Source: Escherichia phage BAU.Micro_ELP-22
Sequence record: OR699282.2
Length of the DNA: 64,000 bases
Reading direction: 5' to 3' (one strand)
The position numbers and the translations under genes were made by a program. The notes beneath the pieces are model-generated. The model was not told where the DNA came from. It did not search any database and was given only the letters and a program-made list of their open reading frames with translations. This document shows positions 1 through 64,000 of the stretch, one piece after another (within the stretch, counting starts at the first letter, position 1; each line of letters starts with the position of its first letter).

Positions 1-365
1 AGTAGGCAGAGGAAGTCTGCCGTACTTTGTAGTTTCCAAGCTCCTTTTCCATTTTTCAAATTACATCAAATGTAATCAAAAGTAATCACGCAATGATTAG
101 TACTGAATTATTACTTTCACCTTAATTTCAATTACCCCTTTACCCTTCGGGGTAAAATTCCATTACCCCTTGAGGCTCCAGCAAAAAGTTGGTTAGTACT
201 CCATCCTAAATCTCGATCCTAAAAATTTTGGAGTACCTATGAAATAAAAGTTGGATCTTCGAAAGTTGAAATTTACGTTGGGACGTTTATGATTTGTGGG
301 ATATAATGATGTTTGTAGTCGGGTAGTTCTCAAGAATATCAGTACTGAATGGTGAAAGAAAGTTA

Positions 366-393
366 TTGACATTATGATTCAGTACTGTATAAT
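366..393 (+). promoter_or_regulatory. sigma70-like promoter without downstream ORF
   Basis: TTGACA 366-371, 16-bp spacer with CAGTACTG, TATAAT 388-393. Confidence 0.45.
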
Positions 394-782
394 GTTCTAC
401 ATAGAGAGATGAGTTGCTGCGAACAATTCATTTACTCTACCTCCTGTCGTGAGACAGTACAGAAAAGATAGTTCCTCCTGTGGTGGTACATCTTTTTGAA
501 CCTCATATGAAAATCGTAATAACAGTACTGATATTAACAGAATGGTGTCAGTACTGATTTTAATCTAAATCATTATGCCACCAGCACAAGCTGGTGGATT
601 CCCTCTAACAGTATTCAGTACTACATGATAGTCTTCATCCTCCTAGGGTAACATAGTGAGGGCTATGATGGCAGTACTGAATACTCCCTTTCAAAAGATA
701 GATCTATGGTATAGTACTGACGGATTTTGGGTGTAGTTACCCTGGATGGATTTTGGGCGTAGATATGTCTAGCCCTCCAGAA

Positions 783-897
783 GTCTGGAAGTAAAGATGG
801 CTATCCATCTAGACGGCTAAACGGCTAGATTTCTGGATGGCTGGATGGCTAGACGTTTGGACGGCTAAACGGCTAGATGGTTACACGTCTGGAAGTA
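783..897. repeat. Short imperfect direct repeats
   Basis: ACGGCTAAACGGCTAGAT at 813-830 and 861-878; GTCTGGAAGTA at 783-793 and 887-897. Confidence 0.6.
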
Positions 898-1527
898 TAG
901 ACGGCTAAATCAAAATTTTATTTTGTTTTTTCCAATAGTTCCCCTACCGCGTGGGGATAGTTTCCCCGCAGTATCTGGTGTTAGATTTTTCTGAATCTGG
1001 AATCATTATCTTATAAACTGGGGGCAATGTCAACGACCTGGACGGATATTTTTAAAAATTTTTTCAGTACTGAATTTTGGGCGTAACTATGCACCCGGTG
1101 GGCTGGAGTCTTTCTCGACTTGATGGAACTATTATACAGTACTGGAAAAATAAAGCAATACCCTGGAAGCAAAAAAGTTTTAATTAATTTGCTTGCTATC
1201 CTGGGCCGGACTATGGTACTATAATTCAGTACTGAGAAAGTGCGTTTGCCTGCTAGGGTGCGGGAGTGTATCCTTTTTTTATATCTTGAATTTTGGGCGT
1301 AATTCCGCACCCTCTGGGGTTTCCGCTTTCTCGTGTCTATGTAGTAATTATACGCTTTTTCAGGATCAAGTCAATACCTAAAAACAAAATAATTGAAAAT
1401 AATTTAACGCGTTTAAACGGCCTGTAAAGCCCTGGAATGATTGGAATGGTGCAAATGTATAGCTTATGTGTATTAATGCGTTAGAATGCGTCTGAGGCCG
1501 TTTTTTGGGGTGTAGTAGTGATTTGGT

Positions 1528-1619
1528 TGATTCAGTACTGAATAATAGTACTCCTATATAGAAAGATAGTTCCCCTGGATTGATTCAGTACTGAATAATA
1601 GTACTCCTATATAGAAAGA
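1528..1619. repeat. Direct repeat, two copies of 39 bp
   Basis: TGATTCAGTACTGAATAATAGTACTCCTATATAGAAAGA at 1528-1566 and 1581-1619. Confidence 0.8.
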
Positions 1620-1645
1620 AAACTATTTTAAAAGTATTTGTAGAA

Positions 1646-1709
1646 AGTACTTGCACCGTACTGATAAAAGCGTATAATGTTTTACATCGAGAGCGGGAAC
1701 ACTTCCCGC
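1646..1709 (+). promoter_or_regulatory. Early promoter + stem-loop cassette (PeSL-like)
   Basis: AGTACT 1646-1651, -35 TTGCAC 1651-1656, -10 TATAAT 1673-1678, hairpin GCGGGAA-CAC-TTCCCGC 1693-1709. Confidence 0.7.
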
Positions 1710-1724
1710 TACACTTTAAAAGAG

Positions 1725-2096
1725 ATGAAAACGATGGCGACTCAAATCAATAAAATCATGCTTAACCTGGTAAACTTCCGCGATGAGATGAAAGGTCTTC
1801 CGGCTGAAACTGTAAAAATTCACATTGCAGCTTATCGGGAACTTATTGCAATGTTGCCGCTTAAGCGTGAACAATACGCCGCTACTTTGATGCTGGATTC
1901 AATGATCCATATAATGATCTCAAATGATTTGACGATGGTTTATCAGTATATGGGCGAAAATTTCGCGGTGTGTAGTAAGCCAGTACCAGGGATGGCAACA
2001 ACTGAGGAATTGCACGGCTTAAACTTAAAACAAGATGCATGGGATAATATGCCTCGTTTCCTGGTATGGGCTGACAGTGGCAAAATTTACAAATAA
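1725..2096 (+). CDS. hypothetical protein (123 aa)
   Basis: Track ORF 1677..2096 trimmed to first ATG after promoter/hairpin; SD-like AAGAG just upstream. Confidence 0.65.
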   Translation: MKTMATQINKIMLNLVNFRDEMKGLPAETVKIHIAAYRELIAMLPLKREQYAATLMLDSMIHIMISNDLTMVYQYMGENFAVCSKPVPGMATTEELHGLNLKQDAWDNMPRFLVWADSGKIYK

Positions 2097-2105
2097 GTTT
2101 AATAA

Positions 2106-2169
2106 AGTACTTGCATACTAAGTTAAAACAAGTATAATACTTTCTATCAGGTGGGGAATAGTTCCCCAC
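2106..2169 (+). promoter_or_regulatory. PeSL-like promoter cassette
   Basis: AGTACT 2106-2111, TTGCAT 2111-2116, TATAAT 2133-2138, hairpin GTGGGGAATAGTTCCCCAC 2151-2169. Confidence 0.7.
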
Positions 2170-2190
2170 TATAATTAAGAGATTAATTTT

Positions 2191-2424
2191 ATGAGTACTA
2201 TTTTAACTGTTTCTCAATCCGTTGCACTGACTGACCTATTAAACGCTTTAAGCCGTTGCACTGAGGTTGGCTTGTTTGATGTGGTTGACGTTGCACCGGA
2301 CGTTATTAATCATTTTTGTGATGCGATGGAAGAATGTAAGGAAGATGATAGCCGTATGATGGCGGTCGCCTTTGAGGAAGTACAGCCAGGTGAGATCAAA
2401 GGTTTACCAGTACTGAAAAAATAG
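2191..2424 (+). CDS. hypothetical protein (77 aa)
   Basis: ATG 2191 after SD-like AAGAG; downstream of PeSL 2106-2169. Confidence 0.7.
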   Translation: MSTILTVSQSVALTDLLNALSRCTEVGLFDVVDVAPDVINHFCDAMEECKEDDSRMMAVAFEEVQPGEIKGLPVLKK

Positions 2425-2486
2425 TACTTGCAAACTAAGTTTAAAAGCGTATAATGTTTTACATCAGGTGGGGAATAGTTCCCCAC
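2423..2486 (+). promoter_or_regulatory. PeSL-like promoter cassette
   Basis: AGTACT 2423-2428, TTGCAA 2428-2433, TATAAT 2450-2455, hairpin 2468-2486. Confidence 0.7.
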
Positions 2487-2506
2487 TATATAAGAGGATT
2501 AAAAAA

Positions 2507-2746
2507 ATGGCAAAATCAAAAATGTTCTTAGGTCACAAAAACAAAACTCATTGGAATGTAAGCCTGTGGATTAATAACGATGAGGGATTGTATCGGTTGG
2601 CCCTGGATTTTATTAACGACAACACTAATCGCAATGATGCGGCCCGTCATATGATGTTATTTTTAGAACAGACTGGACAAGATAAAACACCGGACGGATT
2701 CAAATATAGCACTACTGCGATCCGTGCGGCGATGGTTGGAATGTAA
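2507..2746 (+). CDS. hypothetical protein, early paralog family A (79 aa)
   Basis: Track ORF 2468 trimmed to ATG 2507 (SD AAGAGGA); paralog of 4620..4859 (GHKNKTHWNVSLWINN ... TPDGFKYSTTAIRAAMVGM). Confidence 0.7.
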   Translation: MAKSKMFLGHKNKTHWNVSLWINNDEGLYRLALDFINDNTNRNDAARHMMLFLEQTGQDKTPDGFKYSTTAIRAAMVGM

Positions 2747-2765
2747 TAGAATAGAATTTATTTAA

Positions 2766-2799
2766 AGTACTATCGCAAAAAATGATAGTACTTTATAAT
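2766..2799 (+). promoter_or_regulatory. Promoter-like site with AGTACT inverted repeat
   Basis: AGTACTATC...GATAGTACT inverted repeat 2766-2792, TATAAT 2794-2799; no clear -35. Confidence 0.45.
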
Positions 2800-2836
2800 A
2801 GTGTTTTATTCATACACCAACGATAAGGGCAACAGC

Positions 2837-3103
2837 ATGAATATTAAGTATTTTGCGACGCGTGAACAAGCTCGGATCGCCGCACGCCAGGACGGGGCAA
2901 CGTTTAAAGATATGGGCGTACAATCGGAACGTGGTAAACGTTGGGCCATTGTAAAGCGTAGTACCGCCAGATCATTACAGTACTGGTTAGCGGCCTTAAA
3001 AAGTCCCGATAGTGTATCGCGTCGAGTGGTAGAAATAAAGCTCGACCGAAAGGGCAACCGCGTGACCGTGTACCGTACTAAAAAGATTGCAGTACTTGAA
3101 TAA
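2837..3103 (+). CDS. hypothetical protein, early paralog family B (88 aa)
   Basis: Track ORF 2801 trimmed to ATG 2837; N-terminal YFATREQARIAAR..TFKDMG and C-terminal DRKGNRVTVY shared with 16025..16420. Confidence 0.65.
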   Translation: MNIKYFATREQARIAARQDGATFKDMGVQSERGKRWAIVKRSTARSLQYWLAALKSPDSVSRRVVEIKLDRKGNRVTVYRTKKIAVLE

Positions 3104-3105
3104 AA

Positions 3106-3169
3106 AGTACTTGCAAACTAAGTTTAAAAGCGTATAATGTTTTACATCGAGAGCGGGAACACTTCCCGC
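3106..3169 (+). promoter_or_regulatory. PeSL-like promoter cassette
   Basis: AGTACT 3106-3111, TTGCAA 3111-3116, TATAAT 3133-3138, hairpin GCGGGAACACTTCCCGC 3153-3169. Confidence 0.7.
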
Positions 3170-3190
3170 CTATAACCTGGAGTAATAAAA

Positions 3191-3421
3191 ATGACTAATA
3201 TGTATATGACTGAAGTTAAAACCGTAAAAGATACTACCACAAATAAAGTTACTTACTTACAGCGGATCTGTGGTGTATGGCAACGTATCAGCAAATCAAA
3301 GTACTTTAAATTAACATCATATGCAAACCGTTCGGATTCATTCAGTACTGAAATAAAAGGTAATAAAGTACACCAATATGGCACTTATTATTATTATAGC
3401 CTGGACGCGATTGCAGTATAA
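3191..3421 (+). CDS. hypothetical protein (76 aa)
   Basis: ATG 3191 with SD GGAG; follows PeSL. Confidence 0.7.
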   Translation: MTNMYMTEVKTVKDTTTNKVTYLQRICGVWQRISKSKYFKLTSYANRSDSFSTEIKGNKVHQYGTYYYYSLDAIAV

Positions 3422-3451
3422 GCAGTTTACAAATCTTTACAATTGCCGGTA

Positions 3452-3530
3452 TTGACTTATTTTGTCAGTACTGGCATAATGTATTCATTGGCAGATAAGC
3501 CGTAGCCCATAGGGTGCGGGAGTGTATCTA
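3452..3530 (+). repeat. Repeated intergenic element, type A (promoter-like + conserved GCCCAyAGGGTGC segment)
   Basis: TTGACT 3452-3457, CATAAT 3475-3480, then CATTG..AGATA..TAGCCCATAGGGTGCGGGAGTGTATCT; related copies at 10639, 14687, 17668, 19931. Confidence 0.6.
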
Positions 3531-3561
3531 TAGAAAAATTAGTTTAGTATAGTTACAATTG

Positions 3562-3625
3562 TGCACCCGGTGGGTTAGCTGTTGTCATGTGGTATATTAT
3601 GCCAGTACTTGATAATGCTGTCAAT
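3562..3625 (-). repeat. Repeated intergenic element, type B (minus-strand promoter-like + CTAACCCACCGGGTGC)
   Basis: Reverse complement reads TTGACA-17-CATAAT then ..CTAACCCACCGGGTGCAC; convergent with element at 3452-3530; similar to 5798-5869 and 12313-12388. Confidence 0.55.
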
Positions 3626-3665
3626 ACTTTTTTTTACTATTCAGTACTGAAAACTATTTTTAAAA

Positions 3666-3698
3666 AGTACTTGCAAACTATGTTTAAAGGCGTATAAT
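3666..3698 (+). promoter_or_regulatory. PeSL-type promoter driving a non-coding element
   Basis: AGTACT 3666-3671, TTGCAA 3671-3676, TATAAT 3693-3698. Confidence 0.65.
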
Positions 3699-3705
3699 GT
3701 TTTAC

Positions 3706-3780
3706 ATCAGGACGGGGAACGAAATAAGTAACTTCCCGTTAAGTAGCCCAGGAGTAAGGCACACGAAAAACTCCCCTGAT
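3706..3780 (+). ncRNA. Candidate small structured RNA (repeated about 75-nt element)
   Basis: Starts at predicted TSS; closing helix ATCAGG/CCTGAT plus internal helix ACGGGGAA/TTCCCGT; no ATG; second copy at 14831-14903 with substitutions and a 2-nt indel. Confidence 0.4.
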
Positions 3781-3788
3781 AAAATAGT

Positions 3789-3816
3789 TTGACAAATGTT
3801 TTTAAAAGCGTATAAT
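3789..3816 (+). promoter_or_regulatory. sigma70-like promoter
   Basis: TTGACA 3789-3794, 16-bp spacer, TATAAT 3811-3816. Confidence 0.6.
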
Positions 3817-3848
3817 ACTTACATCAACTACTGAATGAGGGTTACAAA

Positions 3849-4537
3849 ATGAAAACTATCACTACTACTACTTTCGTTATGGATTTTTCTGAATTGAACG
3901 CAGAACAAAAAACGTCAGCTATCGAACTGGTTCGGGAACGTGAAAAAAACTCAAACGACATTTTTCTGAATTGAACGCAGAACAAAAAACGTCAGCTATC
4001 GAACTGGTTCGGGAACGTGAAAAAAACTCAAACGACAATTATTTTTCTGAAAGTGAAATTGAATACTATAAAGAAACAGTACTACCGGAATATGGCATTA
4101 ATGACGCTGAAATACAATTCAGTGGTTTTTGGTCCCAGGGTGACGGTGCATCAATCAGTACTGACCACGTTGACGCAGTGAAGTTTTTACGCAAGGTAAG
4201 AGCATTAACTAAGTATCGCTCAATCCGTCACTTGCTGAATGAAGATGATTTGGCGATGAGTGTAAAGCGTTCGCACTCCCACTACTCGCATGAGAATACT
4301 GTAAGCGGGTACATTGAATCGGCTTACACTGATTTAACCGCAAAACAAGAAACGTTAGTTAATGAGCTTGAGGAACTACTCACTGAAACTATTCGTGAAT
4401 TGTCCCGCAAGTTGTACCGTGATTTAGAGAATGCATATGAGGATCAATTCACTACTGAAAACATTACGGCACTGATTGAGGGTAACGAGTATCAATTCAA
4501 TGTTATTGATGGCGTAGTGGAATCAATCGAATATTAA
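3849..4537 (+). pseudogene. Acidic hypothetical protein gene disrupted by a 77-bp perfect tandem duplication
   Basis: ATG 3849; units 3884-3960 and 3961-4037 identical; 77 is not a multiple of 3, so frame from 3849 stops at 3972-3974 and the remainder (3971..4537) lacks an ATG; removing one unit restores one ORF. Confidence 0.7.
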
Positions 4538-4544
4538 TTTAAAA

Positions 4545-4600
4545 AGTACTTGTTTAAAGGCGTATAATACTTTATATCGAGGCGGGGAGTGGTTCCCCGC
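4545..4600 (+). promoter_or_regulatory. Degenerate PeSL cassette (shortened spacer)
   Basis: AGTACT 4545-4550, TATAAT 4563-4568 but -35/-10 spacing collapsed relative to other copies; hairpin GCGGGGAGTGGTTCCCCGC 4582-4600. Confidence 0.4.
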
Positions 4601-4619
4601 TCAAACGAGGATTAAAAAA

Positions 4620-4859
4620 ATGGCTAGTACTAAAACTTACAACGGGCACAAAAACAAAACTCATTGGAATGTAAGCCTTTGGATTAATAACGGTGAGTCA
4701 TTGTATCGGCTTGCTCAAAGTTGCATCGCACAAAGTAGAACTAAAGATATTGCAGCGGAATGTATGTACCGCAGATTAAAAGCCAACGGTACTACTACAA
4801 CGCCGGACGGATTCAAATATAGCACTACTGCGATCCGTGCGGCGATGGTTGGAATGTAA
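4620..4859 (+). CDS. hypothetical protein, early paralog family A (79 aa)
   Basis: ATG 4620, SD GAGGA; paralog of 2507..2746. Confidence 0.7.
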   Translation: MASTKTYNGHKNKTHWNVSLWINNGESLYRLAQSCIAQSRTKDIAAECMYRRLKANGTTTTPDGFKYSTTAIRAAMVGM

Positions 4860-4916
4860 TATTCAGTACTGAGATAATGGCGGGTAATAGTTCCCGCCTT
4901 TACTGAGGGTTATCTA

Positions 4917-5204
4917 ATGAGTAAAGTAATAAAGTACAATGTGTTAAGCAAATCATTGTCTATCAGTGAATGCACCGATGGTTTTTGGATGTACGATGAA
5001 ACGCGTGGCATGAATTTAGCTATGCGTGCAAAAACTGCTGAGGCGGCGTATATTCAAGCACTGGAATACTACCAGGAACGTTTAAAGGAAGTAGAAGAAG
5101 ATTATAAAAGCCTCAAAGCGAAAGTAGATCATTTCGTCGGTCAATTCGTGGAAGACAACGACGAGGACGGGCACTACTGCGACCGTTGCGGATCTTACAG
5201 TTAA
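4917..5204 (+). CDS. hypothetical protein (95 aa), C-terminal Cys pair
   Basis: ATG 4917, SD GAGGG; start context CTGAGGGTTATCTAATGAGT repeated at next gene. Confidence 0.65.
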   Translation: MSKVIKYNVLSKSLSISECTDGFWMYDETRGMNLAMRAKTAEAAYIQALEYYQERLKEVEEDYKSLKAKVDHFVGQFVEDNDEDGHYCDRCGSYS

Positions 5205-5221
5205 GTACTGAGGATTATCTA

Positions 5222-5425
5222 ATGAGTGATTTAATCGACCGCATCAAAGAGCTTGAAGAAAAAGAATTGCAGTTGATCGGGTTACGGAATAAAGTATTCC
5301 ATGATTTAGGTGGCTTTATTAATGCCTGGGATAGTGGCGATCCTGATGCGTTACCTGCTAACCGCCAGGCGATGATCAATGATGTGCGTGGTGTCTTTGA
5401 GTATGTTTTAAAGCAATTAAATTAA
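5222..5425 (+). CDS. hypothetical protein (67 aa)
   Basis: Track ORF 5186 (TTG) trimmed to ATG 5222; SD GAGGA. Confidence 0.65.
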   Translation: MSDLIDRIKELEEKELQLIGLRNKVFHDLGGFINAWDSGDPDALPANRQAMINDVRGVFEYVLKQLN

Positions 5426-5428
5426 AAA

Positions 5429-5492
5429 AGTACTTGCAATTAGTTTTCAGTACTGTATAATGGTTTACATCAAAGGGAGAAATGGTTCTCCC
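5429..5492 (+). promoter_or_regulatory. PeSL-like promoter cassette
   Basis: AGTACT 5429-5434, TTGCAA 5434-5439, TATAAT 5456-5461, hairpin GGGAGAAATGGTTCTCCC 5475-5492. Confidence 0.7.
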
Positions 5493-5511
5493 TGGTAATG
5501 AGGAAAATAAA

Positions 5512-5733
5512 ATGGCAAATATCACTACTCTTTCCCAACTGGAAGCACTGGTTAAATCTATGCGGGAACATGCCGACAAAATCGGCGTACAAGATCCAGC
5601 CGTTTGCTTCTGCGACGAATTGAATGATGATACCCTGGTAATAGCAGAAGTCCAGGACGTTTCTAACTATTCCTCGCGTTACACTGGCGGCGTAGCAAAT
5701 AAAGGTGACTTCTGTTTATACCTTACAAAATAA
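5512..5733 (+). CDS. hypothetical protein (73 aa)
   Basis: Track ORF 5482 trimmed to ATG 5512; SD GAGGAA. Confidence 0.7.
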   Translation: MANITTLSQLEALVKSMREHADKIGVQDPAVCFCDELNDDTLVIAEVQDVSNYSSRYTGGVANKGDFCLYLTK

Positions 5734-5738
5734 CAACG

Positions 5739-5768
5739 CGGGGAGATAATAACTCCCCGTTACTTTTT
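5739..5768 (+). terminator. Rho-independent terminator
   Basis: Stem CGGGGAG/CTCCCCG 5739-5759 with loop ATAATAA, then TTACTTTTTC. Confidence 0.65.
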
Positions 5769-5797
5769 CAGTACTGAATCATTTAATAGACGGATCT

Positions 5798-5869
5798 CGG
5801 CACCCGGTGGGTTAGTGACTGTTTCGTCTTGATGTAGTAATTATGCCAGTACTGGATGCACTTGTCAAC
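5798..5869 (-). repeat. Repeated intergenic element, type B
   Basis: Reverse complement: TTGACA-17-CATAAT then ACATCAAGACGAAACAGTCACTAACCCACCGGGTGC. Confidence 0.55.
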
Positions 5870-5901
5870 AACTATTTTTCAAATACTTTTTATTAAAATA
5901 C

Positions 5902-5954
5902 TTGCTAATAGTTTTTAAACGCGTATAATGTTTTGCATAGGGGAGCGGTTCCCC
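5902..5954 (+). promoter_or_regulatory. PeSL-like promoter cassette
   Basis: TTGCTA 5902-5907, TATAAT 5924-5929, hairpin GGGGAGCGGTTCCCC 5940-5954. Confidence 0.65.
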
Positions 5955-5975
5955 TGGTAACTAAGGAATAAGAAA

Positions 5976-6212
5976 ATGCTTGAACAAATCAAATCAACGT
6001 CTGCTAATGTAACGGGAACGGTATCACACTTTATTGGTGATGAATCGCGGGGCGTTCCCTATTGTGCTGTACATGTAAACACTGAGGGTAACTACTGGTT
6101 TACGGTTTACGGATCATATTCATTTGGACGGCCAGGGCATCAAAAAATTCTGGATAAAGTACAGCCAACGGGTAAAAATATCACGGCTGAAATGTTTTAT
6201 AAAAAATCATAA
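5976..6212 (+). CDS. hypothetical protein (78 aa)
   Basis: ATG 5976, SD AAGGAA. Confidence 0.7.
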   Translation: MLEQIKSTSANVTGTVSHFIGDESRGVPYCAVHVNTEGNYWFTVYGSYSFGRPGHQKILDKVQPTGKNITAEMFYKKS

Positions 6213-6276
6213 AGTACTTGATAATAGTTTTTAGTACTGTATAATATTTTACATAGCACGGGGGAGCGGTTCCCCC
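6213..6276 (+). promoter_or_regulatory. PeSL-like promoter cassette
   Basis: AGTACT 6213-6218, TTGATA 6218-6223, TATAAT 6240-6245, hairpin GGGGGAGCGGTTCCCCC 6260-6276. Confidence 0.7.
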
Positions 6277-6296
6277 TGGTAACTAAGGATAATCAA

Positions 6297-6596
6297 ATGA
6301 AAATTGCAATCATCGCCCTGGCTTTATCTGTTTCCTCTTTCGCTGTTAATGCGTCGTTAGATGTGAGTAGTGAAAAATTCATTCAGTGCACTGTTGCGAT
6401 GACCAATGAAAGTACGGGCGAGATTGTTTTAAAGGATTTAGAGATCCAGCCACAAGCATTTAAAAACGGGCCGTTCCATGAAGAAGACGAAAACGGTAGC
6501 ACAACCATTTACTATGATGCCAGTACTAAACGCGGTTCGGTCACGGTTATGGATACTGAGAAAGTAACTCATACAGGCGTTATTAATTGCCGTTGA
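6297..6596 (+). CDS. small secreted/periplasmic protein (99 aa) with N-terminal signal peptide
   Basis: MKIAIIALALSVSSFAVNA-SLD: basic N-terminus, hydrophobic core, AxA-like cleavage motif; SD AAGGA. Confidence 0.65.
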   Translation: MKIAIIALALSVSSFAVNASLDVSSEKFIQCTVAMTNESTGEIVLKDLEIQPQAFKNGPFHEEDENGSTTIYYDASTKRGSVTVMDTEKVTHTGVINCR

Positions 6597-6617
6597 TTGA
6601 TACTACGGGGTAACATC

Positions 6618-6848
6618 ATGACAGCACGAATAGTTTTACTTAACGAAAGCAGTACTACACAACTACTTAACGCCGTGCATTATGATATTGAAACGAGCGT
6701 TAATCTTATCAGTACTGTCGTACTGTTGGACACTGGAAAGGTCGCCAATGATAAAGCGATTGCAGGTATACTAACGGATCTTGAGCCTGGTAGCAGTGCA
6801 CCAATAACGTTAAATGGTAAAGTGTTTAACATTTTACTTACTGATTAA
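6618..6848 (+). CDS. hypothetical protein (76 aa)
   Basis: Track ORF 6597 trimmed to ATG 6618 (GGGG upstream); immediately follows 6297..6596. Confidence 0.55.
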   Translation: MTARIVLLNESSTTQLLNAVHYDIETSVNLISTVVLLDTGKVANDKAIAGILTDLEPGSSAPITLNGKVFNILLTD

Positions 6849-6854
6849 GTACAT

Positions 6855-6883
6855 AGCCCACCTGGTGGGCTTTTTTGTTTTTG
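6855..6883 (+). terminator. Rho-independent terminator
   Basis: AGCCCACC..GGTGGGCT stem followed by TTTTTTGTTTTTG. Confidence 0.7.
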
Positions 6884-6930
6884 TAGTATCGTAGTACTGA
6901 GATACTTTGAAAATAGTTTTAAAAAAGTAG

Positions 6931-6958
6931 TTGACATTACCGCAGAAAAGCGTAGAAT
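6931..6958 (+). promoter_or_regulatory. sigma70-like promoter
   Basis: TTGACA 6931-6936, 16-bp spacer, TAGAAT 6953-6958. Confidence 0.6.
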
Positions 6959-6965
6959 GTATTAC

Positions 6966-7027
6966 ATCAAGACGGGGAGCACTAAGTAGACCGCCAGTAA
7001 GTCGAACGAAAAACTGGACACGTCGAG
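6966..7027 (+). ncRNA. Diverged third copy of the candidate structured RNA element
   Basis: ATCAAGACGGGGAGC..AAGTAG..CAGTAAG..ACGAAAAACT resembles 3706-3780 and 14831-14903; no ORF. Confidence 0.3.
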
Positions 7028-7081
7028 AAAACTTTGATACACTAATAAACGTAAACTAAACTTTAATTGAGGATTTATAAA

Positions 7082-7564
7082 ATGGCTAATGTAAAATCAT
7101 TCATCAAAGCACTGGTAGCAAATGAAACTAACGTCGCGGCTGAGATCCTGGCTGAACTGGATAACGATACCATGAAAGCGGTACGCAATAATTTTAACAT
7201 CGCGTACAGTACTGCGAAAGAACTACAAGCAAATAAAGCGGCAGAAATTGAAGCGGCAAAGGCGGCCCGTGAAGCAGAACTACAAGCAACAATCGAAAGT
7301 ATTCAGGCGGCAGTAGTTGGATTGGATCTGGAAGTAGTTACAGAGATGGCACAAAAAGCCCTGGCGGTTAAGTATGGGGAAGACAAGCCAGAAGTAAAAG
7401 CCAAAAAATGGATTCAGGAACGCGTAGCGGTAGTACTGGACAACGGGGAAGAATATCTGATTCCGGTGCGTGGTAACTGTATTGCGGTAGTACTGGACGC
7501 GATTAACTCCAGTGGTATGACTCGCGAGGAATGGATCGAAGCTCATCGCAAAGTTGAAGCATAA
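7082..7564 (+). CDS. hypothetical protein (160 aa), Ala/Glu-rich helical N-terminus
   Basis: Track ORF 7067 trimmed to ATG 7082, SD GAGGA; followed by strong terminator. Confidence 0.7.
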   Translation: MANVKSFIKALVANETNVAAEILAELDNDTMKAVRNNFNIAYSTAKELQANKAAEIEAAKAAREAELQATIESIQAAVVGLDLEVVTEMAQKALAVKYGEDKPEVKAKKWIQERVAVVLDNGEEYLIPVRGNCIAVVLDAINSSGMTREEWIEAHRKVEA

Positions 7565-7585
7565 CAATTAAAGTACTGAATCACT

Positions 7586-7613
7586 AGCCCACCTTAAACG
7601 GTGGGCTTTTTTG
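7586..7613 (+). terminator. Rho-independent terminator
   Basis: AGCCCACC-TTAAAC-GGTGGGCT then TTTTTTG. Confidence 0.8.
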
Positions 7614-7761
7614 TGTTTATCGTTTACCAGGCCACCAGCACCGCCTAGAAACGATTCTAACGCATTAAACTGATTATCTGATGCATTGCCCTAGCTGGTG
7701 GCGTTAAGGTCGTTGTAATGCGATTGAGAGCGTTTAAAGTATTTTGCAAAAAGTAATAAAA

Positions 7762-7822
7762 AGTACTTGCACGATTAAGAGATTAGCGTATAATGTTTTA
7801 CATCGAGAGGGGGAAACGGTTC
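7762..7822 (+). promoter_or_regulatory. PeSL-like promoter cassette
   Basis: AGTACT 7762-7767, TTGCAC 7767-7772, TATAAT 7789-7794, hairpin in GAGAGGGGGAAACGGTTCTCC. Confidence 0.65.
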
Positions 7823-7849
7823 TCCTTCCAAATCAAAGGAATCAAAACA

Positions 7850-8077
7850 ATGGCTATTATCATTACTCGCGTATCTGGTACTACTGGCAACGAACAAGTA
7901 GTTGCAGTCATTACCAACAAGGAAGGTGCGGAATTGCAAAATGCAATGAATACCTGGGCCGTTAATGAGTTCGGTCAGTGGGCAAGTGTAGCATACATTG
8001 AAACCTATCAAGTGCCGTCGATTAGTTTAACTGATTTGGGCGTTGAGCGTATCCTTTGCCTGGATGAATTAAATTAA
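7850..8077 (+). CDS. hypothetical protein (75 aa)
   Basis: Track ORF 7793 (starts inside promoter) trimmed to ATG 7850; SD AAGGAA. Confidence 0.7.
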   Translation: MAIIITRVSGTTGNEQVVAVITNKEGAELQNAMNTWAVNEFGQWASVAYIETYQVPSISLTDLGVERILCLDELN

Positions 8078-8080
8078 AAA

Positions 8081-8145
8081 AGTACTTGCAAAGTAAATCG
8101 AATAAAGTATAATACATTACATCAAGGGGAGAAATGATTCTCCCC
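8081..8145 (+). promoter_or_regulatory. PeSL-like promoter cassette
   Basis: AGTACT 8081-8086, TTGCAA 8086-8091, TATAAT 8108-8113, hairpin GGGGAGAAATGATTCTCCCC 8126-8145. Confidence 0.7.
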
Positions 8146-8162
8146 ACTACAAGGAAACTAAT

Positions 8163-8306
8163 ATGAAAACTTGTCAATGTGGTCAGAAATCTATTACTGG
8201 TTTAAAGCGGGGCGTTGCTCTTTGCCAGTACCATTATAATTTACAAGTATGGGGTAAAGAATGGGCCGACCAGGTGGAAGCAGCAAAGAAAGCAAAAAGT
8301 AAGTAA
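8163..8306 (+). CDS. small Cys-containing protein (47 aa), not in ORF track
   Basis: ATG 8163 after SD AAGGAA and PeSL; MKTCQCGQ...CQYHY possible metal-binding Cys cluster; stop 8304-8306. Confidence 0.5.
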   Translation: MKTCQCGQKSITGLKRGVALCQYHYNLQVWGKEWADQVEAAKKAKSK

Positions 8307-8318
8307 AAATATTATCAC

Positions 8319-8354
8319 AGTACTATTGACATAGTTTGATAGTACTGGCATAAT
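8319..8354 (+). promoter_or_regulatory. Class-II promoter (AGTACT-TTGACA ... AGTACT-CATAAT), no stem-loop
   Basis: AGTACT 8319-8324, TTGACA 8326-8331, AGTACT 8341-8346, CATAAT 8349-8354; near-identical at 11513-11548. Confidence 0.65.
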
Positions 8355-8397
8355 AGATTTTATCAAAACGACACATATTAATTTAAGGAATACCAAA

Positions 8398-8721
8398 ATG
8401 GCTAAAACTATCATCAACACCGTTTCCCTGGCTGCAATCCGTGCAATCAATGTTGACGGTAAACGTTGGACTGATTCATATGGCAATACTTATCATTCTT
8501 GTCATGTAAGCGTTGAACTGGATAACGGTTTGAATGATCTGGCGGTTGAATCATTTACTTATGGCTATGAAGATGCATATCAACAAACGGCGTTTGATCT
8601 CTTAAAGGAATCAGTAGACGGGCTTGATACTGTTGAAACCTCCCTTACTCGTTTATGTAATGATTTGTCTATCCCGTTGCATTGTACTGTACAGAATGTT
8701 AAACGTAAAAAAGATCTTTAA
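8398..8721 (+). CDS. hypothetical protein, early paralog family C (107 aa)
   Basis: ATG 8398, SD AAGGAA; shares RWTDSxGNTYHSC and DVKRKKD with 15606..15929. Confidence 0.7.
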   Translation: MAKTIINTVSLAAIRAINVDGKRWTDSYGNTYHSCHVSVELDNGLNDLAVESFTYGYEDAYQQTAFDLLKESVDGLDTVETSLTRLCNDLSIPLHCTVQNVKRKKDL

Positions 8722-8801
8722 TTAGCTTTACTTTATGCAGATACTTTGATATAGTGTCTGCATAGGGGAAAGAAATTAAATTAACTTAAGAGGATAGTAT
8801 A

Positions 8802-9071
8802 ATGAAAAATATCAGTACTTTAATCGATGCAGGTACACATGTTCGTCGGTCTATGGTTACAACCAGTACTACAAAACAAGTAGCAAGCGGTTATCTTGTA
8901 TTTGTGCACGATGGAAAACTCCTGGAACGTTCAATCAATTTTGATGTTAAAAACAATTGCCGTTTTATTATCTTTAAGCGTGAACAATATAAAATCGATT
9001 TACCAGCGAAGCCCATAAGCGGGGCGTACAACGTGCAATCATTGTTTGAGCGTCAACCATACACCTATTAA
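8802..9071 (+). CDS. hypothetical protein (89 aa)
   Basis: ATG 8802, SD AAGAGGA; imperfect palindrome ATGCAGATA...TGTCTGCAT upstream (8736-8765). Confidence 0.65.
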   Translation: MKNISTLIDAGTHVRRSMVTTSTTKQVASGYLVFVHDGKLLERSINFDVKNNCRFIIFKREQYKIDLPAKPISGAYNVQSLFERQPYTY

Positions 9072-9122
9072 TCAAAACATCGTTAGCGGTCGATTCAGGC
9101 CGCTTATATTGGGGATTATACC

Positions 9123-9395
9123 ATGAACGTTAATCAAGTACTGAATGAGATCGAAAGCATCATTAAACCGATGAAGCGTACTGATGCTATGTTAACACCG
9201 GAAGAATGCCGCCTTTATGAGCGTTACAGCGTCGAACAAGTCCAGGCAATGGCTATGGCTACCCCAGCCGTTAAACCGCCTGAGAATGCGTTACAGGACG
9301 TTACAGGGGATTATATCATTAATCCAGTACTAGGGAAGATGGCTGCAATCACCGAAGATCAACAAGACTACTTAAGCCAGTACTTAAAAGGTTAA
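9123..9395 (+). CDS. hypothetical protein (90 aa)
   Basis: ATG 9123, SD GGGG. Confidence 0.6.
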   Translation: MNVNQVLNEIESIIKPMKRTDAMLTPEECRLYERYSVEQVQAMAMATPAVKPPENALQDVTGDYIINPVLGKMAAITEDQQDYLSQYLKG

Positions 9396-9400
9396 TTAAT

Positions 9401-9610
9401 ATGCTTACTGTACAGGATAAGATCGACATCTTAAAGGTTAATATGTATGTGATTGATGCAGTACCTGGTAAAGTATTTGCATACGATGACACTACTGTAA
9501 GCAATTTCTACTATAGCCAGGACGTGGGGGATCTTTCTGTACAGTCGGTTATTGAAAACGTAGTTAATGCAGCGTATGAGCATTTACTTTCAAATAGTAC
9601 TTGCAATTAG
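9401..9610 (+). CDS. hypothetical protein (69 aa)
   Basis: ATG 9401 tightly following previous gene; last codons overlap the -35 of the next PeSL. Confidence 0.6.
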   Translation: MLTVQDKIDILKVNMYVIDAVPGKVFAYDDTTVSNFYYSQDVGDLSVQSVIENVVNAAYEHLLSNSTCN

Positions 9611-9660
9611 TTTTTAAACGCGTATAATGTTTTACATGAAGGGGAGAAATGATTCTCCCC
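9596..9660 (+). promoter_or_regulatory. PeSL-like promoter cassette
   Basis: AGTACT 9596-9601, TTGCAA 9601-9606, TATAAT 9623-9628, hairpin GGGGAGAAATGATTCTCCCC 9641-9660. Confidence 0.7.
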
Positions 9661-9679
9661 ACTAATTAAGGAATATGAA

Positions 9680-9826
9680 ATGAAAGCATCAAAAAAGAGT
9701 AATACTAAGAAAGCACGTTCAACCTTAGATGGGGTATTCCCTTTACGTTTCGTTGATGAAGTAGTTTCCTACCCGCCGGGCCTTACTCCTGAGATGGTAG
9801 AAAGTTTGCGTAAATCTAAAAAATAG
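9680..9826 (+). CDS. small basic protein (48 aa), not in ORF track
   Basis: ATG 9680 with SD AAGGAA at 7-nt spacing, directly after PeSL; Lys/Arg-rich. Confidence 0.5.
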   Translation: MKASKKSNTKKARSTLDGVFPLRFVDEVVSYPPGLTPEMVESLRKSKK

Positions 9827-9885
9827 TACTTGCAATTAGTTTTTAGTACTGTATAATAGTTTACATGAAGGGGAAAACGTTCCCC
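9825..9885 (+). promoter_or_regulatory. PeSL-like promoter cassette
   Basis: AGTACT 9825-9830, TTGCAA 9830-9835, TATAAT 9852-9857, hairpin GGGGAAAACGTTCCCC 9870-9885. Confidence 0.7.
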
Positions 9886-9908
9886 TTACACCTAACGAGG
9901 AAAGTATA

Positions 9909-10160
9909 ATGGAAACAATTTTAATCAAAGACACTGCTACTACTGTAACTTATGATAATGATTGCATTATCCCAGGGACTGAGTACGGCGAACGTGTACC
10001 CGTTCAAGTAGAGATTGATACCACATACATCGACAAGGCTGACCAGTGTATCACTATTGTAATTGGTGAATATCGTTTTCTACCAGAAGAGATCCAAAAA
10101 TGGCAGAATATGATTGACCGTGCGAAATTAGTCGCACAAAGTTTAAAATACAAAGTTTAA
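9909..10160 (+). CDS. hypothetical protein (83 aa)
   Basis: ATG 9909, SD GAGGAAAG. Confidence 0.7.
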   Translation: METILIKDTATTVTYDNDCIIPGTEYGERVPVQVEIDTTYIDKADQCITIVIGEYRFLPEEIQKWQNMIDRAKLVAQSLKYKV

Positions 10161-10163
10161 AAT

Positions 10164-10228
10164 AATACTTGCAATTAGTTTTTAGTACTGTATAATGTTT
10201 TACATGAAGGGGAGAAATGATTCTCCCC
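10164..10228 (+). promoter_or_regulatory. PeSL-like promoter cassette
   Basis: TTGCAA 10169-10174, TATAAT 10191-10196, hairpin GGGGAGAAATGATTCTCCCC 10209-10228. Confidence 0.7.
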
Positions 10229-10246
10229 AATAACAGGAGAAACAAA

Positions 10247-10399
10247 ATGAAACAATACAACGCTCGGTTTGATGTTACTATCGGTAACGGCAAAGGTCAA
10301 TTCTCTTTCAGTACTCGCCGCAGTTATACAGAAAACTTCCTGCGTAATTGTGCACTGACCGCCGCTCAAATTAAACATTATTTTCAGGCTAAAAAATGA
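10247..10399 (+). CDS. hypothetical protein (50 aa)
   Basis: Track ORF 10217 trimmed to ATG 10247; SD AGGAGA. Confidence 0.6.
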   Translation: MKQYNARFDVTIGNGKGQFSFSTRRSYTENFLRNCALTAAQIKHYFQAKK

Positions 10400-10485
10400 G
10401 ATCATTAGCTTATTACAGTTCGGCCCTGGTCGGTGCATTGATCGCGGCGTTGTTAGTAACCTATCTATTCTTTATGGTGATTTAA
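10396..10485 (+). CDS. tiny hydrophobic peptide (29 aa), candidate membrane peptide
   Basis: ATG 10396 overlaps upstream stop (ATGA); single hydrophobic stretch SALVGALIAALLVTYLFFMVI. Confidence 0.4.
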   Translation: MRSLAYYSSALVGALIAALLVTYLFFMVI

Positions 10486-10629
10486 ATGAATCCAACAGGT
10501 TTAAACTATAAAAGTTGTTCGGCATTTACGAAAGCAAATAAAGCGAATGCACGTAAAGCGAAAGTACAGGAATACATCAAGCAAGGCATGACGCGAAAGG
10601 CGGCGATTCTAAAAGCTAAAAATAAATGA
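10486..10629 (+). CDS. small basic protein (47 aa)
   Basis: ATG 10486 directly after TAA of preceding peptide; Lys-rich; not in ORF track. Confidence 0.35.
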   Translation: MNPTGLNYKSCSAFTKANKANARKAKVQEYIKQGMTRKAAILKAKNK

Positions 10630-10638
10630 AAAAAGTGG

Positions 10639-10717
10639 TTGACTCCGGTCAGCCATTTTGCTATTATATATTCATTGAGAGATAGCTCACTAGCCCACAG
10701 GGTGCAGGAGTGTATCT
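10639..10717 (+). repeat. Repeated intergenic element, type A
   Basis: TTGACTCCGGTCAG..TATTATAT then CATTGAGAGATAGCTCACTAGCCCACAGGGTGCAGGAGTGTATCT. Confidence 0.6.
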
Positions 10718-10766
10718 ATTGTATAATGTTTGAGTACTGAAAACTATTTTAAAGTATTTGATAAAA

Positions 10767-10830
10767 AGTACTTGCAAACTATCTCAATAAGCGTATAATG
10801 TTTTACATCGCAAGGGGAAACGGTTTCCCC
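10767..10830 (+). promoter_or_regulatory. PeSL-like promoter cassette
   Basis: AGTACT 10767-10772, TTGCAA 10772-10777, TATAAT 10794-10799, hairpin GGGGAAACGGTTTCCCC 10814-10830. Confidence 0.7.
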
Positions 10831-10850
10831 TAGTAATAAGGAAACGAATC

Positions 10851-11192
10851 ATGACTATCTCAATTGCTCAATCTAACTTTGAAAATGAAATCATCGCCCA
10901 GGCACTGCGTTTAAATGATGGTCGGGCCGAAATCAATTACGGTTTCAATTCAGGCGGTTGTGAAAAATATCAGTACTTTGTAACGGCTGATGGCGGTGTC
11001 CTGGGTATCAATACAGTTATTGTAAACATCCAAAAAATTAATTTCAATGATCCAGACGATAGCCAGTTTTACATCACTGGCGTAGACGTGAACTATGAGG
11101 ATGACTCACTAACTGATGATCACACTGGTGAGCGGTTAGAAAGTGCATACGGTGAAGATGATTATCAGTCCGGTCCAGAAGATTTCGAATAA
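10851..11192 (+). CDS. acidic hypothetical protein (113 aa) with D/E-rich C-terminal tail
   Basis: ATG 10851; C-terminal third strongly acidic (DDSLTDDHTGERLESAYGEDDYQSGPEDFE). Confidence 0.7.
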   Translation: MTISIAQSNFENEIIAQALRLNDGRAEINYGFNSGGCEKYQYFVTADGGVLGINTVIVNIQKINFNDPDDSQFYITGVDVNYEDDSLTDDHTGERLESAYGEDDYQSGPEDFE

Positions 11193-11206
11193 TATAAAAA
11201 AATAGT

Positions 11207-11265
11207 TTGACAATAGATTATAGTACTGTATAATAGTTTACATCAAGGGGAGAATAGTTCTCCCC
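11207..11265 (+). promoter_or_regulatory. PeSL-like promoter cassette
   Basis: TTGACA 11207-11212, TATAAT 11229-11234, hairpin GGGGAGAATAGTTCTCCCC 11247-11265. Confidence 0.7.
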
Positions 11266-11287
11266 ACTAACAGAGAGAGAAAACAAA

Positions 11288-11500
11288 ATGGCTAATATCC
11301 GGTCGAAATTAAAAAATGCAAAACAAGTTTTATTTTCAGATCATGAATACTTTAATAAAGATATTACAGGAGTTACAAGTATCAAGGAAGTAAAAGAAAA
11401 AACCGGCGTTTTGTGTGATGTGCGATTAGTTGGAACATTTGGGAATAACGTGCTATATCGCTGCGGTGATTACAATTTTACACTGACTATCATTAACTAA
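11288..11500 (+). CDS. hypothetical protein (70 aa)
   Basis: ATG 11288, SD-like GAGAGAGA. Confidence 0.65.
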   Translation: MANIRSKLKNAKQVLFSDHEYFNKDITGVTSIKEVKEKTGVLCDVRLVGTFGNNVLYRCGDYNFTLTIIN

Positions 11501-11512
11501 AAATATTATCAC

Positions 11513-11548
11513 AGTACTATTGACATAGTTTGATAGTACTGACATAAT
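11513..11548 (+). promoter_or_regulatory. Class-II promoter
   Basis: AGTACT 11513-11518, TTGACA 11520-11525, AGTACT 11535-11540, CATAAT 11543-11548. Confidence 0.65.
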
Positions 11549-11582
11549 AACTTTTATCAACTACACTACTAAGGAATTAAAA

Positions 11583-11762
11583 ATGGCTATCATCGCAAAA
11601 ACTGAAATCATCGGCCTGGATTCTATCATCATGACGTTTGAAGATCAAAAAGGTATGTATGTGGTTTCCTATGGTGATTATGTTCGGGAGTATGAAACGG
11701 TAGACGAAGCCTTTGAAAGTTACATTCGCCAGGTGAATAAAGCATACGACGACTACCGCTAA
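11583..11762 (+). CDS. hypothetical protein (59 aa), not in ORF track
   Basis: ATG 11583 with SD AAGGAA; downstream of class-II promoter. Confidence 0.55.
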   Translation: MAIIAKTEIIGLDSIIMTFEDQKGMYVVSYGDYVREYETVDEAFESYIRQVNKAYDDYR

Positions 11763-11773
11763 AATATATTACC

Positions 11774-11817
11774 AGTACTATTAAATCTATTGACAATGTT
11801 TGATAGTACTGTATAAT
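11774..11817 (+). promoter_or_regulatory. Class-II promoter
   Basis: AGTACT upstream, TTGACA 11790-11795, TATAAT 11812-11817. Confidence 0.6.
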
Positions 11818-11861
11818 AAGTTTTATCAACAGTAGTTAACTTAACCTAAGAGAGAAACAAA

Positions 11862-12005
11862 ATGATCGCACTGGATTCATTCATCGACGCAGTACTGGCA
11901 AAAACTGGCGAGGATCTGACCGCAGAACAATACGCAATGATCGAGCAATGCCAGCAAGACGGTAAATCGGTGAAAGATACTGTTAAGATTATCCGCAAGA
12001 TGTAA
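11862..12005 (+). CDS. hypothetical protein (47 aa), not in ORF track
   Basis: ATG 11862 with SD AAGAGAGA; followed by stem-loop 12012-12037. Confidence 0.5.
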   Translation: MIALDSFIDAVLAKTGEDLTAEQYAMIEQCQQDGKSVKDTVKIIRKM

Positions 12006-12011
12006 GATTAT

Positions 12012-12040
12012 AGCCCACTGGTTAACGCTGGTGGGCTTTA
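12012..12040 (+). terminator. Stem-loop, possible terminator (weak U-run)
   Basis: AGCCCAC..GTGGGCT then TTTAATTC. Confidence 0.45.
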
Positions 12041-12110
12041 ATTCATTACCCTATACAATGCCAGTACTAAACCGTTTATCTCGTTAGAATGCGTTACAGG
12101 ACGTTTAACA

Positions 12111-12308
12111 ATGATTAGCATGAAATCAGTACAAAAACAAATAGAAACATTATCAAAAATTAAACGTAAACAGTACTCCTTAGAATATACAATCAATGGT
12201 AACTATCATCTAATGAAAGAAAATAATTTTATAGTCATTGATGAATCATTGCAAATCATTAGTATAGTACTGAAAGCATTAATCAATGACAGAAAAAAAT
12301 TAAAATAA
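12111..12308 (+). CDS. hypothetical protein (65 aa)
   Basis: ATG 12111; weak SD; AT-rich. Confidence 0.4.
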   Translation: MISMKSVQKQIETLSKIKRKQYSLEYTINGNYHLMKENNFIVIDESLQIISIVLKALINDRKKLK

Positions 12309-12312
12309 ACTA

Positions 12313-12388
12313 TTGACAATATCATCCAGTACTGGCATAATACTTACATCAAGACGAGAACGTCACTAACCCATAGGGTGCACAAATG
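12313..12388 (+). repeat. Repeated intergenic element (B-type sequence, plus orientation)
   Basis: TTGACA 12313-12318, CATAAT 12336-12341, then ACATCAAGACGAGAACGTCACTAACCCATAGGGTGCACA. Confidence 0.55.
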
Positions 12389-12403
12389 TAACTGTATAAT
12401 ATT

Positions 12404-12434
12404 GATCAAAAAATGATCTGATCAATACTTGATC
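12404..12434. promoter_or_regulatory. Cluster of four GATC sites (TGATCA repeats)
   Basis: GATC at 12404, 12415, 12420, 12431 within 31 bp, directly downstream of TATAAT 12395-12400. Confidence 0.4.
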
Positions 12435-12639
12435 AATTTGCGTAAAGTAGTATAATTCTATGCAGTTGGTTAGACGAAAGGTTATGATTAGTAGTGCAAG
12501 TGTATAAAAATTTTCATGGTGTATCGTTCCGCACATATGGGGATGAATATGTGGTATCATGTGGATTGGAAAAAGTAAGAACAAGTAATATTATTGTCGC
12601 ATTACAGTACTATAGTATTTTTATAATGAGGTTAAAATA

Positions 12640-12897
12640 ATGGCTGTAGGATTCGCGAAAGATGGGGCCGAACAAGACGAGATTAACGCAGTGATTCAGG
12701 CTGCCGTTAACCACGCTAGAAAGCAAATTAACGCACAAATAGAATCACTGATACATTGCCTCGACTGCGGCGATATAATCCCTGAGAAACGACGCCAGGC
12801 CGTTAAGGGATGTAAGTACTGCATAACTTGCCAGGAGGATCATGATAGTACTTTTAAACGTCCCCCGCGTAATTGTTGGCATAGATCTATGAGATAA
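12640..12897 (+). CDS. TraR/DksA-family C4 zinc-finger protein (85 aa)
   Basis: C-x2-C...C-x2-C (CLDCGDIIPEKRRQAVKGCKYCITC) C-terminal zinc-finger arrangement typical of TraR/DksA; SD GAGG. Confidence 0.7.
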   Translation: MAVGFAKDGAEQDEINAVIQAAVNHARKQINAQIESLIHCLDCGDIIPEKRRQAVKGCKYCITCQEDHDSTFKRPPRNCWHRSMR

Positions 12898-12904
12898 AAA
12901 GTAA

Positions 12905-12932
12905 TTGACAGTACTGAAAGATAGTGTATAAT
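12905..12932 (+). promoter_or_regulatory. sigma70-like promoter
   Basis: TTGACA 12905-12910, 16-bp spacer with CAGTACTG, TATAAT 12927-12932. Confidence 0.65.
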
Positions 12933-12961
12933 GTTTTATATCTTAACTGAGGATAGTAATC

Positions 12962-13318
12962 ATGGGAATACAACATATCACGCGTACTACTGACAATGGC
13001 GAGATCACTGGCTATCAAGTACAGGGCAAAGTAGCACAATTGCAGTACTGGTTTGTTAAACGTGGAATCATTGCACCGGATCTTGATTATGACCGTGTAG
13101 CGTTTATTGATTCTCTTTATGTTGATCCTGATAGTCGGGGCAATGGTGAAGGTAACGAATTAATGAATGCCTTTATCGATGCCGCCGATGATTCAGATTG
13201 TATCATCTTAGAATGCGATACGGGAGAAGATAACGCCTTTAATCTTAAAGAATGGTACGAAGGTTTCGGATTCGAGGTATTGATAGATAGTGAATATCCT
13301 ATCATGATTTTATCATAG
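12962..13318 (+). CDS. GNAT-family N-acetyltransferase (118 aa)
   Basis: IDSLYVDPDSRGNGEGNELMNAFIDAA matches the GNAT acetyl-CoA binding motif (V-x-P-x-x-R-G-x-G); SD GAGGA. Confidence 0.65.
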   Translation: MGIQHITRTTDNGEITGYQVQGKVAQLQYWFVKRGIIAPDLDYDRVAFIDSLYVDPDSRGNGEGNELMNAFIDAADDSDCIILECDTGEDNAFNLKEWYEGFGFEVLIDSEYPIMILS

Positions 13319-13378
13319 TACTTGCATTTAGTTTTCAGTACTGTTATAGTACTTGCATCAAGGGGAAACATCTTCCCC
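13317..13378 (+). promoter_or_regulatory. PeSL-like promoter cassette
   Basis: AGTACT 13317-13322, TTGCAT 13322-13327, TATAGT 13345-13350, hairpin GGGGAA-ACAT-CTTCCCC 13363-13378. Confidence 0.6.
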
Positions 13379-13396
13379 TACTAAGAGGAAATAAAA

Positions 13397-13585
13397 ATGG
13401 AAAACTTATCAAGTATTTTAGTACAAGATGATTTCGGTAATCCTGGAAGTGCTATCATTGTTCGGGGTAATAAAGCAACATTTGTTATTGCTGGTGGACC
13501 TGTACAGCGTAGCATTAAAAACAATGCCGTTACTATTAATAATGTACGCTATCGCTTAGATAAAGAATTGATTCATAAACTGTAA
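13397..13585 (+). CDS. hypothetical protein (62 aa)
   Basis: ATG 13397, SD AAGAGGAA. Confidence 0.65.
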   Translation: MENLSSILVQDDFGNPGSAIIVRGNKATFVIAGGPVQRSIKNNAVTINNVRYRLDKELIHKL

Positions 13586-13612
13586 TATTAATTTAATAGA
13601 GGATAACAATAA

Positions 13613-13936
13613 ATGTACATTCATACTACTATCACAAAGGAAGTCCGTTGCCAGTTCGAAAGTATTCCGGGCGTATGTTTCATCACTGGTACGTTTTCCC
13701 CTGGTGATCGTGATAATCCAGTACTGTTACAATTACGCCATCCATCATGGGATAAAGCATTTGATCTACCGTTGAATGAATTCGCAACTACTGCTGAAAA
13801 GTACATTAAAAATATTCGCGAGAATGATCGACTATTCATTAATGCTTTTAGTGATTCCGCGTTAAGCGAGATCCACGGCGTATTGGTTGCAATCATGGAA
13901 TCAATGCAGAAAACTAAATTCAAACAAGGTGAATAA
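13613..13936 (+). CDS. hypothetical protein (107 aa)
   Basis: ATG 13613, SD AGAGGA; no own promoter, likely co-transcribed. Confidence 0.65.
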   Translation: MYIHTTITKEVRCQFESIPGVCFITGTFSPGDRDNPVLLQLRHPSWDKAFDLPLNEFATTAEKYIKNIRENDRLFINAFSDSALSEIHGVLVAIMESMQKTKFKQGE

Positions 13937-13942
13937 AAACTA

Positions 13943-14002
13943 TTGACAATGCAATCCAGTACTGTATAATAAGTTACATGAAGGGGAGAAATGATTCTCC
14001 CC
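13943..14002 (+). promoter_or_regulatory. PeSL-like promoter cassette
   Basis: TTGACA 13943-13948, TATAAT 13965-13970, hairpin GGGGAGAAATGATTCTCCCC 13983-14002. Confidence 0.7.
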
Positions 14003-14019
14003 ACTGAGAGGAAAGAAAA

Positions 14020-14232
14020 ATGCAAGGTCAACTAATCGTTCGTAAATGGTCTGATACTAACGAAAAACCGTGGGATGTACAATACATCGGACCGGATGGG
14101 GTATCACGTTATCAGCCTGGCGTAACGCATAGTACTGAGCAATATGCCGCCGCTCACCGCGAACGCCTGTTAGAATCCATGAAACAGGGATACGGTGAAA
14201 AATTCATTCAAGATCATTGGCTGAAAGATTAA
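14020..14232 (+). CDS. hypothetical protein (70 aa)
   Basis: ATG 14020, SD GAGAGGAAAG. Confidence 0.7.
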   Translation: MQGQLIVRKWSDTNEKPWDVQYIGPDGVSRYQPGVTHSTEQYAAAHRERLLESMKQGYGEKFIQDHWLKD

Positions 14233-14249
14233 TAGAAGGAGTACAGCTT

Positions 14250-14342
14250 ATGCAAATGAATCCGATGATTATTGTTTTAGCTGTACTTATGATCATTCAT
14301 GCAATTGTAGAAGTATTAACGCAATCAGGAGTAATAAAATGA
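14250..14342 (+). CDS. tiny hydrophobic peptide (30 aa), candidate membrane peptide
   Basis: ATG 14250 with strong SD AAGGAG at 7 nt; MQMNPMIIVLAVLMIIHAIVEVL hydrophobic; not in ORF track. Confidence 0.5.
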   Translation: MQMNPMIIVLAVLMIIHAIVEVLTQSGVIK

Positions 14343-14512
14343 TTCAAGTAGAATTATCAGTACTGAAAGATCTGTTTTATCGGTTAGGTACTACTGGAGA
14401 GTATCCTAAAAGTGATACCGCAAAACTTTTTGTATCACTCGACTTATGGCAACGCGAACAATTAGTAATGTCCTGGCGTAAAGGTAAAGCAGATAGCGAG
14501 GTGAAAGCATGA
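14339..14512 (+). CDS. hypothetical protein (57 aa)
   Basis: ATG 14339 overlaps upstream stop (ATGA); not in ORF track. Confidence 0.45.
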   Translation: MIQVELSVLKDLFYRLGTTGEYPKSDTAKLFVSLDLWQREQLVMSWRKGKADSEVKA

Positions 14513-14658
14513 AAGAATTCTTATTCGAAGTAGTGTTTCAAGGTGTCGGTAGTAACCAACTGATTCGCTCAAGTGGTTACAATGTTAACCAGGCATGGAA
14601 TAACATTAAACAAATGTACCCGAACGCTATCACCTATCGCAACCCGAAAGAAGTTTAA
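14509..14658 (+). CDS. hypothetical protein (49 aa)
   Basis: ATG 14509 overlaps upstream stop (ATGA); third member of a coupled mini-operon. Confidence 0.45.
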   Translation: MKEFLFEVVFQGVGSNQLIRSSGYNVNQAWNNIKQMYPNAITYRNPKEV

Positions 14659-14686
14659 AAATAATTGAAAAAGGGATTGACTCCGG

Positions 14687-14750
14687 TCAGTCCCTTTGCT
14701 ATTATATACGCATAGAAACAAATCAGCCCACAGGGTGCATAAATGTATCT
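14687..14750 (+). repeat. Repeated intergenic element, type A
   Basis: TTGACTCCGGTCAGTCCCTTTGCTATTATAT then CGCATAGAAACAAATCAGCCCACAGGGTGCATAAATGTATCT. Confidence 0.6.
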
Positions 14751-14790
14751 ATTGTTAGCTGGTGGCTAGTACTGAAAACTATTTTTAAAA

Positions 14791-14823
14791 AGTACTTGCA
14801 TTGTACTTAGAATCAAGTATAAT
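14791..14823 (+). promoter_or_regulatory. PeSL-type promoter driving non-coding element
   Basis: AGTACT 14791-14796, TTGCAT 14796-14801, TATAAT 14818-14823. Confidence 0.65.
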
Positions 14824-14830
14824 GTTTTAC

Positions 14831-14903
14831 ATCAGGACGGGGAACGAAACAAGTAACCCCGTTAAGTAGTCCAGGAGTAAGACATACGAAAACCTCCCCT
14901 GAT
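14831..14903 (+). ncRNA. Candidate small structured RNA (second copy)
   Basis: ATCAGGACGGGGAACGAAACAAGTAACCCCGTTAAGTAGTCCAGGAGTAAGACATACGAAAACCTCCCCTGAT; same layout as 3706-3780. Confidence 0.4.
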
Positions 14904-14911
14904 AAAAAAGA

Positions 14912-14940
14912 TTGACAATAGTTTGAAGTACTGATAAAAT
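14912..14940 (+). promoter_or_regulatory. sigma70-like promoter
   Basis: TTGACA 14912-14917, 17-bp spacer with AGTACT, TAAAAT 14935-14940. Confidence 0.5.
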
Positions 14941-14972
14941 AATCACATCAACTACTGATAAGGAAACATAAA

Positions 14973-15248
14973 ATGCGGATTCTACTGACAGCTAACGAAA
15001 TCGAACAAGTACTGACTACTAACCTGGAAGACTGGAAACGTGAAGCAGATATCCAGGCGGTTCAATGGCTTAACGATAAGTTAACGCCGGATGACTTAAG
15101 CAAGATTGTAGATCCTCAATTCTACGAAGATATTCACGACACCGCGTTAAGCGTCGAGGATGTACTAGATAAGCACTACATTGATACTGATTTGCAGGTT
15201 TACGGTCGTAAAAACTTTATCACTATTCACGATATTTACAATAATTAA
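14973..15248 (+). CDS. hypothetical protein (91 aa)
   Basis: ATG 14973, SD AAGGAA. Confidence 0.7.
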   Translation: MRILLTANEIEQVLTTNLEDWKREADIQAVQWLNDKLTPDDLSKIVDPQFYEDIHDTALSVEDVLDKHYIDTDLQVYGRKNFITIHDIYNN

Positions 15249-15249
15249 G

Positions 15250-15310
15250 TATTGACAAAGTATCTTAGTACTGTATAATAGTTTACATCGAGAGGGGGAA
15301 TGGTTCCCCT
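15250..15310 (+). promoter_or_regulatory. PeSL-like promoter cassette (identical 44-bp promoter, copy 1 of 3)
   Basis: TTGACA 15252-15257, TATAAT 15274-15279, hairpin GGGGGAATGGTTCCCC; same promoter at 15519 and 18096. Confidence 0.7.
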
Positions 15311-15334
15311 CCTAACTAAAAGAGAGAAATAAAA

Positions 15335-15517
15335 ATGGCTAAGTGCACTATCTGTAATAAAGAAATAGTATTAGTTCCAAGTGCCCGTGAACGTGCCGCT
15401 CGGTTCGGTGGCAAAGCGTCAGACTATACAAAAATGTTTACTGCCCATACAGCTTGCCAGGTAGCAAAACGTTCACAAGAAAGCGTAGAATTAATGCGTA
15501 AACTTTCCAAAAAATAA
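15335..15517 (+). CDS. small Cys-containing protein (60 aa)
   Basis: ATG 15335; CTICNKE ... HTACQ possible zinc-ribbon; SD-like AGAGAGA. Confidence 0.65.
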   Translation: MAKCTICNKEIVLVPSARERAARFGGKASDYTKMFTAHTACQVAKRSQESVELMRKLSKK

Positions 15518-15518
15518 G

Positions 15519-15582
15519 TATTGACAAAGTATCTTAGTACTGTATAATAGTTTACATCAAGTGAGGGGAAACGGTTCCCCTC
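15519..15582 (+). promoter_or_regulatory. PeSL-like promoter cassette (copy 2 of 3)
   Basis: TTGACA 15521-15526, TATAAT 15543-15548, hairpin GAGGGGAAACGGTTCCCCTC 15564-15582. Confidence 0.7.
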
Positions 15583-15605
15583 CTAACAAAGAGAGAGAAA
15601 TAAAA

Positions 15606-15929
15606 ATGGCTATGATCCTTACCCAGAAAGTGGAACTGAAAATTGTAACCTCCTTTGACATTAACGTTAATCGGTGGACTGATTCACACGGCAATACTTA
15701 CCACTCTTGCTACGTGTCTGCTTTAATTGGCGACCGCTGGGAAGACCTGGGACACGAAACCTTTACATACGGTTACGGTACACAAGGCGAATACACGGGC
15801 TTGGAGATCATTAAAGAAACCGTTATAGGTTTCAACCCGAAAGAAAAAGTTATTCACCGCATCGAGGAAGAGATCAACAAAGAAATAACAGTTCGCTACC
15901 ACGATGTAAAACGTAAGAAAGACATGTAA
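15606..15929 (+). CDS. hypothetical protein, early paralog family C (107 aa)
   Basis: Track ORF 15561 trimmed to ATG 15606; paralog of 8398..8721. Confidence 0.7.
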   Translation: MAMILTQKVELKIVTSFDINVNRWTDSHGNTYHSCYVSALIGDRWEDLGHETFTYGYGTQGEYTGLEIIKETVIGFNPKEKVIHRIEEEINKEITVRYHDVKRKKDM

Positions 15930-15943
15930 TAGAATCCATTTAA

Positions 15944-15980
15944 AGTACTATTTGACATTGCCCAGATAGTACTTTATAAT
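15944..15980 (+). promoter_or_regulatory. Class-II promoter
   Basis: AGTACT 15944-15949, TTGACA 15952-15957, 17-bp spacer with AGTACT, TATAAT 15975-15980. Confidence 0.65.
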
Positions 15981-16024
15981 AGACTCTAACTTGTAGTACT
16001 AACTTAACTAATAGGATGTATACC

Positions 16025-16420
16025 ATGATTACTAAATTCTACGCTACCCGTGAAGCTGCCCGTATTGTTGCACGCGAGGAAGGCGAAACATTTAAAGACA
16101 TGGGCAAAGATGCACCGAAAGGTCAACGCTGGGCCGTACAGTTCAAAGAGATCTCTGATATTGTGAATTCACCGGAGCCAGTACTAACAGCAGCAGAACT
16201 AAAACGAGCGGATTTACTGGCGTCAATACTTGATGCACAAGATGAGTTTATCGCTGATTCTGATATCAAAGTACAGACAAACCATACCGCATGGACTCAC
16301 GCGGATCACCTGGCAAACCTTAAGCGTCCAAGTGAACTGATTCGCAACCAGAAAGAGATCCGACACGACCGTAAGGGTAATCGTGTAACAGTATACAGTA
16401 AACGCCGCCAGGTTATCTAA
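16025..16420 (+). CDS. hypothetical protein, early paralog family B (131 aa)
   Basis: ATG 16025 (SD AGGA at 8 nt; alternative ATG 16016); paralog of 2837..3103. Confidence 0.65.
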   Translation: MITKFYATREAARIVAREEGETFKDMGKDAPKGQRWAVQFKEISDIVNSPEPVLTAAELKRADLLASILDAQDEFIADSDIKVQTNHTAWTHADHLANLKRPSELIRNQKEIRHDRKGNRVTVYSKRRQVI

Positions 16421-16441
16421 TAACTTGCAGTACTAACAACA

Positions 16442-16468
16442 CGGCGGGATCAGTTCCCGCCTTTTTTA
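16442..16468 (+). terminator. Rho-independent terminator
   Basis: GGCGGGA-TCAG-TTCCCGCC then TTTTTTA. Confidence 0.75.
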
Positions 16469-16481
16469 TAGGACAAACAAA

Positions 16482-16736
16482 ATGATTAAGGTTCAACTAT
16501 ATAAAGATAACATCTTACGGGTACACTATAAAGCACCACAGAGAATCATCACAAAGGCCGTACAGCTTGCTAATGAGTTTATTAATGGTAACCTATTACC
16601 TAGGAAGTTAAGCAACGGGAAACTGCGTGTAATCGACGTGGACACTAACAACAGGATAGTAATCGAGAACACAGGAAAGATAAACCTTTATGAGCATCAA
16701 CAATACAATAAGAAAATAAAACTAATATCACGTTGA
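16482..16736 (+). CDS. hypothetical protein (84 aa)
   Basis: ATG 16482; SD weak. Confidence 0.6.
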   Translation: MIKVQLYKDNILRVHYKAPQRIITKAVQLANEFINGNLLPRKLSNGKLRVIDVDTNNRIVIENTGKINLYEHQQYNKKIKLISR

Positions 16737-16790
16737 CAGTACTCAAATGTTTTAGTACTATATGTACATACCAACACGGGGAGAAACAAA

Positions 16791-17033
16791 ATGATTACTT
16801 TAGAAAAACGTATCAAAGAAACTACATCGCTGGTGGAACTGTTAACAGTACTCAAATGTAAAACTACTCGGTTTAGTACACCGGACTTTATTAATATGGT
16901 TGATGTTAACGGTCGTTATCGTATTGCAGTAGAACAAGGCACGGCAAAAGTATTCAGTACTAAAAACACTAAGGAAGTGATTCACGCGGTTAGTGTGAAA
17001 AAAGTGGTTGCCATTGATAGTAAAGTACTGTAA
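16791..17033 (+). CDS. hypothetical protein (80 aa)
   Basis: ATG 16791, SD GGGGAG. Confidence 0.65.
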   Translation: MITLEKRIKETTSLVELLTVLKCKTTRFSTPDFINMVDVNGRYRIAVEQGTAKVFSTKNTKEVIHAVSVKKVVAIDSKVL

Positions 17034-17064
17034 GATAGTTTCATTAACTCAAGGAGAACATGCA

Positions 17065-17649
17065 ATGCGTAATTATACTAAATTCATCCGTACCCTGTCA
17101 GAAATGGAAACCAACAAAGAGATCCTTTCAGCTTGTCGGTTAGCTGGCCTGGAGATCATCGGTGCTGGTTCTTCCCGTATAGTTTTCGCTTTAAATGATC
17201 GGTTAGTGATTAAGGTCGCGAATTGTGATGCGGGTGTAGAACAAAATGAAACTGAATGTAAGGTATGGAATTTTTTAGACTATGACCGCCCTCAGTTGAA
17301 ACAGTACTTTGCAAAGGTGCATATGCATTTATGCGATCCTGATAATATGTTTATCGTTATGGATCGGTTGAGTACTGCAAGCAAAGGCAGTGTGAAGCAC
17401 GTAAACGCGTGCAATGAATTAAAGTACAATATTAAACGTAATGCAATCGAACGCCAGCACCGCTTTGCTGATGCACTACAACACGTTGATGATACATTAT
17501 CAACACTAACGATAAGAGATATCAGAAAACAGAATATCGGCCAGGATCGTAATGGACTTATTAAAGTACTTGATTACGGTTTAACCAGCAATATCTGGAA
17601 TCAGTACTATAAAAAGCGTGATGTGGCAGCAAGTAAGGTAACACGATAA
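17065..17649 (+). CDS. minimal Ser/Thr protein kinase-like protein (194 aa)
   Basis: Track ORF 17008 trimmed to ATG 17065 (SD AAGGAG, 8 nt); Gly-rich loop GAGSSRIVF, Lys in VIKVAN, catalytic-loop-like RDIRKQNIG, DFG-like LDYG. Confidence 0.65.
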   Translation: MRNYTKFIRTLSEMETNKEILSACRLAGLEIIGAGSSRIVFALNDRLVIKVANCDAGVEQNETECKVWNFLDYDRPQLKQYFAKVHMHLCDPDNMFIVMDRLSTASKGSVKHVNACNELKYNIKRNAIERQHRFADALQHVDDTLSTLTIRDIRKQNIGQDRNGLIKVLDYGLTSNIWNQYYKKRDVAASKVTR

Positions 17650-17667
17650 AAAAGATTAAAAAAGGGA

Positions 17668-17746
17668 TTGACTCCGGTCAGTCCCTTTGCTATTATATAT
17701 CCATTGAGAGATAACTCACTGACCCATAGGGTGCGGAAGTGTATCT
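17668..17746 (+). repeat. Repeated intergenic element, type A
   Basis: TTGACTCCGGTCAGTCCCTTTGCTATTATAT then CATTGAGAGATAACTCACTGACCCATAGGGTGCGGAAGTGTATCT. Confidence 0.6.
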
Positions 17747-17785
17747 ATTATATAAGTATTCAGTACTGAAAACTATTTGATAAAA

Positions 17786-17850
17786 AGTACTTGCATTGTA
17801 CTTAGAATCAAGTATAATGTTTTATATCGAGAGGGGGAAATGGTTCTCCC
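17786..17850 (+). promoter_or_regulatory. PeSL-like promoter cassette
   Basis: AGTACT 17786-17791, TTGCAT 17791-17796, TATAAT 17813-17818, hairpin GGGGGAAATGGTTCTCCC 17833-17850. Confidence 0.7.
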
Positions 17851-17872
17851 TGGTATATTAAGGAATAAAATC

Positions 17873-18094
17873 ATGACTACAATGACTTGCATTTACGCTT
17901 CCAATCTTCTGAATGATGCGGCCTTTAATGTTGATTCAGAATATCAATGTTATCGGGATGAAAATAAAAAAGTTTTTGTAGTTGATAATAATGGTTTCCA
18001 TATTGAATTGCAATCCGGTTTCACTGGTGTTGATGGTAAATCAGTATGGGGCGTACAGGATGATAAAGGCACATATCATTTTAAACGTAATTAA
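17873..18094 (+). CDS. hypothetical protein (73 aa)
   Basis: Track ORF 17777 trimmed to ATG 17873; SD AAGGAA. Confidence 0.7.
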   Translation: MTTMTCIYASNLLNDAAFNVDSEYQCYRDENKKVFVVDNNGFHIELQSGFTGVDGKSVWGVQDDKGTYHFKRN

Positions 18095-18095
18095 G

Positions 18096-18156
18096 TATTG
18101 ACAAAGTATCTTAGTACTGTATAATAGTTTACATCAAGGGGAGAATAGTTCTCCCC
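18096..18156 (+). promoter_or_regulatory. PeSL-like promoter cassette (copy 3 of identical promoter)
   Basis: TTGACA 18098-18103, TATAAT 18120-18125, hairpin GGGGAGAATAGTTCTCCCC 18138-18156. Confidence 0.7.
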
Positions 18157-18180
18157 ACACCAATAAAAGGAAACATAATT

Positions 18181-18453
18181 ATGTCTAGCTACTCCGCTAC
18201 TATGATCATTAAAGATATGAACGGTAATCCTACTTCTGCTGGTGGATCATTTGGAAACATTAATTTAGATGGTCGGTTATCCATGCAATCAGCAATCGAT
18301 GCAGCGAAAGAAGTTTTTAAGAATGAATGTACTGTTAGTAAGCTGGATTATATGGGATTTGCTATCGAAAAAACTAATCGTTTTGTGAACTACAAAAAAC
18401 CATTGATGATTGATACTAACCTGAAAGCTAACGAAGTGGAGTACTTATTATGA
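18181..18453 (+). CDS. hypothetical protein (90 aa)
   Basis: ATG 18181, SD AAAGGAAA. Confidence 0.7.
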   Translation: MSSYSATMIIKDMNGNPTSAGGSFGNINLDGRLSMQSAIDAAKEVFKNECTVSKLDYMGFAIEKTNRFVNYKKPLMIDTNLKANEVEYLL

Positions 18454-18641
18454 CAGTTGAAGAAGTTAAAAAAGTACTGGCAGTACTACGCTATCATAAT
18501 CATTGCAAGGTGAAGAATGATCCTGATTATCTCGATTCATCCCTGGAAGAGGATACACTACAAGCAATAAGCCATATGCAAACATTAGCAAAGCGTATGA
18601 CTGAAAAGAACATGCCGGACTATATCGGAAATAAAATTTAA
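18450..18641 (+). CDS. hypothetical protein (63 aa)
   Basis: ATG 18450 overlaps upstream stop (ATGA). Confidence 0.6.
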   Translation: MTVEEVKKVLAVLRYHNHCKVKNDPDYLDSSLEEDTLQAISHMQTLAKRMTEKNMPDYIGNKI

Positions 18642-18643
18642 AA

Positions 18644-18710
18644 AGTACTTGCATTGTAGTTAGATTAACGTATAATGTTTTATATCGAGAGGGGGAAATG
18701 GTTTCCCCTC
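18644..18710 (+). promoter_or_regulatory. PeSL-like promoter cassette
   Basis: AGTACT 18644-18649, TTGCAT 18649-18654, TATAAT 18671-18676, hairpin GAGGGGGAAATGGTTTCCCCTC 18687-18710. Confidence 0.7.
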
Positions 18711-18728
18711 AAGTCCAGGAGATACACC

Positions 18729-18992
18729 ATGAACACTATCGAAATCACTATCAATGCACACGTATACGACAACGTAGTACTGCAAACTACTATGACCGCT
18801 AATGATACCAGTACTTTGCGGAATACTGTTATTAGTGCCGTATGTGCCGCTATCGGTGATGTCGCCCTGGAAAATGCAAAACACGTAAACGATGGTTTCA
18901 CTATGTGCAAACGTGATAACGCAAAACATATCATCGTAGAAGGTTACGGCGGTGTAGAATATAATGTTTATATGAAAAAAGTACTTGCATAA
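18729..18992 (+). CDS. hypothetical protein (87 aa)
   Basis: Track ORF 18675 trimmed to ATG 18729 (SD AGGAGA); C-terminal codons overlap -35 of next PeSL. Confidence 0.7.
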   Translation: MNTIEITINAHVYDNVVLQTTMTANDTSTLRNTVISAVCAAIGDVALENAKHVNDGFTMCKRDNAKHIIVEGYGGVEYNVYMKKVLA

Positions 18993-19041
18993 TAACTAAA
19001 ACAAAGTATAATGTTTTGCATAGGGGGAGATATCCTCCCCC
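18980..19041 (+). promoter_or_regulatory. PeSL-like promoter cassette
   Basis: AGTACT 18980-18985, TTGCAT 18985-18990, TATAAT 19007-19012, hairpin GGGGGAGATATCCTCCCCC 19023-19041. Confidence 0.7.
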
Positions 19042-19059
19042 ACTAAAAGGAGTAATAAA

Positions 19060-19284
19060 ATGGCTAACTTTGATGAACTGATGCGGGAAGTAGCTACCCT
19101 GGCAGAAGAAAAGAAATCATTCGATTCTATCTATAGCACCGCTCACCGTGATTCAGTACTGGCATGTAACCAGGATCAAAAAGATGAACTAATCGCCACC
19201 TATCATGAAGCATGGAAGTACTACCGACAATGGGAGAAAGAAGAAAGAGAGTCTACCATTGACGGCCTCAATAATCTAATCTAA
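19060..19284 (+). CDS. hypothetical protein (74 aa)
   Basis: ATG 19060, SD AAGGAG. Confidence 0.7.
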   Translation: MANFDELMREVATLAEEKKSFDSIYSTAHRDSVLACNQDQKDELIATYHEAWKYYRQWEKEERESTIDGLNNLI

Positions 19285-19296
19285 AAGTTTTATTTC

Positions 19297-19333
19297 AGTA
19301 CTATTGACATAGCTTGATAGTACTGATGTAATA
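19297..19333 (+). promoter_or_regulatory. Class-II promoter
   Basis: AGTACT 19297-19302, TTGACA 19304-19309, AGTACT in spacer, -10-like GTAATA. Confidence 0.55.
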
Positions 19334-19360
19334 ACTTTACTAACTACAAGGGGAAACATA

Positions 19361-19618
19361 ATGGAACAGTTCACACAATATCGGGTAAATCCTCAAGCTA
19401 TGGCCTACGTAGAAGACCATAAAACATTACCAGTACTAACACCAATTAAAGGCCATATCTATCGTGCAATGTCATGGAATACCGCCCAGGATAGATATAC
19501 TACCGCTGGCGTGGGTATGTATTGCGGGAATGGTGAATGGTTTGATCCAAATAATCCGGTAGCCATTGACAGTACTGAAAAAATGAAATGGGCCGACTAC
19601 ATCGAAGATATTTCATAA
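19361..19618 (+). CDS. hypothetical protein (85 aa)
   Basis: ATG 19361, SD GGGGAAA. Confidence 0.65.
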   Translation: MEQFTQYRVNPQAMAYVEDHKTLPVLTPIKGHIYRAMSWNTAQDRYTTAGVGMYCGNGEWFDPNNPVAIDSTEKMKWADYIEDIS

Positions 19619-19625
19619 AAACTAT

Positions 19626-19686
19626 TTGACAGTACTAACCAGTAATGTATAATGTTTTACATAGAGCGGGGGAATAGTTCTCCCGC
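19626..19686 (+). promoter_or_regulatory. PeSL-like promoter cassette
   Basis: TTGACA 19626-19631, TATAAT 19648-19653, hairpin GCGGGGGAATAGTTCTCCCGC 19666-19686. Confidence 0.7.
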
Positions 19687-19708
19687 CAATAGTTTGGAGT
19701 AAAACATT

Positions 19709-19909
19709 ATGTCTATCGCTATCGCCCTGGTTGAAGTACTGAAAGAAGCTAAAGCCAACCAGATCGACGTAAAGATCCAGGAACTACAAAACGGCGTAAT
19801 CGGCTGTACTTGTACCGCTGGTGGAGCGGCAGACTATCGAGAACACGAATCACTCGAATCACTGGTTCGGTATCTTACCATGATCGTTGATGATTGGAGA
19901 ATCATCTAA
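19709..19909 (+). CDS. hypothetical protein (66 aa)
   Basis: ATG 19709, SD GGAG. Confidence 0.65.
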   Translation: MSIAIALVEVLKEAKANQIDVKIQELQNGVIGCTCTAGGAADYREHESLESLVRYLTMIVDDWRII

Positions 19910-19930
19910 CAAAAAAGAATAAAAAAGGGA

Positions 19931-20004
19931 TTGACTCCGGTCAGTCCCTTTGCTATTATATACGCATAGACAAAAACTAGCCCACAGGGTGCATAGGTGT
20001 ATCC
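19931..20004 (+). repeat. Repeated intergenic element, type A
   Basis: TTGACTCCGGTCAGTCCCTTTGCTATTATAT then CGCATAGACAAAAACTAGCCCACAGGGTGCATAGGTGTATCC. Confidence 0.6.
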
Positions 20005-20070
20005 AAAATATATAGTTAATAACGGTGAGTAACTATCTGCTGGTGGAGTGAAAACTATTAATAAAAAAGT

Positions 20071-20100
20071 ATTGACAAAGTATATCAGTACTGCGATAAT
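20071..20100 (+). promoter_or_regulatory. sigma70-like promoter
   Basis: TTGACA 20071-20076, spacer with CAGTACTG, GATAAT 20095-20100. Confidence 0.55.
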
Positions 20101-20153
20101 GTATCTCGTAGGGCGGCAATGGTGCAACGGCCCACAAAGTTAGGAGATTCAAA

Positions 20154-20486
20154 ATGAGTACTTCAATCGCTATCGTTAAAGCTTTCATCCGTACCAATGT
20201 TTCATCTGTATTCATCGACGGACTGGATCGTGAAGTAGAATACTCAATCATTATCGCACAGACTGCAAACGGTGCTCGGTATATCCTCAATGATAGTGAA
20301 GCAAATCACTACTACTTCACTAAAGCTACTGGCTTTAAACGCATCGATGCCGATGTAGTATACGCTAAGATGAATAAGCTGGTAGACAAGATTAACGCTA
20401 AAGGCACTATTGATTTACAGTACTGGACCGAAACCGATCCAGAATATGGATCTCACCGCTACCTGAATCCAGGTATCAAAATGTAA
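20154..20486 (+). CDS. hypothetical protein (110 aa)
   Basis: ATG 20154, SD AGGAGA. Confidence 0.7.
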   Translation: MSTSIAIVKAFIRTNVSSVFIDGLDREVEYSIIIAQTANGARYILNDSEANHYYFTKATGFKRIDADVVYAKMNKLVDKINAKGTIDLQYWTETDPEYGSHRYLNPGIKM

Positions 20487-20488
20487 AA

Positions 20489-20554
20489 AGTACTTGCATA
20501 GTACTTAGATTCATGTATAATGTTTTACATAGAGAGGGGGAAATGGTTCTCCCT
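20489..20554 (+). promoter_or_regulatory. PeSL-like promoter cassette
   Basis: AGTACT 20489-20494, TTGCAT 20494-20499, TATAAT 20516-20521, hairpin GAGGGGGAAATGGTTCTCCCTC 20533-20554. Confidence 0.7.
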
Positions 20555-20575
20555 CCTAAATTAAGGAGTTTTATC

Positions 20576-20977
20576 ATGACCTTCTCAATCACTTCCTTCG
20601 CTGACGTTTTAGTACTGGCTCGGACTTTTGGTAAAGATGCACTGGAGTACGCTGTAAGTAATGGCACTATCCAACCGGAACAGTGCCGCATCATTGGAAA
20701 CTGCAAACGTTGGGCGGTATCCAATACTATTGCACTGGAAAACTTCCACGATGGCAACAATGAATATTCTGTTGATGTAGTATTCGAAGCCGTTGATCTC
20801 GGCGGTATCTATAATACTAACCTGAATGATGTGCGTATCGTTCGCACTGGGTTCGGTGCTTATGATGTATCTATTCGTGAAGCTATGAACACCGGATACA
20901 TTAGCAAGGACTTACTTGCTCACATCATGCAGCTGTGTACGGAACGTAACGAAGCACGCACTATCTTAGGACTGTAA
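20576..20977 (+). CDS. hypothetical protein (133 aa)
   Basis: Track ORF 20513 trimmed to ATG 20576; SD AAGGAG. Confidence 0.7.
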   Translation: MTFSITSFADVLVLARTFGKDALEYAVSNGTIQPEQCRIIGNCKRWAVSNTIALENFHDGNNEYSVDVVFEAVDLGGIYNTNLNDVRIVRTGFGAYDVSIREAMNTGYISKDLLAHIMQLCTERNEARTILGL

Positions 20978-21045
20978 GCGTTACACATCACCAAACATCA
21001 TAGGCCGCTCTCTAGCGGCCTTAACTATATCAGGAGTACATACAC

Positions 21046-21255
21046 ATGATCTATACAGTATACAGCGTCCTAGGCACTATTGCAGGCGTACATGATAACG
21101 TCGATAGTGCTATGCGTACAGTACTGCAACAGGTTCCACTAAAGCCTAAGACCATTAAGCAGATGACAGCACGACTAACCAGGGCGACCGATGGCGTGGA
21201 AGTATGGCAGGACTACGGGGATACACAGATAATCGTTAGCGTAACGAAGGATTAA
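21046..21255 (+). CDS. hypothetical protein (69 aa)
   Basis: ATG 21046, SD AGGAG; last gene before the compositional shift. Confidence 0.65.
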   Translation: MIYTVYSVLGTIAGVHDNVDSAMRTVLQQVPLKPKTIKQMTARLTRATDGVEVWQDYGDTQIIVSVTKD

Positions 21256-21505
21256 TGCGTAAAGGGATCTAGTACTGATTCAGAAAAAAGTCAAGGCGTT
21301 TTTTAAATTATGCGTTAAAAAAATGCATAGGTAATCCCTTGACTTTTTTGAAATAAAAGGGATTGGACTATGGCAAAATGCGTAGGGGGCTAAAGGGCGG
21401 GTAACCTTTAGCGACTTCGATAAAGGGGTATTACGAATAAAATGTTATTGATTTTTTATACGAATCGTATATTATAGGATTGATATTATTTTTAATGGAG
21501 TCCCT
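21256..21505. promoter_or_regulatory. Boundary intergenic region with nested inverted repeats; probable array promoter
   Basis: AAAAAAGTCAAGG (21283-21296) / CCTTGACTTTTTT (21337-21350); GCTAAAGG..CCTTTAGC hairpin near 21388-21412; TTGATT 21448-21453 plus TATTAT-like -10. Confidence 0.45.
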
Positions 21506-21703
21506 ATGCGTATTTTAACTAAAGAACAGCACCACGAAAGACTTATCAATAACATGGCTATGATAATGTATAAGTCCCATGACCGTGGTATTGCCTATAA
21601 GCGTGAATTAATTATGGCACTATTCATTGGAACTAACTTTCAGGAAAGGTATGTCAACGATTGGATTTGGTATTTAATTGAAGATATAACGAGTAAACTA
21701 TGA
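21506..21703 (+). CDS. small tandem family F1 paralog (65 aa)
   Basis: ATG 21506, SD GGAG; C-terminal FIGTNFQERYV..WI..LI..I core. Confidence 0.65.
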   Translation: MRILTKEQHHERLINNMAMIMYKSHDRGIAYKRELIMALFIGTNFQERYVNDWIWYLIEDITSKL

Positions 21704-21900
21704 AAATGCGTATTTTAAATAAAGAAGAATATCAATCACTGTTACGTAAAAACTTCACAAAGATTTATAATACAGACACACACGTAGAACGAATGGAGTT
21801 ATACCTTTTGATTACTTTGGGAACTAACTATCAGGAAAGATGGGTGATTCAATATATGGATACATTGAAAAATAAAATATTGTCCACGAGGAAACAATGA
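21700..21900 (+). CDS. F1 paralog (66 aa)
   Basis: ATGA stop/start overlap; LGTNYQERWV core. Confidence 0.65.
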   Translation: MKMRILNKEEYQSLLRKNFTKIYNTDTHVERMELYLLITLGTNYQERWVIQYMDTLKNKILSTRKQ

Positions 21901-22106
21901 AAACTATAACACGAACCCAATCATACGGTCTTATCTTGAAATACATGGACTTAATGGTGGATATCAGCAAAGACCTTCCTAAAACTGAAATTGAAGTTGC
22001 AAGAGCAGAGATCCGCATGTTGGCTGTACTGAACACAAACCATCAGGAAGATTATGTTGAAGAATGGATTCGATTTTTAATAGAAGATATTAAGAGTAAA
22101 CTATGA
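21897..22106 (+). CDS. F1 paralog (69 aa)
   Basis: ATGA overlap; LNTNHQEDYV core. Confidence 0.65.
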   Translation: MKTITRTQSYGLILKYMDLMVDISKDLPKTEIEVARAEIRMLAVLNTNHQEDYVEEWIRFLIEDIKSKL

Positions 22107-22318
22107 TTATTATAGAAAACTCATATCAATATACTGAACGCATCGCTGCCAGACAACTTGAAATCCTCATAATATACGAAGAGACTTCTGATTTAAACTT
22201 AGCCGAGGTATTGGAAAATGATATACTATTGGGTGCATTCTTAGGAACAGACTATCAGAAGTATTATGAGGAAAAGTATTTGTCATCTCTTGAGAAATAT
22301 ATCAGGAGCAAATTATGA
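22103..22318 (+). CDS. F1 paralog (71 aa)
   Basis: ATGA overlap; LGTDYQKYY core. Confidence 0.65.
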   Translation: MIIIENSYQYTERIAARQLEILIIYEETSDLNLAEVLENDILLGAFLGTDYQKYYEEKYLSSLEKYIRSKL

Positions 22319-22527
22319 TTTTTTTAACACCAGAAGAATATAAGAAACGTTTCAATTCCGCACAGGGTGAAATCTTACTTATATACCTTTCAAATGCAGA
22401 CCTTAACTTATCAAGGGTATTAGAAAAAGATTTACTTATGGGTGCATTCCTTGATACAGACTTTCAGGTGTATTATGTAGGGGAATACTTAATTGCACTT
22501 CAGAATTATATCAGGAGTAAACTATGA
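22315..22527 (+). CDS. F1 paralog (70 aa)
   Basis: ATGA overlap; LDTDFQVYYV core; close to 22103..22318. Confidence 0.65.
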   Translation: MIFLTPEEYKKRFNSAQGEILLIYLSNADLNLSRVLEKDLLMGAFLDTDFQVYYVGEYLIALQNYIRSKL

Positions 22528-22742
22528 AACATTTAAGTAACTCCGAGAAGAATAAAATTATCGTTGCTGCAATAAACAAATATTTTACACTTCCTCACAC
22601 AGAAGGTTTATGTGTAAGGGAACACAGGATAAACACCACCGATATACGCATGATGGCTGTACTGGGGACGAACTTTCAGGAAGAGTATGTTGTTGCACAC
22701 ATAGTTGCCCTCACTGATCTAATAAGGGACAAATGTAAATGA
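22524..22742 (+). CDS. F1 paralog (72 aa)
   Basis: ATGA overlap; LGTNFQEEYV core. Confidence 0.65.
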   Translation: MKHLSNSEKNKIIVAAINKYFTLPHTEGLCVREHRINTTDIRMMAVLGTNFQEEYVVAHIVALTDLIRDKCK

Positions 22743-22996
22743 AACACTTAACTGATGATGAATTTGAAACTATAATTCGTAAACTAACCCCCATCACAAG
22801 GATAGTCTACGGTGACCCCAGCCTTACATGGAACCAAATGCGAGCTAAAGTTAATGAGCTATGGTTGCTGTACTTTATGGGGACTCAATATCAAGATAAG
22901 TTTTGCACAGAATATATCGAACAATTAACGAATGTTATACAGGATAAACTAGATGATTATTTGCTCACAAAACATGAAGACTTTATCAGGAGTTGA
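22739..22996 (+). CDS. F1 paralog (85 aa) with C-terminal extension
   Basis: ATGA overlap; MGTQYQDKF core; stop displaced so the reading frame runs into the next gene. Confidence 0.6.
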   Translation: MKHLTDDEFETIIRKLTPITRIVYGDPSLTWNQMRAKVNELWLLYFMGTQYQDKFCTEYIEQLTNVIQDKLDDYLLTKHEDFIRS

Positions 22997-23225
22997 GTAT
23001 CAAACTGCCCTATTCTCTTTAATCCATGCCCTTAGAAAAAACAATGCCTTATATGGTGCACCTGAAGTGGATGTTATCAACGGTGAACTTTATCTTATGA
23101 AATTCATTGGAACAAACTATCAAGATCTGTTCATTCAACGATACTTATCAGCATTAAGAAACCAAATCCAATATAAAACCCAGAGAGCCAAAAAAGAATG
23201 GAATAAACAATGCGACACAGACTAA
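22953..23225 (+). CDS. F1 paralog (90 aa; start uncertain, alt ATG 22974)
   Basis: IGTNYQDLFI core. Confidence 0.6.
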   Translation: MIICSQNMKTLSGVEYQTALFSLIHALRKNNALYGAPEVDVINGELYLMKFIGTNYQDLFIQRYLSALRNQIQYKTQRAKKEWNKQCDTD

Positions 23226-23458
23226 ATCACAAAATGTATTGTAAACTATTACAGACACTGGCACAGAAACACTATGACACGGTATCTGGAATATTACCCT
23301 ATGATATCATGCGTTTACTTCACTGTGAGGCCGAGATGCTTGTACTGATGACAGGCACTGATAAAAACGCAATTGCCAAATCAATAGATATGTTCATCGA
23401 AGCACACTGCCAACACATGAGAACCGAAATCTGGAGGAAAGAGAATGATAATCCTTAA
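23210..23458 (+). CDS. F1 paralog, divergent (82 aa; start uncertain)
   Basis: MTGTDKNAIAKSIDMFI core variant. Confidence 0.55.
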   Translation: MRHRLNHKMYCKLLQTLAQKHYDTVSGILPYDIMRLLHCEAEMLVLMTGTDKNAIAKSIDMFIEAHCQHMRTEIWRKENDNP

Positions 23459-23660
23459 TGAGTATCAGTATCATTGGAGGTTACAAACTATCAAATCAAA
23501 AGTGTATAGTATTGTGTTAAACAAATCTATTGCACAAGAGGACAAATGTGTTATAATAGCTGAAATGAAGTTGGGTGCTTTCGTAGGGACAAACTATCAA
23601 AACATCTACACTGACGTATTGTTAAGTGCCTTACGTAACAAGGTGGTATCCAAAATATGA
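23445..23660 (+). CDS. F1 paralog (71 aa)
   Basis: VGTNYQNIY core. Confidence 0.65.
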   Translation: MIILNEYQYHWRLQTIKSKVYSIVLNKSIAQEDKCVIIAEMKLGAFVGTNYQNIYTDVLLSALRNKVVSKI

Positions 23661-23875
23661 GAAATTTACAAGGCTTTGAATACATCAGACTCCTGAAAAC
23701 ATGTGGAAGCAGAAGGAGAATGATATCAAGCGATAAGAGCATCCAAGCTAACCTTAAGCACGCACTAGTAACTGAACTCTATGTAGGTGCACTCTTAGGC
23801 ACAAACTATCAACAAATGTATGTAGATCTATGGATTGACGCTCTACAGAAAGAGGTTAAAAGTAAATGCAAATGA
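23657..23875 (+). CDS. F1 paralog (72 aa)
   Basis: ATGA overlap; LGTNYQQMYV core. Confidence 0.65.
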   Translation: MRNLQGFEYIRLLKTCGSRRRMISSDKSIQANLKHALVTELYVGALLGTNYQQMYVDLWIDALQKEVKSKCK

Positions 23876-24084
23876 TTAATTTAAGTAAAGACGAATTTTA
23901 TGTTATACTGGCGAAAACTTATCCAGCACGTAAGGCCGTTTATGATAGTCACATTATTGAACCCTCAAAGAAGTTGATTTTAGTAAATGAGATAAAGATG
24001 CTTTCAGTCTTAGGAACAAACTATCAAGAGAATGCTGTACTGATGTTAATTGATGCCCTCCAGAGAGAGGTTAAACGTAAATGA
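23866..24084 (+). CDS. F1 paralog (72 aa)
   Basis: LGTNYQENAV core. Confidence 0.65.
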   Translation: MQMINLSKDEFYVILAKTYPARKAVYDSHIIEPSKKLILVNEIKMLSVLGTNYQENAVLMLIDALQREVKRK

Positions 24085-24311
24085 AAATGATTAATTTAAC
24101 TTACCATGAATATCAAAAACGTTTAAATGCATCCAGAGATATAAGGATTCAAATATTCAATAACAAAAAATTGAAACCTGATACCAGAAGAATCAAAATC
24201 ATAGAAGCCGTGTTGTGTAACTTCCTAGGGACTAACTATCAGGAAGGTAAGGTAGAAAACTATCTTATAGAACTCATGAATAGTATTGAAAATAAATGTA
24301 AGGGTAATTAA
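24081..24311 (+). CDS. F1 paralog (76 aa)
   Basis: ATGA overlap; LGTNYQEGKV core. Confidence 0.65.
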   Translation: MKMINLTYHEYQKRLNASRDIRIQIFNNKKLKPDTRRIKIIEAVLCNFLGTNYQEGKVENYLIELMNSIENKCKGN

Positions 24312-24312
24312 C

Positions 24313-24552
24313 ATGAAAATGATTAAATTATCTCAAGCAAAATATAAAGAACGCCTGGTGAAAATTGCACCTGGACTTAATGAAATCCATCACGGAGAAG
24401 TCATTAAACACGGAAATAAGATGATTATGAAACTTGAGTTAAAGGTGGGTGCATTCATAGGAACAAACTATCAGGAGTATTATGTAGATGAATACATAAT
24501 CGCACTTAAGAGATACATTGGAAGAAAACTATATATACAAACTAAAGAATAG
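24313..24552 (+). CDS. F1 paralog (79 aa)
   Basis: Track ORF 24286 trimmed to ATG 24313; IGTNYQEYYV core; shares about 50-bp junction repeat with next gene. Confidence 0.6.
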   Translation: MKMIKLSQAKYKERLVKIAPGLNEIHHGEVIKHGNKMIMKLELKVGAFIGTNYQEYYVDEYIIALKRYIGRKLYIQTKE

Positions 24553-24581
24553 TATTGAAAATAAATGTAAGGGTATTTAAC

Positions 24582-24845
24582 ATGAAAATGATTAATTTAA
24601 GTAAAGATGAATATACCGAGCGTATGACAAAAATTACGCACAAACGTAATACAATCTATCACAACCCAGAAATTCAACACAGTAAGAAAATGATTATGAT
24701 GCGTGAGTTAAAGATGGGTGTATTCTTAGGAACAAACTATCAAGATACAGAAGTAAATCGCTTAATCGCGGAGTTACTACTGGAAATCAGAGGTAAGCTG
24801 TACTTTCATCAAATGACCCAACCACTGAGGTGTACTGATCGATGA
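24582..24845 (+). CDS. F1 paralog (87 aa)
   Basis: Track ORF 24555 trimmed to ATG 24582; LGTNYQDTEV core. Confidence 0.6.
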   Translation: MKMINLSKDEYTERMTKITHKRNTIYHNPEIQHSKKMIMMRELKMGVFLGTNYQDTEVNRLIAELLLEIRGKLYFHQMTQPLRCTDR

Positions 24846-25093
24846 ATGCGATGAATATTGTGAATAACATCAGATTAGCAGAAAGATTTGATAGAATTGG
24901 GGAAGCACTGAGAAGATACGATAAAGAATATGGTCATTTGAGCTTTTCTATAGAAAAGAGATATGAACTTGAAGCAGAGTTTAAAATGCAGAGTCTCTTA
25001 GGCACACAGTATCAAAACCAATATATTCAAACTTGGATTGATTGTTTAATCCAGACAATTTACGTAAGAAACATTAAATGCAAAATGAAATGA
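24842..25093 (+). CDS. F1 paralog (83 aa)
   Basis: ATGA overlap; LGTQYQNQYI core. Confidence 0.65.
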   Translation: MNAMNIVNNIRLAERFDRIGEALRRYDKEYGHLSFSIEKRYELEAEFKMQSLLGTQYQNQYIQTWIDCLIQTIYVRNIKCKMK

Positions 25094-25332
25094 TATACTT
25101 AACACATGATGAGTTAACAGAAAGACTAGATAAATCCAAAAGACTTACAAATAAACTTCCTCACAACACAAATCAAACCCCAGCAGAAAGGAGTGCAGAA
25201 GTTTTATTCCAAAGATTACCATACCTTCTTGGAACTGATAGGCAAGAGTATCACATTGAACGTATAATTAAATATCTCAAAATTACTATTAAGGAAAAAG
25301 TAAATGCAAATGAAATACTTAACAGACGATGA
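25078..25332 (+). CDS. F1 paralog (84 aa; start uncertain)
   Basis: LGTDRQEYHI core; close paralog of 25304..25555. Confidence 0.6.
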   Translation: MQNEMIYLTHDELTERLDKSKRLTNKLPHNTNQTPAERSAEVLFQRLPYLLGTDRQEYHIERIIKYLKITIKEKVNANEILNRR

Positions 25333-25555
25333 GTTAAAAGAACGACTAATTAAATCCAGAAAACTTACAAATCAACTTCCAAACGACACAAACAAGTCAC
25401 ATGCCGAAAGGAGTGCAGAAGTTTTATACATTCAACTCATGTACTTTCTTGGCACTGACAGACAAGAGTATTACATTGAAAGTATGCTTCGATATCTTAA
25501 ATTCTCTATAAAGGAAAAGATACATGCTCAAGAATTTAAAAATCCTAACAGTTAA
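25304..25555 (+). CDS. F1 paralog (83 aa; start uncertain)
   Basis: LGTDRQEYYI core; shares HAERSAEVL with previous gene. Confidence 0.6.
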   Translation: MQMKYLTDDELKERLIKSRKLTNQLPNDTNKSHAERSAEVLYIQLMYFLGTDRQEYYIESMLRYLKFSIKEKIHAQEFKNPNS

Positions 25556-25766
25556 TGAATATCATACGATTGTAATGAAAACTAATAGTGCAATTTCTAA
25601 AAAATCAAACCCCAAGTACATACTGGAACACACATTTGAAGAACGTCAATTAGCTTTAGTTGAAGCAAAACTTCTTGCACTCCTAGGAACAAACTATCAA
25701 GAAGAATACATCAGAAAACTAATATACCTTTTAACTAAACATATAAGAAAAAGAAAAAATGCATGA
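25524..25766 (+). CDS. F1 paralog (80 aa)
   Basis: LGTNYQEEYI core. Confidence 0.6.
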   Translation: MLKNLKILTVNEYHTIVMKTNSAISKKSNPKYILEHTFEERQLALVEAKLLALLGTNYQEEYIRKLIYLLTKHIRKRKNA

Positions 25767-25993
25767 AACACTTGACAGATGATGAACATGGGCTTATAGT
25801 AATGGATGTAATCAACATCGAATACAAAAAGTTGATACGCTACCGTTGTTATGAAGATAAGCAACTCGTTCTAGCAGAACAGAAGTTGTTTCGACTCTTA
25901 AACACAAACTTCCAAGCACAATACGAAGAATCGTATATGTACCTTTTGGCGAGGAAAGCAAAAAGAGATTATGAAAATTTTAAGCAAAGGTGA
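25763..25993 (+). CDS. F1 paralog (76 aa)
   Basis: ATGA overlap; LNTNFQAQY core. Confidence 0.65.
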   Translation: MKHLTDDEHGLIVMDVINIEYKKLIRYRCYEDKQLVLAEQKLFRLLNTNFQAQYEESYMYLLARKAKRDYENFKQR

Positions 25994-26186
25994 TTCAGTA
26001 ATATTACTTATAGAGAGTTCAAGTAAATTCTTAAACATAACACTGTCTGATATAGATGAAGATGACAAAGAAGTACTGAGAGCAGATTTAAGAGTACTGT
26101 TACATATCGGAACAAACCTACAAGAAGAATATGTAGAGTGCTACATCAATGAACTTAAAGAATTAGTACTGAGAACATGCAAATGA
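25971..26186 (+). CDS. F1 paralog (71 aa)
   Basis: IGTNLQEEYV core. Confidence 0.6.
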   Translation: MKILSKGDSVILLIESSSKFLNITLSDIDEDDKEVLRADLRVLLHIGTNLQEEYVECYINELKELVLRTCK

Positions 26187-26419
26187 AAATCCTTTCACCA
26201 AGTGAATACCACGAACTATTAAGTAGTTTAATTCTAAAATTGTATATAGCAAAGACCACAGATTTACCTGATGAAGAAAAAAATATTCTAATGAGTGAAA
26301 TCTATGTTAATTCTACCCTAGGGACTAACTATCAAGAATGTAATATTAATGATTACATCAAAGAACTAAAAAGGTTTATCCAATGCAAATGCGAATCATT
26401 ACCGAAACAGAATACCTAA
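26177..26419 (+). CDS. F1 paralog (80 aa)
   Basis: LGTNYQECNI core; close paralog of next gene. Confidence 0.65.
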   Translation: MQMKILSPSEYHELLSSLILKLYIAKTTDLPDEEKNILMSEIYVNSTLGTNYQECNINDYIKELKRFIQCKCESLPKQNT

Positions 26420-26625
26420 CAATCATAAATGGACTGTTTTTGAAGTTATTTGCCATTAACACATCAAAACTACCAGATACTGATAAAATTATTAAGTTAA
26501 ATGAAATCTATGTTCAAGCTACACTGGGAACTAACTATCAAGAAGCCAATGTGTATAATTACATTAATACACTCAAAAGGGTAATAAAATTAAAATGCAC
26601 AAACAGCCAATACACAAACCACTAG
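26383..26625 (+). CDS. F1 paralog (80 aa)
   Basis: LGTNYQEANV core. Confidence 0.65.
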   Translation: MQMRIITETEYLTIINGLFLKLFAINTSKLPDTDKIIKLNEIYVQATLGTNYQEANVYNYINTLKRVIKLKCTNSQYTNH

Positions 26626-26825
26626 GAACAGCAGAATACATTGAACTCATGGCATTACACTTCTCATCCTTTCAGAAACTTAGGCGAGAATCAAAGAATG
26701 ATTTAGAATATACCATCAGAGGTTCCGATTTAAGAATGCTTCTCACCCTAGACACAGATTCCCAAGAGCGATTTGTCAATGAGCATATTAGAGCACTTTT
26801 AATGGAAATTCAAAGTAAACTATGA
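26595..26825 (+). CDS. F1 paralog (76 aa)
   Basis: LDTDSQERFV core. Confidence 0.6.
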   Translation: MHKQPIHKPLGTAEYIELMALHFSSFQKLRRESKNDLEYTIRGSDLRMLLTLDTDSQERFVNEHIRALLMEIQSKL

Positions 26826-27037
26826 AGATAATATCAAACCAAGAGTACTTGGCACTATTCAGGAAGAATAATCACAAATATATGGCACTTGATTCAAGAA
26901 CTGATATAAGTGAACTTGAAAAAAATCTTTTGCGTTCAGATATGATAGTACTGACACTCTTAGGAACACAGCATCAAGAGAGAACTGTTAATTCACACAT
27001 AGGGATTCTTATGCAGATAGTACAGGAAAAGATATGA
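26822..27037 (+). CDS. F1 paralog (71 aa)
   Basis: ATGA overlap; LGTQHQERTV core. Confidence 0.65.
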   Translation: MKIISNQEYLALFRKNNHKYMALDSRTDISELEKNLLRSDMIVLTLLGTQHQERTVNSHIGILMQIVQEKI

Positions 27038-27255
27038 GAATCATAACACAACAAGATATTCTTAAGTTCACAAGGGTTCATGCATCTGAATTTGATGCTA
27101 TATTATCAAAAAGTTACAACAACCCTTATACACAAGATGTACATTACAGTGAATTATGGATGTATATACTTTTAGGTACAAATAAGCAAGAGCAAGCCGT
27201 ACAGAAGTATTTGACAGCTTTACGTGATGCTACTGCTAATGGAGTACATGTTTAA
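27034..27255 (+). CDS. F1 paralog (73 aa)
   Basis: ATGA overlap; LGTNKQEQAV core. Confidence 0.65.
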   Translation: MRIITQQDILKFTRVHASEFDAILSKSYNNPYTQDVHYSELWMYILLGTNKQEQAVQKYLTALRDATANGVHV

Positions 27256-27256
27256 T

Positions 27257-27499
27257 ATGAAAGTACTGACAGAACTAGAAATGTATCATAGATTTAATAA
27301 GTACTATCATTTACTTAAGCCTATACAGAGGATTAAATGTCCATTTGAAGAGAAACAGGTTTTAATCTATGAGCACAAGTTCTTTGTATCATTAGGTACA
27401 GATCAACAAGAGTACTATTTGACGTTGTACTTGATTACATTAATAGATTTAATTCACTATAAAACCAAACAAGCTAATAAAGAGAAATATGAAAACTAA
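27257..27499 (+). CDS. F1 paralog (80 aa)
   Basis: Track ORF 27224 trimmed to ATG 27257; LGTDQQEYYL core. Confidence 0.6.
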   Translation: MKVLTELEMYHRFNKYYHLLKPIQRIKCPFEEKQVLIYEHKFFVSLGTDQQEYYLTLYLITLIDLIHYKTKQANKEKYEN

Positions 27500-27833
27500 T
27501 ATACAACTCAAGGTATATAAATCATTTGAACATACATATATCAAAAGTAGTCTATGTAGAGATGTAATGGATTACAAGGGTAAGCCATTCACAATTACCT
27601 ATGATTCTTATGTTAGTGATTTATATATATCATTTGTTAATTACGAAAATAAAATATACAAGCACGTTGATATTAAAGATTTAAGTACTTTATCACCAGA
27701 GGAATACTTTCAGGAATCATTAGTATGGGATTTAGAGTTTCCTATGCCATTAGTACATAAGATGATAGTACTAATGAAAGAATCTAAACAGGAGCCTAAT
27801 GGTGATTATGAAGAACACACAGTTGAGTATTAA
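27489..27833 (+). CDS. large tandem family F2 paralog (114 aa)
   Basis: PEEYFQESLVWD core followed by short helical C-terminus. Confidence 0.6.
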   Translation: MKTNIQLKVYKSFEHTYIKSSLCRDVMDYKGKPFTITYDSYVSDLYISFVNYENKIYKHVDIKDLSTLSPEEYFQESLVWDLEFPMPLVHKMIVLMKESKQEPNGDYEEHTVEY

Positions 27834-28203
27834 AAGTACTGATAATATTAAGAGTTATACAAGCTCAAGTACTGTGACAATCGAAGTGAATTCTCTTAAT
27901 GCTGGTAATACAGTAGATAAGTTCTTTATTGCTCAAGGGTACAGGAAAGATATTCATCAATATTGTTCAGTATATGGGGAGTACAATAGTACTGAAGATA
28001 TAATTTATTGGTCAACACATCAAGATTATATAACTAAAATTGGCGTTCCAGATGTTAGTACTTTATCTGAAGAAGAATACTTTCAGTACAGCTTAATATG
28101 TGATGTACCTATACCTTTAGGGTTAATCAAGGGTATACAGGAAGAGGTTCATAAGCTTAAATCCATGAGTAAAGGTACTTTCATTAGAACAGTGCAATAC
28201 TAG
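27799..28203 (+). CDS. F2 paralog (134 aa; start uncertain)
   Basis: EEEYFQYSLICD core. Confidence 0.6.
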   Translation: MVIMKNTQLSIKSTDNIKSYTSSSTVTIEVNSLNAGNTVDKFFIAQGYRKDIHQYCSVYGEYNSTEDIIYWSTHQDYITKIGVPDVSTLSEEEYFQYSLICDVPIPLGLIKGIQEEVHKLKSMSKGTFIRTVQY

Positions 28204-28204
28204 C

Positions 28205-28233
28205 TTGACAGTACTTTTCATTACTGATATAGT
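28205..28233 (+). promoter_or_regulatory. sigma70-like promoter inside array
   Basis: TTGACA 28205-28210, 17-bp spacer with AGTACT, TATAGT 28228-28233. Confidence 0.55.
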
Positions 28234-28262
28234 ACACTAACGTTAATCATAGGGTAAAAATT

Positions 28263-28508
28263 ATGTTAAATTTTTTAAATTTTCTTATCGTCTTGTGTAT
28301 TGTTCTTGGGATTGCACCATTTGTATTGTATTTCATGGATTCAGATGAAATGCAAAAGATGAATTGCACAAGGACAGGACAGAGTAGAGTAGAGACGATT
28401 CTTATGCCTGTTACGGTTATTGTTAATAATATGCCCATTACCAACATGGTCCCTACCCTAACGACAACGTACCAGTACTCTTGTGCTGACGGAGAGAGGT
28501 GGAGATGA
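28263..28508 (+). CDS. small membrane protein (81 aa), not a family member
   Basis: N-terminal hydrophobic helix FLNFLIVLCIVLGIAPFVLYF; own promoter; SD AGGG. Confidence 0.6.
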   Translation: MLNFLNFLIVLCIVLGIAPFVLYFMDSDEMQKMNCTRTGQSRVETILMPVTVIVNNMPITNMVPTLTTTYQYSCADGERWR

Positions 28509-28816
28509 AATTTAATATAGCAAAAACATCGAGTATATGTATTTTTGGTTATGCAGAAGAGTTAGGTGATATTGACATTCTTTTGTACAAAAAGGATGGT
28601 GTTATGCATTTCAAGTACCAGGATGAAGAGGCAGACAATTATCTTTTACCTAATTTAGTACAAATGCAGGAAGAGGAATTATTCCAGTACAGCTTAGTAT
28701 ACGACATTGATATTTGCACGATGCCAGTACTAATTAGTATTCAAAAAGTGATGCTCGATATGTATGATAAGCTAATACAAGGTATGTCAGGGAGGATCAT
28801 TGAAATTGACATATAA
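28505..28816 (+). CDS. F2 paralog (103 aa)
   Basis: Track ORF 28499 (GTG) trimmed to ATG 28505; EEELFQYSLVYD core. Confidence 0.6.
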   Translation: MKFNIAKTSSICIFGYAEELGDIDILLYKKDGVMHFKYQDEEADNYLLPNLVQMQEEELFQYSLVYDIDICTMPVLISIQKVMLDMYDKLIQGMSGRIIEIDI

Positions 28817-28838
28817 GAATATACCTAATGCATATGAA

Positions 28839-29012
28839 ATGAAGTACAGGGAGTTTATTAAAAATGTACACACCGATCCTTTTAATATCAAAATATCAGA
28901 GTTTGATGTATTATTTTATCTAGGGTCAATAGCACAGGATCAATGCGTTGATAAGCTCATATGGTCCTTGAAAATGGAGATACAATGCAGACCCAAATAT
29001 ATAAAAAGGTAG
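28839..29012 (+). CDS. F1-type paralog embedded in F2 array (57 aa)
   Basis: Track ORF 28800 (TTG) trimmed to ATG 28839; FYLGSIAQDQCV core. Confidence 0.55.
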   Translation: MKYREFIKNVHTDPFNIKISEFDVLFYLGSIAQDQCVDKLIWSLKMEIQCRPKYIKR

Positions 29013-29248
29013 ATTCTTTATTGTACGCTTCAAAGTACAGGGATTTTTGTTTACGAGGGGGAGAGGAAGATTTCTCTCTGAGATTATCTGAATTTAATAT
29101 GTTATTTTATCTTGGTACAAAAGATCAAGAAGATACAGTACAGAAATTTATCAAGCACCTTGAACAAAAAATTAATATGCAAATTTTGATGCTTAAGTTA
29201 CAGAATGAGATAAATGAATATGAATCCAGAAATAGTTCAGGATCTTAA
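28961..29248 (+). CDS. F1-type paralog embedded in F2 array (95 aa; alt ATG 28985)
   Basis: FYLGTKDQEDTV core. Confidence 0.55.
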   Translation: MVLENGDTMQTQIYKKVDSLLYASKYRDFCLRGGEEDFSLRLSEFNMLFYLGTKDQEDTVQKFIKHLEQKINMQILMLKLQNEINEYESRNSSGS

Positions 29249-29606
29249 AAAAGTAATATTTCTTTTGAATACCAGAAGTGAATTGTATACAGAGTTAAAA
29301 GAGATTAATGCATTTTATCAGAATTTTGTAATCCAAGAGATCAGTGATTTAATTACAGATGCATTATTTGAATTCTCGGAGAAATACAAAGGTTCAGAGT
29401 TCAGTGTTAAGAATGTTATTCGTCCAAGTGCAAGGAAAATTATATTATCACATTTTACATTTGACAATAAAGATTTATTCAGTCATAATCCAAGTACAGC
29501 TTTATATTTTATTCCTGATTCAGACAAAAATCATCCTATTCATTACGGATGGATTTTGTCATATATAGTACAAGGAAAGGAGTATCCTATTAAATGGAAA
29601 GATTAG
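29214..29606 (+). CDS. hypothetical protein (130 aa)
   Basis: Long ORF in array, no family core recognised. Confidence 0.5.
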   Translation: MNMNPEIVQDLKKVIFLLNTRSELYTELKEINAFYQNFVIQEISDLITDALFEFSEKYKGSEFSVKNVIRPSARKIILSHFTFDNKDLFSHNPSTALYFIPDSDKNHPIHYGWILSYIVQGKEYPIKWKD

Positions 29607-29754
29607 GGCGATTAGATTATTACACAATTAATACAAATTATTTGTTGCGTAATATAAAATCCGATTACAAAATATGGATAAAGAACAGAGATAGCATGTG
29701 TTATGAATTTTATTTAGATTATGCTATCAAACGATTTTTAAGAGAAGAACATTA

Positions 29755-29958
29755 ATGCAAAAGATTAATACGATAACATTAAATGCATTACAGGATTCAT
29801 TATTAGATAGTATTAAGATGTATTACAATATACATTTGAAGGGTGGTATTGATAATTACGATTATTATTTGAGTTTAATTACATTTGAGCACCTTTCAGT
29901 ACAGGACAGGATTTTACATCCTACAAATCCTAGGTATCCATCGATAGGTAAATTATGA
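29755..29958 (+). CDS. hypothetical protein (67 aa)
   Basis: ATG 29755; ATGA overlap with next gene. Confidence 0.5.
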   Translation: MQKINTITLNALQDSLLDSIKMYYNIHLKGGIDNYDYYLSLITFEHLSVQDRILHPTNPRYPSIGKL

Positions 29959-30503
29959 ATGAGATAGAGTTATTAGCACACAAGATAAGTACAATAATGC
30001 TTATCCTCAATAACAACCATCCTATATCGCATATAGATGGAATCCTGAGTCAGAGAACAGGTGGTAGTTTATATTTGTCCATAAACGCAGATATCGCAAG
30101 GAAATACATTGATATTGATGTTGAAATCGAATATGATACAACGGGGATTGTTGATGTAGGTGCATTAATCAGTTCAAATCCAGTATCAGCATCCCCATTG
30201 ACCAAAGGTGTTAGTACAGGATTCGAAGGGTATTTGTGGTACAATACCAATGATGATTATTTTATATATCAGCATTCCAATACAAATTATGATGAAGACA
30301 AATTTCAGTTCATAGACCCTTATGATGAAGCTGGCGTATTCCAACAATCATTAATCACAAAACCGCATGAGATGATGTATCTAATGTTATTCAGTACAAT
30401 GCATTTGAATTCATTAATTAAAGGTTTAAAATTTTATATTCAATTAAATTTAGTCCATGTAGTTTATGATTTATTAATGCAAGGATATAGTTATGAAGTA
30501 TAA
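29955..30503 (+). CDS. F2 paralog (182 aa), member of duplicated unit
   Basis: MNEIELLAHKIST N-terminus and LMQGYSYEV C-terminus shared with 30575..31081; VFQQSLI core. Confidence 0.65.
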   Translation: MNEIELLAHKISTIMLILNNNHPISHIDGILSQRTGGSLYLSINADIARKYIDIDVEIEYDTTGIVDVGALISSNPVSASPLTKGVSTGFEGYLWYNTNDDYFIYQHSNTNYDEDKFQFIDPYDEAGVFQQSLITKPHEMMYLMLFSTMHLNSLIKGLKFYIQLNLVHVVYDLLMQGYSYEV

Positions 30504-30574
30504 AATGTTGTATACCCCAAGATATGATTTATGTTGAATTAGAAGATGATGCATCCATCAATAGGTAATAATAT
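30493..30574 (+). pseudogene. Truncated, frameshifted remnant of a copy of gene 31071..31382
   Basis: ATGAAGTATAAAATGTTGTATACCCCAAGATATGATTTATGTTGAATTAGAAGATGATG matches start of 31071 gene but has 1-nt insertion and early stop. Confidence 0.6.
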
Positions 30575-31081
30575 ATGAATGAGATAGAATTATTAGCACA
30601 CAAGATTAGTACAGTAATGCTTATGCTCAAGAATAATCATTCTATGCATAAGTACATTTATATAGGTGATTTACGCATAGAAGATAGATATGATAAATTA
30701 TCGTTTTTGTTTAAAGATGAAAGTAATGCAAAAGTTTGTTTTGCAGCATTTGCCCAAGGCAATCCAGAACAAGCATCTCCTGTTATATACGAAAATAGTG
30801 AAGGGTATTTGTGGGTCAACACAAACGATTATTTCTTTTATGATTTGAAACAAAATGATGAAGTAGAAGCACGAATTGATTTAATTGATATTAGTTCAGA
30901 TTGTAGTTCTGAATTATTTCAGAAATCGTTATTATACAGTCCTCGTCAAATACATTATCTAAAGTTATTCAGTTCATTGTACGCGAATCCTTTAATTAAG
31001 GGTTTTAAATTTTATATCAAAATTCCGTACCTTTCAAACGTTTATGATATTTTGATGCAAGGATATAGTTATGAAGTATAA
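30575..31081 (+). CDS. F2 paralog (168 aa), duplicated unit
   Basis: Paralog of 29955..30503; ELFQKSLLY core. Confidence 0.65.
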   Translation: MNEIELLAHKISTVMLMLKNNHSMHKYIYIGDLRIEDRYDKLSFLFKDESNAKVCFAAFAQGNPEQASPVIYENSEGYLWVNTNDYFFYDLKQNDEVEARIDLIDISSDCSSELFQKSLLYSPRQIHYLKLFSSLYANPLIKGFKFYIKIPYLSNVYDILMQGYSYEV

Positions 31082-31382
31082 AATGATGTATACCCCAGAT
31101 ATGATTTATGTTGAATTAGAAGATGATGACGATGGGTGGAATTTGATTTATTCAAGAAGTTCAGGTTGGTACATGGCACATTTAAATGATTCGATAGTTA
31201 CAGATTATTTTGTAGATTTCAATACATTATCCGATGAAGAATTGTTCCAACAGCAATTAGTGATTGACACGGGTGGTTATGATGTCTTATTATTAAAAAA
31301 GATACAAAAAGCTGTTATTGATTTTAAGCCCATGATATGGCAAAGGAAATATTATGACCTCGAAGTACCATACCAGCAATGA
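31071..31382 (+). CDS. F2 paralog (103 aa)
   Basis: DEELFQQQLVID core. Confidence 0.6.
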   Translation: MKYKMMYTPDMIYVELEDDDDGWNLIYSRSSGWYMAHLNDSIVTDYFVDFNTLSDEELFQQQLVIDTGGYDVLLLKKIQKAVIDFKPMIWQRKYYDLEVPYQQ

Positions 31383-31920
31383 AATTCAGTACACCTACGC
31401 TAATGCCATCCTTATGGGACAAAAGTTAGCTTGTATTGTTGCAGCCTTATATAATGCCCAGAAATATCACAAGCGTCATTTCCACAAATGTATTGGTATT
31501 ATTCCATCGAAGTACAATACATATATTGCGTGCACGAGTCATTTTGATAAACGATTCAATACACCTGATACCCCAAATTCCCGTAGTGTTATTGGTCTTT
31601 TGGATTTCGCCCCTGGTGCTGTTATTGGAAAGAATGATTTAGAGTACGCATGGTATAATAAAAATGCCCCGTTAGTAATGGTAAAATATGATACAGAAAC
31701 GAACAAAACAATAGAGTACAATACATATAAATCAGAGGAAGAATTTTTCCAAGGTTCATTGCTTGTACCAGTGCGTTTGTTGTTTTATAATGTCCTTATT
31801 AGTACAGTACACAATAGTCCATTACACAAGAATCACAAAATTAATTTCAATTTTTGTGCTTATGCGATTGATGGTGTGTATGAGTGTTTAATGGAGGTAT
31901 TGAGTTATGAAGCTGAATAA
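31354..31920 (+). CDS. F2 paralog (188 aa; start uncertain)
   Basis: EEEFFQGSLL core. Confidence 0.6.
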   Translation: MTSKYHTSNEIQYTYANAILMGQKLACIVAALYNAQKYHKRHFHKCIGIIPSKYNTYIACTSHFDKRFNTPDTPNSRSVIGLLDFAPGAVIGKNDLEYAWYNKNAPLVMVKYDTETNKTIEYNTYKSEEEFFQGSLLVPVRLLFYNVLISTVHNSPLHKNHKINFNFCAYAIDGVYECLMEVLSYEAE

Positions 31921-32248
31921 TACATTTGATATTAATAAGTTAAGAGAATGGTTTTATAGTATTGAAATTGAAGCCATCCCGTATCATAGATATGAACAAT
32001 ATAATTTAACCAGTATTGATATCAGTGAGTTGTACGCGTATTATCAAAGTGCATTAGAGATGCATAAGTTATTTTTGAGTACAGATTTTGTTCTAAATTA
32101 CAATTTTGAGGAATTTAAAAATTATAATTTAGTACAGAAATATGTAGTAGCAAAGTACATGTACAATCAAGGAATCAAAGGTTGCATCGAATTCAATACC
32201 GTTCTTGTTTTAGTTGAGGTAATTTTATGCACCGCATGTCTGATTTAG
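31907..32248 (+). CDS. F2-like paralog, divergent (113 aa)
   Basis: ELYAYYQSAL variant core. Confidence 0.5.
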   Translation: MKLNNTFDINKLREWFYSIEIEAIPYHRYEQYNLTSIDISELYAYYQSALEMHKLFLSTDFVLNYNFEEFKNYNLVQKYVVAKYMYNQGIKGCIEFNTVLVLVEVILCTACLI

Positions 32249-32733
32249 AGTTCAGTTTAGATGCAGCATTTAAATTTGTTCACAAAATAGAAACAATATA
32301 CAGTACATTATGTGCAATAACATCAGTATCAAAAGAGCTTGATGTTGGTGAAAGGTATCAGGTGTGGAATAATTCATTTTTTAATAAAGAACATTCTTCG
32401 ACGGCATTTTATATTTTAGCATTTAATCCCAGCAATTGTTACCCAGAGAAGCATGAACGTTATCCGAATGACGACATGTGGTTTGAGTACAAAGAAGATT
32501 CTGATATGTCGTCAATTGTAGTTCCTGATGATTTTAATGCACAAGATTTAACAGAAGAGTGGTGGTTCCAGCAGAATTTAGTACATGATGATATTGATTT
32601 ATTTTTCTATATTGCATTTAAAATGCTTTATCACAACAATATAGTTAAAGAAAGTGTATCGTTTTCATGTCTATATATTGATGATTTGTACAATGAAATT
32701 CAAATAAACATGCCCAGAACGCCTGTATCGTAA
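32227..32733 (+). CDS. F2 paralog (168 aa)
   Basis: EEWWFQQNLVHD core. Confidence 0.6.
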   Translation: MHRMSDLEFSLDAAFKFVHKIETIYSTLCAITSVSKELDVGERYQVWNNSFFNKEHSSTAFYILAFNPSNCYPEKHERYPNDDMWFEYKEDSDMSSIVVPDDFNAQDLTEEWWFQQNLVHDDIDLFFYIAFKMLYHNNIVKESVSFSCLYIDDLYNEIQINMPRTPVS

Positions 32734-32815
32734 GATATGGGCTTTTTTCGTTTTGGTATTGACATAGAAGACCAAAGCTGTTATCATGTGTATTCATTTT
32801 AAAGGAGAACATATA

Positions 32816-33328
32816 GTGAGTTTCATAATCCCAAGTACATACGAAGATGCATCAAGTGCAGTTCATAAGATTCATTATATTTTTAATTTAATTATTAGAT
32901 CTGCAAAAATTAAAATGTATGCACCTCTTGTGACAAATAATCGAAATGAAGAAATTTTTATTAGCACAGACAAAATTATTTTTCCATATTTCAATGAAGA
33001 TAGATTGTGGTTCATACATTTAGCTGCATTACAAAAATATAAGATGTCAATTCGTAATAATTTGGTTATACCGTTATATCATCCCGATATTGGAGAGGAT
33101 GAGTATTTTCAGTACAGCACAGTACACCGCCATGAAGATATCTTTGCTGCTATGCTTATTGCTAAATTGAACACCGTTGATTTGGAGCAGTACAAATACA
33201 ATAATAAATCATGTAAGATCATAATCCCTGCATTCATAGCTCTTTATGATTATGTGGTGCATAACAAAAAAGATGATACATATGCTTTCAATGAAGAGTA
33301 TTTGAATTTTTTTAAGGAGAAAATATGA
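32816..33328 (+). CDS. F2 paralog (about 170 aa; GTG start favoured)
   Basis: GTG 32816 has strong SD AAGGAG at 8 nt; alternative ATG 32786 lacks SD; EDEYFQYSTVH core. Confidence 0.55.
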   Translation: MSFIIPSTYEDASSAVHKIHYIFNLIIRSAKIKMYAPLVTNNRNEEIFISTDKIIFPYFNEDRLWFIHLAALQKYKMSIRNNLVIPLYHPDIGEDEYFQYSTVHRHEDIFAAMLIAKLNTVDLEQYKYNNKSCKIIIPAFIALYDYVVHNKKDDTYAFNEEYLNFFKEKI

Positions 33329-33864
33329 GCAGTACAACAGTATCAAAAGTACAGAAAGCAATGTCATTCAATGAAATTGGTACATTTAAAGATAAGATCA
33401 TTGATTGCCTTGAATACATGATTTGTAGTAATATCGAAAGTATCGAGATATTTAACAAGACAAATCGCTCTTACCATATGATGTACATTGCAAACAATAA
33501 TGGTATCATTCCATTTATTTCGGATAGTACAATATGGTACGCATGTGATACGAAAAAATACACAGCAGGTTCGTATAGCTTAGGGTCACATACGGAATTG
33601 ATTATTCCTGAGCATTGTATGCAAGAAGAAGAATATTTTCAAATGCAATGTATACATTCACCATTAGTGTTGTTTAGTTTATATATTATACCTTATATCA
33701 CCAAATGTGTTCATGAGAATAAAGCTCCGTGGAATCATGAATTTGTATCGTTGAAGTTATTGTATAATGTATTAGTAGAATATTATGATTACAGGCACAA
33801 TGGTACAATCAGTGATGTATGGGAATTTGAATCGCTAAGGGTGAAAACATACACAGGTGAATGA
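33325..33864 (+). CDS. F2 paralog (179 aa)
   Basis: ATGA overlap; EEEYFQMQCIH core. Confidence 0.6.
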   Translation: MSSTTVSKVQKAMSFNEIGTFKDKIIDCLEYMICSNIESIEIFNKTNRSYHMMYIANNNGIIPFISDSTIWYACDTKKYTAGSYSLGSHTELIIPEHCMQEEEYFQMQCIHSPLVLFSLYIIPYITKCVHENKAPWNHEFVSLKLLYNVLVEYYDYRHNGTISDVWEFESLRVKTYTGE

Positions 33865-34480
33865 TATGACCAGAATTAAAATGTATGATTTGATGCAGTA
33901 CAGTAAAATTGCCATTCCAGTGCTTAATAAAGTGCTGGATGCATTCATTGCCAAATACCCTGAGAATTCAGTGTTATGTATTCCATTTAGTGTTCCAGAT
34001 AAAGATGATATATTCCAAGTGAATGTCAGTACACGTGGTATTACATTACAGCAGAAATACATGGATACGGAATATTATGGAATAAAGTTGGATTCAGTAC
34101 AGGGTTCAAAATCAGCCTATGATTTTTTTGTTCCTAATAATATAGAGTCATGGGAAACAAACATTTCAAAGAAAGATGAAAATGATGTTCCTATTAGTGG
34201 TGTGTTCAACAATAAAGTTTTTTATTATTACGAAACCGACAAATTCCCTGAAGAGTTATATTACAATTCAGAAATGAATGAAGATGTAGATGCATTCATG
34301 TTTCAATTATCTTTAGTACATGATATCATTGATGTTCAAGAGTTAAGAGCAGAAATCAATTTAGCTAAAGAGTTATCGGACATGCTGCCACCGTTTAGTA
34401 TGCTTTTTTGTGAAGGTGGTTATTTTTCAAAAGAAGTGTTTGAACATTTCGTAGATGTTGTAAAAGGGTTGGATATATAG
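33857..34480 (+). CDS. F2 paralog (207 aa)
   Basis: DAFMFQLSLVHD core. Confidence 0.6.
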   Translation: MNDMTRIKMYDLMQYSKIAIPVLNKVLDAFIAKYPENSVLCIPFSVPDKDDIFQVNVSTRGITLQQKYMDTEYYGIKLDSVQGSKSAYDFFVPNNIESWETNISKKDENDVPISGVFNNKVFYYYETDKFPEELYYNSEMNEDVDAFMFQLSLVHDIIDVQELRAEINLAKELSDMLPPFSMLFCEGGYFSKEVFEHFVDVVKGLDI

Positions 34481-34481
34481 T

Positions 34482-34676
34482 ATGCTTACAGTTGATGTTA
34501 AACAAAAATACCGTAAGTTTGATTGGTTCACCGACAGTTTCCAGCTTGAATTATTACATTTGAATATCTGTGAAACATTATGTGCAGAAACACAAGATGA
34601 ATTTGATGATAGAGTGATGAACATAGTAATGCTTTCTTGCTTTAAACATTTTGGTTATTTTTTCGGACAGAATTGA
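34482..34676 (+). CDS. hypothetical protein (64 aa)
   Basis: ORF between family members; no core recognised. Confidence 0.45.
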   Translation: MLTVDVKQKYRKFDWFTDSFQLELLHLNICETLCAETQDEFDDRVMNIVMLSCFKHFGYFFGQN

Positions 34677-34684
34677 GGTAAAAA

Positions 34685-35203
34685 ATGCATCAACACAAGC
34701 ATCATTCATATGATTTTGCAATTAACATTATGAAGTTCATTCGAGCGTTGGAGGATGGGAAGCTTAGTCATAAGTACAGAAAAGAGGGTAACAATTGGTT
34801 CAGAAATGATGATGATGAGTTCAGAAGTCATAAGATTGTTTACAGCAATAATTACAGTGCCAATTACCTACAAGATGTAGTGATGTGTTTTGAATACGTG
34901 TTGCAGTTCAGGGGTTCAATCCAGGATGAGTTGATGGAGCACATGTACATCAGATACCTTCCAATGCTCAAAGATGAAAATGTATTATTAAATTCAATAT
35001 ACCAACGAGTTCGTGAAATTGAGTGCAGGGATATATTAGATACAGAAGAATCGTATTTCCAGCAATCCCTGATTTATGCACCTGATTTATTACAGGTACA
35101 TAATTTGTTTAATACATTACGTCAAAACATCAGTACAGACATATTTTTGTCATTATCGGATTATGATACATTTGTCAAAGATTTAGAGGAAATAGGTTTA
35201 TGA
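34685..35203 (+). CDS. F2 paralog (172 aa)
   Basis: EESYFQQSLIY core. Confidence 0.6.
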   Translation: MHQHKHHSYDFAINIMKFIRALEDGKLSHKYRKEGNNWFRNDDDEFRSHKIVYSNNYSANYLQDVVMCFEYVLQFRGSIQDELMEHMYIRYLPMLKDENVLLNSIYQRVREIECRDILDTEESYFQQSLIYAPDLLQVHNLFNTLRQNISTDIFLSLSDYDTFVKDLEEIGL

Positions 35204-35544
35204 GTCAATTTTCGGTTTATATAGTAAACGTCAGTAAAGATGGTAGTTTAATTGAATTTGATGTAGTTGATAACAATGATAATTCATATGGTATTAAGGT
35301 ACAGGACAATGATGTACAGTTCAGTACAAGGACAAATTTTGAGAATCCAGTCCAAGTTCCGAATTTCATAGAAGATGAAGCTGCACGATTCCAATACGAA
35401 ACGGCATATGACAATGTACATATGCATATTATTATGCAAACGAGTTTAGTTCAATTAGTTCCTTTGTTCAGACAAAATATATATGTACATGAAGTGTCGA
35501 TTAATGGCATTCAAAGTTCCGTTTTGTTCGGTACAAATATGTAA
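35200..35544 (+). CDS. F2 paralog, divergent (114 aa)
   Basis: ATGA overlap; ARFQYETAYD core variant. Confidence 0.55.
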   Translation: MSQFSVYIVNVSKDGSLIEFDVVDNNDNSYGIKVQDNDVQFSTRTNFENPVQVPNFIEDEAARFQYETAYDNVHMHIIMQTSLVQLVPLFRQNIYVHEVSINGIQSSVLFGTNM

Positions 35545-35554
35545 GGAAAGTACA

Positions 35555-36106
35555 ATGAGTTCAATGAGTTTATTAGATACATTAGAAAAAGACAGAAGTG
35601 CAATTAAGCGTTTAAAAGAGCAAGTACAAAAGATTGTATACAACGTTGATAAGTTTGAAGTCCCAGGAAGATTTGGTGATATTTCCCATACGGAGATCAA
35701 ATCCCTTAAGTCAGATTTGTTGATTAAAAATAAAAATGGGTTGATTTTAGTTTTGAGTTCAGATATGATGGGGGCAACACATAGTTATAATGCAGTATCG
35801 GTGCGTTCAGAGTGTGAAGGTATATATCTATCACAGGGTTTCAATAGCGAGACACAGGTTTGTTTTTGTGATGCAGTACATGACCCTATGAAGTTCACGA
35901 GAAGTGAAGCCCAAGCGTTATTAGAGCTATCAGACGAGAGTTTGTTTCAGTACAGTACAATGTATGACAATGATAAGCTTCGTTGTATGTACGCTGTAAA
36001 GCATTATACACAGGAGTTTTCTGGATTTGCATACCTTTTAGTTAGAACCAATACCAGATATATTGATATGTTAGAAGATTACATCGATAAAGTTGTTAAT
36101 GTATGA
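35555..36106 (+). CDS. F2 paralog (183 aa)
   Basis: Track ORF 35483 trimmed to ATG 35555 (SD AAGGAAAG); DESLFQYSTMYD core. Confidence 0.6.
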   Translation: MSSMSLLDTLEKDRSAIKRLKEQVQKIVYNVDKFEVPGRFGDISHTEIKSLKSDLLIKNKNGLILVLSSDMMGATHSYNAVSVRSECEGIYLSQGFNSETQVCFCDAVHDPMKFTRSEAQALLELSDESLFQYSTMYDNDKLRCMYAVKHYTQEFSGFAYLLVRTNTRYIDMLEDYIDKVVNV

Positions 36107-36296
36107 TGTATTATTATGGGATGGGATAATGCTGATGAAAGAGTTATTTGAAGATCAGTTCAATACATATGTGGATAATATTCTTTATTCCAGCCGTGCT
36201 AGTCAACGAGGAAATCGTGCTTACAATATAGATTACCTATTAGTGGTGCTGAGTTCACAGTACACCTACGCTGTACAGAGGACATATTATGAATAA
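36093..36296 (+). CDS. hypothetical protein (67 aa)
   Basis: Small overlapping ORF, no core. Confidence 0.4.
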   Translation: MLMYDVLLWDGIMLMKELFEDQFNTYVDNILYSSRASQRGNRAYNIDYLLVVLSSQYTYAVQRTYYE

Positions 36297-36492
36297 TTTT
36301 AGAGATGTTGCTAAGGAGAAGTTCAAGTGCAGTTTAGATTACGGTTTAAATGATTTTCTTACATGCACAATGTACAGGAATGATGATTATGAGCAATCCG
36401 TAATTTCGTTGCACAGATATTTCGAAATAATTTACGCAAGATATCTTAGAAGGTTAGATGGGATAGGGGATTGGAATTATGATTACGTTTGA
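36289..36492 (+). CDS. hypothetical protein (67 aa)
   Basis: Small overlapping ORF, no core. Confidence 0.4.
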   Translation: MNNFRDVAKEKFKCSLDYGLNDFLTCTMYRNDDYEQSVISLHRYFEIIYARYLRRLDGIGDWNYDYV

Positions 36493-36688
36493 AGAGCCGG
36501 AAGTGTTAAGTTCGCATAGTATTAAGGGTTTTGAATACATGATGGATTTGATTTTGAAGGATACATATTTGGTTCAGAGTGTAGATAATACGGTACACCG
36601 AGTATTGAATTTATACGAGATGACGAGTCGAAGGCTTTGTGCGATGAAAAGGATTGAAGAAATCAAGCTTTCTAGGCTGAATAAATAG
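36479..36688 (+). CDS. hypothetical protein (69 aa)
   Basis: Small overlapping ORF, no core. Confidence 0.4.
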   Translation: MITFEEPEVLSSHSIKGFEYMMDLILKDTYLVQSVDNTVHRVLNLYEMTSRRLCAMKRIEEIKLSRLNK

Positions 36689-36884
36689 AGACGTTTCATT
36701 TTTACAGGCCGCAGGGGGTCAAAAAAATTTCCGCTGAAAAACATGCTAAGGTATATGTTTAATATAAAGTTTTATATTGTGTTTTTCAGAGTACAGTCCA
36801 TGTTTCCTGAAACAAAAAATACCCCGCCCCCGCAACGTGCTCCTTATATTGGAGTTTACCTTATTAATTATAGTAGAGATTAAG

Positions 36885-37262
36885 ATGGAAATAAAATATA
36901 ATGAATTTTGTGCAAGGACATGGATGTACACTGGTGAGTTAGTTACGCACTCTAACTTATACAAGGGTGATTTAAACTACGCTAGGGACAAGATTTTAAA
37001 GTACTGGAATGCTGACTTTTATTTGATGGATTTTAGTACTGGGTTTCATGGGATATCTATCGAGATGCCGGACTATACAGTACTTGATGATGCTGCACTG
37101 TTCCAGGAGGCATTAGTATTTGATAAGAAGTACATCTGTACATTAGAAGAGATGATTGAATTACAGCGTAGAATTAAATGTATTCACAGGGAATGTATAG
37201 ATATCTGGTGCAGTACTGGTGAGGCCGATTTCTGGAAATTTTTTAATCTAGGAGAAGAGTGA
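36885..37262 (+). CDS. F2 paralog, subfamily ELFQESLVFDKKY (125 aa)
   Basis: Track ORF 36777 trimmed to ATG 36885; MPDYTVLDDAALFQEALVFDKKYICTLEE. Confidence 0.6.
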   Translation: MEIKYNEFCARTWMYTGELVTHSNLYKGDLNYARDKILKYWNADFYLMDFSTGFHGISIEMPDYTVLDDAALFQEALVFDKKYICTLEEMIELQRRIKCIHRECIDIWCSTGEADFWKFFNLGEE

Positions 37263-37618
37263 TGGAATTTGATTTTTTAATATCAGTACATACTTTCAAG
37301 CACAGTTATCAGTACTTTTGTAATTTAAACAAAGGTGATTTAATGCACAGTGCGAATGAGTATGTTCATTACACTCAGGGTAAATTTACATTCATTGATT
37401 ACAGTTCATTACAGTATCCACACCAAGATATGCCGGACTATACATTAATGGATACCGCAGAACTATTCCAAGAATCATTAGTATTTGATAAGAAGTACTT
37501 GTGTACATTTGAAGAAGTTATTGCAATACAAAATGAAATGAAAGAGTATGCTGCTTTGCATAAACCCAATGCAAGTATTAATCAAGAATACAAATTCAAT
37601 TTAGGAATTCAAGAATGA
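37259..37618 (+). CDS. F2 paralog, same subfamily (119 aa)
   Basis: ATGA overlap; MPDYTLMDTAELFQESLVFDKKYLCTFEE. Confidence 0.65.
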   Translation: MMEFDFLISVHTFKHSYQYFCNLNKGDLMHSANEYVHYTQGKFTFIDYSSLQYPHQDMPDYTLMDTAELFQESLVFDKKYLCTFEEVIAIQNEMKEYAALHKPNASINQEYKFNLGIQE

Positions 37619-37974
37619 CATATGATTATTCTATGTACTATTATAAGTTACCTAAAGGATGGGACTTGTGCTGTAATCTTATTAAGGGCGACTCGGAACA
37701 TGAGTTGAGTTTATATATGCATTACAAAGATTCTTGTTTTAAATTTATTCATGTATCACATGACGACTATGACTATGAATCTGAGAGTCTTATAGATTAT
37801 ACAGTACTGGACGATGGCGAACTATTTCAGGCTGCATTAGTGTTTGATAAGAATAAGTACTCCTGTACATTTGAAGAAATGGTTTCTTTGCAAAATGAAA
37901 TGAAGAGATTTGAAAAAGAAAACGTATTTAATCCATCCCCATCAAGAACGAATAATTATTATTTCAATATATGA
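37615..37974 (+). CDS. F2 paralog, same subfamily (119 aa)
   Basis: ATGA overlap; IDYTVLDDGELFQAALVFDKNKYSCTFEE. Confidence 0.65.
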   Translation: MTYDYSMYYYKLPKGWDLCCNLIKGDSEHELSLYMHYKDSCFKFIHVSHDDYDYESESLIDYTVLDDGELFQAALVFDKNKYSCTFEEMVSLQNEMKRFEKENVFNPSPSRTNNYYFNI

Positions 37975-37983
37975 GATTATAAA

Positions 37984-38475
37984 ATGACATTACAGAGTTC
38001 ATTGGAAAAAGCAAAGAAGATTCATGAGTACATGAATATGGCAAAAGAAGGTTCAGTTTACGGTGTTTTCAAAGACACAAGTACTCAATATTATGTACCG
38101 GATAACCTCCTTTATAATGACTGCTCAGATACAGAAACGTGCGTACTGGATACAGAAACGTGCATACTAGATACCGACCCTAATGATTATGAATGCTTCA
38201 TTAATATGCATAATGAGTACATGGTCTATATTAATGATACAGATACCATCAACAGTACTGACAGCGATTCCAATGACATTATAATTCCGAGTGAAGTACT
38301 GGAAGGTCCGTGGGATAGTGAAGAGTATTACTTCCAACAAAGTACTGTATATGATAATGAAGTACTTGATGTTATTATAATTATGTGGTACTTTAAAAGT
38401 ATTGGTTCTGGGAACTTCTATTTCGATTACAAATACGTAAAGAAAACTGTAGATAACGGTATTAACAGGGGTTGA
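37984..38475 (+). CDS. F2 paralog, subfamily MSLESALK (163 aa)
   Basis: EEYYFQQSTVYDNEVLDVIIIMWYFKSIG; very close to 39387..39878. Confidence 0.65.
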   Translation: MTLQSSLEKAKKIHEYMNMAKEGSVYGVFKDTSTQYYVPDNLLYNDCSDTETCVLDTETCILDTDPNDYECFINMHNEYMVYINDTDTINSTDSDSNDIIIPSEVLEGPWDSEEYYFQQSTVYDNEVLDVIIIMWYFKSIGSGNFYFDYKYVKKTVDNGINRG

Positions 38476-38476
38476 A

Positions 38477-38947
38477 ATGAGTTTAGAAAGAGCATTAGAG
38501 ATTGCGAAGTTAATTGATTTATGCAGCAAAGAAATTGTAGCAAATTGTCTTAATGGATATCTATTCAAGGAAGGTAAATCTTATTGTCGAATGAGATACG
38601 ATGACAGTAGTGAGTACATTCACATGTATGAAGAAAACTTAGATTCTTCTGAAACAACACTCAATGGGTGTGATGTTAATTTGGAAGATAATTACATGTA
38701 CTTCTGTCGTGATGCTGATATTTTAATACAAGATTCTGACATTATATCTGGTGCAGCAGAGAAACATCTTCCGTATTCAGTACTGGATAATGACTGGGGA
38801 AGTGAAGAGTTCTACTTCCAGCAGAATACTATCTACGAGGAATATGTGCTTGACAAGCTTGTCATTCTGTGGTACTTTAATAATACCGATTGTCCTAGCT
38901 TCTATCTGGACTTGGATCTACTACGAGTTATTAAAGAGGATATATGA
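38477..38947 (+). CDS. F2 paralog, same subfamily (156 aa)
   Basis: EEFYFQQNTIYEEYVLDKLVILWYF. Confidence 0.65.
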   Translation: MSLERALEIAKLIDLCSKEIVANCLNGYLFKEGKSYCRMRYDDSSEYIHMYEENLDSSETTLNGCDVNLEDNYMYFCRDADILIQDSDIISGAAEKHLPYSVLDNDWGSEEFYFQQNTIYEEYVLDKLVILWYFNNTDCPSFYLDLDLLRVIKEDI

Positions 38948-39384
38948 GTTTAGCAAGTGCACTTAAACTGGCACACAAAATACATCACTTCCACGATAAC
39001 ATAAAAAGTGGTTTCTATGGTGATAAAGTAAGTGCATTTGGTAATGAGTATTATCTATCAGGTATAAAGACATACTCTGATGATATTTTACTTATGGGCC
39101 ATGATAAAGACAATACTATACAGTACTCTTCATGTAGTCAATATACTAGTTTCTTTGTATATATTCCAGGTACTAAGATTACTTTTGACACATCAAATAC
39201 ACCTGTTGACTTCGGGGTACTTGATGGGCCGTGGGGTACTGAAGAGTATTACTTCCAACAGAGTCTTATTTTTAACCAAGAAATGCTTGATTCCTTGGTT
39301 GTTTTGTGGTACTTTAAGGAATTGAATTTTGAACCCTTCTTCCTTGACTGGGGAGCATGTGAATATTTAAGTACAGGGGATTAG
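38944..39384 (+). CDS. F2 paralog, same subfamily (146 aa)
   Basis: ATGA overlap; EEYYFQQSLIFNQEMLDSLVVLWYF. Confidence 0.65.
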   Translation: MSLASALKLAHKIHHFHDNIKSGFYGDKVSAFGNEYYLSGIKTYSDDILLMGHDKDNTIQYSSCSQYTSFFVYIPGTKITFDTSNTPVDFGVLDGPWGTEEYYFQQSLIFNQEMLDSLVVLWYFKELNFEPFFLDWGACEYLSTGD

Positions 39385-39386
39385 TA

Positions 39387-39878
39387 ATGTCATTAGAAAG
39401 TGCATTGAAAGAAGCAAAGAAGATTCATGAGTACATGATTATGGTACAAGAAGGTTCAGTGCCTGGTGTGTATAAAACATCTGATACTGAATTTTTTGTA
39501 AAAGACCGCGACGATTATGATGAGTCAGAGATACATGCAGAAACGTTAGTACTACACACTGATACGGGTGATACTGATGACTGTGAATATCATATGTACA
39601 ATCAGTACATTAGTTATTGTAGAGATGAAGATATTATAATTTACAGCCCTGATTACGATGATTATGACACAATCATTCCGTATTCAGTACTAGAAGGTCC
39701 GTGGGATAGTGAAGAATATTACTTCCAGAATAGTACGTTGTACAATGAAGAAGAATTAGATGTTATTGTAATTATGTGGTACTTTAAAAGTATTGGTTCT
39801 GATAGTTTCTATTTCGATTATGAATACGTAGAGAATACTGTAGGGGAAGATAATGTCATTACAAAGTGCTCTGGATAA
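39387..39878 (+). CDS. F2 paralog, same subfamily (163 aa)
   Basis: EEYYFQNSTLYNEEELDVIVIMWYFKSIG. Confidence 0.65.
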   Translation: MSLESALKEAKKIHEYMIMVQEGSVPGVYKTSDTEFFVKDRDDYDESEIHAETLVLHTDTGDTDDCEYHMYNQYISYCRDEDIIIYSPDYDDYDTIIPYSVLEGPWDSEEYYFQNSTLYNEEELDVIVIMWYFKSIGSDSFYFDYEYVENTVGEDNVITKCSG

Positions 39879-40296
39879 AGCAAAAGAACTACAGGTATAT
39901 ATTGAAGATATCAAGGCTGGGAAGTTCGAAGAAGTATACAAAGCCGAGAATGGTAACTACTACAAGGATAGTGATTTTGCTACAACTACAGTTATTCTTG
40001 GGTTGAATTCCAAAAGTCCCGCAGATTTTTCACAATACAATCCAGATGCAGAATTTATCAGTTATGCTTATGGTGGTGAAATCCGTTTTTATAATCGCAG
40101 CAGACCTTTAAAATTGAACTTTGAAGTACTGAAAGGTCCGTGGGATAGTGAAGAGTATTACTTTCAGAATAGTACTTTGTATGATGATGAAGTACTAGAT
40201 ACTTTAGTTATTATGTGGTACTTTAAAAGTATTGATAGTACAAGGTTTTATTTGGATTATGAATATGTACGTGCCGAACATAAGGGTAAACGATGA
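39853..40296 (+). CDS. F2 paralog, same subfamily (147 aa)
   Basis: EEYYFQNSTLYDDEVLDTLVIMWYFKSID. Confidence 0.65.
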   Translation: MSLQSALDKAKELQVYIEDIKAGKFEEVYKAENGNYYKDSDFATTTVILGLNSKSPADFSQYNPDAEFISYAYGGEIRFYNRSRPLKLNFEVLKGPWDSEEYYFQNSTLYDDEVLDTLVIMWYFKSIDSTRFYLDYEYVRAEHKGKR

Positions 40297-40607
40297 AATT
40301 ATTATACAGTATTCAGTACATTCCAGGTACAATTAGTTTAATGTATTTCTTCGATCATGATAATTTCCAGCACCTTGCCGTTAGAAGATGTAATGAATCT
40401 TTAATGATTGAATATCTTCACGATTGTGATTATCTTCCTGACTTCCTTGAATGTGATTACAGAGATGATCATGAATCATTTATTTTTCAGGAATCACTTG
40501 TATGGGATAAGAGAATTAATTTTTATGCTTTACTTGAGATACAAAAACATGTGAAGTACTACTGGGATTACTTAATTACCCAAAAATATATAGAGATTGA
40601 AATATAA
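40293..40607 (+). CDS. F2 paralog (104 aa)
   Basis: ATGA overlap; HESFIFQESLVWD core. Confidence 0.6.
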   Translation: MKLLYSIQYIPGTISLMYFFDHDNFQHLAVRRCNESLMIEYLHDCDYLPDFLECDYRDDHESFIFQESLVWDKRINFYALLEIQKHVKYYWDYLITQKYIEIEI

Positions 40608-41080
40608 TGTACGAAAGTGATCTTAAGCACGCTGAGGAATTAGTTAATATAGTAAAGTTCTTTCAAAATAATGTAAAGTACTTAGACGACAAAGGGGCAT
40701 ATATTAGTACTATAAGTGTTGGTACAGATATTCTAGGATTAGGTAATGAATATAAGTACGAGTCCCATGATTATGATTTGGAATTCAAGTACTTCGAATG
40801 GAATCCTGGAACTTTCTATTCAATCGATGAAAGTGGGAAATATTTTGAATTCACCGAAGAAGACGTACTATTCTTAAATTCAGAAGATGCTTACTTCCAG
40901 TACAGTACTATATACCCAAATAGTGCATTAAGATCTTTAGTAGTTTTTAATGCATTTCTGAAAGAGAACTTTAATAATTCTATATTCATTGATTTAAATT
41001 ATGTATATGAACTAAATCAGGTGATATATATGGAGTCCAGAAAAAATGAGTTACGAAAGTGCAATCAAGAAAGCAAATGA
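40607..41080 (+). CDS. F2 paralog (157 aa)
   Basis: EDAYFQYSTIY core. Confidence 0.6.
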   Translation: MYESDLKHAEELVNIVKFFQNNVKYLDDKGAYISTISVGTDILGLGNEYKYESHDYDLEFKYFEWNPGTFYSIDESGKYFEFTEEDVLFLNSEDAYFQYSTIYPNSALRSLVVFNAFLKENFNNSIFIDLNYVYELNQVIYMESRKNELRKCNQESK

Positions 41081-41492
41081 TATTCTAAAAGTTGTTAAGT
41101 TCTTCAAAGAAAATCCTGAATACGTAGATGATGAACGAAGAGAAGTTTCTAATGGCACGAAGATTACAATTGATTCTTTATTTGATACTAGCAACAACAA
41201 CTGTAGTACTATTGAATTAGCATACGATTATATTTCATTGAACAGAAAATATGATGAAGTTACGATAGAGCGTCATGAGAATGAAGAATCTTTTAAAATT
41301 TCTGATATTTTATCTCTGAGTACAGAAGAAGGGTACTTCCAGGGAAGTACTGTTTATAATGAAGGAACACTAGACAATCTATGTACATTTAGTGTACTAT
41401 ATCAGAAGTCAGTACTGGATATATTTTATCTAGACACTGAAAAACTTGATAGGTTAGTTGATTTCGTTACTATAGAAGAGGCATCCGTTTGA
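41046..41492 (+). CDS. F2 paralog (148 aa)
   Basis: EEGYFQGSTVY core. Confidence 0.6.
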   Translation: MSYESAIKKANDILKVVKFFKENPEYVDDERREVSNGTKITIDSLFDTSNNNCSTIELAYDYISLNRKYDEVTIERHENEESFKISDILSLSTEEGYFQGSTVYNEGTLDNLCTFSVLYQKSVLDIFYLDTEKLDRLVDFVTIEEASV

Positions 41493-42025
41493 GAAAAATT
41501 AACATTAATGATTATGATGCATTACAAGATTTATCAAAAAAGATTCGCACTATCGTACCAGTACTGAAGAAATGCAGTACTGGTTTAATCGATCCTAGTA
41601 CTGTTGTTAATGAGAAGTACAATTTTCATTATGTATTACAGGGTACTGGGGCATTCCAGAAGTGTGAGGTGCGTGAGACACACGTAATTGATACATCATT
41701 GTTTTCTATTGGTGCACCTGTGTCGAATAATACTATTTTCCTAGACAACGCTGGAAATATTCAACAATTAACATTTAAGAAAAGGAAAAAGAACAATAAC
41801 ATTGGTGTGTATGCGATGAAGTGGGGTCAACCTGATTTGAAGCGTGAAATTCACATCCCTAAGTACAATTACAATGCATTTGACGAACAGTGTTTTCAAC
41901 TATCGTGTACTGACCCTGACTATGCTATTATTCAGTTCTATATGGAATTGCAGATAGCATTTAACAGTAATTTGTATATTAACTTATTGGCGATGAACAT
42001 CGATGAAGTATTCAAAAACATTTAA
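41489..42025 (+). CDS. F2 paralog, divergent (178 aa)
   Basis: ATGA overlap; DEQCFQLSCTD core variant. Confidence 0.55.
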   Translation: MRKININDYDALQDLSKKIRTIVPVLKKCSTGLIDPSTVVNEKYNFHYVLQGTGAFQKCEVRETHVIDTSLFSIGAPVSNNTIFLDNAGNIQQLTFKKRKKNNNIGVYAMKWGQPDLKREIHIPKYNYNAFDEQCFQLSCTDPDYAIIQFYMELQIAFNSNLYINLLAMNIDEVFKNI

Positions 42026-42221
42026 TCGAATTGAATACATGAGAACTGTGAGTGCAGTGTGGGACATATGGTTCACTACTAAACCAAAAATGGATTACCA
42101 TGACTTTAAGCTCTTGTTCTTCGTTGGCTCTAACAAACAGGATGTTGCAATGAAGGGTTATATTCAGCACTTACAGGAACTAATCCAGAAGAGAATATAT
42201 GAAAATAATAGACCAAAATGA
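42003..42221 (+). CDS. F1-type paralog embedded in F2 array (72 aa)
   Basis: FFVGSNKQDVAMKGYIQHLQELI core. Confidence 0.55.
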   Translation: MKYSKTFNRIEYMRTVSAVWDIWFTTKPKMDYHDFKLLFFVGSNKQDVAMKGYIQHLQELIQKRIYENNRPK

Positions 42222-42390
42222 CATTGCTAAACTATTCAATATATATTCTACTAGAATGATGCAAACAGACTCATATAGTACTGAATTCAAAGAGTTGAAA
42301 GTCCTGATGTACTTGGGAACCCAATATCAGGAACAAGTTATTTTGGAATATATTAATTCGCTGAAGAAGGATATCCGTTATGTACGATGA
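42199..42390 (+). CDS. F1-type paralog embedded in F2 array (63 aa)
   Basis: MYLGTQYQEQVILEYINSL core. Confidence 0.6.
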   Translation: MKIIDQNDIAKLFNIYSTRMMQTDSYSTEFKELKVLMYLGTQYQEQVILEYINSLKKDIRYVR

Positions 42391-42940
42391 TTTAGATCTT
42401 GCGTTTGAACGTATGGTAATTTTAATGCAATGTGCAGAAATGCATGAAACAATCCGTCGCACCAAAGGGATTGAATATACAAGTAAACTATTCTCATACG
42501 AAAGTCGTCGAGGGATGGATCATTTTTACTGCACTGATTGTTCAAAGTTTTCAGTACTGAAATATTATCATCCTACTGTTTCCAATAATAGTTTAATATC
42601 CACATATGACGGTGATCTGTTTAGTGTAATGTATGACACATTACATCCATCAATTTCAATCTATAAAGATTGCGATAGTAGTTTATCGTATATAATTGAA
42701 GATTACTTATCTCCTAATACTGAAGAGAATATTTTTCAGAACAGTGTGTTGTATGATGAATTAAGTATAAAATGCATCTATATGTTCAATAAGTTAAAAG
42801 AGTACGCCGATAATAATTACTTAATTGATAAGTTAGCAGTATTGTCTGTTTCCGTTTTTAATACAAATGACATTGATATGAAATACTATAATGAGATTTG
42901 TAAAGTACATCATATGTATAAGGAACTATTATGTCAATAA
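42380..42940 (+). CDS. F2 paralog (186 aa)
   Basis: EENIFQNSVLYD core. Confidence 0.6.
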   Translation: MYDDLDLAFERMVILMQCAEMHETIRRTKGIEYTSKLFSYESRRGMDHFYCTDCSKFSVLKYYHPTVSNNSLISTYDGDLFSVMYDTLHPSISIYKDCDSSLSYIIEDYLSPNTEENIFQNSVLYDELSIKCIYMFNKLKEYADNNYLIDKLAVLSVSVFNTNDIDMKYYNEICKVHHMYKELLCQ

Positions 42941-43533
42941 ATGCAAATAAATGTTGTAGTGCAGATGTGCATTTGTTTTTTAAGAAATTAGCAAATGATA
43001 TTATATATATGCAGGAAATGATTTATCACAAACGAGCGGATTTAGAAAAAGCATTAGTACAGTTCTCATTTATGCTTGATGGTGATATATTTCTAGAGAG
43101 TGATGCATTGCGAATAGTATTAGACAAAAATGCTAAAAGATTTTTATTTCATATAGATAATAAATTATGTTCCTCCGTATGTCGTACTTTTTATAATCGT
43201 GATTCGGACTTATATCAATTCCTTTATTCTAAAGGTGCAGTAGAAGCATCATATGGTGATGGTTATGCCCTAGGAAAGAGTATTCCATTTATGAAATCAT
43301 TTAAAATAGAACACATCAGTACTGATGAAGATGTAATGTTCACAAATGATATAACTATGGGACGTGAAGATGCAATGCGATATATTACAAATTCTATGCA
43401 TACATTCTTTCAACGAACAGAATTTGATAATGTATATATATCAAATGTAAATATTTTCAATGACCTGTGTCAGTACTTGAAAAGTGTTTGTGATTTTGAT
43501 GAAAGCTATTGTAAGCTATACACTGAGGTATAA
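42931..43533 (+). CDS. hypothetical protein in array (200 aa), core not evident
   Basis: Long ORF; possible degenerate core DVMFTNDIT. Confidence 0.5.
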   Translation: MSINANKCCSADVHLFFKKLANDIIYMQEMIYHKRADLEKALVQFSFMLDGDIFLESDALRIVLDKNAKRFLFHIDNKLCSSVCRTFYNRDSDLYQFLYSKGAVEASYGDGYALGKSIPFMKSFKIEHISTDEDVMFTNDITMGREDAMRYITNSMHTFFQRTEFDNVYISNVNIFNDLCQYLKSVCDFDESYCKLYTEV

Positions 43534-43538
43534 AACCA

Positions 43539-43901
43539 ATGAACACATTAAGTATTACATACTATACAACTAAAAAATTAGTTACTTGTTTAATATCATT
43601 GAAGACAAATCATGATGATATGTTTGATATGGCGGCATATGAATTAGAATTATCAGAAGATGGCTTCAAGAGCTATGAAGTATATAGCTATGTTCGTGAA
43701 GATGTAATTGACACTACACTAATGCAAGAGGATGAGTTATTCCAAGAAAGTTTAGTATGGGATAATAAGTACGATTGTAACTTTGATTTCTTATGTTTAA
43801 TCCAGAAAGAAATGAAAAGAATCTTTGATAATTATCCAGTGAAGAGATTGAGTACTGGACCGGAGCAGTACAGGAGAATTTTATTCCGTTATGAAGACTG
43901 A
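43539..43901 (+). CDS. F2 paralog, ELFQESLV subfamily (120 aa)
   Basis: EDELFQESLVWDNKYDCNFD. Confidence 0.6.
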   Translation: MNTLSITYYTTKKLVTCLISLKTNHDDMFDMAAYELELSEDGFKSYEVYSYVREDVIDTTLMQEDELFQESLVWDNKYDCNFDFLCLIQKEMKRIFDNYPVKRLSTGPEQYRRILFRYED

Positions 43902-44226
43902 ATTAGTGAAAGTAATGTACGCTACTCATATTAAACTACTACTTGTGAAATTTGATTATAATAAAAAACATAATGATTTCTATACTTTAATTCGTGATGA
44001 AAATACATTCTCCTTGCGATGCAACAATATACCGTTGAAGATAAATGATTTTACTTCACTTGACGAGGGTGAATTATTTCAAGAATCATTAGTTTTTAAT
44101 AGTAATATAAAAATTGATATAGAAGTTATTAAAAAATACCAGATTTTATTGAACAAAATTATGAATTGTTATCCATGTGAAATAGGTGGTCATATGCAGT
44201 TCAAATCAAAAATGTATGAATTATGA
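43891..44226 (+). CDS. F2 paralog, ELFQESLV subfamily (111 aa)
   Basis: EGELFQESLVFNSN. Confidence 0.6.
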   Translation: MKTELVKVMYATHIKLLLVKFDYNKKHNDFYTLIRDENTFSLRCNNIPLKINDFTSLDEGELFQESLVFNSNIKIDIEVIKKYQILLNKIMNCYPCEIGGHMQFKSKMYEL

Positions 44227-44233
44227 GGTTTAT

Positions 44234-44770
44234 ATGTTAGATGAAAAAATGAACAATGGAACACAATATAATCATCTTAAGTTAGATACATTCGAATCAG
44301 CTATCAGTACTGCACAAGATATAATTGATATTATCAAGTTCATTAAAGAAAATAAGTTCAAATGTTTGAAAATACTAAATCGTTCAATGTACCGTGATAA
44401 CAATATTCATGTATCAGTACGTAGACCGAAAGATAAAGAAAGTGGGAGAGATTTCTATAACAACAGTGAGCAGTTCGAATGTGAATATGATCCAGAATTC
44501 AGAGGCGGTTTCATGTGTTACAGTATAAAGGATACCTCACACATTGAGATACGTTCATCGAAAGGTGGCATACGTACATTAGAGTTCATTGATATAGTTT
44601 TAAATCAGGAATACTACTTTCAACTATCATTATTGTTTCCTGCATACGATTTAGGAGTTCTATTCATGTATAAGTACTTTTATGAGCACTGGAATGAAGA
44701 CTTCTATCTGGACTTAGAAGATTACCAATTAGTTTGGAAAGAAATGGTAGAACTTCGCAATCCCTCTTGA
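44234..44770 (+). CDS. F2 paralog (178 aa)
   Basis: Track ORF 44186 trimmed to ATG 44234 (SD GAGG); QEYYFQLSLLF core. Confidence 0.6.
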   Translation: MLDEKMNNGTQYNHLKLDTFESAISTAQDIIDIIKFIKENKFKCLKILNRSMYRDNNIHVSVRRPKDKESGRDFYNNSEQFECEYDPEFRGGFMCYSIKDTSHIEIRSSKGGIRTLEFIDIVLNQEYYFQLSLLFPAYDLGVLFMYKYFYEHWNEDFYLDLEDYQLVWKEMVELRNPS

Positions 44771-44819
44771 CACCCACCGATTCTTTGTGATATAATCCCT
44801 TTATATTAATTGTAAAGGG
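44767..44819 (+). promoter_or_regulatory. Internal array promoter with stem-loop
   Basis: TTGACA 44767-44772, 18-bp spacer, TG-n-TATAAT 44791-44796, hairpin CCCTTTA..TAAAGGG 44797-44819. Confidence 0.6.
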
Positions 44820-44829
44820 TTATAACACA

Positions 44830-45306
44830 ATGTCCAAAGACCTATCATTTAGCAATGCACAAAAAATAGCAAAAGACATTATCAGGGTTTATAAATTCCT
44901 TGCGAATGTTACTGAAGATTTTTCCGTGGGGGAACATAAAGTTATTAAACGAAATGGATACCTTTCATTTATGGATGGGTTACTCTATAGTTCAGATGAA
45001 TCAACTTGTAGCATTAGAGTACTTGATGAAGTACCAAGTGGTGATTTTATTTCATACCATTTTCCAAGTTCAGATAATTTCAAATACTACAATCATCTTC
45101 TTATAAATGAAGCATTTAATACGATTGTAATTAACACTGAAGAAGAGTTCTTCCAGTACAGTACTGTGTATCCAGAGAGGATTGTTTTCAGTTCAGTGAT
45201 TTTAACAGCCCTTAAAAATGAACTAAATTCCGATAGTGATCATTTCTACTTGGACCTGAACAATGTCGATTGTATTATTGAGTACCTGGAGAAAAATGGT
45301 TTATGA
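44830..45306 (+). CDS. F2 paralog (158 aa)
   Basis: EEEFFQYSTVYP core. Confidence 0.6.
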   Translation: MSKDLSFSNAQKIAKDIIRVYKFLANVTEDFSVGEHKVIKRNGYLSFMDGLLYSSDESTCSIRVLDEVPSGDFISYHFPSSDNFKYYNHLLINEAFNTIVINTEEEFFQYSTVYPERIVFSSVILTALKNELNSDSDHFYLDLNNVDCIIEYLEKNGL

Positions 45307-45788
45307 TTACTACAGAATATGATTACTATGGTGTTTTAGAATTTACAGAAAATATCTATCGCATTGCAAAGGAGTTCAGAAGTCCTAAGCCTTTTGGTGG
45401 AATGCCTTTTGGTGGTATGTTTCAATACGATGAGTTCAGTTCATCTAAAGGAAGACTAGCATTTACTAATGGTAGAGGTAATCAAATCTACGCGGAGTAC
45501 TTTGATGATAATGACTTTCATTACAAAGCCGAATACATTTCATATTGCCCTGGGTCTGATTTGAAGATTAATATTGATACATTTAGAGAAGCAGTATTTG
45601 TTCCGTATAATGATTTAGTCTTCATGTCAGAGGAAATGTACTTTCAGGGTTCTTGTATTCATGATGTAAAAGTACTTAATGCTATGTTATTTTATGGTGC
45701 ACTACTTAATCATTACAAATACAATCAACGATTCTTTTTAGATTTAGCAGTCTACTATAAATGCGTGGATTATTTGAATGCAAAATAA
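45303..45788 (+). CDS. F2 paralog (161 aa)
   Basis: ATGA overlap; EEMYFQGSCIHD core. Confidence 0.6.
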   Translation: MITTEYDYYGVLEFTENIYRIAKEFRSPKPFGGMPFGGMFQYDEFSSSKGRLAFTNGRGNQIYAEYFDDNDFHYKAEYISYCPGSDLKINIDTFREAVFVPYNDLVFMSEEMYFQGSCIHDVKVLNAMLFYGALLNHYKYNQRFFLDLAVYYKCVDYLNAK

Positions 45789-46140
45789 GAAAACAATTCA
45801 GTACATGACGGATGGCAATGAATGCTTTGCTTCAAGATATGAATTCAACAAGAACCATTTCGTAACCTATATCCCTGAATATAATCAGTTTTATCTACAG
45901 ATTTACCAAAATGATTCATATATGAATGAGATATATTCTGAAATAAAAATCCTGGATTATAGTACTTTATCAGAAGAGGAATTGTTTCAGCAGAGCACTA
46001 TCAGTACTGAAGATGTGTATGAAATAATGGAATACCAGAAGGTACTTAAATATTTCCATGAAGTTCAGGATATACAAATGGATAGTGTTAAAGCGTGGAA
46101 TTATAACACATACGAGGTAAATTATGTTCGAAATGATTAA
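45778..46140 (+). CDS. F2 paralog (120 aa)
   Basis: EEELFQQSTIS core. Confidence 0.6.
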   Translation: MQNKKTIQYMTDGNECFASRYEFNKNHFVTYIPEYNQFYLQIYQNDSYMNEIYSEIKILDYSTLSEEELFQQSTISTEDVYEIMEYQKVLKYFHEVQDIQMDSVKAWNYNTYEVNYVRND

Positions 46141-46537
46141 AATTATGCAACGATGTATTGTAGACCAACACGGGATATATGGATATAGTTTAAGTGCTCC
46201 TATTGACAAAAATAAAACAACCTATGTAAGCTATAATGCTGTACAAGGATTTGATATATTCATTGATGCCAACAATAAAATCAAACAAGCTAAGGATGTG
46301 TCTATAATGACCCCTGACGAGCTATTTCAGTACAGCTTAGTTCTGCCTACCTGTATTGATTTACAACGTCTAGGAGCTATACAGAAGGTTTTACGCGAAC
46401 ATAAAGTACAACCCAATAAAGTCACACACATTCCAGAAACAATCTTCAAAACCATAGAAGTAGAAACTCCTGATTATATGTTAAGTGATGATGAGTACTA
46501 CGAGAAACACTTCCCTGGTAAAGTTTGGAGAGACTAA
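46124..46537 (+). CDS. F2 paralog (137 aa)
   Basis: PDELFQYSLVLP core. Confidence 0.6.
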   Translation: MFEMIKIMQRCIVDQHGIYGYSLSAPIDKNKTTYVSYNAVQGFDIFIDANNKIKQAKDVSIMTPDELFQYSLVLPTCIDLQRLGAIQKVLREHKVQPNKVTHIPETIFKTIEVETPDYMLSDDEYYEKHFPGKVWRD

Positions 46538-47019
46538 TGAACCGAAAGTACAGAGAAACTATGAAGTTCGCTAAGGAGTGTTTAGAGACAGTTGATTTCA
46601 TTTTCGATAACAAAGACTCACTGGGTCATCACTTCGTAATTACAAAGAAAGAAGATAAGAGATACAAGTGTGAAAGATTAGGATACAGTATTGAGTTCTC
46701 CTTAATGATTGATGGAATGATAAACTCCTTATATGAATGTGGTAAGACTGATTACCTTTCATTTAGATCATGGAGTGAAGGTATCATGTTCTTGAGAACA
46801 AATGGAGTTTTATATCCGTTTCTTGATGATTTATCAGAAGAAAGTTACTTTCAAAATAGTTTAATTTACACAGAAAAAGAACTCAAGATGCTATTCATTA
46901 TGTCGTACTTTAAAAAGTACTGCAATTTTAAATCATTATCTTTTGAGATCTCTGCAATGAAAGTATTCATTAAAAATGTAAAAGAATTAAAGAGGATTTA
47001 CGATGTACATAGAAAATGA
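46525..47019 (+). CDS. F2 paralog (164 aa)
   Basis: EESYFQNSLIY core. Confidence 0.6.
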   Translation: MERLMNRKYRETMKFAKECLETVDFIFDNKDSLGHHFVITKKEDKRYKCERLGYSIEFSLMIDGMINSLYECGKTDYLSFRSWSEGIMFLRTNGVLYPFLDDLSEESYFQNSLIYTEKELKMLFIMSYFKKYCNFKSLSFEISAMKVFIKNVKELKRIYDVHRK

Positions 47020-47545
47020 TAATGTAAAATGCATTGCCGACATTTGTATAAAATTAATGAAAATTTTCATTAACCCAAAATACAAGACTCGTTCTTTACG
47101 TCATAATATTGATGAGCATTGTACCATTAATATACTAGGTAGTATTCTTGATGTAAAATATGATGGTAAAATGTTATTCGGTATAAGAGAAGAGAAGATA
47201 GATGATGCATTCTTTTCTTCTAAAGATAAATTTGAACCTTCTGATTATAAAGTGATTATTCGTGATGATAGCATCTATATTAGTAGTGATTATTCAAATT
47301 ACTTCGATAAAATATACACTGAAAACGTTGACTACCATTATGAAATGATTGATTTACCAGTAACAGACATTGATATGGAGAGAATCAAATTTTCATTATC
47401 AGATAATGAGTACTTAGGTATACAAACATATTATTCACTACAAGGAAAGATTCCACCTGCTATGTATATAAGGATTGAGATTGGTAATGTATTCAATGAT
47501 AAGGTTATATCAATTGCTGATAAAATATTGAGGGTTGAATTATGA
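47003..47545 (+). CDS. hypothetical protein in array (180 aa), core not evident
   Basis: Long ORF, ATGA coupling to next gene. Confidence 0.5.
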   Translation: MYIENDNVKCIADICIKLMKIFINPKYKTRSLRHNIDEHCTINILGSILDVKYDGKMLFGIREEKIDDAFFSSKDKFEPSDYKVIIRDDSIYISSDYSNYFDKIYTENVDYHYEMIDLPVTDIDMERIKFSLSDNEYLGIQTYYSLQGKIPPAMYIRIEIGNVFNDKVISIADKILRVEL

Positions 47546-48105
47546 ATATCAATGATTACCAATTTCATAGGCTTGAATTTCGTCATTGTGTTGCATTTGC
47601 AAAAACATTGATGTGCATCATTGACACTCTTTCATCCAAACAATTTCGTAAGGATAATGATTTATTTCTGAAAAAAGGTCGTGTAACATCATCCGATATC
47701 AGTGTTGAACTATTTGTTGATATCAGTGTTGATACCGGAGACAGTACAAGGGTTGGTTGTATAGGTCATATTGGTACACATTGCTTCACATGGAATCCAA
47801 ATACAAGTCAAGTACGAATTGATTATAGAAATTCACGTTGGGTTGATCTTAGTACTGAATCCGATTTAGAATCAGCTATGTTCCAGCTAAGTTTAATTCA
47901 CAATCCTAATGAACTTCTTTACATTATTACTTTCAGTTATCTGTTACAAAACTACGATAATCCATCAGGGTTTTTCATAGAATCGGATATAGAAGAAATT
48001 ATGGAAGAGTTTCCTAGTTTAAAGGATATTCTGGAAGAAAAAGATTTCTATGAAGACTTCAGAGATTTATACGACATGCACTTGGAGTTATTTAAGAATG
48101 GATAA
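47542..48105 (+). CDS. F2 paralog (187 aa)
   Basis: ATGA overlap; LESAMFQLSLIHN core. Confidence 0.6.
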   Translation: MNINDYQFHRLEFRHCVAFAKTLMCIIDTLSSKQFRKDNDLFLKKGRVTSSDISVELFVDISVDTGDSTRVGCIGHIGTHCFTWNPNTSQVRIDYRNSRWVDLSTESDLESAMFQLSLIHNPNELLYIITFSYLLQNYDNPSGFFIESDIEEIMEEFPSLKDILEEKDFYEDFRDLYDMHLELFKNG

Positions 48106-48616
48106 AGATGATATTCTAATTAGACTAATTAAGAGTTTAATAAAGTTCTCAAATAATGATGTCGATACATACAAAGTAGGGGATATTGAATTCAAATCAT
48201 TTGGTATGTACGGTGAGGACAAAACATATTATGCGTCAATGAAAATTCAAGATTTTCACGAGATGTTAATATCGTTATCATATGAAGATGTTGATCCAAG
48301 ATGGAGTTCCAGTATTTCACTATCGAGAATGGTAATTCGTAGTAAGCATCGTTACATTTCGTCAAAGAATACTCCTAACTTGATTAATATTGTGTTGAAT
48401 GAAAATACCAATCCTATATCTAAACTTGATATCGTACCGTTAACCGATGAAGTACTTTTTCAATTGAGTACCATTTGTGATGAAGATGTGATATCATGTA
48501 TGAAAATTTATGAGACGGTTGGGAGTGATATTCCCATGAACTATTACCTAACGATAGATGGAACATACCTCAGAGATGAAGCTCTAGCGTACATTGACAG
48601 TGTTTTACCAAAATAA
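48098..48616 (+). CDS. F2 paralog (172 aa)
   Basis: Track ORF 48050 trimmed to ATG 48098 (overlaps upstream stop); DEVLFQLSTICD core. Confidence 0.55.
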   Translation: MDKDDILIRLIKSLIKFSNNDVDTYKVGDIEFKSFGMYGEDKTYYASMKIQDFHEMLISLSYEDVDPRWSSSISLSRMVIRSKHRYISSKNTPNLINIVLNENTNPISKLDIVPLTDEVLFQLSTICDEDVISCMKIYETVGSDIPMNYYLTIDGTYLRDEALAYIDSVLPK

Positions 48617-48640
48617 AGACCCTTATTGGGTCTTTTTGTG
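48617..48640 (+). terminator. Rho-independent terminator inside array
   Basis: AGACCC-TTATT-GGGTCT then TTTTTGTGTTT. Confidence 0.75.
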
Positions 48641-48648
48641 TTTACGTC

Positions 48649-48677
48649 TTTACAGTAGCATTCAGATGTGTTATAAT
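48649..48677 (+). promoter_or_regulatory. Promoter with extended -10
   Basis: TG-T-TATAAT 48669-48677; weak -35 TTACAG; precedes gene 48705. Confidence 0.5.
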
Positions 48678-48704
48678 CGCTTTTAATAGAGTACAGGAGA
48701 AGAT

Positions 48705-49271
48705 ATGAGTACTGAATTAATTAAAGAAGTTACCTTACTTCTGAAGCATTGTTTTAAGTTCATTCCTGATACTGGTTCACGCCAGTACATTAAAGTTAAT
48801 GAGAAATATAACATCAATATCCTTGTATCTGAAACTGCGAGCAGTTATGCTAACATTGAGTTGGATTCTGAAGAAAAATATACAGTATTACAAATCATAG
48901 CAGATGTACAACGTAAACAAGATTATCGTTCTTCATTTTACAACGATTATCTGTGTGTTTGCTCAAACTTCAGTGAGAATAAAATTGTGTATAAGAATTT
49001 ATACACACATGAAGTGATTGATACATATAATTATAAAATTTCATCTGATGAATACAATGTGCTAATGTTCAACGCAAACCTTTTGTATGATGCCAGTACT
49101 GTACGCTGTTTAGAGTTAGCATATAAAATTCCAAAGATCATGGAAAGAAAAGATTTGATTCACTTTAAAACTATTTTAAAATACAGTACAAAAGAATTAG
49201 AGGATTTAGTACAGGCTCTTAAGAATTTCATTAATGAACATGTACCTGTTAAATTCGAGGATGCACAATGA
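48705..49271 (+). CDS. F2-like paralog (188 aa)
   Basis: SD AGGAGA; variant core VLMFNANLLYD. Confidence 0.55.
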   Translation: MSTELIKEVTLLLKHCFKFIPDTGSRQYIKVNEKYNINILVSETASSYANIELDSEEKYTVLQIIADVQRKQDYRSSFYNDYLCVCSNFSENKIVYKNLYTHEVIDTYNYKISSDEYNVLMFNANLLYDASTVRCLELAYKIPKIMERKDLIHFKTILKYSTKELEDLVQALKNFINEHVPVKFEDAQ

Positions 49272-49852
49272 ACCATATCAGAACTAAAATTTTGAGACTC
49301 ATGCATGACATTGCAGAACTTTCAGAGATTCATGACATTACAGAAATTGTTGAATTTGATGATTATCGACTGAAAATTGAAAACAAATCCAAACATCGTT
49401 TTGGATCAGTTCAGTTGGATGTATATAAAACTTATGAATTTTCTAAAAAAATTAAAAGTTCATGGGATACGATTACTATGTACATTCGCACATCCAGAAA
49501 TCGTGAACGTATTGGTTCTATTTCTTCTAATATGGTATTTGCGAATGCATTACATGAAAAAATGAATAAAATTGTAGAATCTGATTTCAGTGAAGATGAT
49601 GGTTTTATTGGGTTGGATGTTCCACCAGAATTAGACCAAAGTGAAGATATTCGAGATGCATTCATTTTCCAGAAATCATTGTTGGACAATTACAAAGAAT
49701 TCGAGTACTTAATGCTTTGTTACGATACTGCAAAAGTTCTTGATTGTGGTGAACTAGTTATGTACAATGATTTTATCAATTACAAGACTGATGTTCTGAA
49801 TACACTACTTCAAAATATAGAATCGGTTAAGGAAAAATATGAACGCTTATAG
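49268..49852 (+). CDS. F2 paralog (194 aa)
   Basis: ATGA overlap; DAFIFQKSLLDN core. Confidence 0.6.
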   Translation: MNHIRTKILRLMHDIAELSEIHDITEIVEFDDYRLKIENKSKHRFGSVQLDVYKTYEFSKKIKSSWDTITMYIRTSRNRERIGSISSNMVFANALHEKMNKIVESDFSEDDGFIGLDVPPELDQSEDIRDAFIFQKSLLDNYKEFEYLMLCYDTAKVLDCGELVMYNDFINYKTDVLNTLLQNIESVKEKYERL

Positions 49853-50417
49853 TTATATGACAGAACGCCATCAGTTATTATATGATATCAGTACAAAAAT
49901 GTTATCAATTGTTAGTAGTGCAAAAGAAATTGAAAAACAATACCTCATCCGTGATGTAGCAATTTCATCTAAATGTTGGTCCAATGAATATTACGATCAC
50001 GGTATTCTTACTATTTCTGGGGCTAGAAATATTTGTATTGTAAAAAATAAAAATAAAAGTAATGAAGAGTGTGAGATTATAACCGATATACAAATTAAGG
50101 ATGATGGAAGTTTTTCACACCACCCATTCCATATTAGTACTATTGGTGTTTTATATAATATTAAAGTACTATTCGGTGATGAAGAGTATGTGTTAAAATC
50201 TATCAATCCAGAATCAAGTACAGTTGAAGAAGAACTGTTCCAGATGAGCACTGTTATACCTGAAGAGGTTCTTAGTACTGTTATTTTTTGTAGTTTAATT
50301 TATCATGAATACAAAAAGTACCAGTTCGATTTCCACATGTTAGGAACATACATCTTCAATAATTTGAATGTAGATCGTTTAACAGCATTAAATGCAGCAA
50401 TGGATAAGGTGCTATAA
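49839..50417 (+). CDS. F2 paralog (192 aa)
   Basis: EEELFQMSTVIP core. Confidence 0.6.
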   Translation: MNAYSYMTERHQLLYDISTKMLSIVSSAKEIEKQYLIRDVAISSKCWSNEYYDHGILTISGARNICIVKNKNKSNEECEIITDIQIKDDGSFSHHPFHISTIGVLYNIKVLFGDEEYVLKSINPESSTVEEELFQMSTVIPEEVLSTVIFCSLIYHEYKKYQFDFHMLGTYIFNNLNVDRLTALNAAMDKVL

Positions 50418-50845
50418 TGACAAGAGATGATTGTTTGTACATATGGGATATAATTGAAACTACACTTTCAAATCCAGAAAATTATAAAACAAAAAAAAGA
50501 CAACGACACAAAATATGGATAGATTTGTTCGTTGAGGGCATACACGCAGTGACTATTTGGGATTCACCGAGGGCATCATCATCTACTCTGTTGGACAATG
50601 AATGCATTGATTGCATTAATTCCACTTTTCATCTCCACGGTACTACAATTTTTGGTACATTTCTGGATATTGAAAGTAAAGATGATATTGATTCACTTGC
50701 GTTACAATACCAAGTACTATATAATACTAAATTAATTTACGATTTAGTACTAGCTTCTTATGTGTATAAATTAATGATGAAATATAATCATATTTCTGTT
50801 TCAGTTTATACTAAGGATATTCTTTCATTAAGAGACAAAACATGA
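50417..50845 (+). CDS. F2-like paralog, divergent (142 aa)
   Basis: Variant core SLALQYQVLYN. Confidence 0.5.
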   Translation: MTRDDCLYIWDIIETTLSNPENYKTKKRQRHKIWIDLFVEGIHAVTIWDSPRASSSTLLDNECIDCINSTFHLHGTTIFGTFLDIESKDDIDSLALQYQVLYNTKLIYDLVLASYVYKLMMKYNHISVSVYTKDILSLRDKT

Positions 50846-51351
50846 GTTTATTAAATGCACGCGAATTGGTTGAGATGTATGAGATTTTGTCTTCATATAA
50901 AAATTCTCCAAAAGATGTAATTCTAAACAAAAAGTTCCATGTCAGTGTTGAACATATAACAAATATAGATATGATTTCTTTGGTGGAAAGTAATAAGTCA
51001 GGTCTGGAGCGTGATATCATGCGTTTGATTTATATTCCTAAACCATCATATACTAATGATAGTACTATTAGCAATGAGACATTCATGTATAGTCCTGGTA
51101 CGGATTCTACTATAGTATCGCTGTCCAATAAATCAATGGATACTTTCCAATTCATCTATACCAGTACTGATAACATTGAAGAAATTGAATTTCAAAACAA
51201 TACATTAAGTCCATGTAGTAGTGTTATAACCTTTATGTCATATCTATGGTCAACTAAAACAAGTGCTGTTGTATATAGTTCAAATTATACACAAGATAGT
51301 ATTGTTGAATCATATAAAGTTCTAAAGGAATACTATGAAAATAACAAATGA
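50842..51351 (+). CDS. hypothetical protein in array (169 aa)
   Basis: ATGA overlap; weak variant MDTFQFIYTSTD. Confidence 0.5.
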   Translation: MSLLNARELVEMYEILSSYKNSPKDVILNKKFHVSVEHITNIDMISLVESNKSGLERDIMRLIYIPKPSYTNDSTISNETFMYSPGTDSTIVSLSNKSMDTFQFIYTSTDNIEEIEFQNNTLSPCSSVITFMSYLWSTKTSAVVYSSNYTQDSIVESYKVLKEYYENNK

Positions 51352-51916
51352 TTTTATTAAAAGTGTAGTACACCCTATGCTTAGTATTATGAAAAAAATA
51401 CAGAATCTACCGGAAGATAACGATTACAAGTTTAATCGTTTTGATTCAGATGTGTTTTGTATTGAAATTGAAATTAATAACAATCGTAATTTACATTTAA
51501 AATTCAAAGAATCTTCGAGTCCGTACTACAACTTTGATATGAATTTTAAAATAGATACTGACATTGAAGAAAACGTAATATCAAATCATACTAGCAAAAA
51601 TGGTTTTATGCATAGAACTACTATGTACAATAATAAAAATAGTATTATATCTAAATGGAATCAACAATTCACTAAAATTTGTGAAATTGAATATAATGAT
51701 TTTGGTGAAGAACATTACTTTCAGTTAAGTACAATTCATGAACTTCCACCATATGATTATGTTAAAACATGGTTTGATATTCATAATATAATTGATGATG
51801 CAATCAAACTTCCATTTGGTGTGTCAATATCATATACTGCTCCTAAAACATTTGTTTTTACTGAAGATATGATTATGAAAAAGATATGGGCAATCATCCC
51901 ACTTATGATGGATTAA
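51335..51916 (+). CDS. F2 paralog (193 aa)
   Basis: EEHYFQLSTIHE core. Confidence 0.6.
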   Translation: MKITNDFIKSVVHPMLSIMKKIQNLPEDNDYKFNRFDSDVFCIEIEINNNRNLHLKFKESSSPYYNFDMNFKIDTDIEENVISNHTSKNGFMHRTTMYNNKNSIISKWNQQFTKICEIEYNDFGEEHYFQLSTIHELPPYDYVKTWFDIHNIIDDAIKLPFGVSISYTAPKTFVFTEDMIMKKIWAIIPLMMD

Positions 51917-51921
51917 ATTTG

Positions 51922-51947
51922 TACCAGGGGTTGACTCTGGTTTTTTT
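51922..51947 (+). terminator. Possible terminator (short stem, long T-run)
   Basis: ACCAGG..CTGGT then TTTTTTT; overlaps candidate -35 TTGACT. Confidence 0.4.
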
Positions 51948-51977
51948 GTATGATACATTGTTCTCAAGGAGAATTTT

Positions 51978-52529
51978 ATGAACTACAATCATGATCTTTT
52001 TACATTATGTGCATCCAAATGTGTTGAAGGATGGGCAGATAAAATCAATACCATAATTCATCGATATCTCGTCTTTAGTTCCCGTGCACGAAGTGAGGGG
52101 GCTATGGATTTCAAATATACACTATCTATTGATGGTGTAACTATCCATGCAGACGAAGAACGTCTGAACATTAATTTGTATGATTCCTGTGTATTTGCTA
52201 TTCACCAAAAGATGGGGAAAGGATGGGGTTGTAATAACATTAACTCCAAAGCTATCTTTTGGGTTGGTCACCATCAGACAGTACTTGATCCTTCAATCAA
52301 ATCTAATCTTTTATCCGATAATATGGTTTATGATTTATTGTACTCCGAAGAACAACATTTTCAGTTAAGTACATTACATGATCTGGCACAGTACGAGGAT
52401 TGTTACAAAACATTAGAACTATGCCATTCCCTTGAACTTAAAGATAAATTGATACAAGTTTACCCTTCATTCTTTCATGAAGAAGTACAAAGTACACTAG
52501 ATCATATTTTATATGGATACGATAAATGA
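51978..52529 (+). CDS. F2 paralog (183 aa)
   Basis: SD AAGGAG; EEQHFQLSTLHD core. Confidence 0.6.
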   Translation: MNYNHDLFTLCASKCVEGWADKINTIIHRYLVFSSRARSEGAMDFKYTLSIDGVTIHADEERLNINLYDSCVFAIHQKMGKGWGCNNINSKAIFWVGHHQTVLDPSIKSNLLSDNMVYDLLYSEEQHFQLSTLHDLAQYEDCYKTLELCHSLELKDKLIQVYPSFFHEEVQSTLDHILYGYDK

Positions 52530-53128
52530 GAAAAAGTTATCAAGAAGCTATTGACTTAATTCGTGAAGTTATCAAGGTGGCTCCTGCTGCTATTGAGTTC
52601 AAGAAGTCCATATACAAGAAGTATGGTTCAATGTCGAGTATGTGCTTTCAAAAGAAACGTAGAGCATTCACTACCCAGTACTGGAATGATTCTATCATCC
52701 TGAGCAATGAGACTCAGCGTATTTTAACACTAGAATCTGAACCTAATGAGTACGGGGAAGGGAACATTTGTGTACCTGATTATGATGAAATTAACTTCAA
52801 CTGCGGTGATTTTGAAACAACATTATTACTTCATGAGGGTTATCCAGAAGGTGATGTATTAGCTGAGTACAATCCAAAAACTAAAATTCTCAAAAGAGGA
52901 ATCCAGTTCACTATTAATAACAAAGATGATGTTCAAGCAGCACTGATGCAACTGAGTACAAGTGAACCTATCACTATTAGTGTAGAAGAGTTATGGGGAA
53001 TTATTTCAGTACTCAATGAGTGCTACAAAGTAAAATCATTGCGTAAACACAGCATTATATTACATACCAATATGGCAAATATAAAATGTAAGCACATTCA
53101 AGAAATGGTGGTTCCAGATGGACTTTAA
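52526..53128 (+). CDS. F2-like paralog (200 aa)
   Basis: ATGA overlap; variant AALMQLSTSEP. Confidence 0.5.
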   Translation: MRKSYQEAIDLIREVIKVAPAAIEFKKSIYKKYGSMSSMCFQKKRRAFTTQYWNDSIILSNETQRILTLESEPNEYGEGNICVPDYDEINFNCGDFETTLLLHEGYPEGDVLAEYNPKTKILKRGIQFTINNKDDVQAALMQLSTSEPITISVEELWGIISVLNECYKVKSLRKHSIILHTNMANIKCKHIQEMVVPDGL

Positions 53129-53702
53129 AGAAATTGAAAGTAAATTAAAGTACTTCAAAGATATCAAACTTCTTTGGAAAAAGTATAAAGTTGATTACAA
53201 TTTCAGTGATGATGAGACAATAAAATACATTGAGATTAATATCAAAATCAAGTTCAAGAATAATAATTATGGTGAAGTAACCTTAAATCATACTGGTATA
53301 TCACTCAAGGACTATGATGGTACAACACTCGCATATTTTGACTTCACACCAGAACCAGGTGAAACACTACTTAGTGAGATAAATTCCTATGACATGGAAG
53401 TGTTCGGCGGGAATCCGTTACTGTTCCGACTTTCTGAAGAGTGGAGTGAAGAGTACTACACTTACAAAGATGGTGTAGTACTTGACATTCATGGAGAAGT
53501 TGTGAATGACTTGGAAGAACGTTTGTTCCAAGAATTGTGTGTTTCAAATACTTCATATGCATACAATCATATCCTTGACATGTTTGATTTATATAGTAAA
53601 ATAGATGCTGAAATGAAGGCACATGGTATTCATTACCTTACAATTAACGACTATGCTCAACTCGAAACCGCTGTGAAAGCATTGACTAAAGTACTGAAAT
53701 AG
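53118..53702 (+). CDS. F2 paralog (194 aa)
   Basis: EERLFQELCVSN core. Confidence 0.55.
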   Translation: MDFKEIESKLKYFKDIKLLWKKYKVDYNFSDDETIKYIEINIKIKFKNNNYGEVTLNHTGISLKDYDGTTLAYFDFTPEPGETLLSEINSYDMEVFGGNPLLFRLSEEWSEEYYTYKDGVVLDIHGEVVNDLEERLFQELCVSNTSYAYNHILDMFDLYSKIDAEMKAHGIHYLTINDYAQLETAVKALTKVLK

Positions 53703-53711
53703 GAATGAAAT

Positions 53712-54125
53712 ATGAAACTGTATCATGCGAGTACTGTAAAAATTGATAACTTTTATATCCCGTATGGTGGTCTTCATATGGGAGGTAAACACAGTGCTTT
53801 GGAAGCTGCATTACGCAAGCTGAGAAGCCCACTGAACGTAGTAGACGCATGTACAGTATACTTGCATACCTTAGAAGTTGATGTTGATAACGTGCTTCTG
53901 TGTGAAGATTTAGGCAGTGATGATGAGTGGCGTTCACTTATTGAGAATTGCACTGCTCAAGGTTATGATGCTGTTCAGTACAAAAATGATTACGAGCCAG
54001 ACAATGTTCCTAGCTTTATGATTTGGGATGCATCTAAAGTTCGCATCATTGAAGTTGATGCTATGCATATGGATGAAGCTGAAATGATTATCGAAGATTT
54101 TCTTGATGAATATGAAGGTGTATAA
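53712..54125 (+). CDS. hypothetical protein (137 aa), not a family member
   Basis: ATG 53712 with SD AGGAA; no F1/F2 core; acidic C-terminus. Confidence 0.55.
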   Translation: MKLYHASTVKIDNFYIPYGGLHMGGKHSALEAALRKLRSPLNVVDACTVYLHTLEVDVDNVLLCEDLGSDDEWRSLIENCTAQGYDAVQYKNDYEPDNVPSFMIWDASKVRIIEVDAMHMDEAEMIIEDFLDEYEGV

Positions 54126-54661
54126 TGACTGACCCGATGGTAGCACTGGCACGTACTAAGTTACTATTAAAGATTGGTGAGATTTTTACGGTTCTTCTGT
54201 CCAATAATATTGATATTACTGAGCTAGATATTAAGCAACCGTGGGAAGTGACTATGTTCTCGGCGTTCCACCGATTGTCATATAAAGGTGAAAGTGTTCT
54301 TGATTTTAACCCTAAAGCAAAATTCATAGATTATGCTGCGTTGTACAGAGAGTTGCACCGAAATATTTATTCCGGTTGTATAACCAATAACTTCAAAGAA
54401 ATTAAAGTTCAAACTGCATCACATGAGTTCAATGATTTACTTTATCCAGAATTTAATCTAACGGAAGAATTACTCTTTCAGTACTCGTTAATTCTCACAA
54501 ATCTCGAAACGCTAGAGTACTACAAAGAGTTAGTAGATATTTTTATGAATACACGTCTTTCAAAAGATATTGTGATATTCTGGTATACAGAGCATGTTAC
54601 GGAGGAATTGCTTACTGAATTTCTTCTAAATATGACAGCTATAAAGGAGAAGTTATGTTAG
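54125..54661 (+). CDS. F2 paralog (178 aa)
   Basis: TEELLFQYSLIL core. Confidence 0.6.
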   Translation: MTDPMVALARTKLLLKIGEIFTVLLSNNIDITELDIKQPWEVTMFSAFHRLSYKGESVLDFNPKAKFIDYAALYRELHRNIYSGCITNNFKEIKVQTASHEFNDLLYPEFNLTEELLFQYSLILTNLETLEYYKELVDIFMNTRLSKDIVIFWYTEHVTEELLTEFLLNMTAIKEKLC

Positions 54662-55128
54662 ATATTTTAGGAAACATCGACACTGCAAATTATTTTATTC
54701 AAGATGCATTGTTTAATACAGTACAACAAGGTTTAGAAGTTCACCACAATGTTTATCAGGGTGATGGATATTTTGTTGATATTATCGAGACACGTAAAAA
54801 TACATTTAATGTTAACATTACGACGCTTGGAAGACAGAACATTGCACGAATTTTAGTAAGTAAAGATGAAATAGTACTGAGATACAGTGCTAAGTTTATG
54901 TTGACTTATAAGAAAAAAACTGATATGTTCAGTACTAATTTATTTGATGAGCCATTTGACCTTGAAGATATTGAAGCTACTTTCTTTACTCAAAGTACTA
55001 TGGTAAAATACACTGATGTTCAATTTTCTGCTGATGTAATGTCGGAAACATTACAAATGATCAAGGTATTATTTTATGCATTTGAGCAATTTAGAGAAGA
55101 AAGAAACAAGGTTAACAACCACAGATGA
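54655..55128 (+). CDS. F2-like paralog (157 aa)
   Basis: Variant core EATFFTQSTMV. Confidence 0.5.
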   Translation: MLDILGNIDTANYFIQDALFNTVQQGLEVHHNVYQGDGYFVDIIETRKNTFNVNITTLGRQNIARILVSKDEIVLRYSAKFMLTYKKKTDMFSTNLFDEPFDLEDIEATFFTQSTMVKYTDVQFSADVMSETLQMIKVLFYAFEQFREERNKVNNHR

Positions 55129-55489
55129 ACTAATAGAGGCGATCACTAAGGAGTCAAAATACCACAAAGGGATTCGTCTATATTTTATAGATATTGGTTC
55201 AATGGAAGGCATATACATTTATGGTTCACAATCTTTATCTTATGATGTAATGCCAAAAAAACATGTAAAAATCTTTTTAGGTTCAGATAAAAAAACTTTC
55301 TTGACAATTAATGATAAAAACGTTATTATGAATTCGTTGGGTCATGATAAGGTGGAAATTGATCTAAACACACTGGAGGATATTGATTTTTTTCAATACG
55401 AGTGTTTAGGTGTTGACTTACATGGCATTAGTAGCGATATGATAAAATCATTAATCAAATATTTCGAAGGTGTTCATAAATGTATCTAA
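55076..55489 (+). CDS. F2-like paralog (137 aa; start uncertain)
   Basis: Variant core DIDFFQYECLG. Confidence 0.5.
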   Translation: MHLSNLEKKETRLTTTDELIEAITKESKYHKGIRLYFIDIGSMEGIYIYGSQSLSYDVMPKKHVKIFLGSDKKTFLTINDKNVIMNSLGHDKVEIDLNTLEDIDFFQYECLGVDLHGISSDMIKSLIKYFEGVHKCI

Positions 55490-55977
55490 CTAAATCAATG
55501 AAAAATTCATTTGATAAAATCAAGAGTTGTCTTGATGGGGAAAATATTACAAGTGTTACACAAACTGCTGACCAAATTCAAAGCAGTTCAAGTGATTGTA
55601 CTGTTATTTTAGGTTTACATAGTCTACGTTTATCAATAGTAAATAATATTGACAACACTGCTATTGTAATCACACCATGCCATATTCAAAATGAGAATGG
55701 TGTATATCTTCATCACATGGGAACAGTATTTCATATTTTCAATACAAACGAAAACATTGTTAAGGAATACAAATCTCTTAATATTGATTCAGGTGAATTA
55801 TTTCAAATGAGTACTTTGTACTCATGTAATTTTACAGATACTTCATGTATTTTGCCATTTTTCTTGGAAATTATTAAGAAAATGGAAAATTTAAAACGTG
55901 AATACAATAAAGAAATGGTTCCTGAAGCTATATTAAATATTACTAATGCTATAGAGAAGTATAATGCAGTGACTTAA
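55480..55977 (+). CDS. F2 paralog (165 aa)
   Basis: SGELFQMSTLYS core; last member before array ends. Confidence 0.6.
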   Translation: MYLTKSMKNSFDKIKSCLDGENITSVTQTADQIQSSSSDCTVILGLHSLRLSIVNNIDNTAIVITPCHIQNENGVYLHHMGTVFHIFNTNENIVKEYKSLNIDSGELFQMSTLYSCNFTDTSCILPFFLEIIKKMENLKREYNKEMVPEAILNITNAIEKYNAVT

Positions 55978-56019
55978 TAAAAACGCACATGGAGTGCATT
56001 AGAAGATCAAGGATAGATC

Positions 56020-56493
56020 ATGGAGATTAAAACTGTTGAAAATGGGAAAATTGATGACATTTTAGAGTTGGACGCATTCAAAGTTCATGATATAATGTTT
56101 AATGTGAAGGACATTATTCAATGTCTATTTTTGTGTAGCAAGACAATGCATGATTTTTTTCACAACCCAAATACTAACGTTTTTATACTAACAATCAGTA
56201 CTGAAAACTCGTTTATCATGGGTATGCCTATGAGTACAAATGAACAATATATTGATTGTGTTATTCGTAATAACGATAGTATTACGCCACAATCTGAAGT
56301 ACGTAAAAAGAAAAACACCTACACAATCAAAGATGATAAAATTATGATGTGCTGTAGTAAAGGGTTTATATTAGATAATTTTATCATCAAAGACAGTTAT
56401 CACGACTTTAAAGTGTCTGAAAATCAATCCAATGTAGTTCTTTATGCGAGTGACATAGAAAGTCTAACAGTTAAAGATCCCAGTTTGGAGTAA
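56020..56493 (+). CDS. hypothetical protein (157 aa)
   Basis: ATG 56020, SD-like AAGGA; no family core. Confidence 0.6.
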   Translation: MEIKTVENGKIDDILELDAFKVHDIMFNVKDIIQCLFLCSKTMHDFFHNPNTNVFILTISTENSFIMGMPMSTNEQYIDCVIRNNDSITPQSEVRKKKNTYTIKDDKIMMCCSKGFILDNFIIKDSYHDFKVSENQSNVVLYASDIESLTVKDPSLE

Positions 56494-56495
56494 GT

Positions 56496-56627
56496 ATGGC
56501 TAAGAAAGTAAACAATTTCGTACAGAAACACATGAATGAGTTTAACAAGCCTCAGACACATGTTGATCGTAAGAAAGAAATGAAAAATGGTAAAGTAAAA
56601 CACAAGTCGAGATTTATTCTCGACTAA
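56496..56627 (+). CDS. small basic protein (43 aa), not in ORF track
   Basis: ATG 56496 with SD GGAG at 5 nt; Lys-rich. Confidence 0.45.
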   Translation: MAKKVNNFVQKHMNEFNKPQTHVDRKKEMKNGKVKHKSRFILD

Positions 56628-56656
56628 TTTTTTGTCTAAATTTATGGAGATTTTAT

Positions 56657-57508
56657 ATGTTAGATAGCACTGACTTTCGCAATTTCAAAAAGTATTCAGT
56701 TCTTGAACATATAAACGAATTTCTAAATTCTACTACACCATTTGGCATCAGTGCGTTCGACTCATACGATGGGTATAGAATCTTCTCATGCAATGACTTT
56801 CAAATTTCCGTCAAAAAAGGTTTTACAAAAGAAGTTGCAATTCGTGATGTAGTACTGTATAGCGATTCTTCCATTTCTTACTGTCATGATGCGAACAATT
56901 TTGAATCTCTTTCAACACCTAATTGTTCATACTACAAATCCCATGACACGATGATGTACAAAGAACAACATATCAATGGTGTTTCGTTCTATAAAACGAA
57001 CAGTGATAAGTCATATACATCGAGAGATGATTTTGGAAAGTACACATGTACTATGCACGCGGATAATGAAAAAACAAGCTACACACATTCATTCGAGTCC
57101 AAATTCAAAGAGAGTGACTTTTCAAATATCACTATTCAAGAACAAGTTACAGAAGAAGGTGTTGTATATCGTAGTACTGCATTCTTTCGCATGAAAGATA
57201 TTGTCACTGGTAGACCAATGATGTACAATATTGACATATATATGAAAGGTGATATATCCGAAGTAGTGATTAGTACTGGTTATCGTGAAAAATATACAGT
57301 TACGATGGAATCACCAGATGCATCACTAGTTCACCTCTTTAACAATTTATACACATTCCAATTCGAACTTAGTTTCGAACCCAATGAATATCAAATATTC
57401 GATGTATTAAAAAGTAATATTATTAATAAGTTAGAATATTACTACAAGTTAGGTGGGAAAATGAGCATAGTTAATACTATGTTACATAACATAAAAGAAA
57501 CATTATAA
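56657..57508 (+). CDS. hypothetical protein (283 aa)
   Basis: ATG 56657, SD GGAG; Ser/Thr/Tyr-rich. Confidence 0.65.
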   Translation: MLDSTDFRNFKKYSVLEHINEFLNSTTPFGISAFDSYDGYRIFSCNDFQISVKKGFTKEVAIRDVVLYSDSSISYCHDANNFESLSTPNCSYYKSHDTMMYKEQHINGVSFYKTNSDKSYTSRDDFGKYTCTMHADNEKTSYTHSFESKFKESDFSNITIQEQVTEEGVVYRSTAFFRMKDIVTGRPMMYNIDIYMKGDISEVVISTGYREKYTVTMESPDASLVHLFNNLYTFQFELSFEPNEYQIFDVLKSNIINKLEYYYKLGGKMSIVNTMLHNIKETL

Positions 57509-57523
57509 ATTGGAGGATTTGGG

Positions 57524-57817
57524 ATGGATACTAAATTCAAAGTTATATTTAAAACTAAGCCGTATATTCCGCATACAGCAGAACGTTTTATACCACATGG
57601 TGCAGAGGAAATTATTCACCATGATGGTACAAAGTTATATCTAGTGCCATGTTCATATGAACGTGCAGTAGAAATGTTACTCATGAATTCTAAATTATGT
57701 ACAAACAAGTACATTAGCTACTTATACAATGAACATATTTTAGATTTTAATGATGAAAATATGTTTATTCTAGCAATTGAAGATTTTAATAATTGGTACA
57801 ACATTATTAAAATCTGA
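57524..57817 (+). CDS. hypothetical protein (97 aa)
   Basis: ATG 57524, SD GGAGGA. Confidence 0.65.
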   Translation: MDTKFKVIFKTKPYIPHTAERFIPHGAEEIIHHDGTKLYLVPCSYERAVEMLLMNSKLCTNKYISYLYNEHILDFNDENMFILAIEDFNNWYNIIKI

Positions 57818-57825
57818 TAAAAATA

Positions 57826-57863
57826 TTGTGAACATATTAAATCTTTATGATATAATGTTCACA
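57826..57863 (+). promoter_or_regulatory. Promoter overlapped by 9-bp inverted repeat (candidate operator)
   Basis: TGTGAACAT 57827-57835 and ATGTTCACA 57855-57863 flank/overlap TATAAT 57851-57856. Confidence 0.5.
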
Positions 57864-57887
57864 TCTTTTTTGATAATGGAGATATAG

Positions 57888-58274
57888 ATGAATACAAGTT
57901 CAATCCTAAAAGCAATTGGTGGTGTTTTACTTATTGAAGTGAAAGGTGAACCAAAACTATGCTGTTTGGAAGATATGAAGAATACAAAACACTTCAGTAC
58001 TGGTCAGATTTTTAATGCCATTCGTGTTCTAAATGATAAATCAATCGCTGATTATGGTAAAGTTTGGCCTGTATATCAAAACGCAGAGGGTGATATCAGT
58101 TCTGACTGGAAAACCATCGAAGCAGTTCGACAAAGTTGCGATAGTGACTGGGACTTTATTGTCGAAGTATGTGATCAACTACAAGAAGATGTTCCAGAAA
58201 TTGTCGAACGAAAAGAAGTCCTAGCACGACTTGAAAAATTCCGTCACGGAACACTACAGTATGACACAATCTAA
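57888..58274 (+). CDS. hypothetical protein (128 aa)
   Basis: ATG 57888, SD GGAG. Confidence 0.65.
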   Translation: MNTSSILKAIGGVLLIEVKGEPKLCCLEDMKNTKHFSTGQIFNAIRVLNDKSIADYGKVWPVYQNAEGDISSDWKTIEAVRQSCDSDWDFIVEVCDQLQEDVPEIVERKEVLARLEKFRHGTLQYDTI

Positions 58275-58323
58275 TCTGCTTATTAAAAATATCTAATTAA
58301 CATTATATAAAAGGAATTTAAAA

Positions 58324-58629
58324 ATGGAAGACAATGGAATGAAATTTGATATGTTTGAAGGTGTACCAGAGTTCGATTTCAATAAACTTGAAAATGGTGA
58401 AGAATCAGAACTAGTAAGTGTTACACTAAAATCAGATACCAAAAAGAAATATTCCCCATCAGTTCGTTCACGTTCTCAAGAAGAATATGAAACCTTCATT
58501 GAGAGTATTCATTACGAAACGTTCCATCATGCAGATGGTACTCCGTATGAAGTTCGTGTTACAGTACTGAAGCCTGAAGTAAACCCAATGGAAAATCTAC
58601 GTCCTGTTTACTGCTGGGCAAGCCACTAA
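58324..58629 (+). CDS. hypothetical protein (101 aa)
   Basis: ATG 58324, SD AAGGAA; followed by strong terminator. Confidence 0.65.
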   Translation: MEDNGMKFDMFEGVPEFDFNKLENGEESELVSVTLKSDTKKKYSPSVRSRSQEEYETFIESIHYETFHHADGTPYEVRVTVLKPEVNPMENLRPVYCWASH

Positions 58630-58639
58630 TAAACCAAAG

Positions 58640-58669
58640 GACGGGATATAATATCTCGTCTTTTTTTTT
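58640..58669 (+). terminator. Rho-independent terminator
   Basis: GACGGGATAT..ATATCTCGTC stem then nine T. Confidence 0.8.
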
Positions 58670-58681
58670 GTCTGGAGATAT

Positions 58682-59530
58682 ATGAAACTTTATCTAATCG
58701 TTGACTACAGTAAGGGTTATTATGACTACGCAGAAGAATCTGAAGGGTATTGCTCGTCTACTAATGTCAATGTACGCACCAGTAGTACACATGAGCATGA
58801 ATCTATTACAAACCTAAAAGATTTCATCGCATATCGAGCATTTGAAAAGAATTTCTGTCGTAGTAGATATTCGAAGTTTGAGTACCCGTTAATTGATGTT
58901 CCTGATGAATTGATGTTCCAGTTAATGCTCACTGGAGTACAAGATTATGATTACATCGCGTACAATCACATTACTAAGAAAATTTATATCGGTACGTCAA
59001 CACATGACATTTCTATGTATGCATCATGCCCCGATGATCGAATGAATGATAGAAAATCATACTATAGTGGATCAGTTGGTTCAAATGATTCATTAAATAA
59101 AAATTTATTCTTTGAGTACGAGTTTGATAATCATCGAGGGAAAAAAGACCGAGAAGATTATTGTACTGAAATTGATAGTACCAATGGATATGAAGAAGTG
59201 AAAGAAGCGATAATGCCATATATCCTTGACAAGTACTACAAAGATTTTCAGTACTGTAGTAATTTTCTAATCCGAAATTCTATCATAATCGGTCGTCAAA
59301 GTACTGCATTCTCTAAGTACTACAATGATTCCCCTGTTGCTGAAAATGAAAACTGTAATATTCTCTCAATCCCACGTGAAGATATGGTATTCATGTTCAC
59401 ATCTTTCATTGAAGATGATGAGTTGTATGTAAAAAACAAGCACAGGTTCATGCCAAGTAAGATTGAGGTTATGAGAAGCTTAAGTGCAGATATCTTAACT
59501 AATTTCACTGAAAAAACAGAATACAACTGA
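58682..59530 (+). CDS. hypothetical protein (282 aa)
   Basis: ATG 58682, SD GGAGA. Confidence 0.65.
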   Translation: MKLYLIVDYSKGYYDYAEESEGYCSSTNVNVRTSSTHEHESITNLKDFIAYRAFEKNFCRSRYSKFEYPLIDVPDELMFQLMLTGVQDYDYIAYNHITKKIYIGTSTHDISMYASCPDDRMNDRKSYYSGSVGSNDSLNKNLFFEYEFDNHRGKKDREDYCTEIDSTNGYEEVKEAIMPYILDKYYKDFQYCSNFLIRNSIIIGRQSTAFSKYYNDSPVAENENCNILSIPREDMVFMFTSFIEDDELYVKNKHRFMPSKIEVMRSLSADILTNFTEKTEYN

Positions 59531-59560
59531 GACATACCATAAGTTTATGATATAATGTAA

Positions 59561-59594
59561 GGTGACAGCAGAATATGTTGTCGCCTTTTTTTTT
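59561..59594 (+). terminator. Rho-independent terminator
   Basis: GGTGACAGC-AGAATAT-GTTGTCGCC (G-U tolerant) then nine T. Confidence 0.7.
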
Positions 59595-60132
59595 AATCCT
59601 GAAAGGTTCCATATGGAAATGATTAAAGCCTAATCCACTCGAAAAGTAGAGGGTAGATGAGTAGTCCTTTCAGTACGAACAGCAAATGAAACCCGTTAGA
59701 TGATGGCATAGTTTGAACCACTCACGGCAATGCGGCTGTATAAAGAACTCCAATAGGATAAAGAGAGTTCCTCGATAGACATATAAGGATCGCACCTTAC
59801 CAATTATCTAAGGGAGATTTCATGAGAAATTTGCGGTCGTAATTTATACAAAATAGTTGCGTCCAAAATTCGTGAAATCAAATACAAGTACTGGTCATAT
59901 GGTATTTGTATTATGTGTCGGGATGTTTAAGACCGACGACCGTTGCTACAAGAACCGCGATAGAGAGAAACAGAGCAACCCGCTTTCGTCTCGTAAGAGA
60001 ATTCGTGATATGAACTATGTGAAGGCCACCAGCGTCAAACTTTTTTGTTCTTTCCCCTGCGGGGGGATGAAATATGCTCAAGCAAACCCCGTCAATATTA
60101 ATTAAAAGAAAATAGTACTTGTAGAATTAGAC
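59595..60132. other. Non-coding island, GC-richer than flanks
   Basis: No ORF with RBS; contains hairpin TCCCCTGCGGGGGGA near 60052-60068; no tRNA-like T-loop seen. Confidence 0.45.
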
Positions 60133-60753
60133 ATGCGTAGCATGGTAATTCTACTGATGTTGATGGAATCAACGTCACGTATATTCATTGATGTTTCCAT
60201 AGGAATAATGATGGCATTTATTAGAAAACAAAAAACTTTTACCTATAAGACTTTGGATTTTGTTGATTGTGAAAACCAATTACAAGATGAAGATAACTTT
60301 ACAGGATTTGTTGTTATTAAAGAAAAAGGATGCATTTCGTATATAAAGGAATTACAGAACGGCATTGAAGTTACTTCAGTCAAATTACTTCCTACACAAA
60401 AACCAACAATATTAAAAGCACAGTATGGTAATTATTTCGAGGAAAGATATAGTAATAATTTAATAAGTGTTAAGGCTCATATTATAAAAGGAGAACTAGA
60501 AGGAGAATATAGAAAATACAACCCACAAGGAAAATGTGTTTGGGTTAAATACTTCAATTCAGGAAATGATGTAACATCTGAAATAATTGAGTTTTTAGGT
60601 TTAACATGTACCCCTGAAACTCTTCATGATTACAAATTTAATACTGAAGAAGAGTTTAATCTGATGATGCGTTATGGTTCACATTTTAAATTTTTATATG
60701 AATATAACATTGACAGTAGTACTTTTGATAAGATAGTACAGAACTGTCTCTAA
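60133..60753 (+). CDS. hypothetical protein (206 aa; alternative start ATG 60208 with SD AGGAA)
   Basis: Long ORF; possible MORN-like G..Y..NG repeats (weak). Confidence 0.55.
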   Translation: MRSMVILLMLMESTSRIFIDVSIGIMMAFIRKQKTFTYKTLDFVDCENQLQDEDNFTGFVVIKEKGCISYIKELQNGIEVTSVKLLPTQKPTILKAQYGNYFEERYSNNLISVKAHIIKGELEGEYRKYNPQGKCVWVKYFNSGNDVTSEIIEFLGLTCTPETLHDYKFNTEEEFNLMMRYGSHFKFLYEYNIDSSTFDKIVQNCL

Positions 60754-60769
60754 CAAAAGGAATTATATA

Positions 60770-61291
60770 ATGTCGAAGAAGGATGCTTCGAAAAAACATT
60801 CAGTACATTTTAGTACTGGTAAAGATAACTGGACAACTCCAAAAGATTTCTTTGAAGAGTTAGATGAGTTATGGGGATTTACGCTTGATGCTGCTTGTGT
60901 TGATGAGACTGCATTATGTGAGAATTATTTTACACCAAATGATGATTCTCTTTCACAGGATTGGGGAAAGAATATAGTTTGGTTGAACCCTCCATATAGT
61001 GATTTGAAAACATGGTTATCTAAAGCAGTAGATGCGTATAATAAAGGAGCAACTGTATTAATTCTTGTACCATCAAGAACGGATACTATAGCCTTTCAGG
61101 ATTATGCTGCGAAAGTTTGTGATTGTATTTGTTTTATTAAGGGAAGGTTACGATTTGGTATCCCAGAAGAACCAGAGAAGAAAACAGATTCAGCACCATT
61201 TCCTTCGTGTCTGATAGTACTGGATAAGTACTTAACCACTGCTAAAATCAATTATCTTAAATCTCTTGGATTGGTGATGAAGAATTTATGA
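60770..61291 (+). CDS. dam: DNA N6-adenine methyltransferase, phage Dam type (173 aa)
   Basis: FTLDAAC...VWLNPPYS: target-binding/catalytic NPPY motif and overall layout typical of small phage Dam methylases; SD AAGGAA. Confidence 0.8.
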   Translation: MSKKDASKKHSVHFSTGKDNWTTPKDFFEELDELWGFTLDAACVDETALCENYFTPNDDSLSQDWGKNIVWLNPPYSDLKTWLSKAVDAYNKGATVLILVPSRTDTIAFQDYAAKVCDCICFIKGRLRFGIPEEPEKKTDSAPFPSCLIVLDKYLTTAKINYLKSLGLVMKNL

Positions 61292-61821
61292 AAGAAACAT
61301 GCGTATTAACTTTTGGACGTGTTAATCCCGTACATCGTGGACATGGTTTAGTTTTTGAAAAGGCCAAAACATTACAAGAACAGTACAATGCTGATTTAAA
61401 AATATATCTAAGCACCAGTACTGACAATATAAAAAACCCACTCCCACCTGAACTAAAAATGTATTATACAGAGGGATTTTATCCTTCAGTGCAAGAGAAC
61501 ATCTACACAGAAGACAATCTGTTTGATATAATGAGAGAACTGGATGGAAAGTACTTAGATGTTCTTTTCATATGTGGTTCTGACCGTATTGATTCTTTTC
61601 AAAAAACTCTTGACATGTACAATGGTAAGTTGTATAATTTTTGTAGTATAAAAGTAATTCAAGCAGGTATTGACCGTAATGTAAGTCAATATAGCTCAAC
61701 ACAAATGCGTAACTTCGCAAAAAATGAAGATTTTGATAGTTTTCGTGAGTTTTTACCTGGAAATGACGAGAACTTAAAAATACAATTATTTGAAGACGTT
61801 ATAAAATACATGAGGAAATAA
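61288..61821 (+). CDS. HxGH-motif nucleotidyltransferase (NMNAT/NadD-like adenylyltransferase) (177 aa)
   Basis: ATGA overlap with dam; FGRVNPVHRGH (G-x-F-x-P-x-H-x-G-H) and C-terminal SSTQMR (S-x-T-x-x-R) motifs. Confidence 0.7.
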   Translation: MKETCVLTFGRVNPVHRGHGLVFEKAKTLQEQYNADLKIYLSTSTDNIKNPLPPELKMYYTEGFYPSVQENIYTEDNLFDIMRELDGKYLDVLFICGSDRIDSFQKTLDMYNGKLYNFCSIKVIQAGIDRNVSQYSSTQMRNFAKNEDFDSFREFLPGNDENLKIQLFEDVIKYMRK

Positions 61822-61823
61822 TT

Positions 61824-62117
61824 ATGTCAGTACTGTTCAAAACCAATCCAGTACTTTGGGATCAAAATGAGCAATCAGGATTTCGTTCCATCCATGTTGA
61901 ATACAAAGGTAATACTGTAGTTGCAATTATTGCTAACAAAACTCTAGGAAACTGGACTGCACAGGTTGTTCCTATGGGATATTCTTACACATCTGATGAG
62001 GTTCAATTCCTGGCTGAACTATATCGTCAAGTGCCGTTTATCATTAATGTACTAGAAGGTAATGATACATTATCACATGCAGATGTGATTAATTTTCTTG
62101 GAAACTTGCATGTGTGA
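61824..62117 (+). CDS. hypothetical protein (97 aa)
   Basis: ATG 61824 two nt after upstream stop. Confidence 0.6.
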   Translation: MSVLFKTNPVLWDQNEQSGFRSIHVEYKGNTVVAIIANKTLGNWTAQVVPMGYSYTSDEVQFLAELYRQVPFIINVLEGNDTLSHADVINFLGNLHV

Positions 62118-62397
62118 TGAAATAAATCTTACAGGATATTTTTTACAAGAATCAATGATTAAATTTAGTGATAAATTTTCAGTACTGGATGGTATCGAAA
62201 TGTGGCATGTCAAACCACTGTTCCACACTTTCAGTAAAGAGCACAAAATGTTATTGACTGAAGCGAGTAAATCAAATAACATATGTGAAATCAAAATTGG
62301 TGTAAATGTCTATAAAGGGATGGTTATCTTTTTTGACAATAACAGCAACTACTTTTATATTGTTAAGGAGCATTACGTTGACAAATACAAATACTAA
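62110..62397 (+). CDS. hypothetical protein (95 aa)
   Basis: Track ORF 62098 (TTG) trimmed to ATG 62110; overlaps upstream gene by 8 nt. Confidence 0.55.
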   Translation: MCDEINLTGYFLQESMIKFSDKFSVLDGIEMWHVKPLFHTFSKEHKMLLTEASKSNNICEIKIGVNVYKGMVIFFDNNSNYFYIVKEHYVDKYKY

Positions 62398-62992
62398 TAC
62401 ATACTTCCGTTATCTTCGCTTAGGTCTTTCCCTACGTCCGATCCGTGGAAAGTGCGATTCACTCGCTGACCTTGACTATGCATATGCATTACATCATGAA
62501 GGTGTACAGTATGTATTGGGTGATTATGGTGAATTTGAAGAAACAAATGACAGTACTGGAATTAATGCTGGTGTAGAAAATCTTAACAACATTGCTAACA
62601 GTTCTCGCCATGACATTGTGTTACAGATTCAAAACTTTATTGAGCAGCACACAGGTAAACGTGTTTGGTGCTATGTCGGTACTGATGCACAAATGTCAAT
62701 TTCATTCGGTAACGATGAAGGATATGTTGCACAGCTTATTATGGATTTTGAATCTGAAGAGAAGTTTTTAGAATTCAAAGAAAAGATTATTCAGTCACTT
62801 GTTGATATGGGTATCCCCGAAGATAAAATGCCAGAAGTTCAAAACATTGATGAATTTGTTTTGATTCCATCTGATGAGAAATATGATGCAATGTTTACTG
62901 CCCTTAATATTCCAGGAGTTATTGTGGAGTACTTTGATGATGGTGATGATAGTATCTATATCGATCTAGATGACGATGACGACGATGAATAA
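62378..62992 (+). CDS. acidic hypothetical protein (204 aa), poly-Asp C-terminus, probable TTG start
   Basis: TTG 62378 preceded by SD AAGGAG at 7 nt; C-terminus DDGDDSIYIDLDDDDDDE. Confidence 0.55.
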   Translation: MTNTNTNTYFRYLRLGLSLRPIRGKCDSLADLDYAYALHHEGVQYVLGDYGEFEETNDSTGINAGVENLNNIANSSRHDIVLQIQNFIEQHTGKRVWCYVGTDAQMSISFGNDEGYVAQLIMDFESEEKFLEFKEKIIQSLVDMGIPEDKMPEVQNIDEFVLIPSDEKYDAMFTALNIPGVIVEYFDDGDDSIYIDLDDDDDDE

Positions 62993-62998
62993 TGTACA

Positions 62999-63027
62999 TA
63001 GCCCGACATAAGTTCGGGCTATTTTTG
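62999..63027 (+). terminator. Rho-independent terminator
   Basis: TAGCCCGA-CATAAGT-TCGGGCTA then TTTTTG. Confidence 0.8.
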
Positions 63028-63038
63028 TAAGGGGATAT

Positions 63039-63314
63039 ATGAATTATAAAGTTCTACAATATACATACAGTGTTTTGTTTGATTTACATCACAATGGAAG
63101 ATATCTCAATACAATACGAGAAAACACATTCACTCATACTATCTGGATTAATCACTTAATAATGATACGTGAATATTTTGTTAATAGTGAGATAATCATT
63201 CGTGGTAAAAAACAGAAGATAGAACAAGTTAATAGTTTTGGTGGTAAATTAGTACTATCATTTATAGATAGTAATACTAATGAAAGATATAGTATAGATT
63301 TGGTGGACATATGA
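63039..63314 (+). CDS. tandem family F3 paralog (91 aa)
   Basis: MNYKVLQYTYSVLFDLHHNG; SD GGGGA. Confidence 0.6.
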   Translation: MNYKVLQYTYSVLFDLHHNGRYLNTIRENTFTHTIWINHLIMIREYFVNSEIIIRGKKQKIEQVNSFGGKLVLSFIDSNTNERYSIDLVDI

Positions 63315-63577
63315 ATTATAAAGATTTCCTACTAACATACAAGATTATTCGAGATTTAGCACACGACAATGATAGCCCTAGTCTAGAAGACACATGCACT
63401 GAAATGATTCATACAATTCGTGGTAAGATTAAAAAAAAATTCAGTACTGTTATTATTGGTGATGACCATGCAGAATTTTCTGATATAATCATTAGACGTG
63501 ATGGTAAAGTTGAGGTTCAGTACTACACTGATTTTGGATTTACCAGTATTCCGTTGGAGATATTCCCTTGGGATTAA
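63311..63577 (+). CDS. F3 paralog (88 aa)
   Basis: ATGA overlap; MNYKDFLLTYKIIRDLAHDN. Confidence 0.6.
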   Translation: MNYKDFLLTYKIIRDLAHDNDSPSLEDTCTEMIHTIRGKIKKKFSTVIIGDDHAEFSDIIIRRDGKVEVQYYTDFGFTSIPLEIFPWD

Positions 63578-63879
63578 ATTTAAATGATATACAATTCACT
63601 TATAAGATCCTATATGATTTGTATGATGTATACCTTGTTAGTAACAAAATAGGTTCACATAACCCATACAAAGAACAACCATTTATTGATTTATATATTG
63701 AGTACTTAGATTCAGTAGGTGAATATATAAAAAAGAATTACAGTACTTTTATCGATGGAAATGATAAATTCGATTTCTATGGTGTGCAATCATATAATGG
63801 TATAATCCATGTTCAATTTCAGGAAATAACCGATAGGGGATTTATCGAGATTAAAGTTGTGAAGTTGGTGAATTTATAA
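63568..63879 (+). CDS. F3 paralog (103 aa), no in-frame ATG (TTG start?)
   Basis: LNDIQFTYKILYDLYDV; TTG 63568 with SD GGAGA upstream; may be decaying. Confidence 0.45.
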   Translation: MGLNLNDIQFTYKILYDLYDVYLVSNKIGSHNPYKEQPFIDLYIEYLDSVGEYIKKNYSTFIDGNDKFDFYGVQSYNGIIHVQFQEITDRGFIEIKVVKLVNL

Positions 63880-63889
63880 GAGGTTACAT

Positions 63890-64000
63890 ATGTTATTAAA
63901 TGATATACAATTCACATACAAATTTTTGTATATCCAATACGCTACGGTTGATGCTGGAGAATATCTCTACAGTGAAATCTATCGTTCGGTATGGATAAAG
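63890..64000 (+). CDS. F3 paralog, 5' partial (runs off window)
   Basis: ATG 63890; MLLNDIQFTYKFLY matches previous gene. Confidence 0.55.
   Translation, partial: MLLNDIQFTYKFLYIQYATVDAGEYLYSEIYRSVWIK

Follow-up and report, generated by a model that had tools for sequence, protein, structure and literature searches.

Beyond rRNA, RNase P, tmRNA and introns, only a handful of large structured RNA classes of bacteria and phages are known, mainly OLE, GOLLD, ROOL, HEARO and raiA. Each such class has brought unexpected biology, the latest being RNA-only nanocages. PeSL are promoter/stem-loop cassettes of T4-type phages. T4 itself has several replication origins per genome, at which middle-mode promoters are used. 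In ROOL and GOLLD, loop-strand pairings found by covariation are intermolecular bridges of RNA-only cages, as seen by cryo-EM (PMC12286853). In PA5oct, a relative of 121Q, RaK2 and GAP32, the ORF-free transcribed regions ncRNA001-004 were measured at 236-619 nt by RNA-seq, and two of them made up 1-5% of phage reads (PMC7318152); phages of the wider group therefore do express long ncRNAs. A promoter class composed of TGAAACG and a -10 box is known for CBB and GAP32, and in CBB lies mainly upstream of DNA-synthesis genes (PMC5259590).

The window analysed was a 64,000-nucleotide stretch of Escherichia phage BAU.Micro_ELP-22 (OR699282.2). The upstream gene ends at 59530 and is followed by an ORF-free interval at 59531-60207. 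The region is non-coding and conserved, with a + strand fold kept by compensatory mutations, and the RNA family matches no described one in Rfam 15 or in the literature found. We consider it probable that a large structured non-coding RNA is encoded by a gene of its own at 59527-60154 (+), with a core of about 470 nt (59628-60095) in a whole unit of about 590 nt. Features of the predicted gene and its flanks, including the helices of a manual model of 40 aligned sequences, are as follows.

59527-59556, + strand: predicted RNA gene promoter, with -35-like box CTGAGACA (59527-59534), 13-nt spacer to TG and extended -10 box TGATATAAT (59548-59556)
59559-59596, + strand: hairpin (59559-59587) and T9 run located by the terminator scan, predicted intrinsic terminator of the upstream gene
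59597-59629, + strand: 5' leader, with semi-conserved CCUGAAAGG motif, then variable hairpin UUCCAUAUGGAA (59607-59618)
59630-59676, + strand: domain with hairpin Pa-Pc (59630-40/59649-56) and conserved GAAAAGUA loop
59656-59661, + strand: near-invariant GAUGAG, of which UGAG is fully invariant
59661-63/59674-76, + strand: helix Pd
59679-59739, + strand: domain closed by helix Pe, ACAGC (59679-83) with GCUGU (59735-39)
59693-59700/59722-27, + strand: helices Pf and Pg, inside the Pe domain
59745-50/59765-70, + strand: hairpin Pi
59774-85, + strand: highly conserved GAUAGACAUAUA, 8 of 12 positions invariant
59785-88/59795-98, + strand: hairpin Pj
59809-16, + strand: block UAAGGGAG, core AAGGGA invariant
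59817-59880, + strand: variable central region, carrying module AUACAAAAUAGUUGCGUCCAAAAUUCG (59846-59872)
59881-92/59901-12, + strand: hairpin Pk of the 3' domain
59893-59900/60008-15, + strand: pseudoknot PK2, Pk loop GGUCAUAU pairing with AUAUGAAC
59916-20/59934-38, + strand: hairpin Pm
59942-46/59975-79, + strand: pseudoknot PK1, GUUGC with GCAAC
59956-60/60003-07, + strand: helix Po
59963-67/59983-87, + strand: helix Pp
59990-92/59997-99, + strand: helix Pq
60030-38, + strand: conserved CAGCGUCAA in the 3' part of the core (60016-60095), followed by a U-rich linker
60052-57/60061-66, + strand: G/C hairpin with 6-bp stem and loop UGC (CCCCUGCGGGGGG at 60054-60066), then GAUGAAA
60083-95, + strand: CAAACCCCGUCAA, whose UCA (60092-94) can pair with UGA of GAUGAG, closing the core
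60096-60154, + strand: probable 3' portion of the predicted transcript, an A+U-rich linker with AGUAC (60114-18), then 3' hairpin GUAGAAUUA...UAAUUCUAC (60121-60154)
60202-60213, + strand: probable downstream gene start, RBS AGGA (60202-60205) and ATG at 60208 or 60211, bounding the non-coding region

An earlier note had described this locus as a 540-bp island with no credible ORF, and the absence of a conserved ORF holds over the wider interval given above. The 82-aa TTG ORF at 59857-60105 is not conserved. It is missing from the JNE01 copy, which is 90% identical, and the longest open stretch varies in strand, frame and position among 38 family members. A protein-coding gene at 59857-60105 was rejected on the grounds that no reading frame is conserved among these 38 homologues. 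The island had also been called GC-richer than its surroundings. This is true (40.0%; window mean 34.4%, sd 4.0 in 538-nt windows) and makes a weak cue: the excess is modest (+1.4 SD), 11% of same-size windows equal or exceed it, and composition by itself is not significant. GC content peaks locally at 45.5% (59900-60099), and the modest excess most plausibly follows from the G-C-rich helices. The G/C hairpin noticed near 60052-60068 is real and is kept in 40 of 40 aligned relatives; a C-G/U-G alternation in its stem (helix 15) is strand-specific. The failure to find tRNA signatures was confirmed, and tRNA or tmRNA was ruled out, as ARAGORN found 0 such genes in the window. Both blastn at word size 7 and nhmmer gave a single copy of the element in the 64-kb window.

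The downstream gene had been taken to start immediately after the island, at 60133, which is probably wrong. From the sequence, the ATG at 60208 or 60211 is the most likely start. The ATG at 60133 falls within the loop of hairpin 60121-60154, which has counterparts 3' of other copies, and the phrog_16210 profile aligns from residue 1 of the shorter, 181-aa protein. Homologues of the downstream gene in other genera are annotated with 650-720-nt gaps in front. The 181-aa protein is followed by a Dam methylase and a nucleotidyltransferase, the only flanking proteins identified with Pfam and PHROGs.

Relatives were found with blastn in 61 of 50,697 phage records, at 269 places in total. Matches in distant genera are 67-76% identical over about 480 nt and end before the flanking genes. 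Conservation runs along the whole region, and this makes the element more than chance. The carrier genera share almost no DNA identity elsewhere. Full-length relatives occupy unannotated 650-840-nt gaps in jumbo-phage records. The 57 unique copies obtained with nhmmer are all full length with the same invariant blocks. In IMG/VR, the pattern CACGGCAATGCGGC-N30-60-GATAGACATATA matched jumbo-phage contigs only. A 35-kb contig (L196) matching a second two-block IMG/VR pattern was discarded as chance, since it was unmatched by nhmmer. The earlier note would have taken its idea as refuted by the lack of a transcript and of a database match together with ordinary composition; many sequence homologues exist, and this refuting case does not apply.

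Each jumbo-phage genome carries 3-5 copies, and paralogues within a genome are just 60-70% identical. Copies of determinable orientation all lie on one strand within their genome. Three full-length copies were confirmed in 121Q, at 90, 193 and 327 kb; their contexts are downstream of a sigma-factor gene, the context seen in the window, and between endonuclease VII (-) and a (-) hypothetical gene. Every CBB copy has a different gene context. The paralogues are old and occupy orthologous positions across genera, and are therefore not recent transpositions. No paralogue-specific single-stranded guide-like segments were found, group-specific positions lying mostly in covarying helices. Several diverged copies per genome (3-5) with the same core and no such segment would also fit a cis role tied to genome position.

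Three bacterial copies were found, in chromosomal mobile elements of E. coli, Serratia and an Enterobacteriaceae MAG. A BLASTN check for host-derived sequence had been suggested, and a host origin was not borne out: a relative is present in only 2 of 5426 E. coli genomes, inside a mobile island. The E. coli copy (LR-29-1 island) lies in an integrative island beside the candidate defence system PADLOC PDC-M45 (DuOB, DUF488, mSLOG-DUF4326). The Serratia and MAG copies adjoin an integrase and a CI-type repressor, a flank that is a common site of accessory cargo genes in integrated elements. These bacterial copies are single, intact and at the cargo ends of the elements, and retain phage-type promoter boxes. 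No protein common to the three bacterial neighbourhoods, or to these and the phage loci, was found.

The manual model contains 84 pairs in at least 15 helices, with 2 pseudoknots. Of all cells, 95.5% were paired; shuffles gave 75.5% and slid partners 39-43%. Compensatory both-side changes were present in 57 of 84 pairs (635 cells). For four of five measures, percent paired and covariation score among them, none of 500 shuffles came up to the observed value. RNAalifold predicted 60 pairs, 30 with compensatory changes. Single-sequence folding of the + strand was only mildly better than shuffles (z = -1.75; - strand z = -0.58). Alternations of G-U/G-C and U-G/C-G were seen in helices 8, 12, 13 and 15, and the fold therefore belongs to the + strand.

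Helices 1 and 3 have both-side changes in 6/8 and 2/3 pairs, with 89% and 100% of cells paired; 3/5 pairs of helix 4 covary (100% paired), and all 6 pairs of helix 6 show both-side changes. The 3' domain (59881-60015, helices 8-14) has both-side changes in 34/43 pairs and 93-100% of cells paired. Both pseudoknots covary. PK1 occurs as GUUGC/GCAAC, GUUGU/ACAAC, GUUAC/GUAAC and GUCAU/AUGAC. Each paralogue has its own PK2 pairing, with UCAUAU/AUAUGA, AUUGUAU/AUACAAU and AUUGCAU/AUGCAAU in the three 121Q copies. The hairpin of the 5' leader is kept with wholly different sequences, such as CCCGAAAGGG, CCUUGAAGAACAAGG and CUAGUUAUUACUAG. A module with consensus AAUAUAGAUCCGUCCAAAAUU lies in the central region in most paralogue groups, inside hairpin Pq of the 3' domain in others, and at both places in L151, L152 and the E. 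coli copy; these differences in position are a swapping of peripheral modules.

Some 95 positions never vary in the alignment of 40 sequences. The long runs of such positions (CACGGCAAUGCGGC, AAGGGA and a loop carrying ACCCGC) fall largely in junctions and loops of the model. The first of these, a 14-nt block at 59723-59736, is identical in 40 of 40 sequences. The domain at 59679-59739 also contains near-invariant GAAACCCGU, of which only CCG is invariant. Several junction pairings and the long-range closing helix are invariant, hence outside the reach of covariation; the closing helix (helix 2) has no covariation proof for this reason.

The -35-like element of the predicted promoter contains GAGACA, and the promoter scan gave 10/12 matches plus TG. 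GAGACA-N16-TATAAT occurs once in the 64-kb window. Each of 56 family copies is preceded by an equivalent promoter-like box pair at 64-126 nt (median 97) before the conserved GATGAG, with a TG extension in 53 and a TGAAAC, GAGACA or GGGACA box in 53. 

The earlier note had placed the island between two terminator-bounded genes, of which only half holds. An upstream terminator hairpin with T9 is present at 59559-59587; it lies 3' of the RNA's own -10 box, and for this reason is probably also the 5' stem-loop of the RNA. The syntenic copies of Munch, GAP32, CBB, XbC2 and Serratia phage BF have a hairpin and T-run at this point too, in a different sequence; elsewhere among the paralogues, the terminator comes before the promoter. 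A hairpin plus U-run just past the -10 box could stop many transcripts. At the 3' end, no canonical terminator follows hairpin 60121-60154 in the window. A long hairpin is present at the equivalent place downstream of most copies, usually with apical GAACG..AGUGAG; that of the window is a diverged form. The literature yielded no transcriptome of these phages.

The suspicion of a functional element was strongly upheld in the form of a non-coding RNA, on deep conservation, compensatory changes and a dedicated promoter; host-derived DNA, a tRNA and an Rfam family were not supported. The Rfam search that had been proposed, with the 4227 covariance models of Rfam 15 at gathering thresholds, gave no match in the 64-kb window; the models cover ROOL, GOLLD, OLE, HEARO, RNase P, tmRNA, group I/II introns and riboswitches. 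At E <= 10, the window element and eight other copies gave nothing meaningful and no recurring match. The sole match inside the window element was Hatchet (14.6 bits, E = 8.8, gathering 51); the other matches were outside it, at the flanking terminator or within the downstream gene. RNase P RNA was rejected: its models gave no match at gathering or at E <= 10. The resemblance is by eye only, between ACAG..AACCCGCUU and CR-IV/V, and the reading was dropped because this segment forms a local hairpin loop and the covarying PK1 rather than a P4-like helix. A group I/II self-splicing intron was also rejected, since the element lies between complete, separately conserved genes, has its own predicted promoter and gave no Rfam match even at E <= 10. 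The family profile detected no homology in PA5oct 1-30000 (ncRNA001 and ncRNA002), and PA5oct gave no blastn match. In the literature on phage ncRNAs, Asteriusvirus transcriptomes and the invariant blocks, no description of the element was found. A paper that catalogues more than 10,000 candidate structured RNAs of viruses does not mention jumbo phages in its text.

Our best guess is a compactly folded RNA acting in trans: it may work in an RNP or as a ribozyme, or self-assemble as the ornate RNAs ROOL and GOLLD do. The RNA would be transcribed by host RNA polymerase from about 59563, fold into a compact tertiary structure and act as an RNA machine rather than as a DNA site or mRNA leader. It could provide the scaffold or catalytic core of an RNP, be a ribozyme, or assemble with itself into an RNA-only particle of the ROOL/GOLLD kind, in which PK2 might bridge two molecules. 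A protein specific to jumbo phages is a less likely partner than the RNA itself or a host component, given that the RNA persists in unrelated mobile elements. More tentatively, and with considerable doubt on our part, the family may be the founder of a new class of large ribozyme-like or self-assembling RNAs. The invariant junctions and the two pseudoknots would then build a catalytic or cage-forming core, PK2 would be a bridge between molecules, the 3-5 paralogues of a giant phage would each make a homo-oligomer of their own, and the rare copies in bacterial defence islands would turn this activity on jumbo phages or use it independently of them.

The main rival of the trans-acting reading is a replication-primer RNA. 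Each copy would mark an origin, its promoter driving a folded pre-primer of about 550 nt, and at the A+T-rich stretch that follows CGUCA this RNA would form a lasting R-loop and prime the leading strand, as in T4 oriF/oriG and in ColE1 RNA II, which is of similar length to this RNA. The 3-5 dispersed copies per genome with every orientable one on the same strand, their positions in 121Q, the A+T-rich segment 3' of the core and the membership of the promoter in the TGAAACG class, which lies mainly before DNA-synthesis genes in CBB (PMC5259590), are consistent with this. One paralogue adjoins the recombination genes gp46 and endonuclease VII, and one core without guide-like segments fits a position-tied cis role. 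However, the conservation is that of a globular RNA, with its invariant positions, two pseudoknots and swapped modules, whereas to our knowledge no sequence or structure is common to the T4 origins. The integrated elements with intact single copies at their cargo ends are passively replicated, and neither a GC-skew inflection nor iterons or other DNA-level repeats were seen at the site; we regard an origin primer as unlikely. A decoy or mimic RNA in phage-host conflict, a sub-case of the trans-acting reading with a purpose of its own, would imitate a host or phage RNA or sponge a protein or small signal to block defence, and island copies would conversely titrate a jumbo-phage factor; this is to us slightly more doubtful still. 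The PDC-M45 neighbour, the usual cargo position of the Serratia and MAG copies and the phage-type boxes kept in bacteria would suit it. The case is based on three bacterial instances, no defence protein is consistently adjacent to these, and the size and invariance far exceed those of known decoy RNAs. No similarity to a host RNA was found, with nothing in Rfam and 5424 of 5426 E. coli genomes without a match.

Gene order bears on a giant cis-acting 5' leader, a riboswitch-like or antitermination element for the downstream genes. Most copies precede + strand genes with no strong terminator between, some paralogues have an internal hairpin and U-run resembling an attenuator, and the window copy and the Yersinia group-B copy each have a methyltransferase gene downstream. 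Against this, the 121Q group-B copy is flanked on both sides by annotated genes on the opposite strand, and downstream genes are unrelated among paralogues and in the bacterial islands. The conserved part stops 60-110 nt short of the next RBS, and the gene after several copies has a sigma-70-like promoter of its own, 3' of the RNA. We therefore hold a leader to be improbable in high degree. That the region is a remnant, whether a decayed protein gene, a degenerate intron or mobile element, or a chance long spacer, we can hardly credit. The GC excess alone would allow it, being not significant, and HNH endonuclease genes lie close to some copies. The covariation data already contradict this reading, the substitutions in helices being compensatory, and 57 of 57 copies are full length with the same invariant blocks. 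No ORF or frame is conserved, no gene is interrupted by the element, no group I/II intron signal was seen in Rfam even at E <= 10, and the old paralogues keep orthologous positions across genera.

What would be new is a large structured RNA gene of about 500-600 nt, as predicted from its sequence, in a gap left empty by annotation. In 61 phage records these gaps are blank or hold spurious small ORFs, an annotation that could be corrected. Several old, diverged copies per genome and cargo copies in bacterial mobile islands are unusual for large structured RNAs, and bear on how giant phages organise infection. An origin primer, if that rival were true, would bear on the replication start of a 350-kb phage genome. 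The carriers, among them 121Q, PBECO4, slurp01, GAP32 and CBB, are cultured and infect E. coli K-12 or culturable enterobacteria, and the predictions are therefore directly testable.

Compared with known systems, the element has the size, phage origin, covarying helices and pseudoknots, and lack of a fixed neighbour of a ROOL/GOLLD-type ornate RNA, as a functional kind. It shares with ROOL, GOLLD and OLE a length of several hundred nt, encoding by phages or prophages, an elaborate fold with several pseudoknots and no consistently adjacent protein partner. PK2 is a loop-strand pairing of the ROOL/GOLLD bridge type, predicted here from sequence, and is private to each paralogue. However, there is no sequence or structure homology to these RNAs (cmscan, all of Rfam 15, E <= 10, nine copies). 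ROOL and GOLLD belong to Firmicutes, rumen or marine hosts, whereas the carriers here are phages of Enterobacteriaceae with several diverged copies per genome, and the copies examined are not beside tRNA genes (ARAGORN in the window; annotated flanks of fetched phages). ColE1 RNA II and T4 oriF/oriG resemble it as non-coding transcripts of about 550 nt (predicted here) with their own promoter and an A+T-rich end. Unlike RNA II, it lacks an antisense partner of the RNA I type, and no RNase H site is known in it. The origin RNAs do not have this degree of invariant junction sequence and pseudoknotting, and copies of the present element also reside in passively replicated chromosomal islands. Its start resembles the PeSL cassettes of T4-type phages and the TGAAACG class of CBB and GAP32, with an extended -10 box followed by a hairpin and T-run in the window and -35 variant boxes upstream of all copies. 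Those cassettes are short units before protein genes, whereas here the cassette heads a conserved, predicted non-coding transcript of about 590 nt.

The window belongs to a jumbo coliphage of the Asteriusvirus type. The region was 99% identical to Escherichia phages slurp01 and SP27 (blastn) and 97.6% identical to 121Q 192808-193347. The earlier note had described a GC-richer, ORF-free island with a G/C hairpin and no tRNA signature, and as a whole this description was correct. No credible CDS was found from 59531 to about 60207, the hairpin was located at 60052-60066, and ARAGORN found neither tRNA nor tmRNA in the window. GC content is raised (40.0% against 34.4% for the window, with a peak of 45.5% at 59900-60099), but by merely 1.4 SD, a value reached by 11% of equal-sized windows; composition is not what sets the region apart. 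The region carries a conserved, doubly pseudoknotted RNA fold that occurs in several copies per genome, with its own predicted promoter. Features of the locus were as follows.

58682-59530, + strand: upstream gene (ORF scan)
59529-59556: predicted promoter of the element, GAGACA-N16-TATAAT, the sole such site in 64 kb
59559-59587: hairpin followed by a T9 run, 3' of the upstream gene (terminator scan)
59881-59892/59901-59912: hairpin whose loop pairs with 60008-60015, pseudoknot PK2 (covariation)
59942-59946 with 59975-59979: pseudoknot PK1, GUUGC with GCAAC, the latter in the loop of hairpin 59963-59967/59983-59987 (covariation)
60133: ATG, listed start of the downstream ORF (ORF scan), within the loop of the element's 3' hairpin 60121-60154

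The sole sizeable ORF in the element (59857-60105, 82 aa, TTG start) was rejected as a gene: the longest open stretch shifts strand, frame and position among 38 relatives, and the ORF is absent even from the JNE01 copy, which is 90% identical. The 3' hairpin around ATG 60133 has counterparts downstream of other copies, and the phrog_16210 profile aligns from residue 1 of a shorter, 181-aa downstream product. The downstream gene likely starts at ATG 60208 or 60211, preceded by AGGA at 60202-60205. Other 500-800-nt stretches without long ORFs, e.g. 19619-20153, 36107-36884 and 41493-42002, were defined with a crude ATG-only gene model and probably hold small or minus-strand genes; one has 40.7% GC.

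The element matched no Rfam 15 family, including ROOL, GOLLD, OLE, HEARO, RNase P, tmRNA and introns, and the whole 64-kb window gave no match at gathering level. An intron-like element was rejected as no gene is interrupted. The relative PA5oct abundantly transcribes two RNA-seq-defined RNAs, ncRNA001 and ncRNA002 (L150; PA5oct 8263-8498 and 21951-22401), to which no homology was detectable; related jumbo phages may thus carry other, unrelated long ncRNAs. A literature search found no description of the element.

The 538-nt region was matched in 61 of 50,697 phage records (blastn), from phages of Escherichia, Salmonella, Erwinia, Yersinia, Xanthomonas, Serratia, Cronobacter, Pectobacterium and Klebsiella. 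Distant genera gave 67-76% identity across 83-92% of its length; a longer, 701-nt query was matched over at least 80% of its length in 33 closely related records only. In Munch, GAP32, Serratia phage BF, CBB, XbC2, Hallingskeid and Kae01 the match lies within a syntenic unannotated gap of 650-720 nt, in the order hypothetical gene, gap, hypothetical gene, Dam methylase, nucleotidyltransferase. Each matched record contains 3-5 matching places. Best matches in Yersinia phage Yen9-04 and Xanthomonas phage XaC1 sit in other gene contexts, so the element is paralogous. Two-block pattern scans of IMG/VR returned matches from jumbo-phage-size contigs only, and metagenome scans added 33 stretches, many on short contigs. 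With nhmmer, these scans yielded 57 unique full-length copies of 475-610 nt.

Paralogues from a single genome share just 60-70% identity. Paralogue groups are common to several genera, and the duplications are therefore older than those genera. Full copies in 121Q lie at 90.3, 192.8 and 326.7 kb, and Mimasviruses and Eneladusviruses have 4-5; no second copy was found within the window (blastn, nhmmer). All copies share one strand in every genome-sized contig (121Q, Yen9-04, CBB, GAP32, Serratia phage BF and two UViGs); in 121Q this includes one copy whose annotated neighbours both lie on the opposite strand. HNH genes lie near copies in 121Q (gp170) and CBB (gp347). Among orthologous copies, an HNH-type homing-endonuclease-like ORF (MEQWKIITGFEKYEVSNFGNVRN...) follows 3' in a metagenomic phage (L154, from ~3470), and its relative L143 has an ADP-ribosylglycohydrolase-like gene (MIDNRDRAIGALVGLAVGDALG...) at the corresponding place.

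In alignments, invariant blocks alternate with hairpins of wholly different yet still complementary sequence. Blocks invariant in 40/40 sequences include CACGGCAAUGCGGC, the AAGGGA core of UAAGGGAG, GACCGU and ACCCGC; GAUAGACAUAUA and CGUCA are highly conserved with few variable positions. Of 60 pairs predicted by RNAalifold, 30 show compensatory changes. A model of 84 pairs in 15 helices was built by hand, guided by an all-against-all covariation scan, and tested on 40 sequences of <93% identity. Standard pairs were formed in 95.5% of cells, compared with 75.5% in column shuffles and 39-43% with partners slid by 1-3 columns. Pairs changed on both sides numbered 57 (shuffled 45.0, slid 20-27) and cells changed on both sides 635 (shuffled 179, slid 67-110). 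The observed percent paired, both of these counts and the covariation score were reached by 0/500 shuffles, and the number of further pair types by 10/500. Both pseudoknots are supported by covariation. The fold was assigned to the + strand because the frequent G-U/G-C and U-G/C-G alternations in helices would read as C-A mismatches on the opposite strand; single-sequence folding agrees weakly (z = -1.75 against -0.58 for the - strand).

Most groups have a peripheral module, AAUAUAGAUCCGUCCAAAAUU, in the central region; other groups have it inside a 3'-domain hairpin, and a few have it in both places. Relocation of this kind occurs in large RNAs whose tertiary fold is defined. Some paralogue groups (121Q_b (L133), L120, Yen_b (L006), L143, L148, L145, L183 and the E. 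coli copy) have a terminator-like hairpin and U6-8 run inserted within the conserved RNA, immediately 5' of its last G/C hairpin (columns ~577-607 of alignment A3), which could be an internal attenuator or merely an additional stem.

A -10 hexamer was located 64-126 nt (median 97) upstream of the conserved GATGAG in all 56 copies with enough upstream sequence. It carries a TG extension in 53 and is preceded, about 17 nt upstream, by a TGAAAC/GAGACA/GGGACA box in 53. For CBB and GAP32, the TGAAACG/-10 class has been reported as a second promoter type, RpoD-like but divergent (Buttimer et al., PMC5259590). In the window's group the upstream gene's terminator hairpin sits just past the -10 box and would therefore form the RNA's 5' stem-loop; in other groups it precedes the promoter. 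A terminator-like hairpin at 58636-58673, after the gene ending at 58629, also holds a -10-like box, in its loop (GATATAAT); this and the -10-then-hairpin order at 59548-59596 suggest that the phage has many combined promoter/terminator cassettes. An A+U-rich linker and then the long hairpin 60121-60154 follow the core. From the predicted promoters, the element would be its own transcription unit. An mRNA leader is disfavoured by the element's own promoter boxes, the separate next-gene promoter after the long 3' hairpin in several groups, the annotated opposite-strand genes on both flanks of the 326.7-kb copy of 121Q, and the different neighbours of each paralogue.

Scanning 185,579 species genomes turned up two matches, both chromosomal rather than on phage contigs. 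The Serratia sp. 2723 copy (L152 5387-5928) lies directly after a large serine recombinase, beside arsC, and that of an Enterobacteriaceae MAG (L151 6448-7054) between thiM and a CI-type repressor; these are cargo ends of integrated elements. Matches in 2 of 5426 complete E. coli genomes led to rejection of host-derived DNA as a source. One is EEC_W5 (NZ_CM130020.1 245242-245618). The other, LR-29-1 (NZ_AP027515.1; L200 11983-12568), on which the E. coli description rests, has an intact full-length copy (365 bits) with promoter boxes, within a 1.4-kb gap left unannotated in an integrative island adjoining ffs. The island's order is IS3-split integrase, 303-aa protein, RNA, 257-aa protein and PDC-M45, a candidate defence system (DuOB, DUF488, mSLOG-DUF4326). 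Plasmids gave no match, and no protein was common to the three bacterial neighbourhoods. In the bacterial copies all invariant blocks and the promoter boxes are preserved; at 64-79% identity to the nearest phage copy, these copies are separate lineages under selection. The RNA apparently needs neither a dedicated adjacent protein nor a jumbo-phage setting to work.

The element is very probably a conserved structured RNA gene, and we lean towards action in trans as a folded RNA. The product would be a stable RNA of compact tertiary structure, which could be the core of an RNP, a ribozyme or an assembly made of RNA only. The chief alternative is an origin pre-primer RNA resembling ColE1 RNA II or the T4 oriF/oriG transcripts. 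This would account for several dispersed same-strand copies, for the promoter class, for the A+T-rich 3' flank, and for the absence of paralogue-specific single-stranded segments, none of which were found among the copies; the invariant junctions, and the lone copies in islands that are replicated passively, are a poor fit to it. The one pointer to a decoy in phage-host conflict is the setting of the copies in bacterial islands.

The finding is real, and far more interesting than its composition implied: a candidate new class of large structured RNA, predicted from sequence, in well-known cultured coliphages. In kind, the element comes closest to ROOL and GOLLD, ornate phage and prophage RNAs without an assigned function. 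Their covarying loop-strand "pseudoknots" turned out in both cases to be intermolecular bridges of nanocages (PMC12286853). PK2, whose sequence varies among paralogues of one genome, is likewise a covarying loop-strand pairing.

Follow-up and report, generated by a model that had tools for sequence, protein, structure and literature searches.

Where a gene for a DNA methyltransferase runs directly into a gene for a small nucleotidyltransferase in a phage genome, two questions arise: whether the two enzymes form a functional unit, and what the second enzyme makes. A sequence-only reading of such a locus had proposed an unusual, translationally coupled pairing of a Dam methyltransferase with an NMN/NaMN adenylyltransferase (NMNAT), possibly a NAD-salvage counter-defence module. 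The account that we consider probable is a different one: Dam lies beside an orphan adenylyltransferase of a large phage family, which is not an ortholog of NMNAT or CoaD, belongs to no recognizable NAD-reconstitution pathway in this lineage and shows no indication of coupling to Dam.

The window, the whole 64-kb stretch of DNA that was analyzed (G+C 34%), comes from an Asteriusvirus-type jumbo coliphage. The 6-kb stretch around the pair shares 98.9% identity with Escherichia phage vB_Eco_slurp01 and 94–97% with SP27, PBECO4 (96%) and 121Q, which belong to the genus Asteriusvirus, jumbo myoviruses with genomes of ~350 kb. Near-identical records already name the two genes "DNA (N6-adenine) methyltransferase" or "DNA methyltransferase" and "cytidyltransferase", so the pair is not new in itself. 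The genome papers on related Asteriusvirus coliphages that were checked do not discuss the nucleotidyltransferase gene.

The pair sits on the + strand in a unit of five or six genes bracketed by two terminator-like hairpins, one closing the preceding unit (59559–59587, +) and one closing the unit itself (62998–63022, +). Between the first hairpin and the first gene lie 545 nt (59588–60132) with no convincing ORF, and gaps of like size occupy this position in Munch and PBECO4. The first gene (60133–60753, +; 206 aa, PHROG 16210) is followed by the methylase gene (60770–61291, +; 173 aa) and the nucleotidyltransferase gene (61288–61821, +; 177 aa), both found as the earlier reading had placed them and sharing a start/stop ATGA at 61288–61291 (+). 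A downstream gene (61824–62117, +; 97 aa, PHROG 14956) and the last gene of the unit (62306–62992, +; 228 aa, PHROG 15575) complete it, and these two, like the first gene, have no assigned function. No Rfam families were found in 57000–64000, and promoter-like sites in the region show no excess (22, compared to a shuffled expectation of 19). A perfect 12/12 sigma-70 consensus (TTGACA, 17 nt, TATAAT) occurs at 61610–61638 (+), within the nucleotidyltransferase ORF. Elsewhere in the window, 27 paralogous small ORFs (63–95 aa), mostly linked by 4-nt ATGA overlaps, stand in tandem at 21506–29248 (+), with an extra copy at 42199–42390 (+), while other groups of paralogous ORFs of 120–190 aa occupy 29955–31920, 36777–40296 and 43539–47019.

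The first member of the pair is an ordinary small phage Dam. It matches nearly the full Pfam Dam profile PF05869 (E 6e-32, 111 bits, cut-off 28.1) and PHROG 111 "DNA methyltransferase" (E 2e-56), and scores 92.8 bits against TIGR01712 (phage N6A methylase), just below the equivalog cut-off of 97.05. In its profile matches and its NPPY catalytic motif (60986–60997, +) it is like the phage Dam methyltransferases of PF05869 and TIGR01712, with no notable difference. This match, together with the conservation of the nucleotidyltransferase in 562 phage records (tblastn), indicates that both ORFs are real genes rather than chance ORFs.

The second gene encodes a stand-alone HIGH-signature protein of the phage "cytidyltransferase" family (PHROG 3041/395). 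Translation bore out both motifs reported earlier: FGRVNPVHRGH (61312–61344, +), which holds the nucleotide-binding HxGH (HRGH, residues 16–19 of the 177-aa protein) and the preceding GRxNP, and the C-terminal phosphate-binding SxTxxR (SSTQMR, 61693–61710, +). An alignment of diverse family members shows invariant or nearly invariant positions at F9-G10-R11-x-N13-P14, G18-H19, S42, K49-N50-P51-L52, G97-x-D99-R100, Y111-N112-G113, S136 and R141. Among these, KNPL (61432–61443, +) is a family-invariant loop after strand 2, with NPF as its counterpart in NadM and KKP in PPAT; GSDR (61576–61587, +) is family-invariant and follows strand 4; and YNG (61618–61626, +) is nearly invariant and, to our knowledge, matches no NMNAT or PPAT motif.

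The SSTxxR motif is of the type found in adenylyltransferases (NMNAT, PPAT), while cytidylyltransferases carry a motif of the RTEGISTT type. We infer adenylyl rather than cytidylyl specificity, and the name "cytidyltransferase" is probably a misnomer because of this motif. The protein probably represents the stand-alone catalytic domain of a very large, phage-specific and experimentally uncharacterized family with the HxGH ... SxTxxR signature, and most likely an adenylyltransferase. Its motifs and fold predict an enzyme that uses ATP to adenylylate the phosphate group of a second substrate, with release of PPi, the chemistry probably being ATP + X-phosphate -> ADP-X + PPi.

Profile methods slightly favor NMNAT-type enzymes, yet place the 177-aa protein in no known class. 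Against Pfam CTP_transf_like PF01467 it scores 17.3 bits, below the gathering threshold of 21, which is passed by its homologs in P-SSM2 (44.7 bits) and many metagenomic members; against Pfam FAD_syn it scores 17 bits. The best NCBIfam match is to the NadD model TIGR00482, at 20 bits (cut-off 112.45) and over the N-terminal 21 residues only. The match to PHROG 3041 "cytidyltransferase" reaches E 3e-58, and a direct sequence search of the PDB returned no match. When 75 family members were scanned singly against NCBIfam, weak matches were obtained to NadD in 69 (best E 4e-7) and to a generic cytidylyl/adenylyl domain in 67, and weak sub-threshold matches to NadR NMNAT in 56, NadM PRK01153 in 43 and CoaD in 40 (best E 2e-4). 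The NadM/NadR-type models (TIGR01527, TIGR01526 and PRK01153) matched below threshold in 19–56 of the 75, and no curated NCBIfam cut-off was approached by any of these members or by the 177-aa protein. We aligned the family profile with four references using hhalign, and the best was E. coli NadR (E 4e-5, probability 72%, 35 columns), followed by the NadM-Nudix of phage CBB (E 1e-4, 53%, 55 columns), E. coli NadD (E 2e-3, 17%, 32 columns) and E. coli CoaD (E 2e-3, 13%, 51 columns); all four alignments are limited to the N-terminal motif region. A match to PHROG 395 was also considered as evidence for NMNAT and set aside as uninformative, because that cluster contains both NadM-Nudix proteins and cyanophage members of the present family.

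The AlphaFold2 model is a confident one (75-sequence alignment; pLDDT 95.5, pTM 0.89) and has a five-stranded Rossmann-like domain followed by C-terminal helices, a fold common to NMNAT, PPAT, FADS and GCT. Foldseek searches with the model place PPAT/CoaD on top (E 7e-7, TM up to 0.74), and the GenBank annotators of phage Muenster recorded a 99.9% HHpred match to E. coli PPAT 5JBN. The motif picture also reads as mixed. GRVNPVHRGH aligns with GRFQMAHSGH of the phage NadM-Nudix, and the GRxxPxHxGH register is that of NadM/NadR, while the first HxGH position is T rather than H in 200 of 254 family members, a PPAT-like state, and the KKNPL loop is PPAT-like as well: in the consensus of the family, FNPPTxGH lines up with FDPITxGH of PPAT, and KKKNPL with PKKNPLF of Pseudomonas PPAT. 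F79 may be the counterpart of the stacking tryptophan of NMNAT, which is a guess. We conclude that the proteins form a family of their own, about as far from NMNAT as from PPAT.

With the NadD model so far from its cut-off, PPAT on top by fold and the hhalign matches confined to the N-terminus, the assignment to NMNAT is not sustained. A non-NAD class such as CoaD, which the sequence-only reading had named as the outcome that would count against it, fared unevenly: the curated CoaD model is matched below threshold only and the hhalign probability is low, yet the Foldseek and HHpred results both point to PPAT. Among named substrates NMN/NaMN ranks first, at a level that we would call tentative; 4′-phosphopantetheine is considerably less likely, and the remaining probability goes to a family-specific compound that is not yet described.

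Possible, and in our judgment rather doubtful, is the proposal that the second gene encodes a bona fide NMN/NaMN adenylyltransferase that tops up NAD+ in infection and forms a counter-defence module with Dam. Such an enzyme would supply NAD to enzymes of the phage that consume it or act against defences that deplete NAD, and the slight preference of the profile methods and the register of the HxGH region are consistent with it. The specific models are all far under threshold, however, PPAT is equally close by fold, and the T that most members carry at the first HxGH position also counts against it. Compared to the NadM-type NMNATs (M. jannaschii MJ0541, 1f9a; Francisella NadM-Nudix, 2qjt; and the phage NatV/NadM-Nudix of NARP2), the protein is 14–17% identical, lacks a Nudix domain, has no Nampt partner in PBECO4, aligns by hhalign with the phage NadM-Nudix over 55 columns only and reaches no NadM or NadR model at threshold, while GSDR and YNG are specific to its own family. 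With the NadR-like NMNAT of NARP3 (Bas30_86, encoded with a PnuC transporter; PMC13464706) it shares a HIGH-motif NMNAT domain, and E. coli NadR gave the best of the four hhalign E-values over 35 columns only, but the window protein has no ribosylnicotinamide kinase domain.

The gene content of related phages bears on the same proposal. In the related jumbo phage CBB, CBB_113 is a bifunctional NadM-Nudix and CBB_115 a Nampt, both situated close to a Sir2-like gene, and searches with these two as queries found canonical NadM-Nudix and Nampt in Munch, Muenster, RaK2, XaC1, EJP2 and Erwinia, Serratia and Yersinia jumbo phages. In the whole genome of PBECO4 neither was found (tblastn, E up to 1; annotation), so the salvage partner whose search had been suggested as a check is missing in this relative. 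Nor did E. coli NadR give a significant tblastn match to PBECO4 or the window, its best hit (E 0.016) falling in an unrelated region; E. coli NadD and CoaD gave none to PBECO4, and the PBECO4 annotation contains no NadD, CoaD, PnuC or NadR. PBECO4 keeps a Sir2 gene (gp095) beside a stand-alone Nudix gene (gp094), and encodes two further Nudix proteins together with one macro-domain and one WGR-domain protein. In CBB, GAP32, Munch, RaK2 and XaC1, NadM-Nudix and Nampt lie beside Sir2 and PhoH, and this pair is absent from PBECO4. It looks as if NARP2 was lost lineage-specifically in PBECO4 (Asteriusvirus).

In the published NARP2 and NARP3 pathways, the NMNAT step is in each case paired with an NMN-supplying step. 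PBECO4 has neither Nampt and Nmnat in one genome, as KVP40 does for NARP2, nor a bifunctional NadR-like enzyme encoded beside PnuC, as in NARP3. In the Asteriusvirus lineage no phage gene would supply an NMNAT with NMN. The reverse situation is seen in Munch, Muenster, XaC1 and Erwinia phage pEa_SNUABM_50, which carry an ortholog of the small nucleotidyltransferase plus NadM-Nudix and Nampt at a separate locus; the small enzyme therefore coexists with a complete NARP2-type pair, and its retention in these sister phages argues for a different role. Since the family is present in PBECO4 without a partner and beside the full pair in sister phages, its distribution is, on limited data, independent of the known phage NAD-reconstitution pathways NARP1–3. 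NADase defences leave ADP-ribose and nicotinamide, and for this reason NMNAT alone would not reconstitute NAD+. During infection by phage PA5oct, which has a gene of this nucleotidyltransferase family, the host NAD operon pncA-pncB1-nadE is the one most strongly upregulated (PMC7318152).

The wider family is the setting for another reading. Most of the 562 phage records, 460 in number, are from T4-like cyanophages (375 Synechococcus, 61 "Cyanophage" and 24 Prochlorococcus), and the others include RaK2-like jumbo phages of Escherichia, Klebsiella, Salmonella, Erwinia, Yersinia and Xanthomonas, together with PA5oct-like Pseudomonas phages. An exhaustive profile search (E up to 1e-30) returned at least 2,385 clusters at 50% identity. 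The best 150 of these have a median length of 549 aa and carry the nucleotidyltransferase domain at the N-terminus, with an SH3-like module and then long charged tails behind it. Multidomain proteins make up most of the family; most representatives are 400–1,341 aa long, with tails that are acidic and then basic (PHROG 23027, 7595). The C-terminal modules of PHROG 23027 and 7595 are shared with neighboring Zeta-toxin/AAA_33 kinase-like proteins, and some members are fused to a PAP2 phosphatase, DUF5824 or a pol-beta-type nucleotidyltransferase.

Public databases know the family as "cytidyltransferase", "NMNAT homologue", "ribonucleotide reductase A" and "nucleotidyltransferase", and the literature searched yielded neither an experiment behind any of these names nor a characterized member; a survey of polyvalent proteins does not list the domain. 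The label "ribonucleotide reductase A" is wrong in KM507819 (121Q gene 418), MH791411, PP777464, KF156339 and KF156340. Its source is likely the C-terminal module of cyanophage homologs that matches PHROG 4808, a type of module absent from the window protein.

In cyanophages, the conserved and sometimes fused partner of the nucleotidyltransferase is DUF6267 (PF19782), which lies immediately upstream of the "cytidyltransferase" wherever coordinates are comparable. The two genes overlap by 4 nt in a marine contig (3950–5203 and 5200–5790) and in Synechococcus phage S-WAM1 (DUF6267 2995–4188, nucleotidyltransferase 4185–5240, positions in the retrieved segment), and the PHROG 455 profile joins the two in a fusion, DUF6267 spanning 15–341 and the nucleotidyltransferase domain ~420–600. 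DUF6267 occurs in 462 phage records, almost all from cyanophages, and in at least 8,000 protein clusters; no homolog was found in the window or PBECO4, and no literature on it was found. The idea that DUF6267 is ligase-like was supported by none of the tests run.

About half of the non-jumbo nucleotidyltransferases, and about half of the DUF6267 proteins, start with MK[STN][FY]xx[FY][LI]xE, which resembles the T4 capsid-targeting sequence MKTYQEFIAE. The 177-aa window protein has no such extension (it starts MKETCVLTFGR...). The nucleotidyltransferase protein has been detected in two cyanophage virion proteomes (PMC10665884; PMC9146016), which, with the capsid-targeting-like N-termini of marine members, suggests that marine phages use the enzyme at or soon after entry. 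It is conceivable, and we put it forward with reserve, that the family is a new class of phage adenylyltransferase acting on neither NMN nor phosphopantetheine and serving as a host-takeover or counter-defence effector. It would be delivered inside the virion in marine phages, where the capsid-targeting-like N-terminus is present and fusion to DUF6267, PAP2 phosphatase or long basic tails is frequent, and would be a free domain beside Dam in the RaK2-like jumbo phages.

We regard it as unlikely that the enzyme is PPAT-like and makes dephospho-CoA or a related pantetheine nucleotide. The structural matches and the alignment of the two consensus motifs with those of PPAT would favor this, as would an acyl-carrier-protein-like gene in PBECO4 and CBB: PBECO4 gp062 (40795–41097 of the genome segment) weakly matches the acyl-carrier-protein-like CBB_163 (E 4e-8), and phages of the CBB/PBECO4 type may encode an ACP homolog. 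The CoaD HMM and hhalign matches are nevertheless the weakest among the candidates, and the window protein has HxGH where PPAT has TxGH, with an arginine in GRxNP where PPAT has GTFDP.

The preferred reading, an orphan adenylyltransferase next to Dam, also has to account for the gene order. The ATGA overlap is present as described and is nothing special in itself: among the 152 junctions between neighboring + strand ORFs of the window, 27 are 4-nt overlaps, 25 of them ATGA, making this the commonest junction type in the window. Dam precedes the nucleotidyltransferase with a 4-nt overlap in Asteriusvirus and in Klebsiella phage Muenster (58% protein identity), with an 8-nt overlap in Salmonella phage Munch (52%) and across a 24-nt gap in Erwinia phage pEa_SNUABM_50 (33%). 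In XaC1, four small genes separate the two, and in PA5oct-like phages and cyanophages no Dam adjoins the nucleotidyltransferase gene; adjacency to Dam is conserved only within RaK2-like jumbo phages. The flanking positions, compared by size and position only, hold genes of like size in relatives (that of 60133–60753 in Munch and the Erwinia phage; that of 61824–62117 in Munch, Muenster and the Erwinia phage), which suggests block synteny. Since ATGA overlaps are the commonest junction and the block appears syntenic, we read the pairing as inherited gene order joined by the default junction of the genome, and not as evidence for joint work of the enzymes; what had been called an unusual pairing is synteny at the level of a clade.

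That Dam and the nucleotidyltransferase act jointly, for example in DNA modification or protection with a stoichiometry enforced by translational coupling, is very improbable: the order is kept across four jumbo-phage genera with 4–8-nt overlaps in three of them, but the majority of family members belong to other phages and lack a neighboring Dam gene, the pair is interrupted in XaC1 and spaced apart in the Erwinia phage, the flanks and the common junction type point to simple synteny, and no HIGH-type nucleotidyltransferase is known to us to take part in modifying DNA. A link to RNA repair was also considered and rejected; the neighboring "tRNA ligase" of P-SSM2 is class II aminoacyl-tRNA-synthetase-like and not an RNA ligase, and the Rnl1 and Pnk genes of PBECO4 lie 18–22 genes distant.

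The weight of this locus lies not with the pair itself, and instead with the family behind its second gene, which is abundant in cyanophages and recurs in enterobacterial and Pseudomonas jumbo phages. The short, 177-aa stand-alone version is directly testable. Its substrate would show whether these phages have one more way of entering NAD (or CoA) metabolism or form a nucleotide-linked compound that is new to science.
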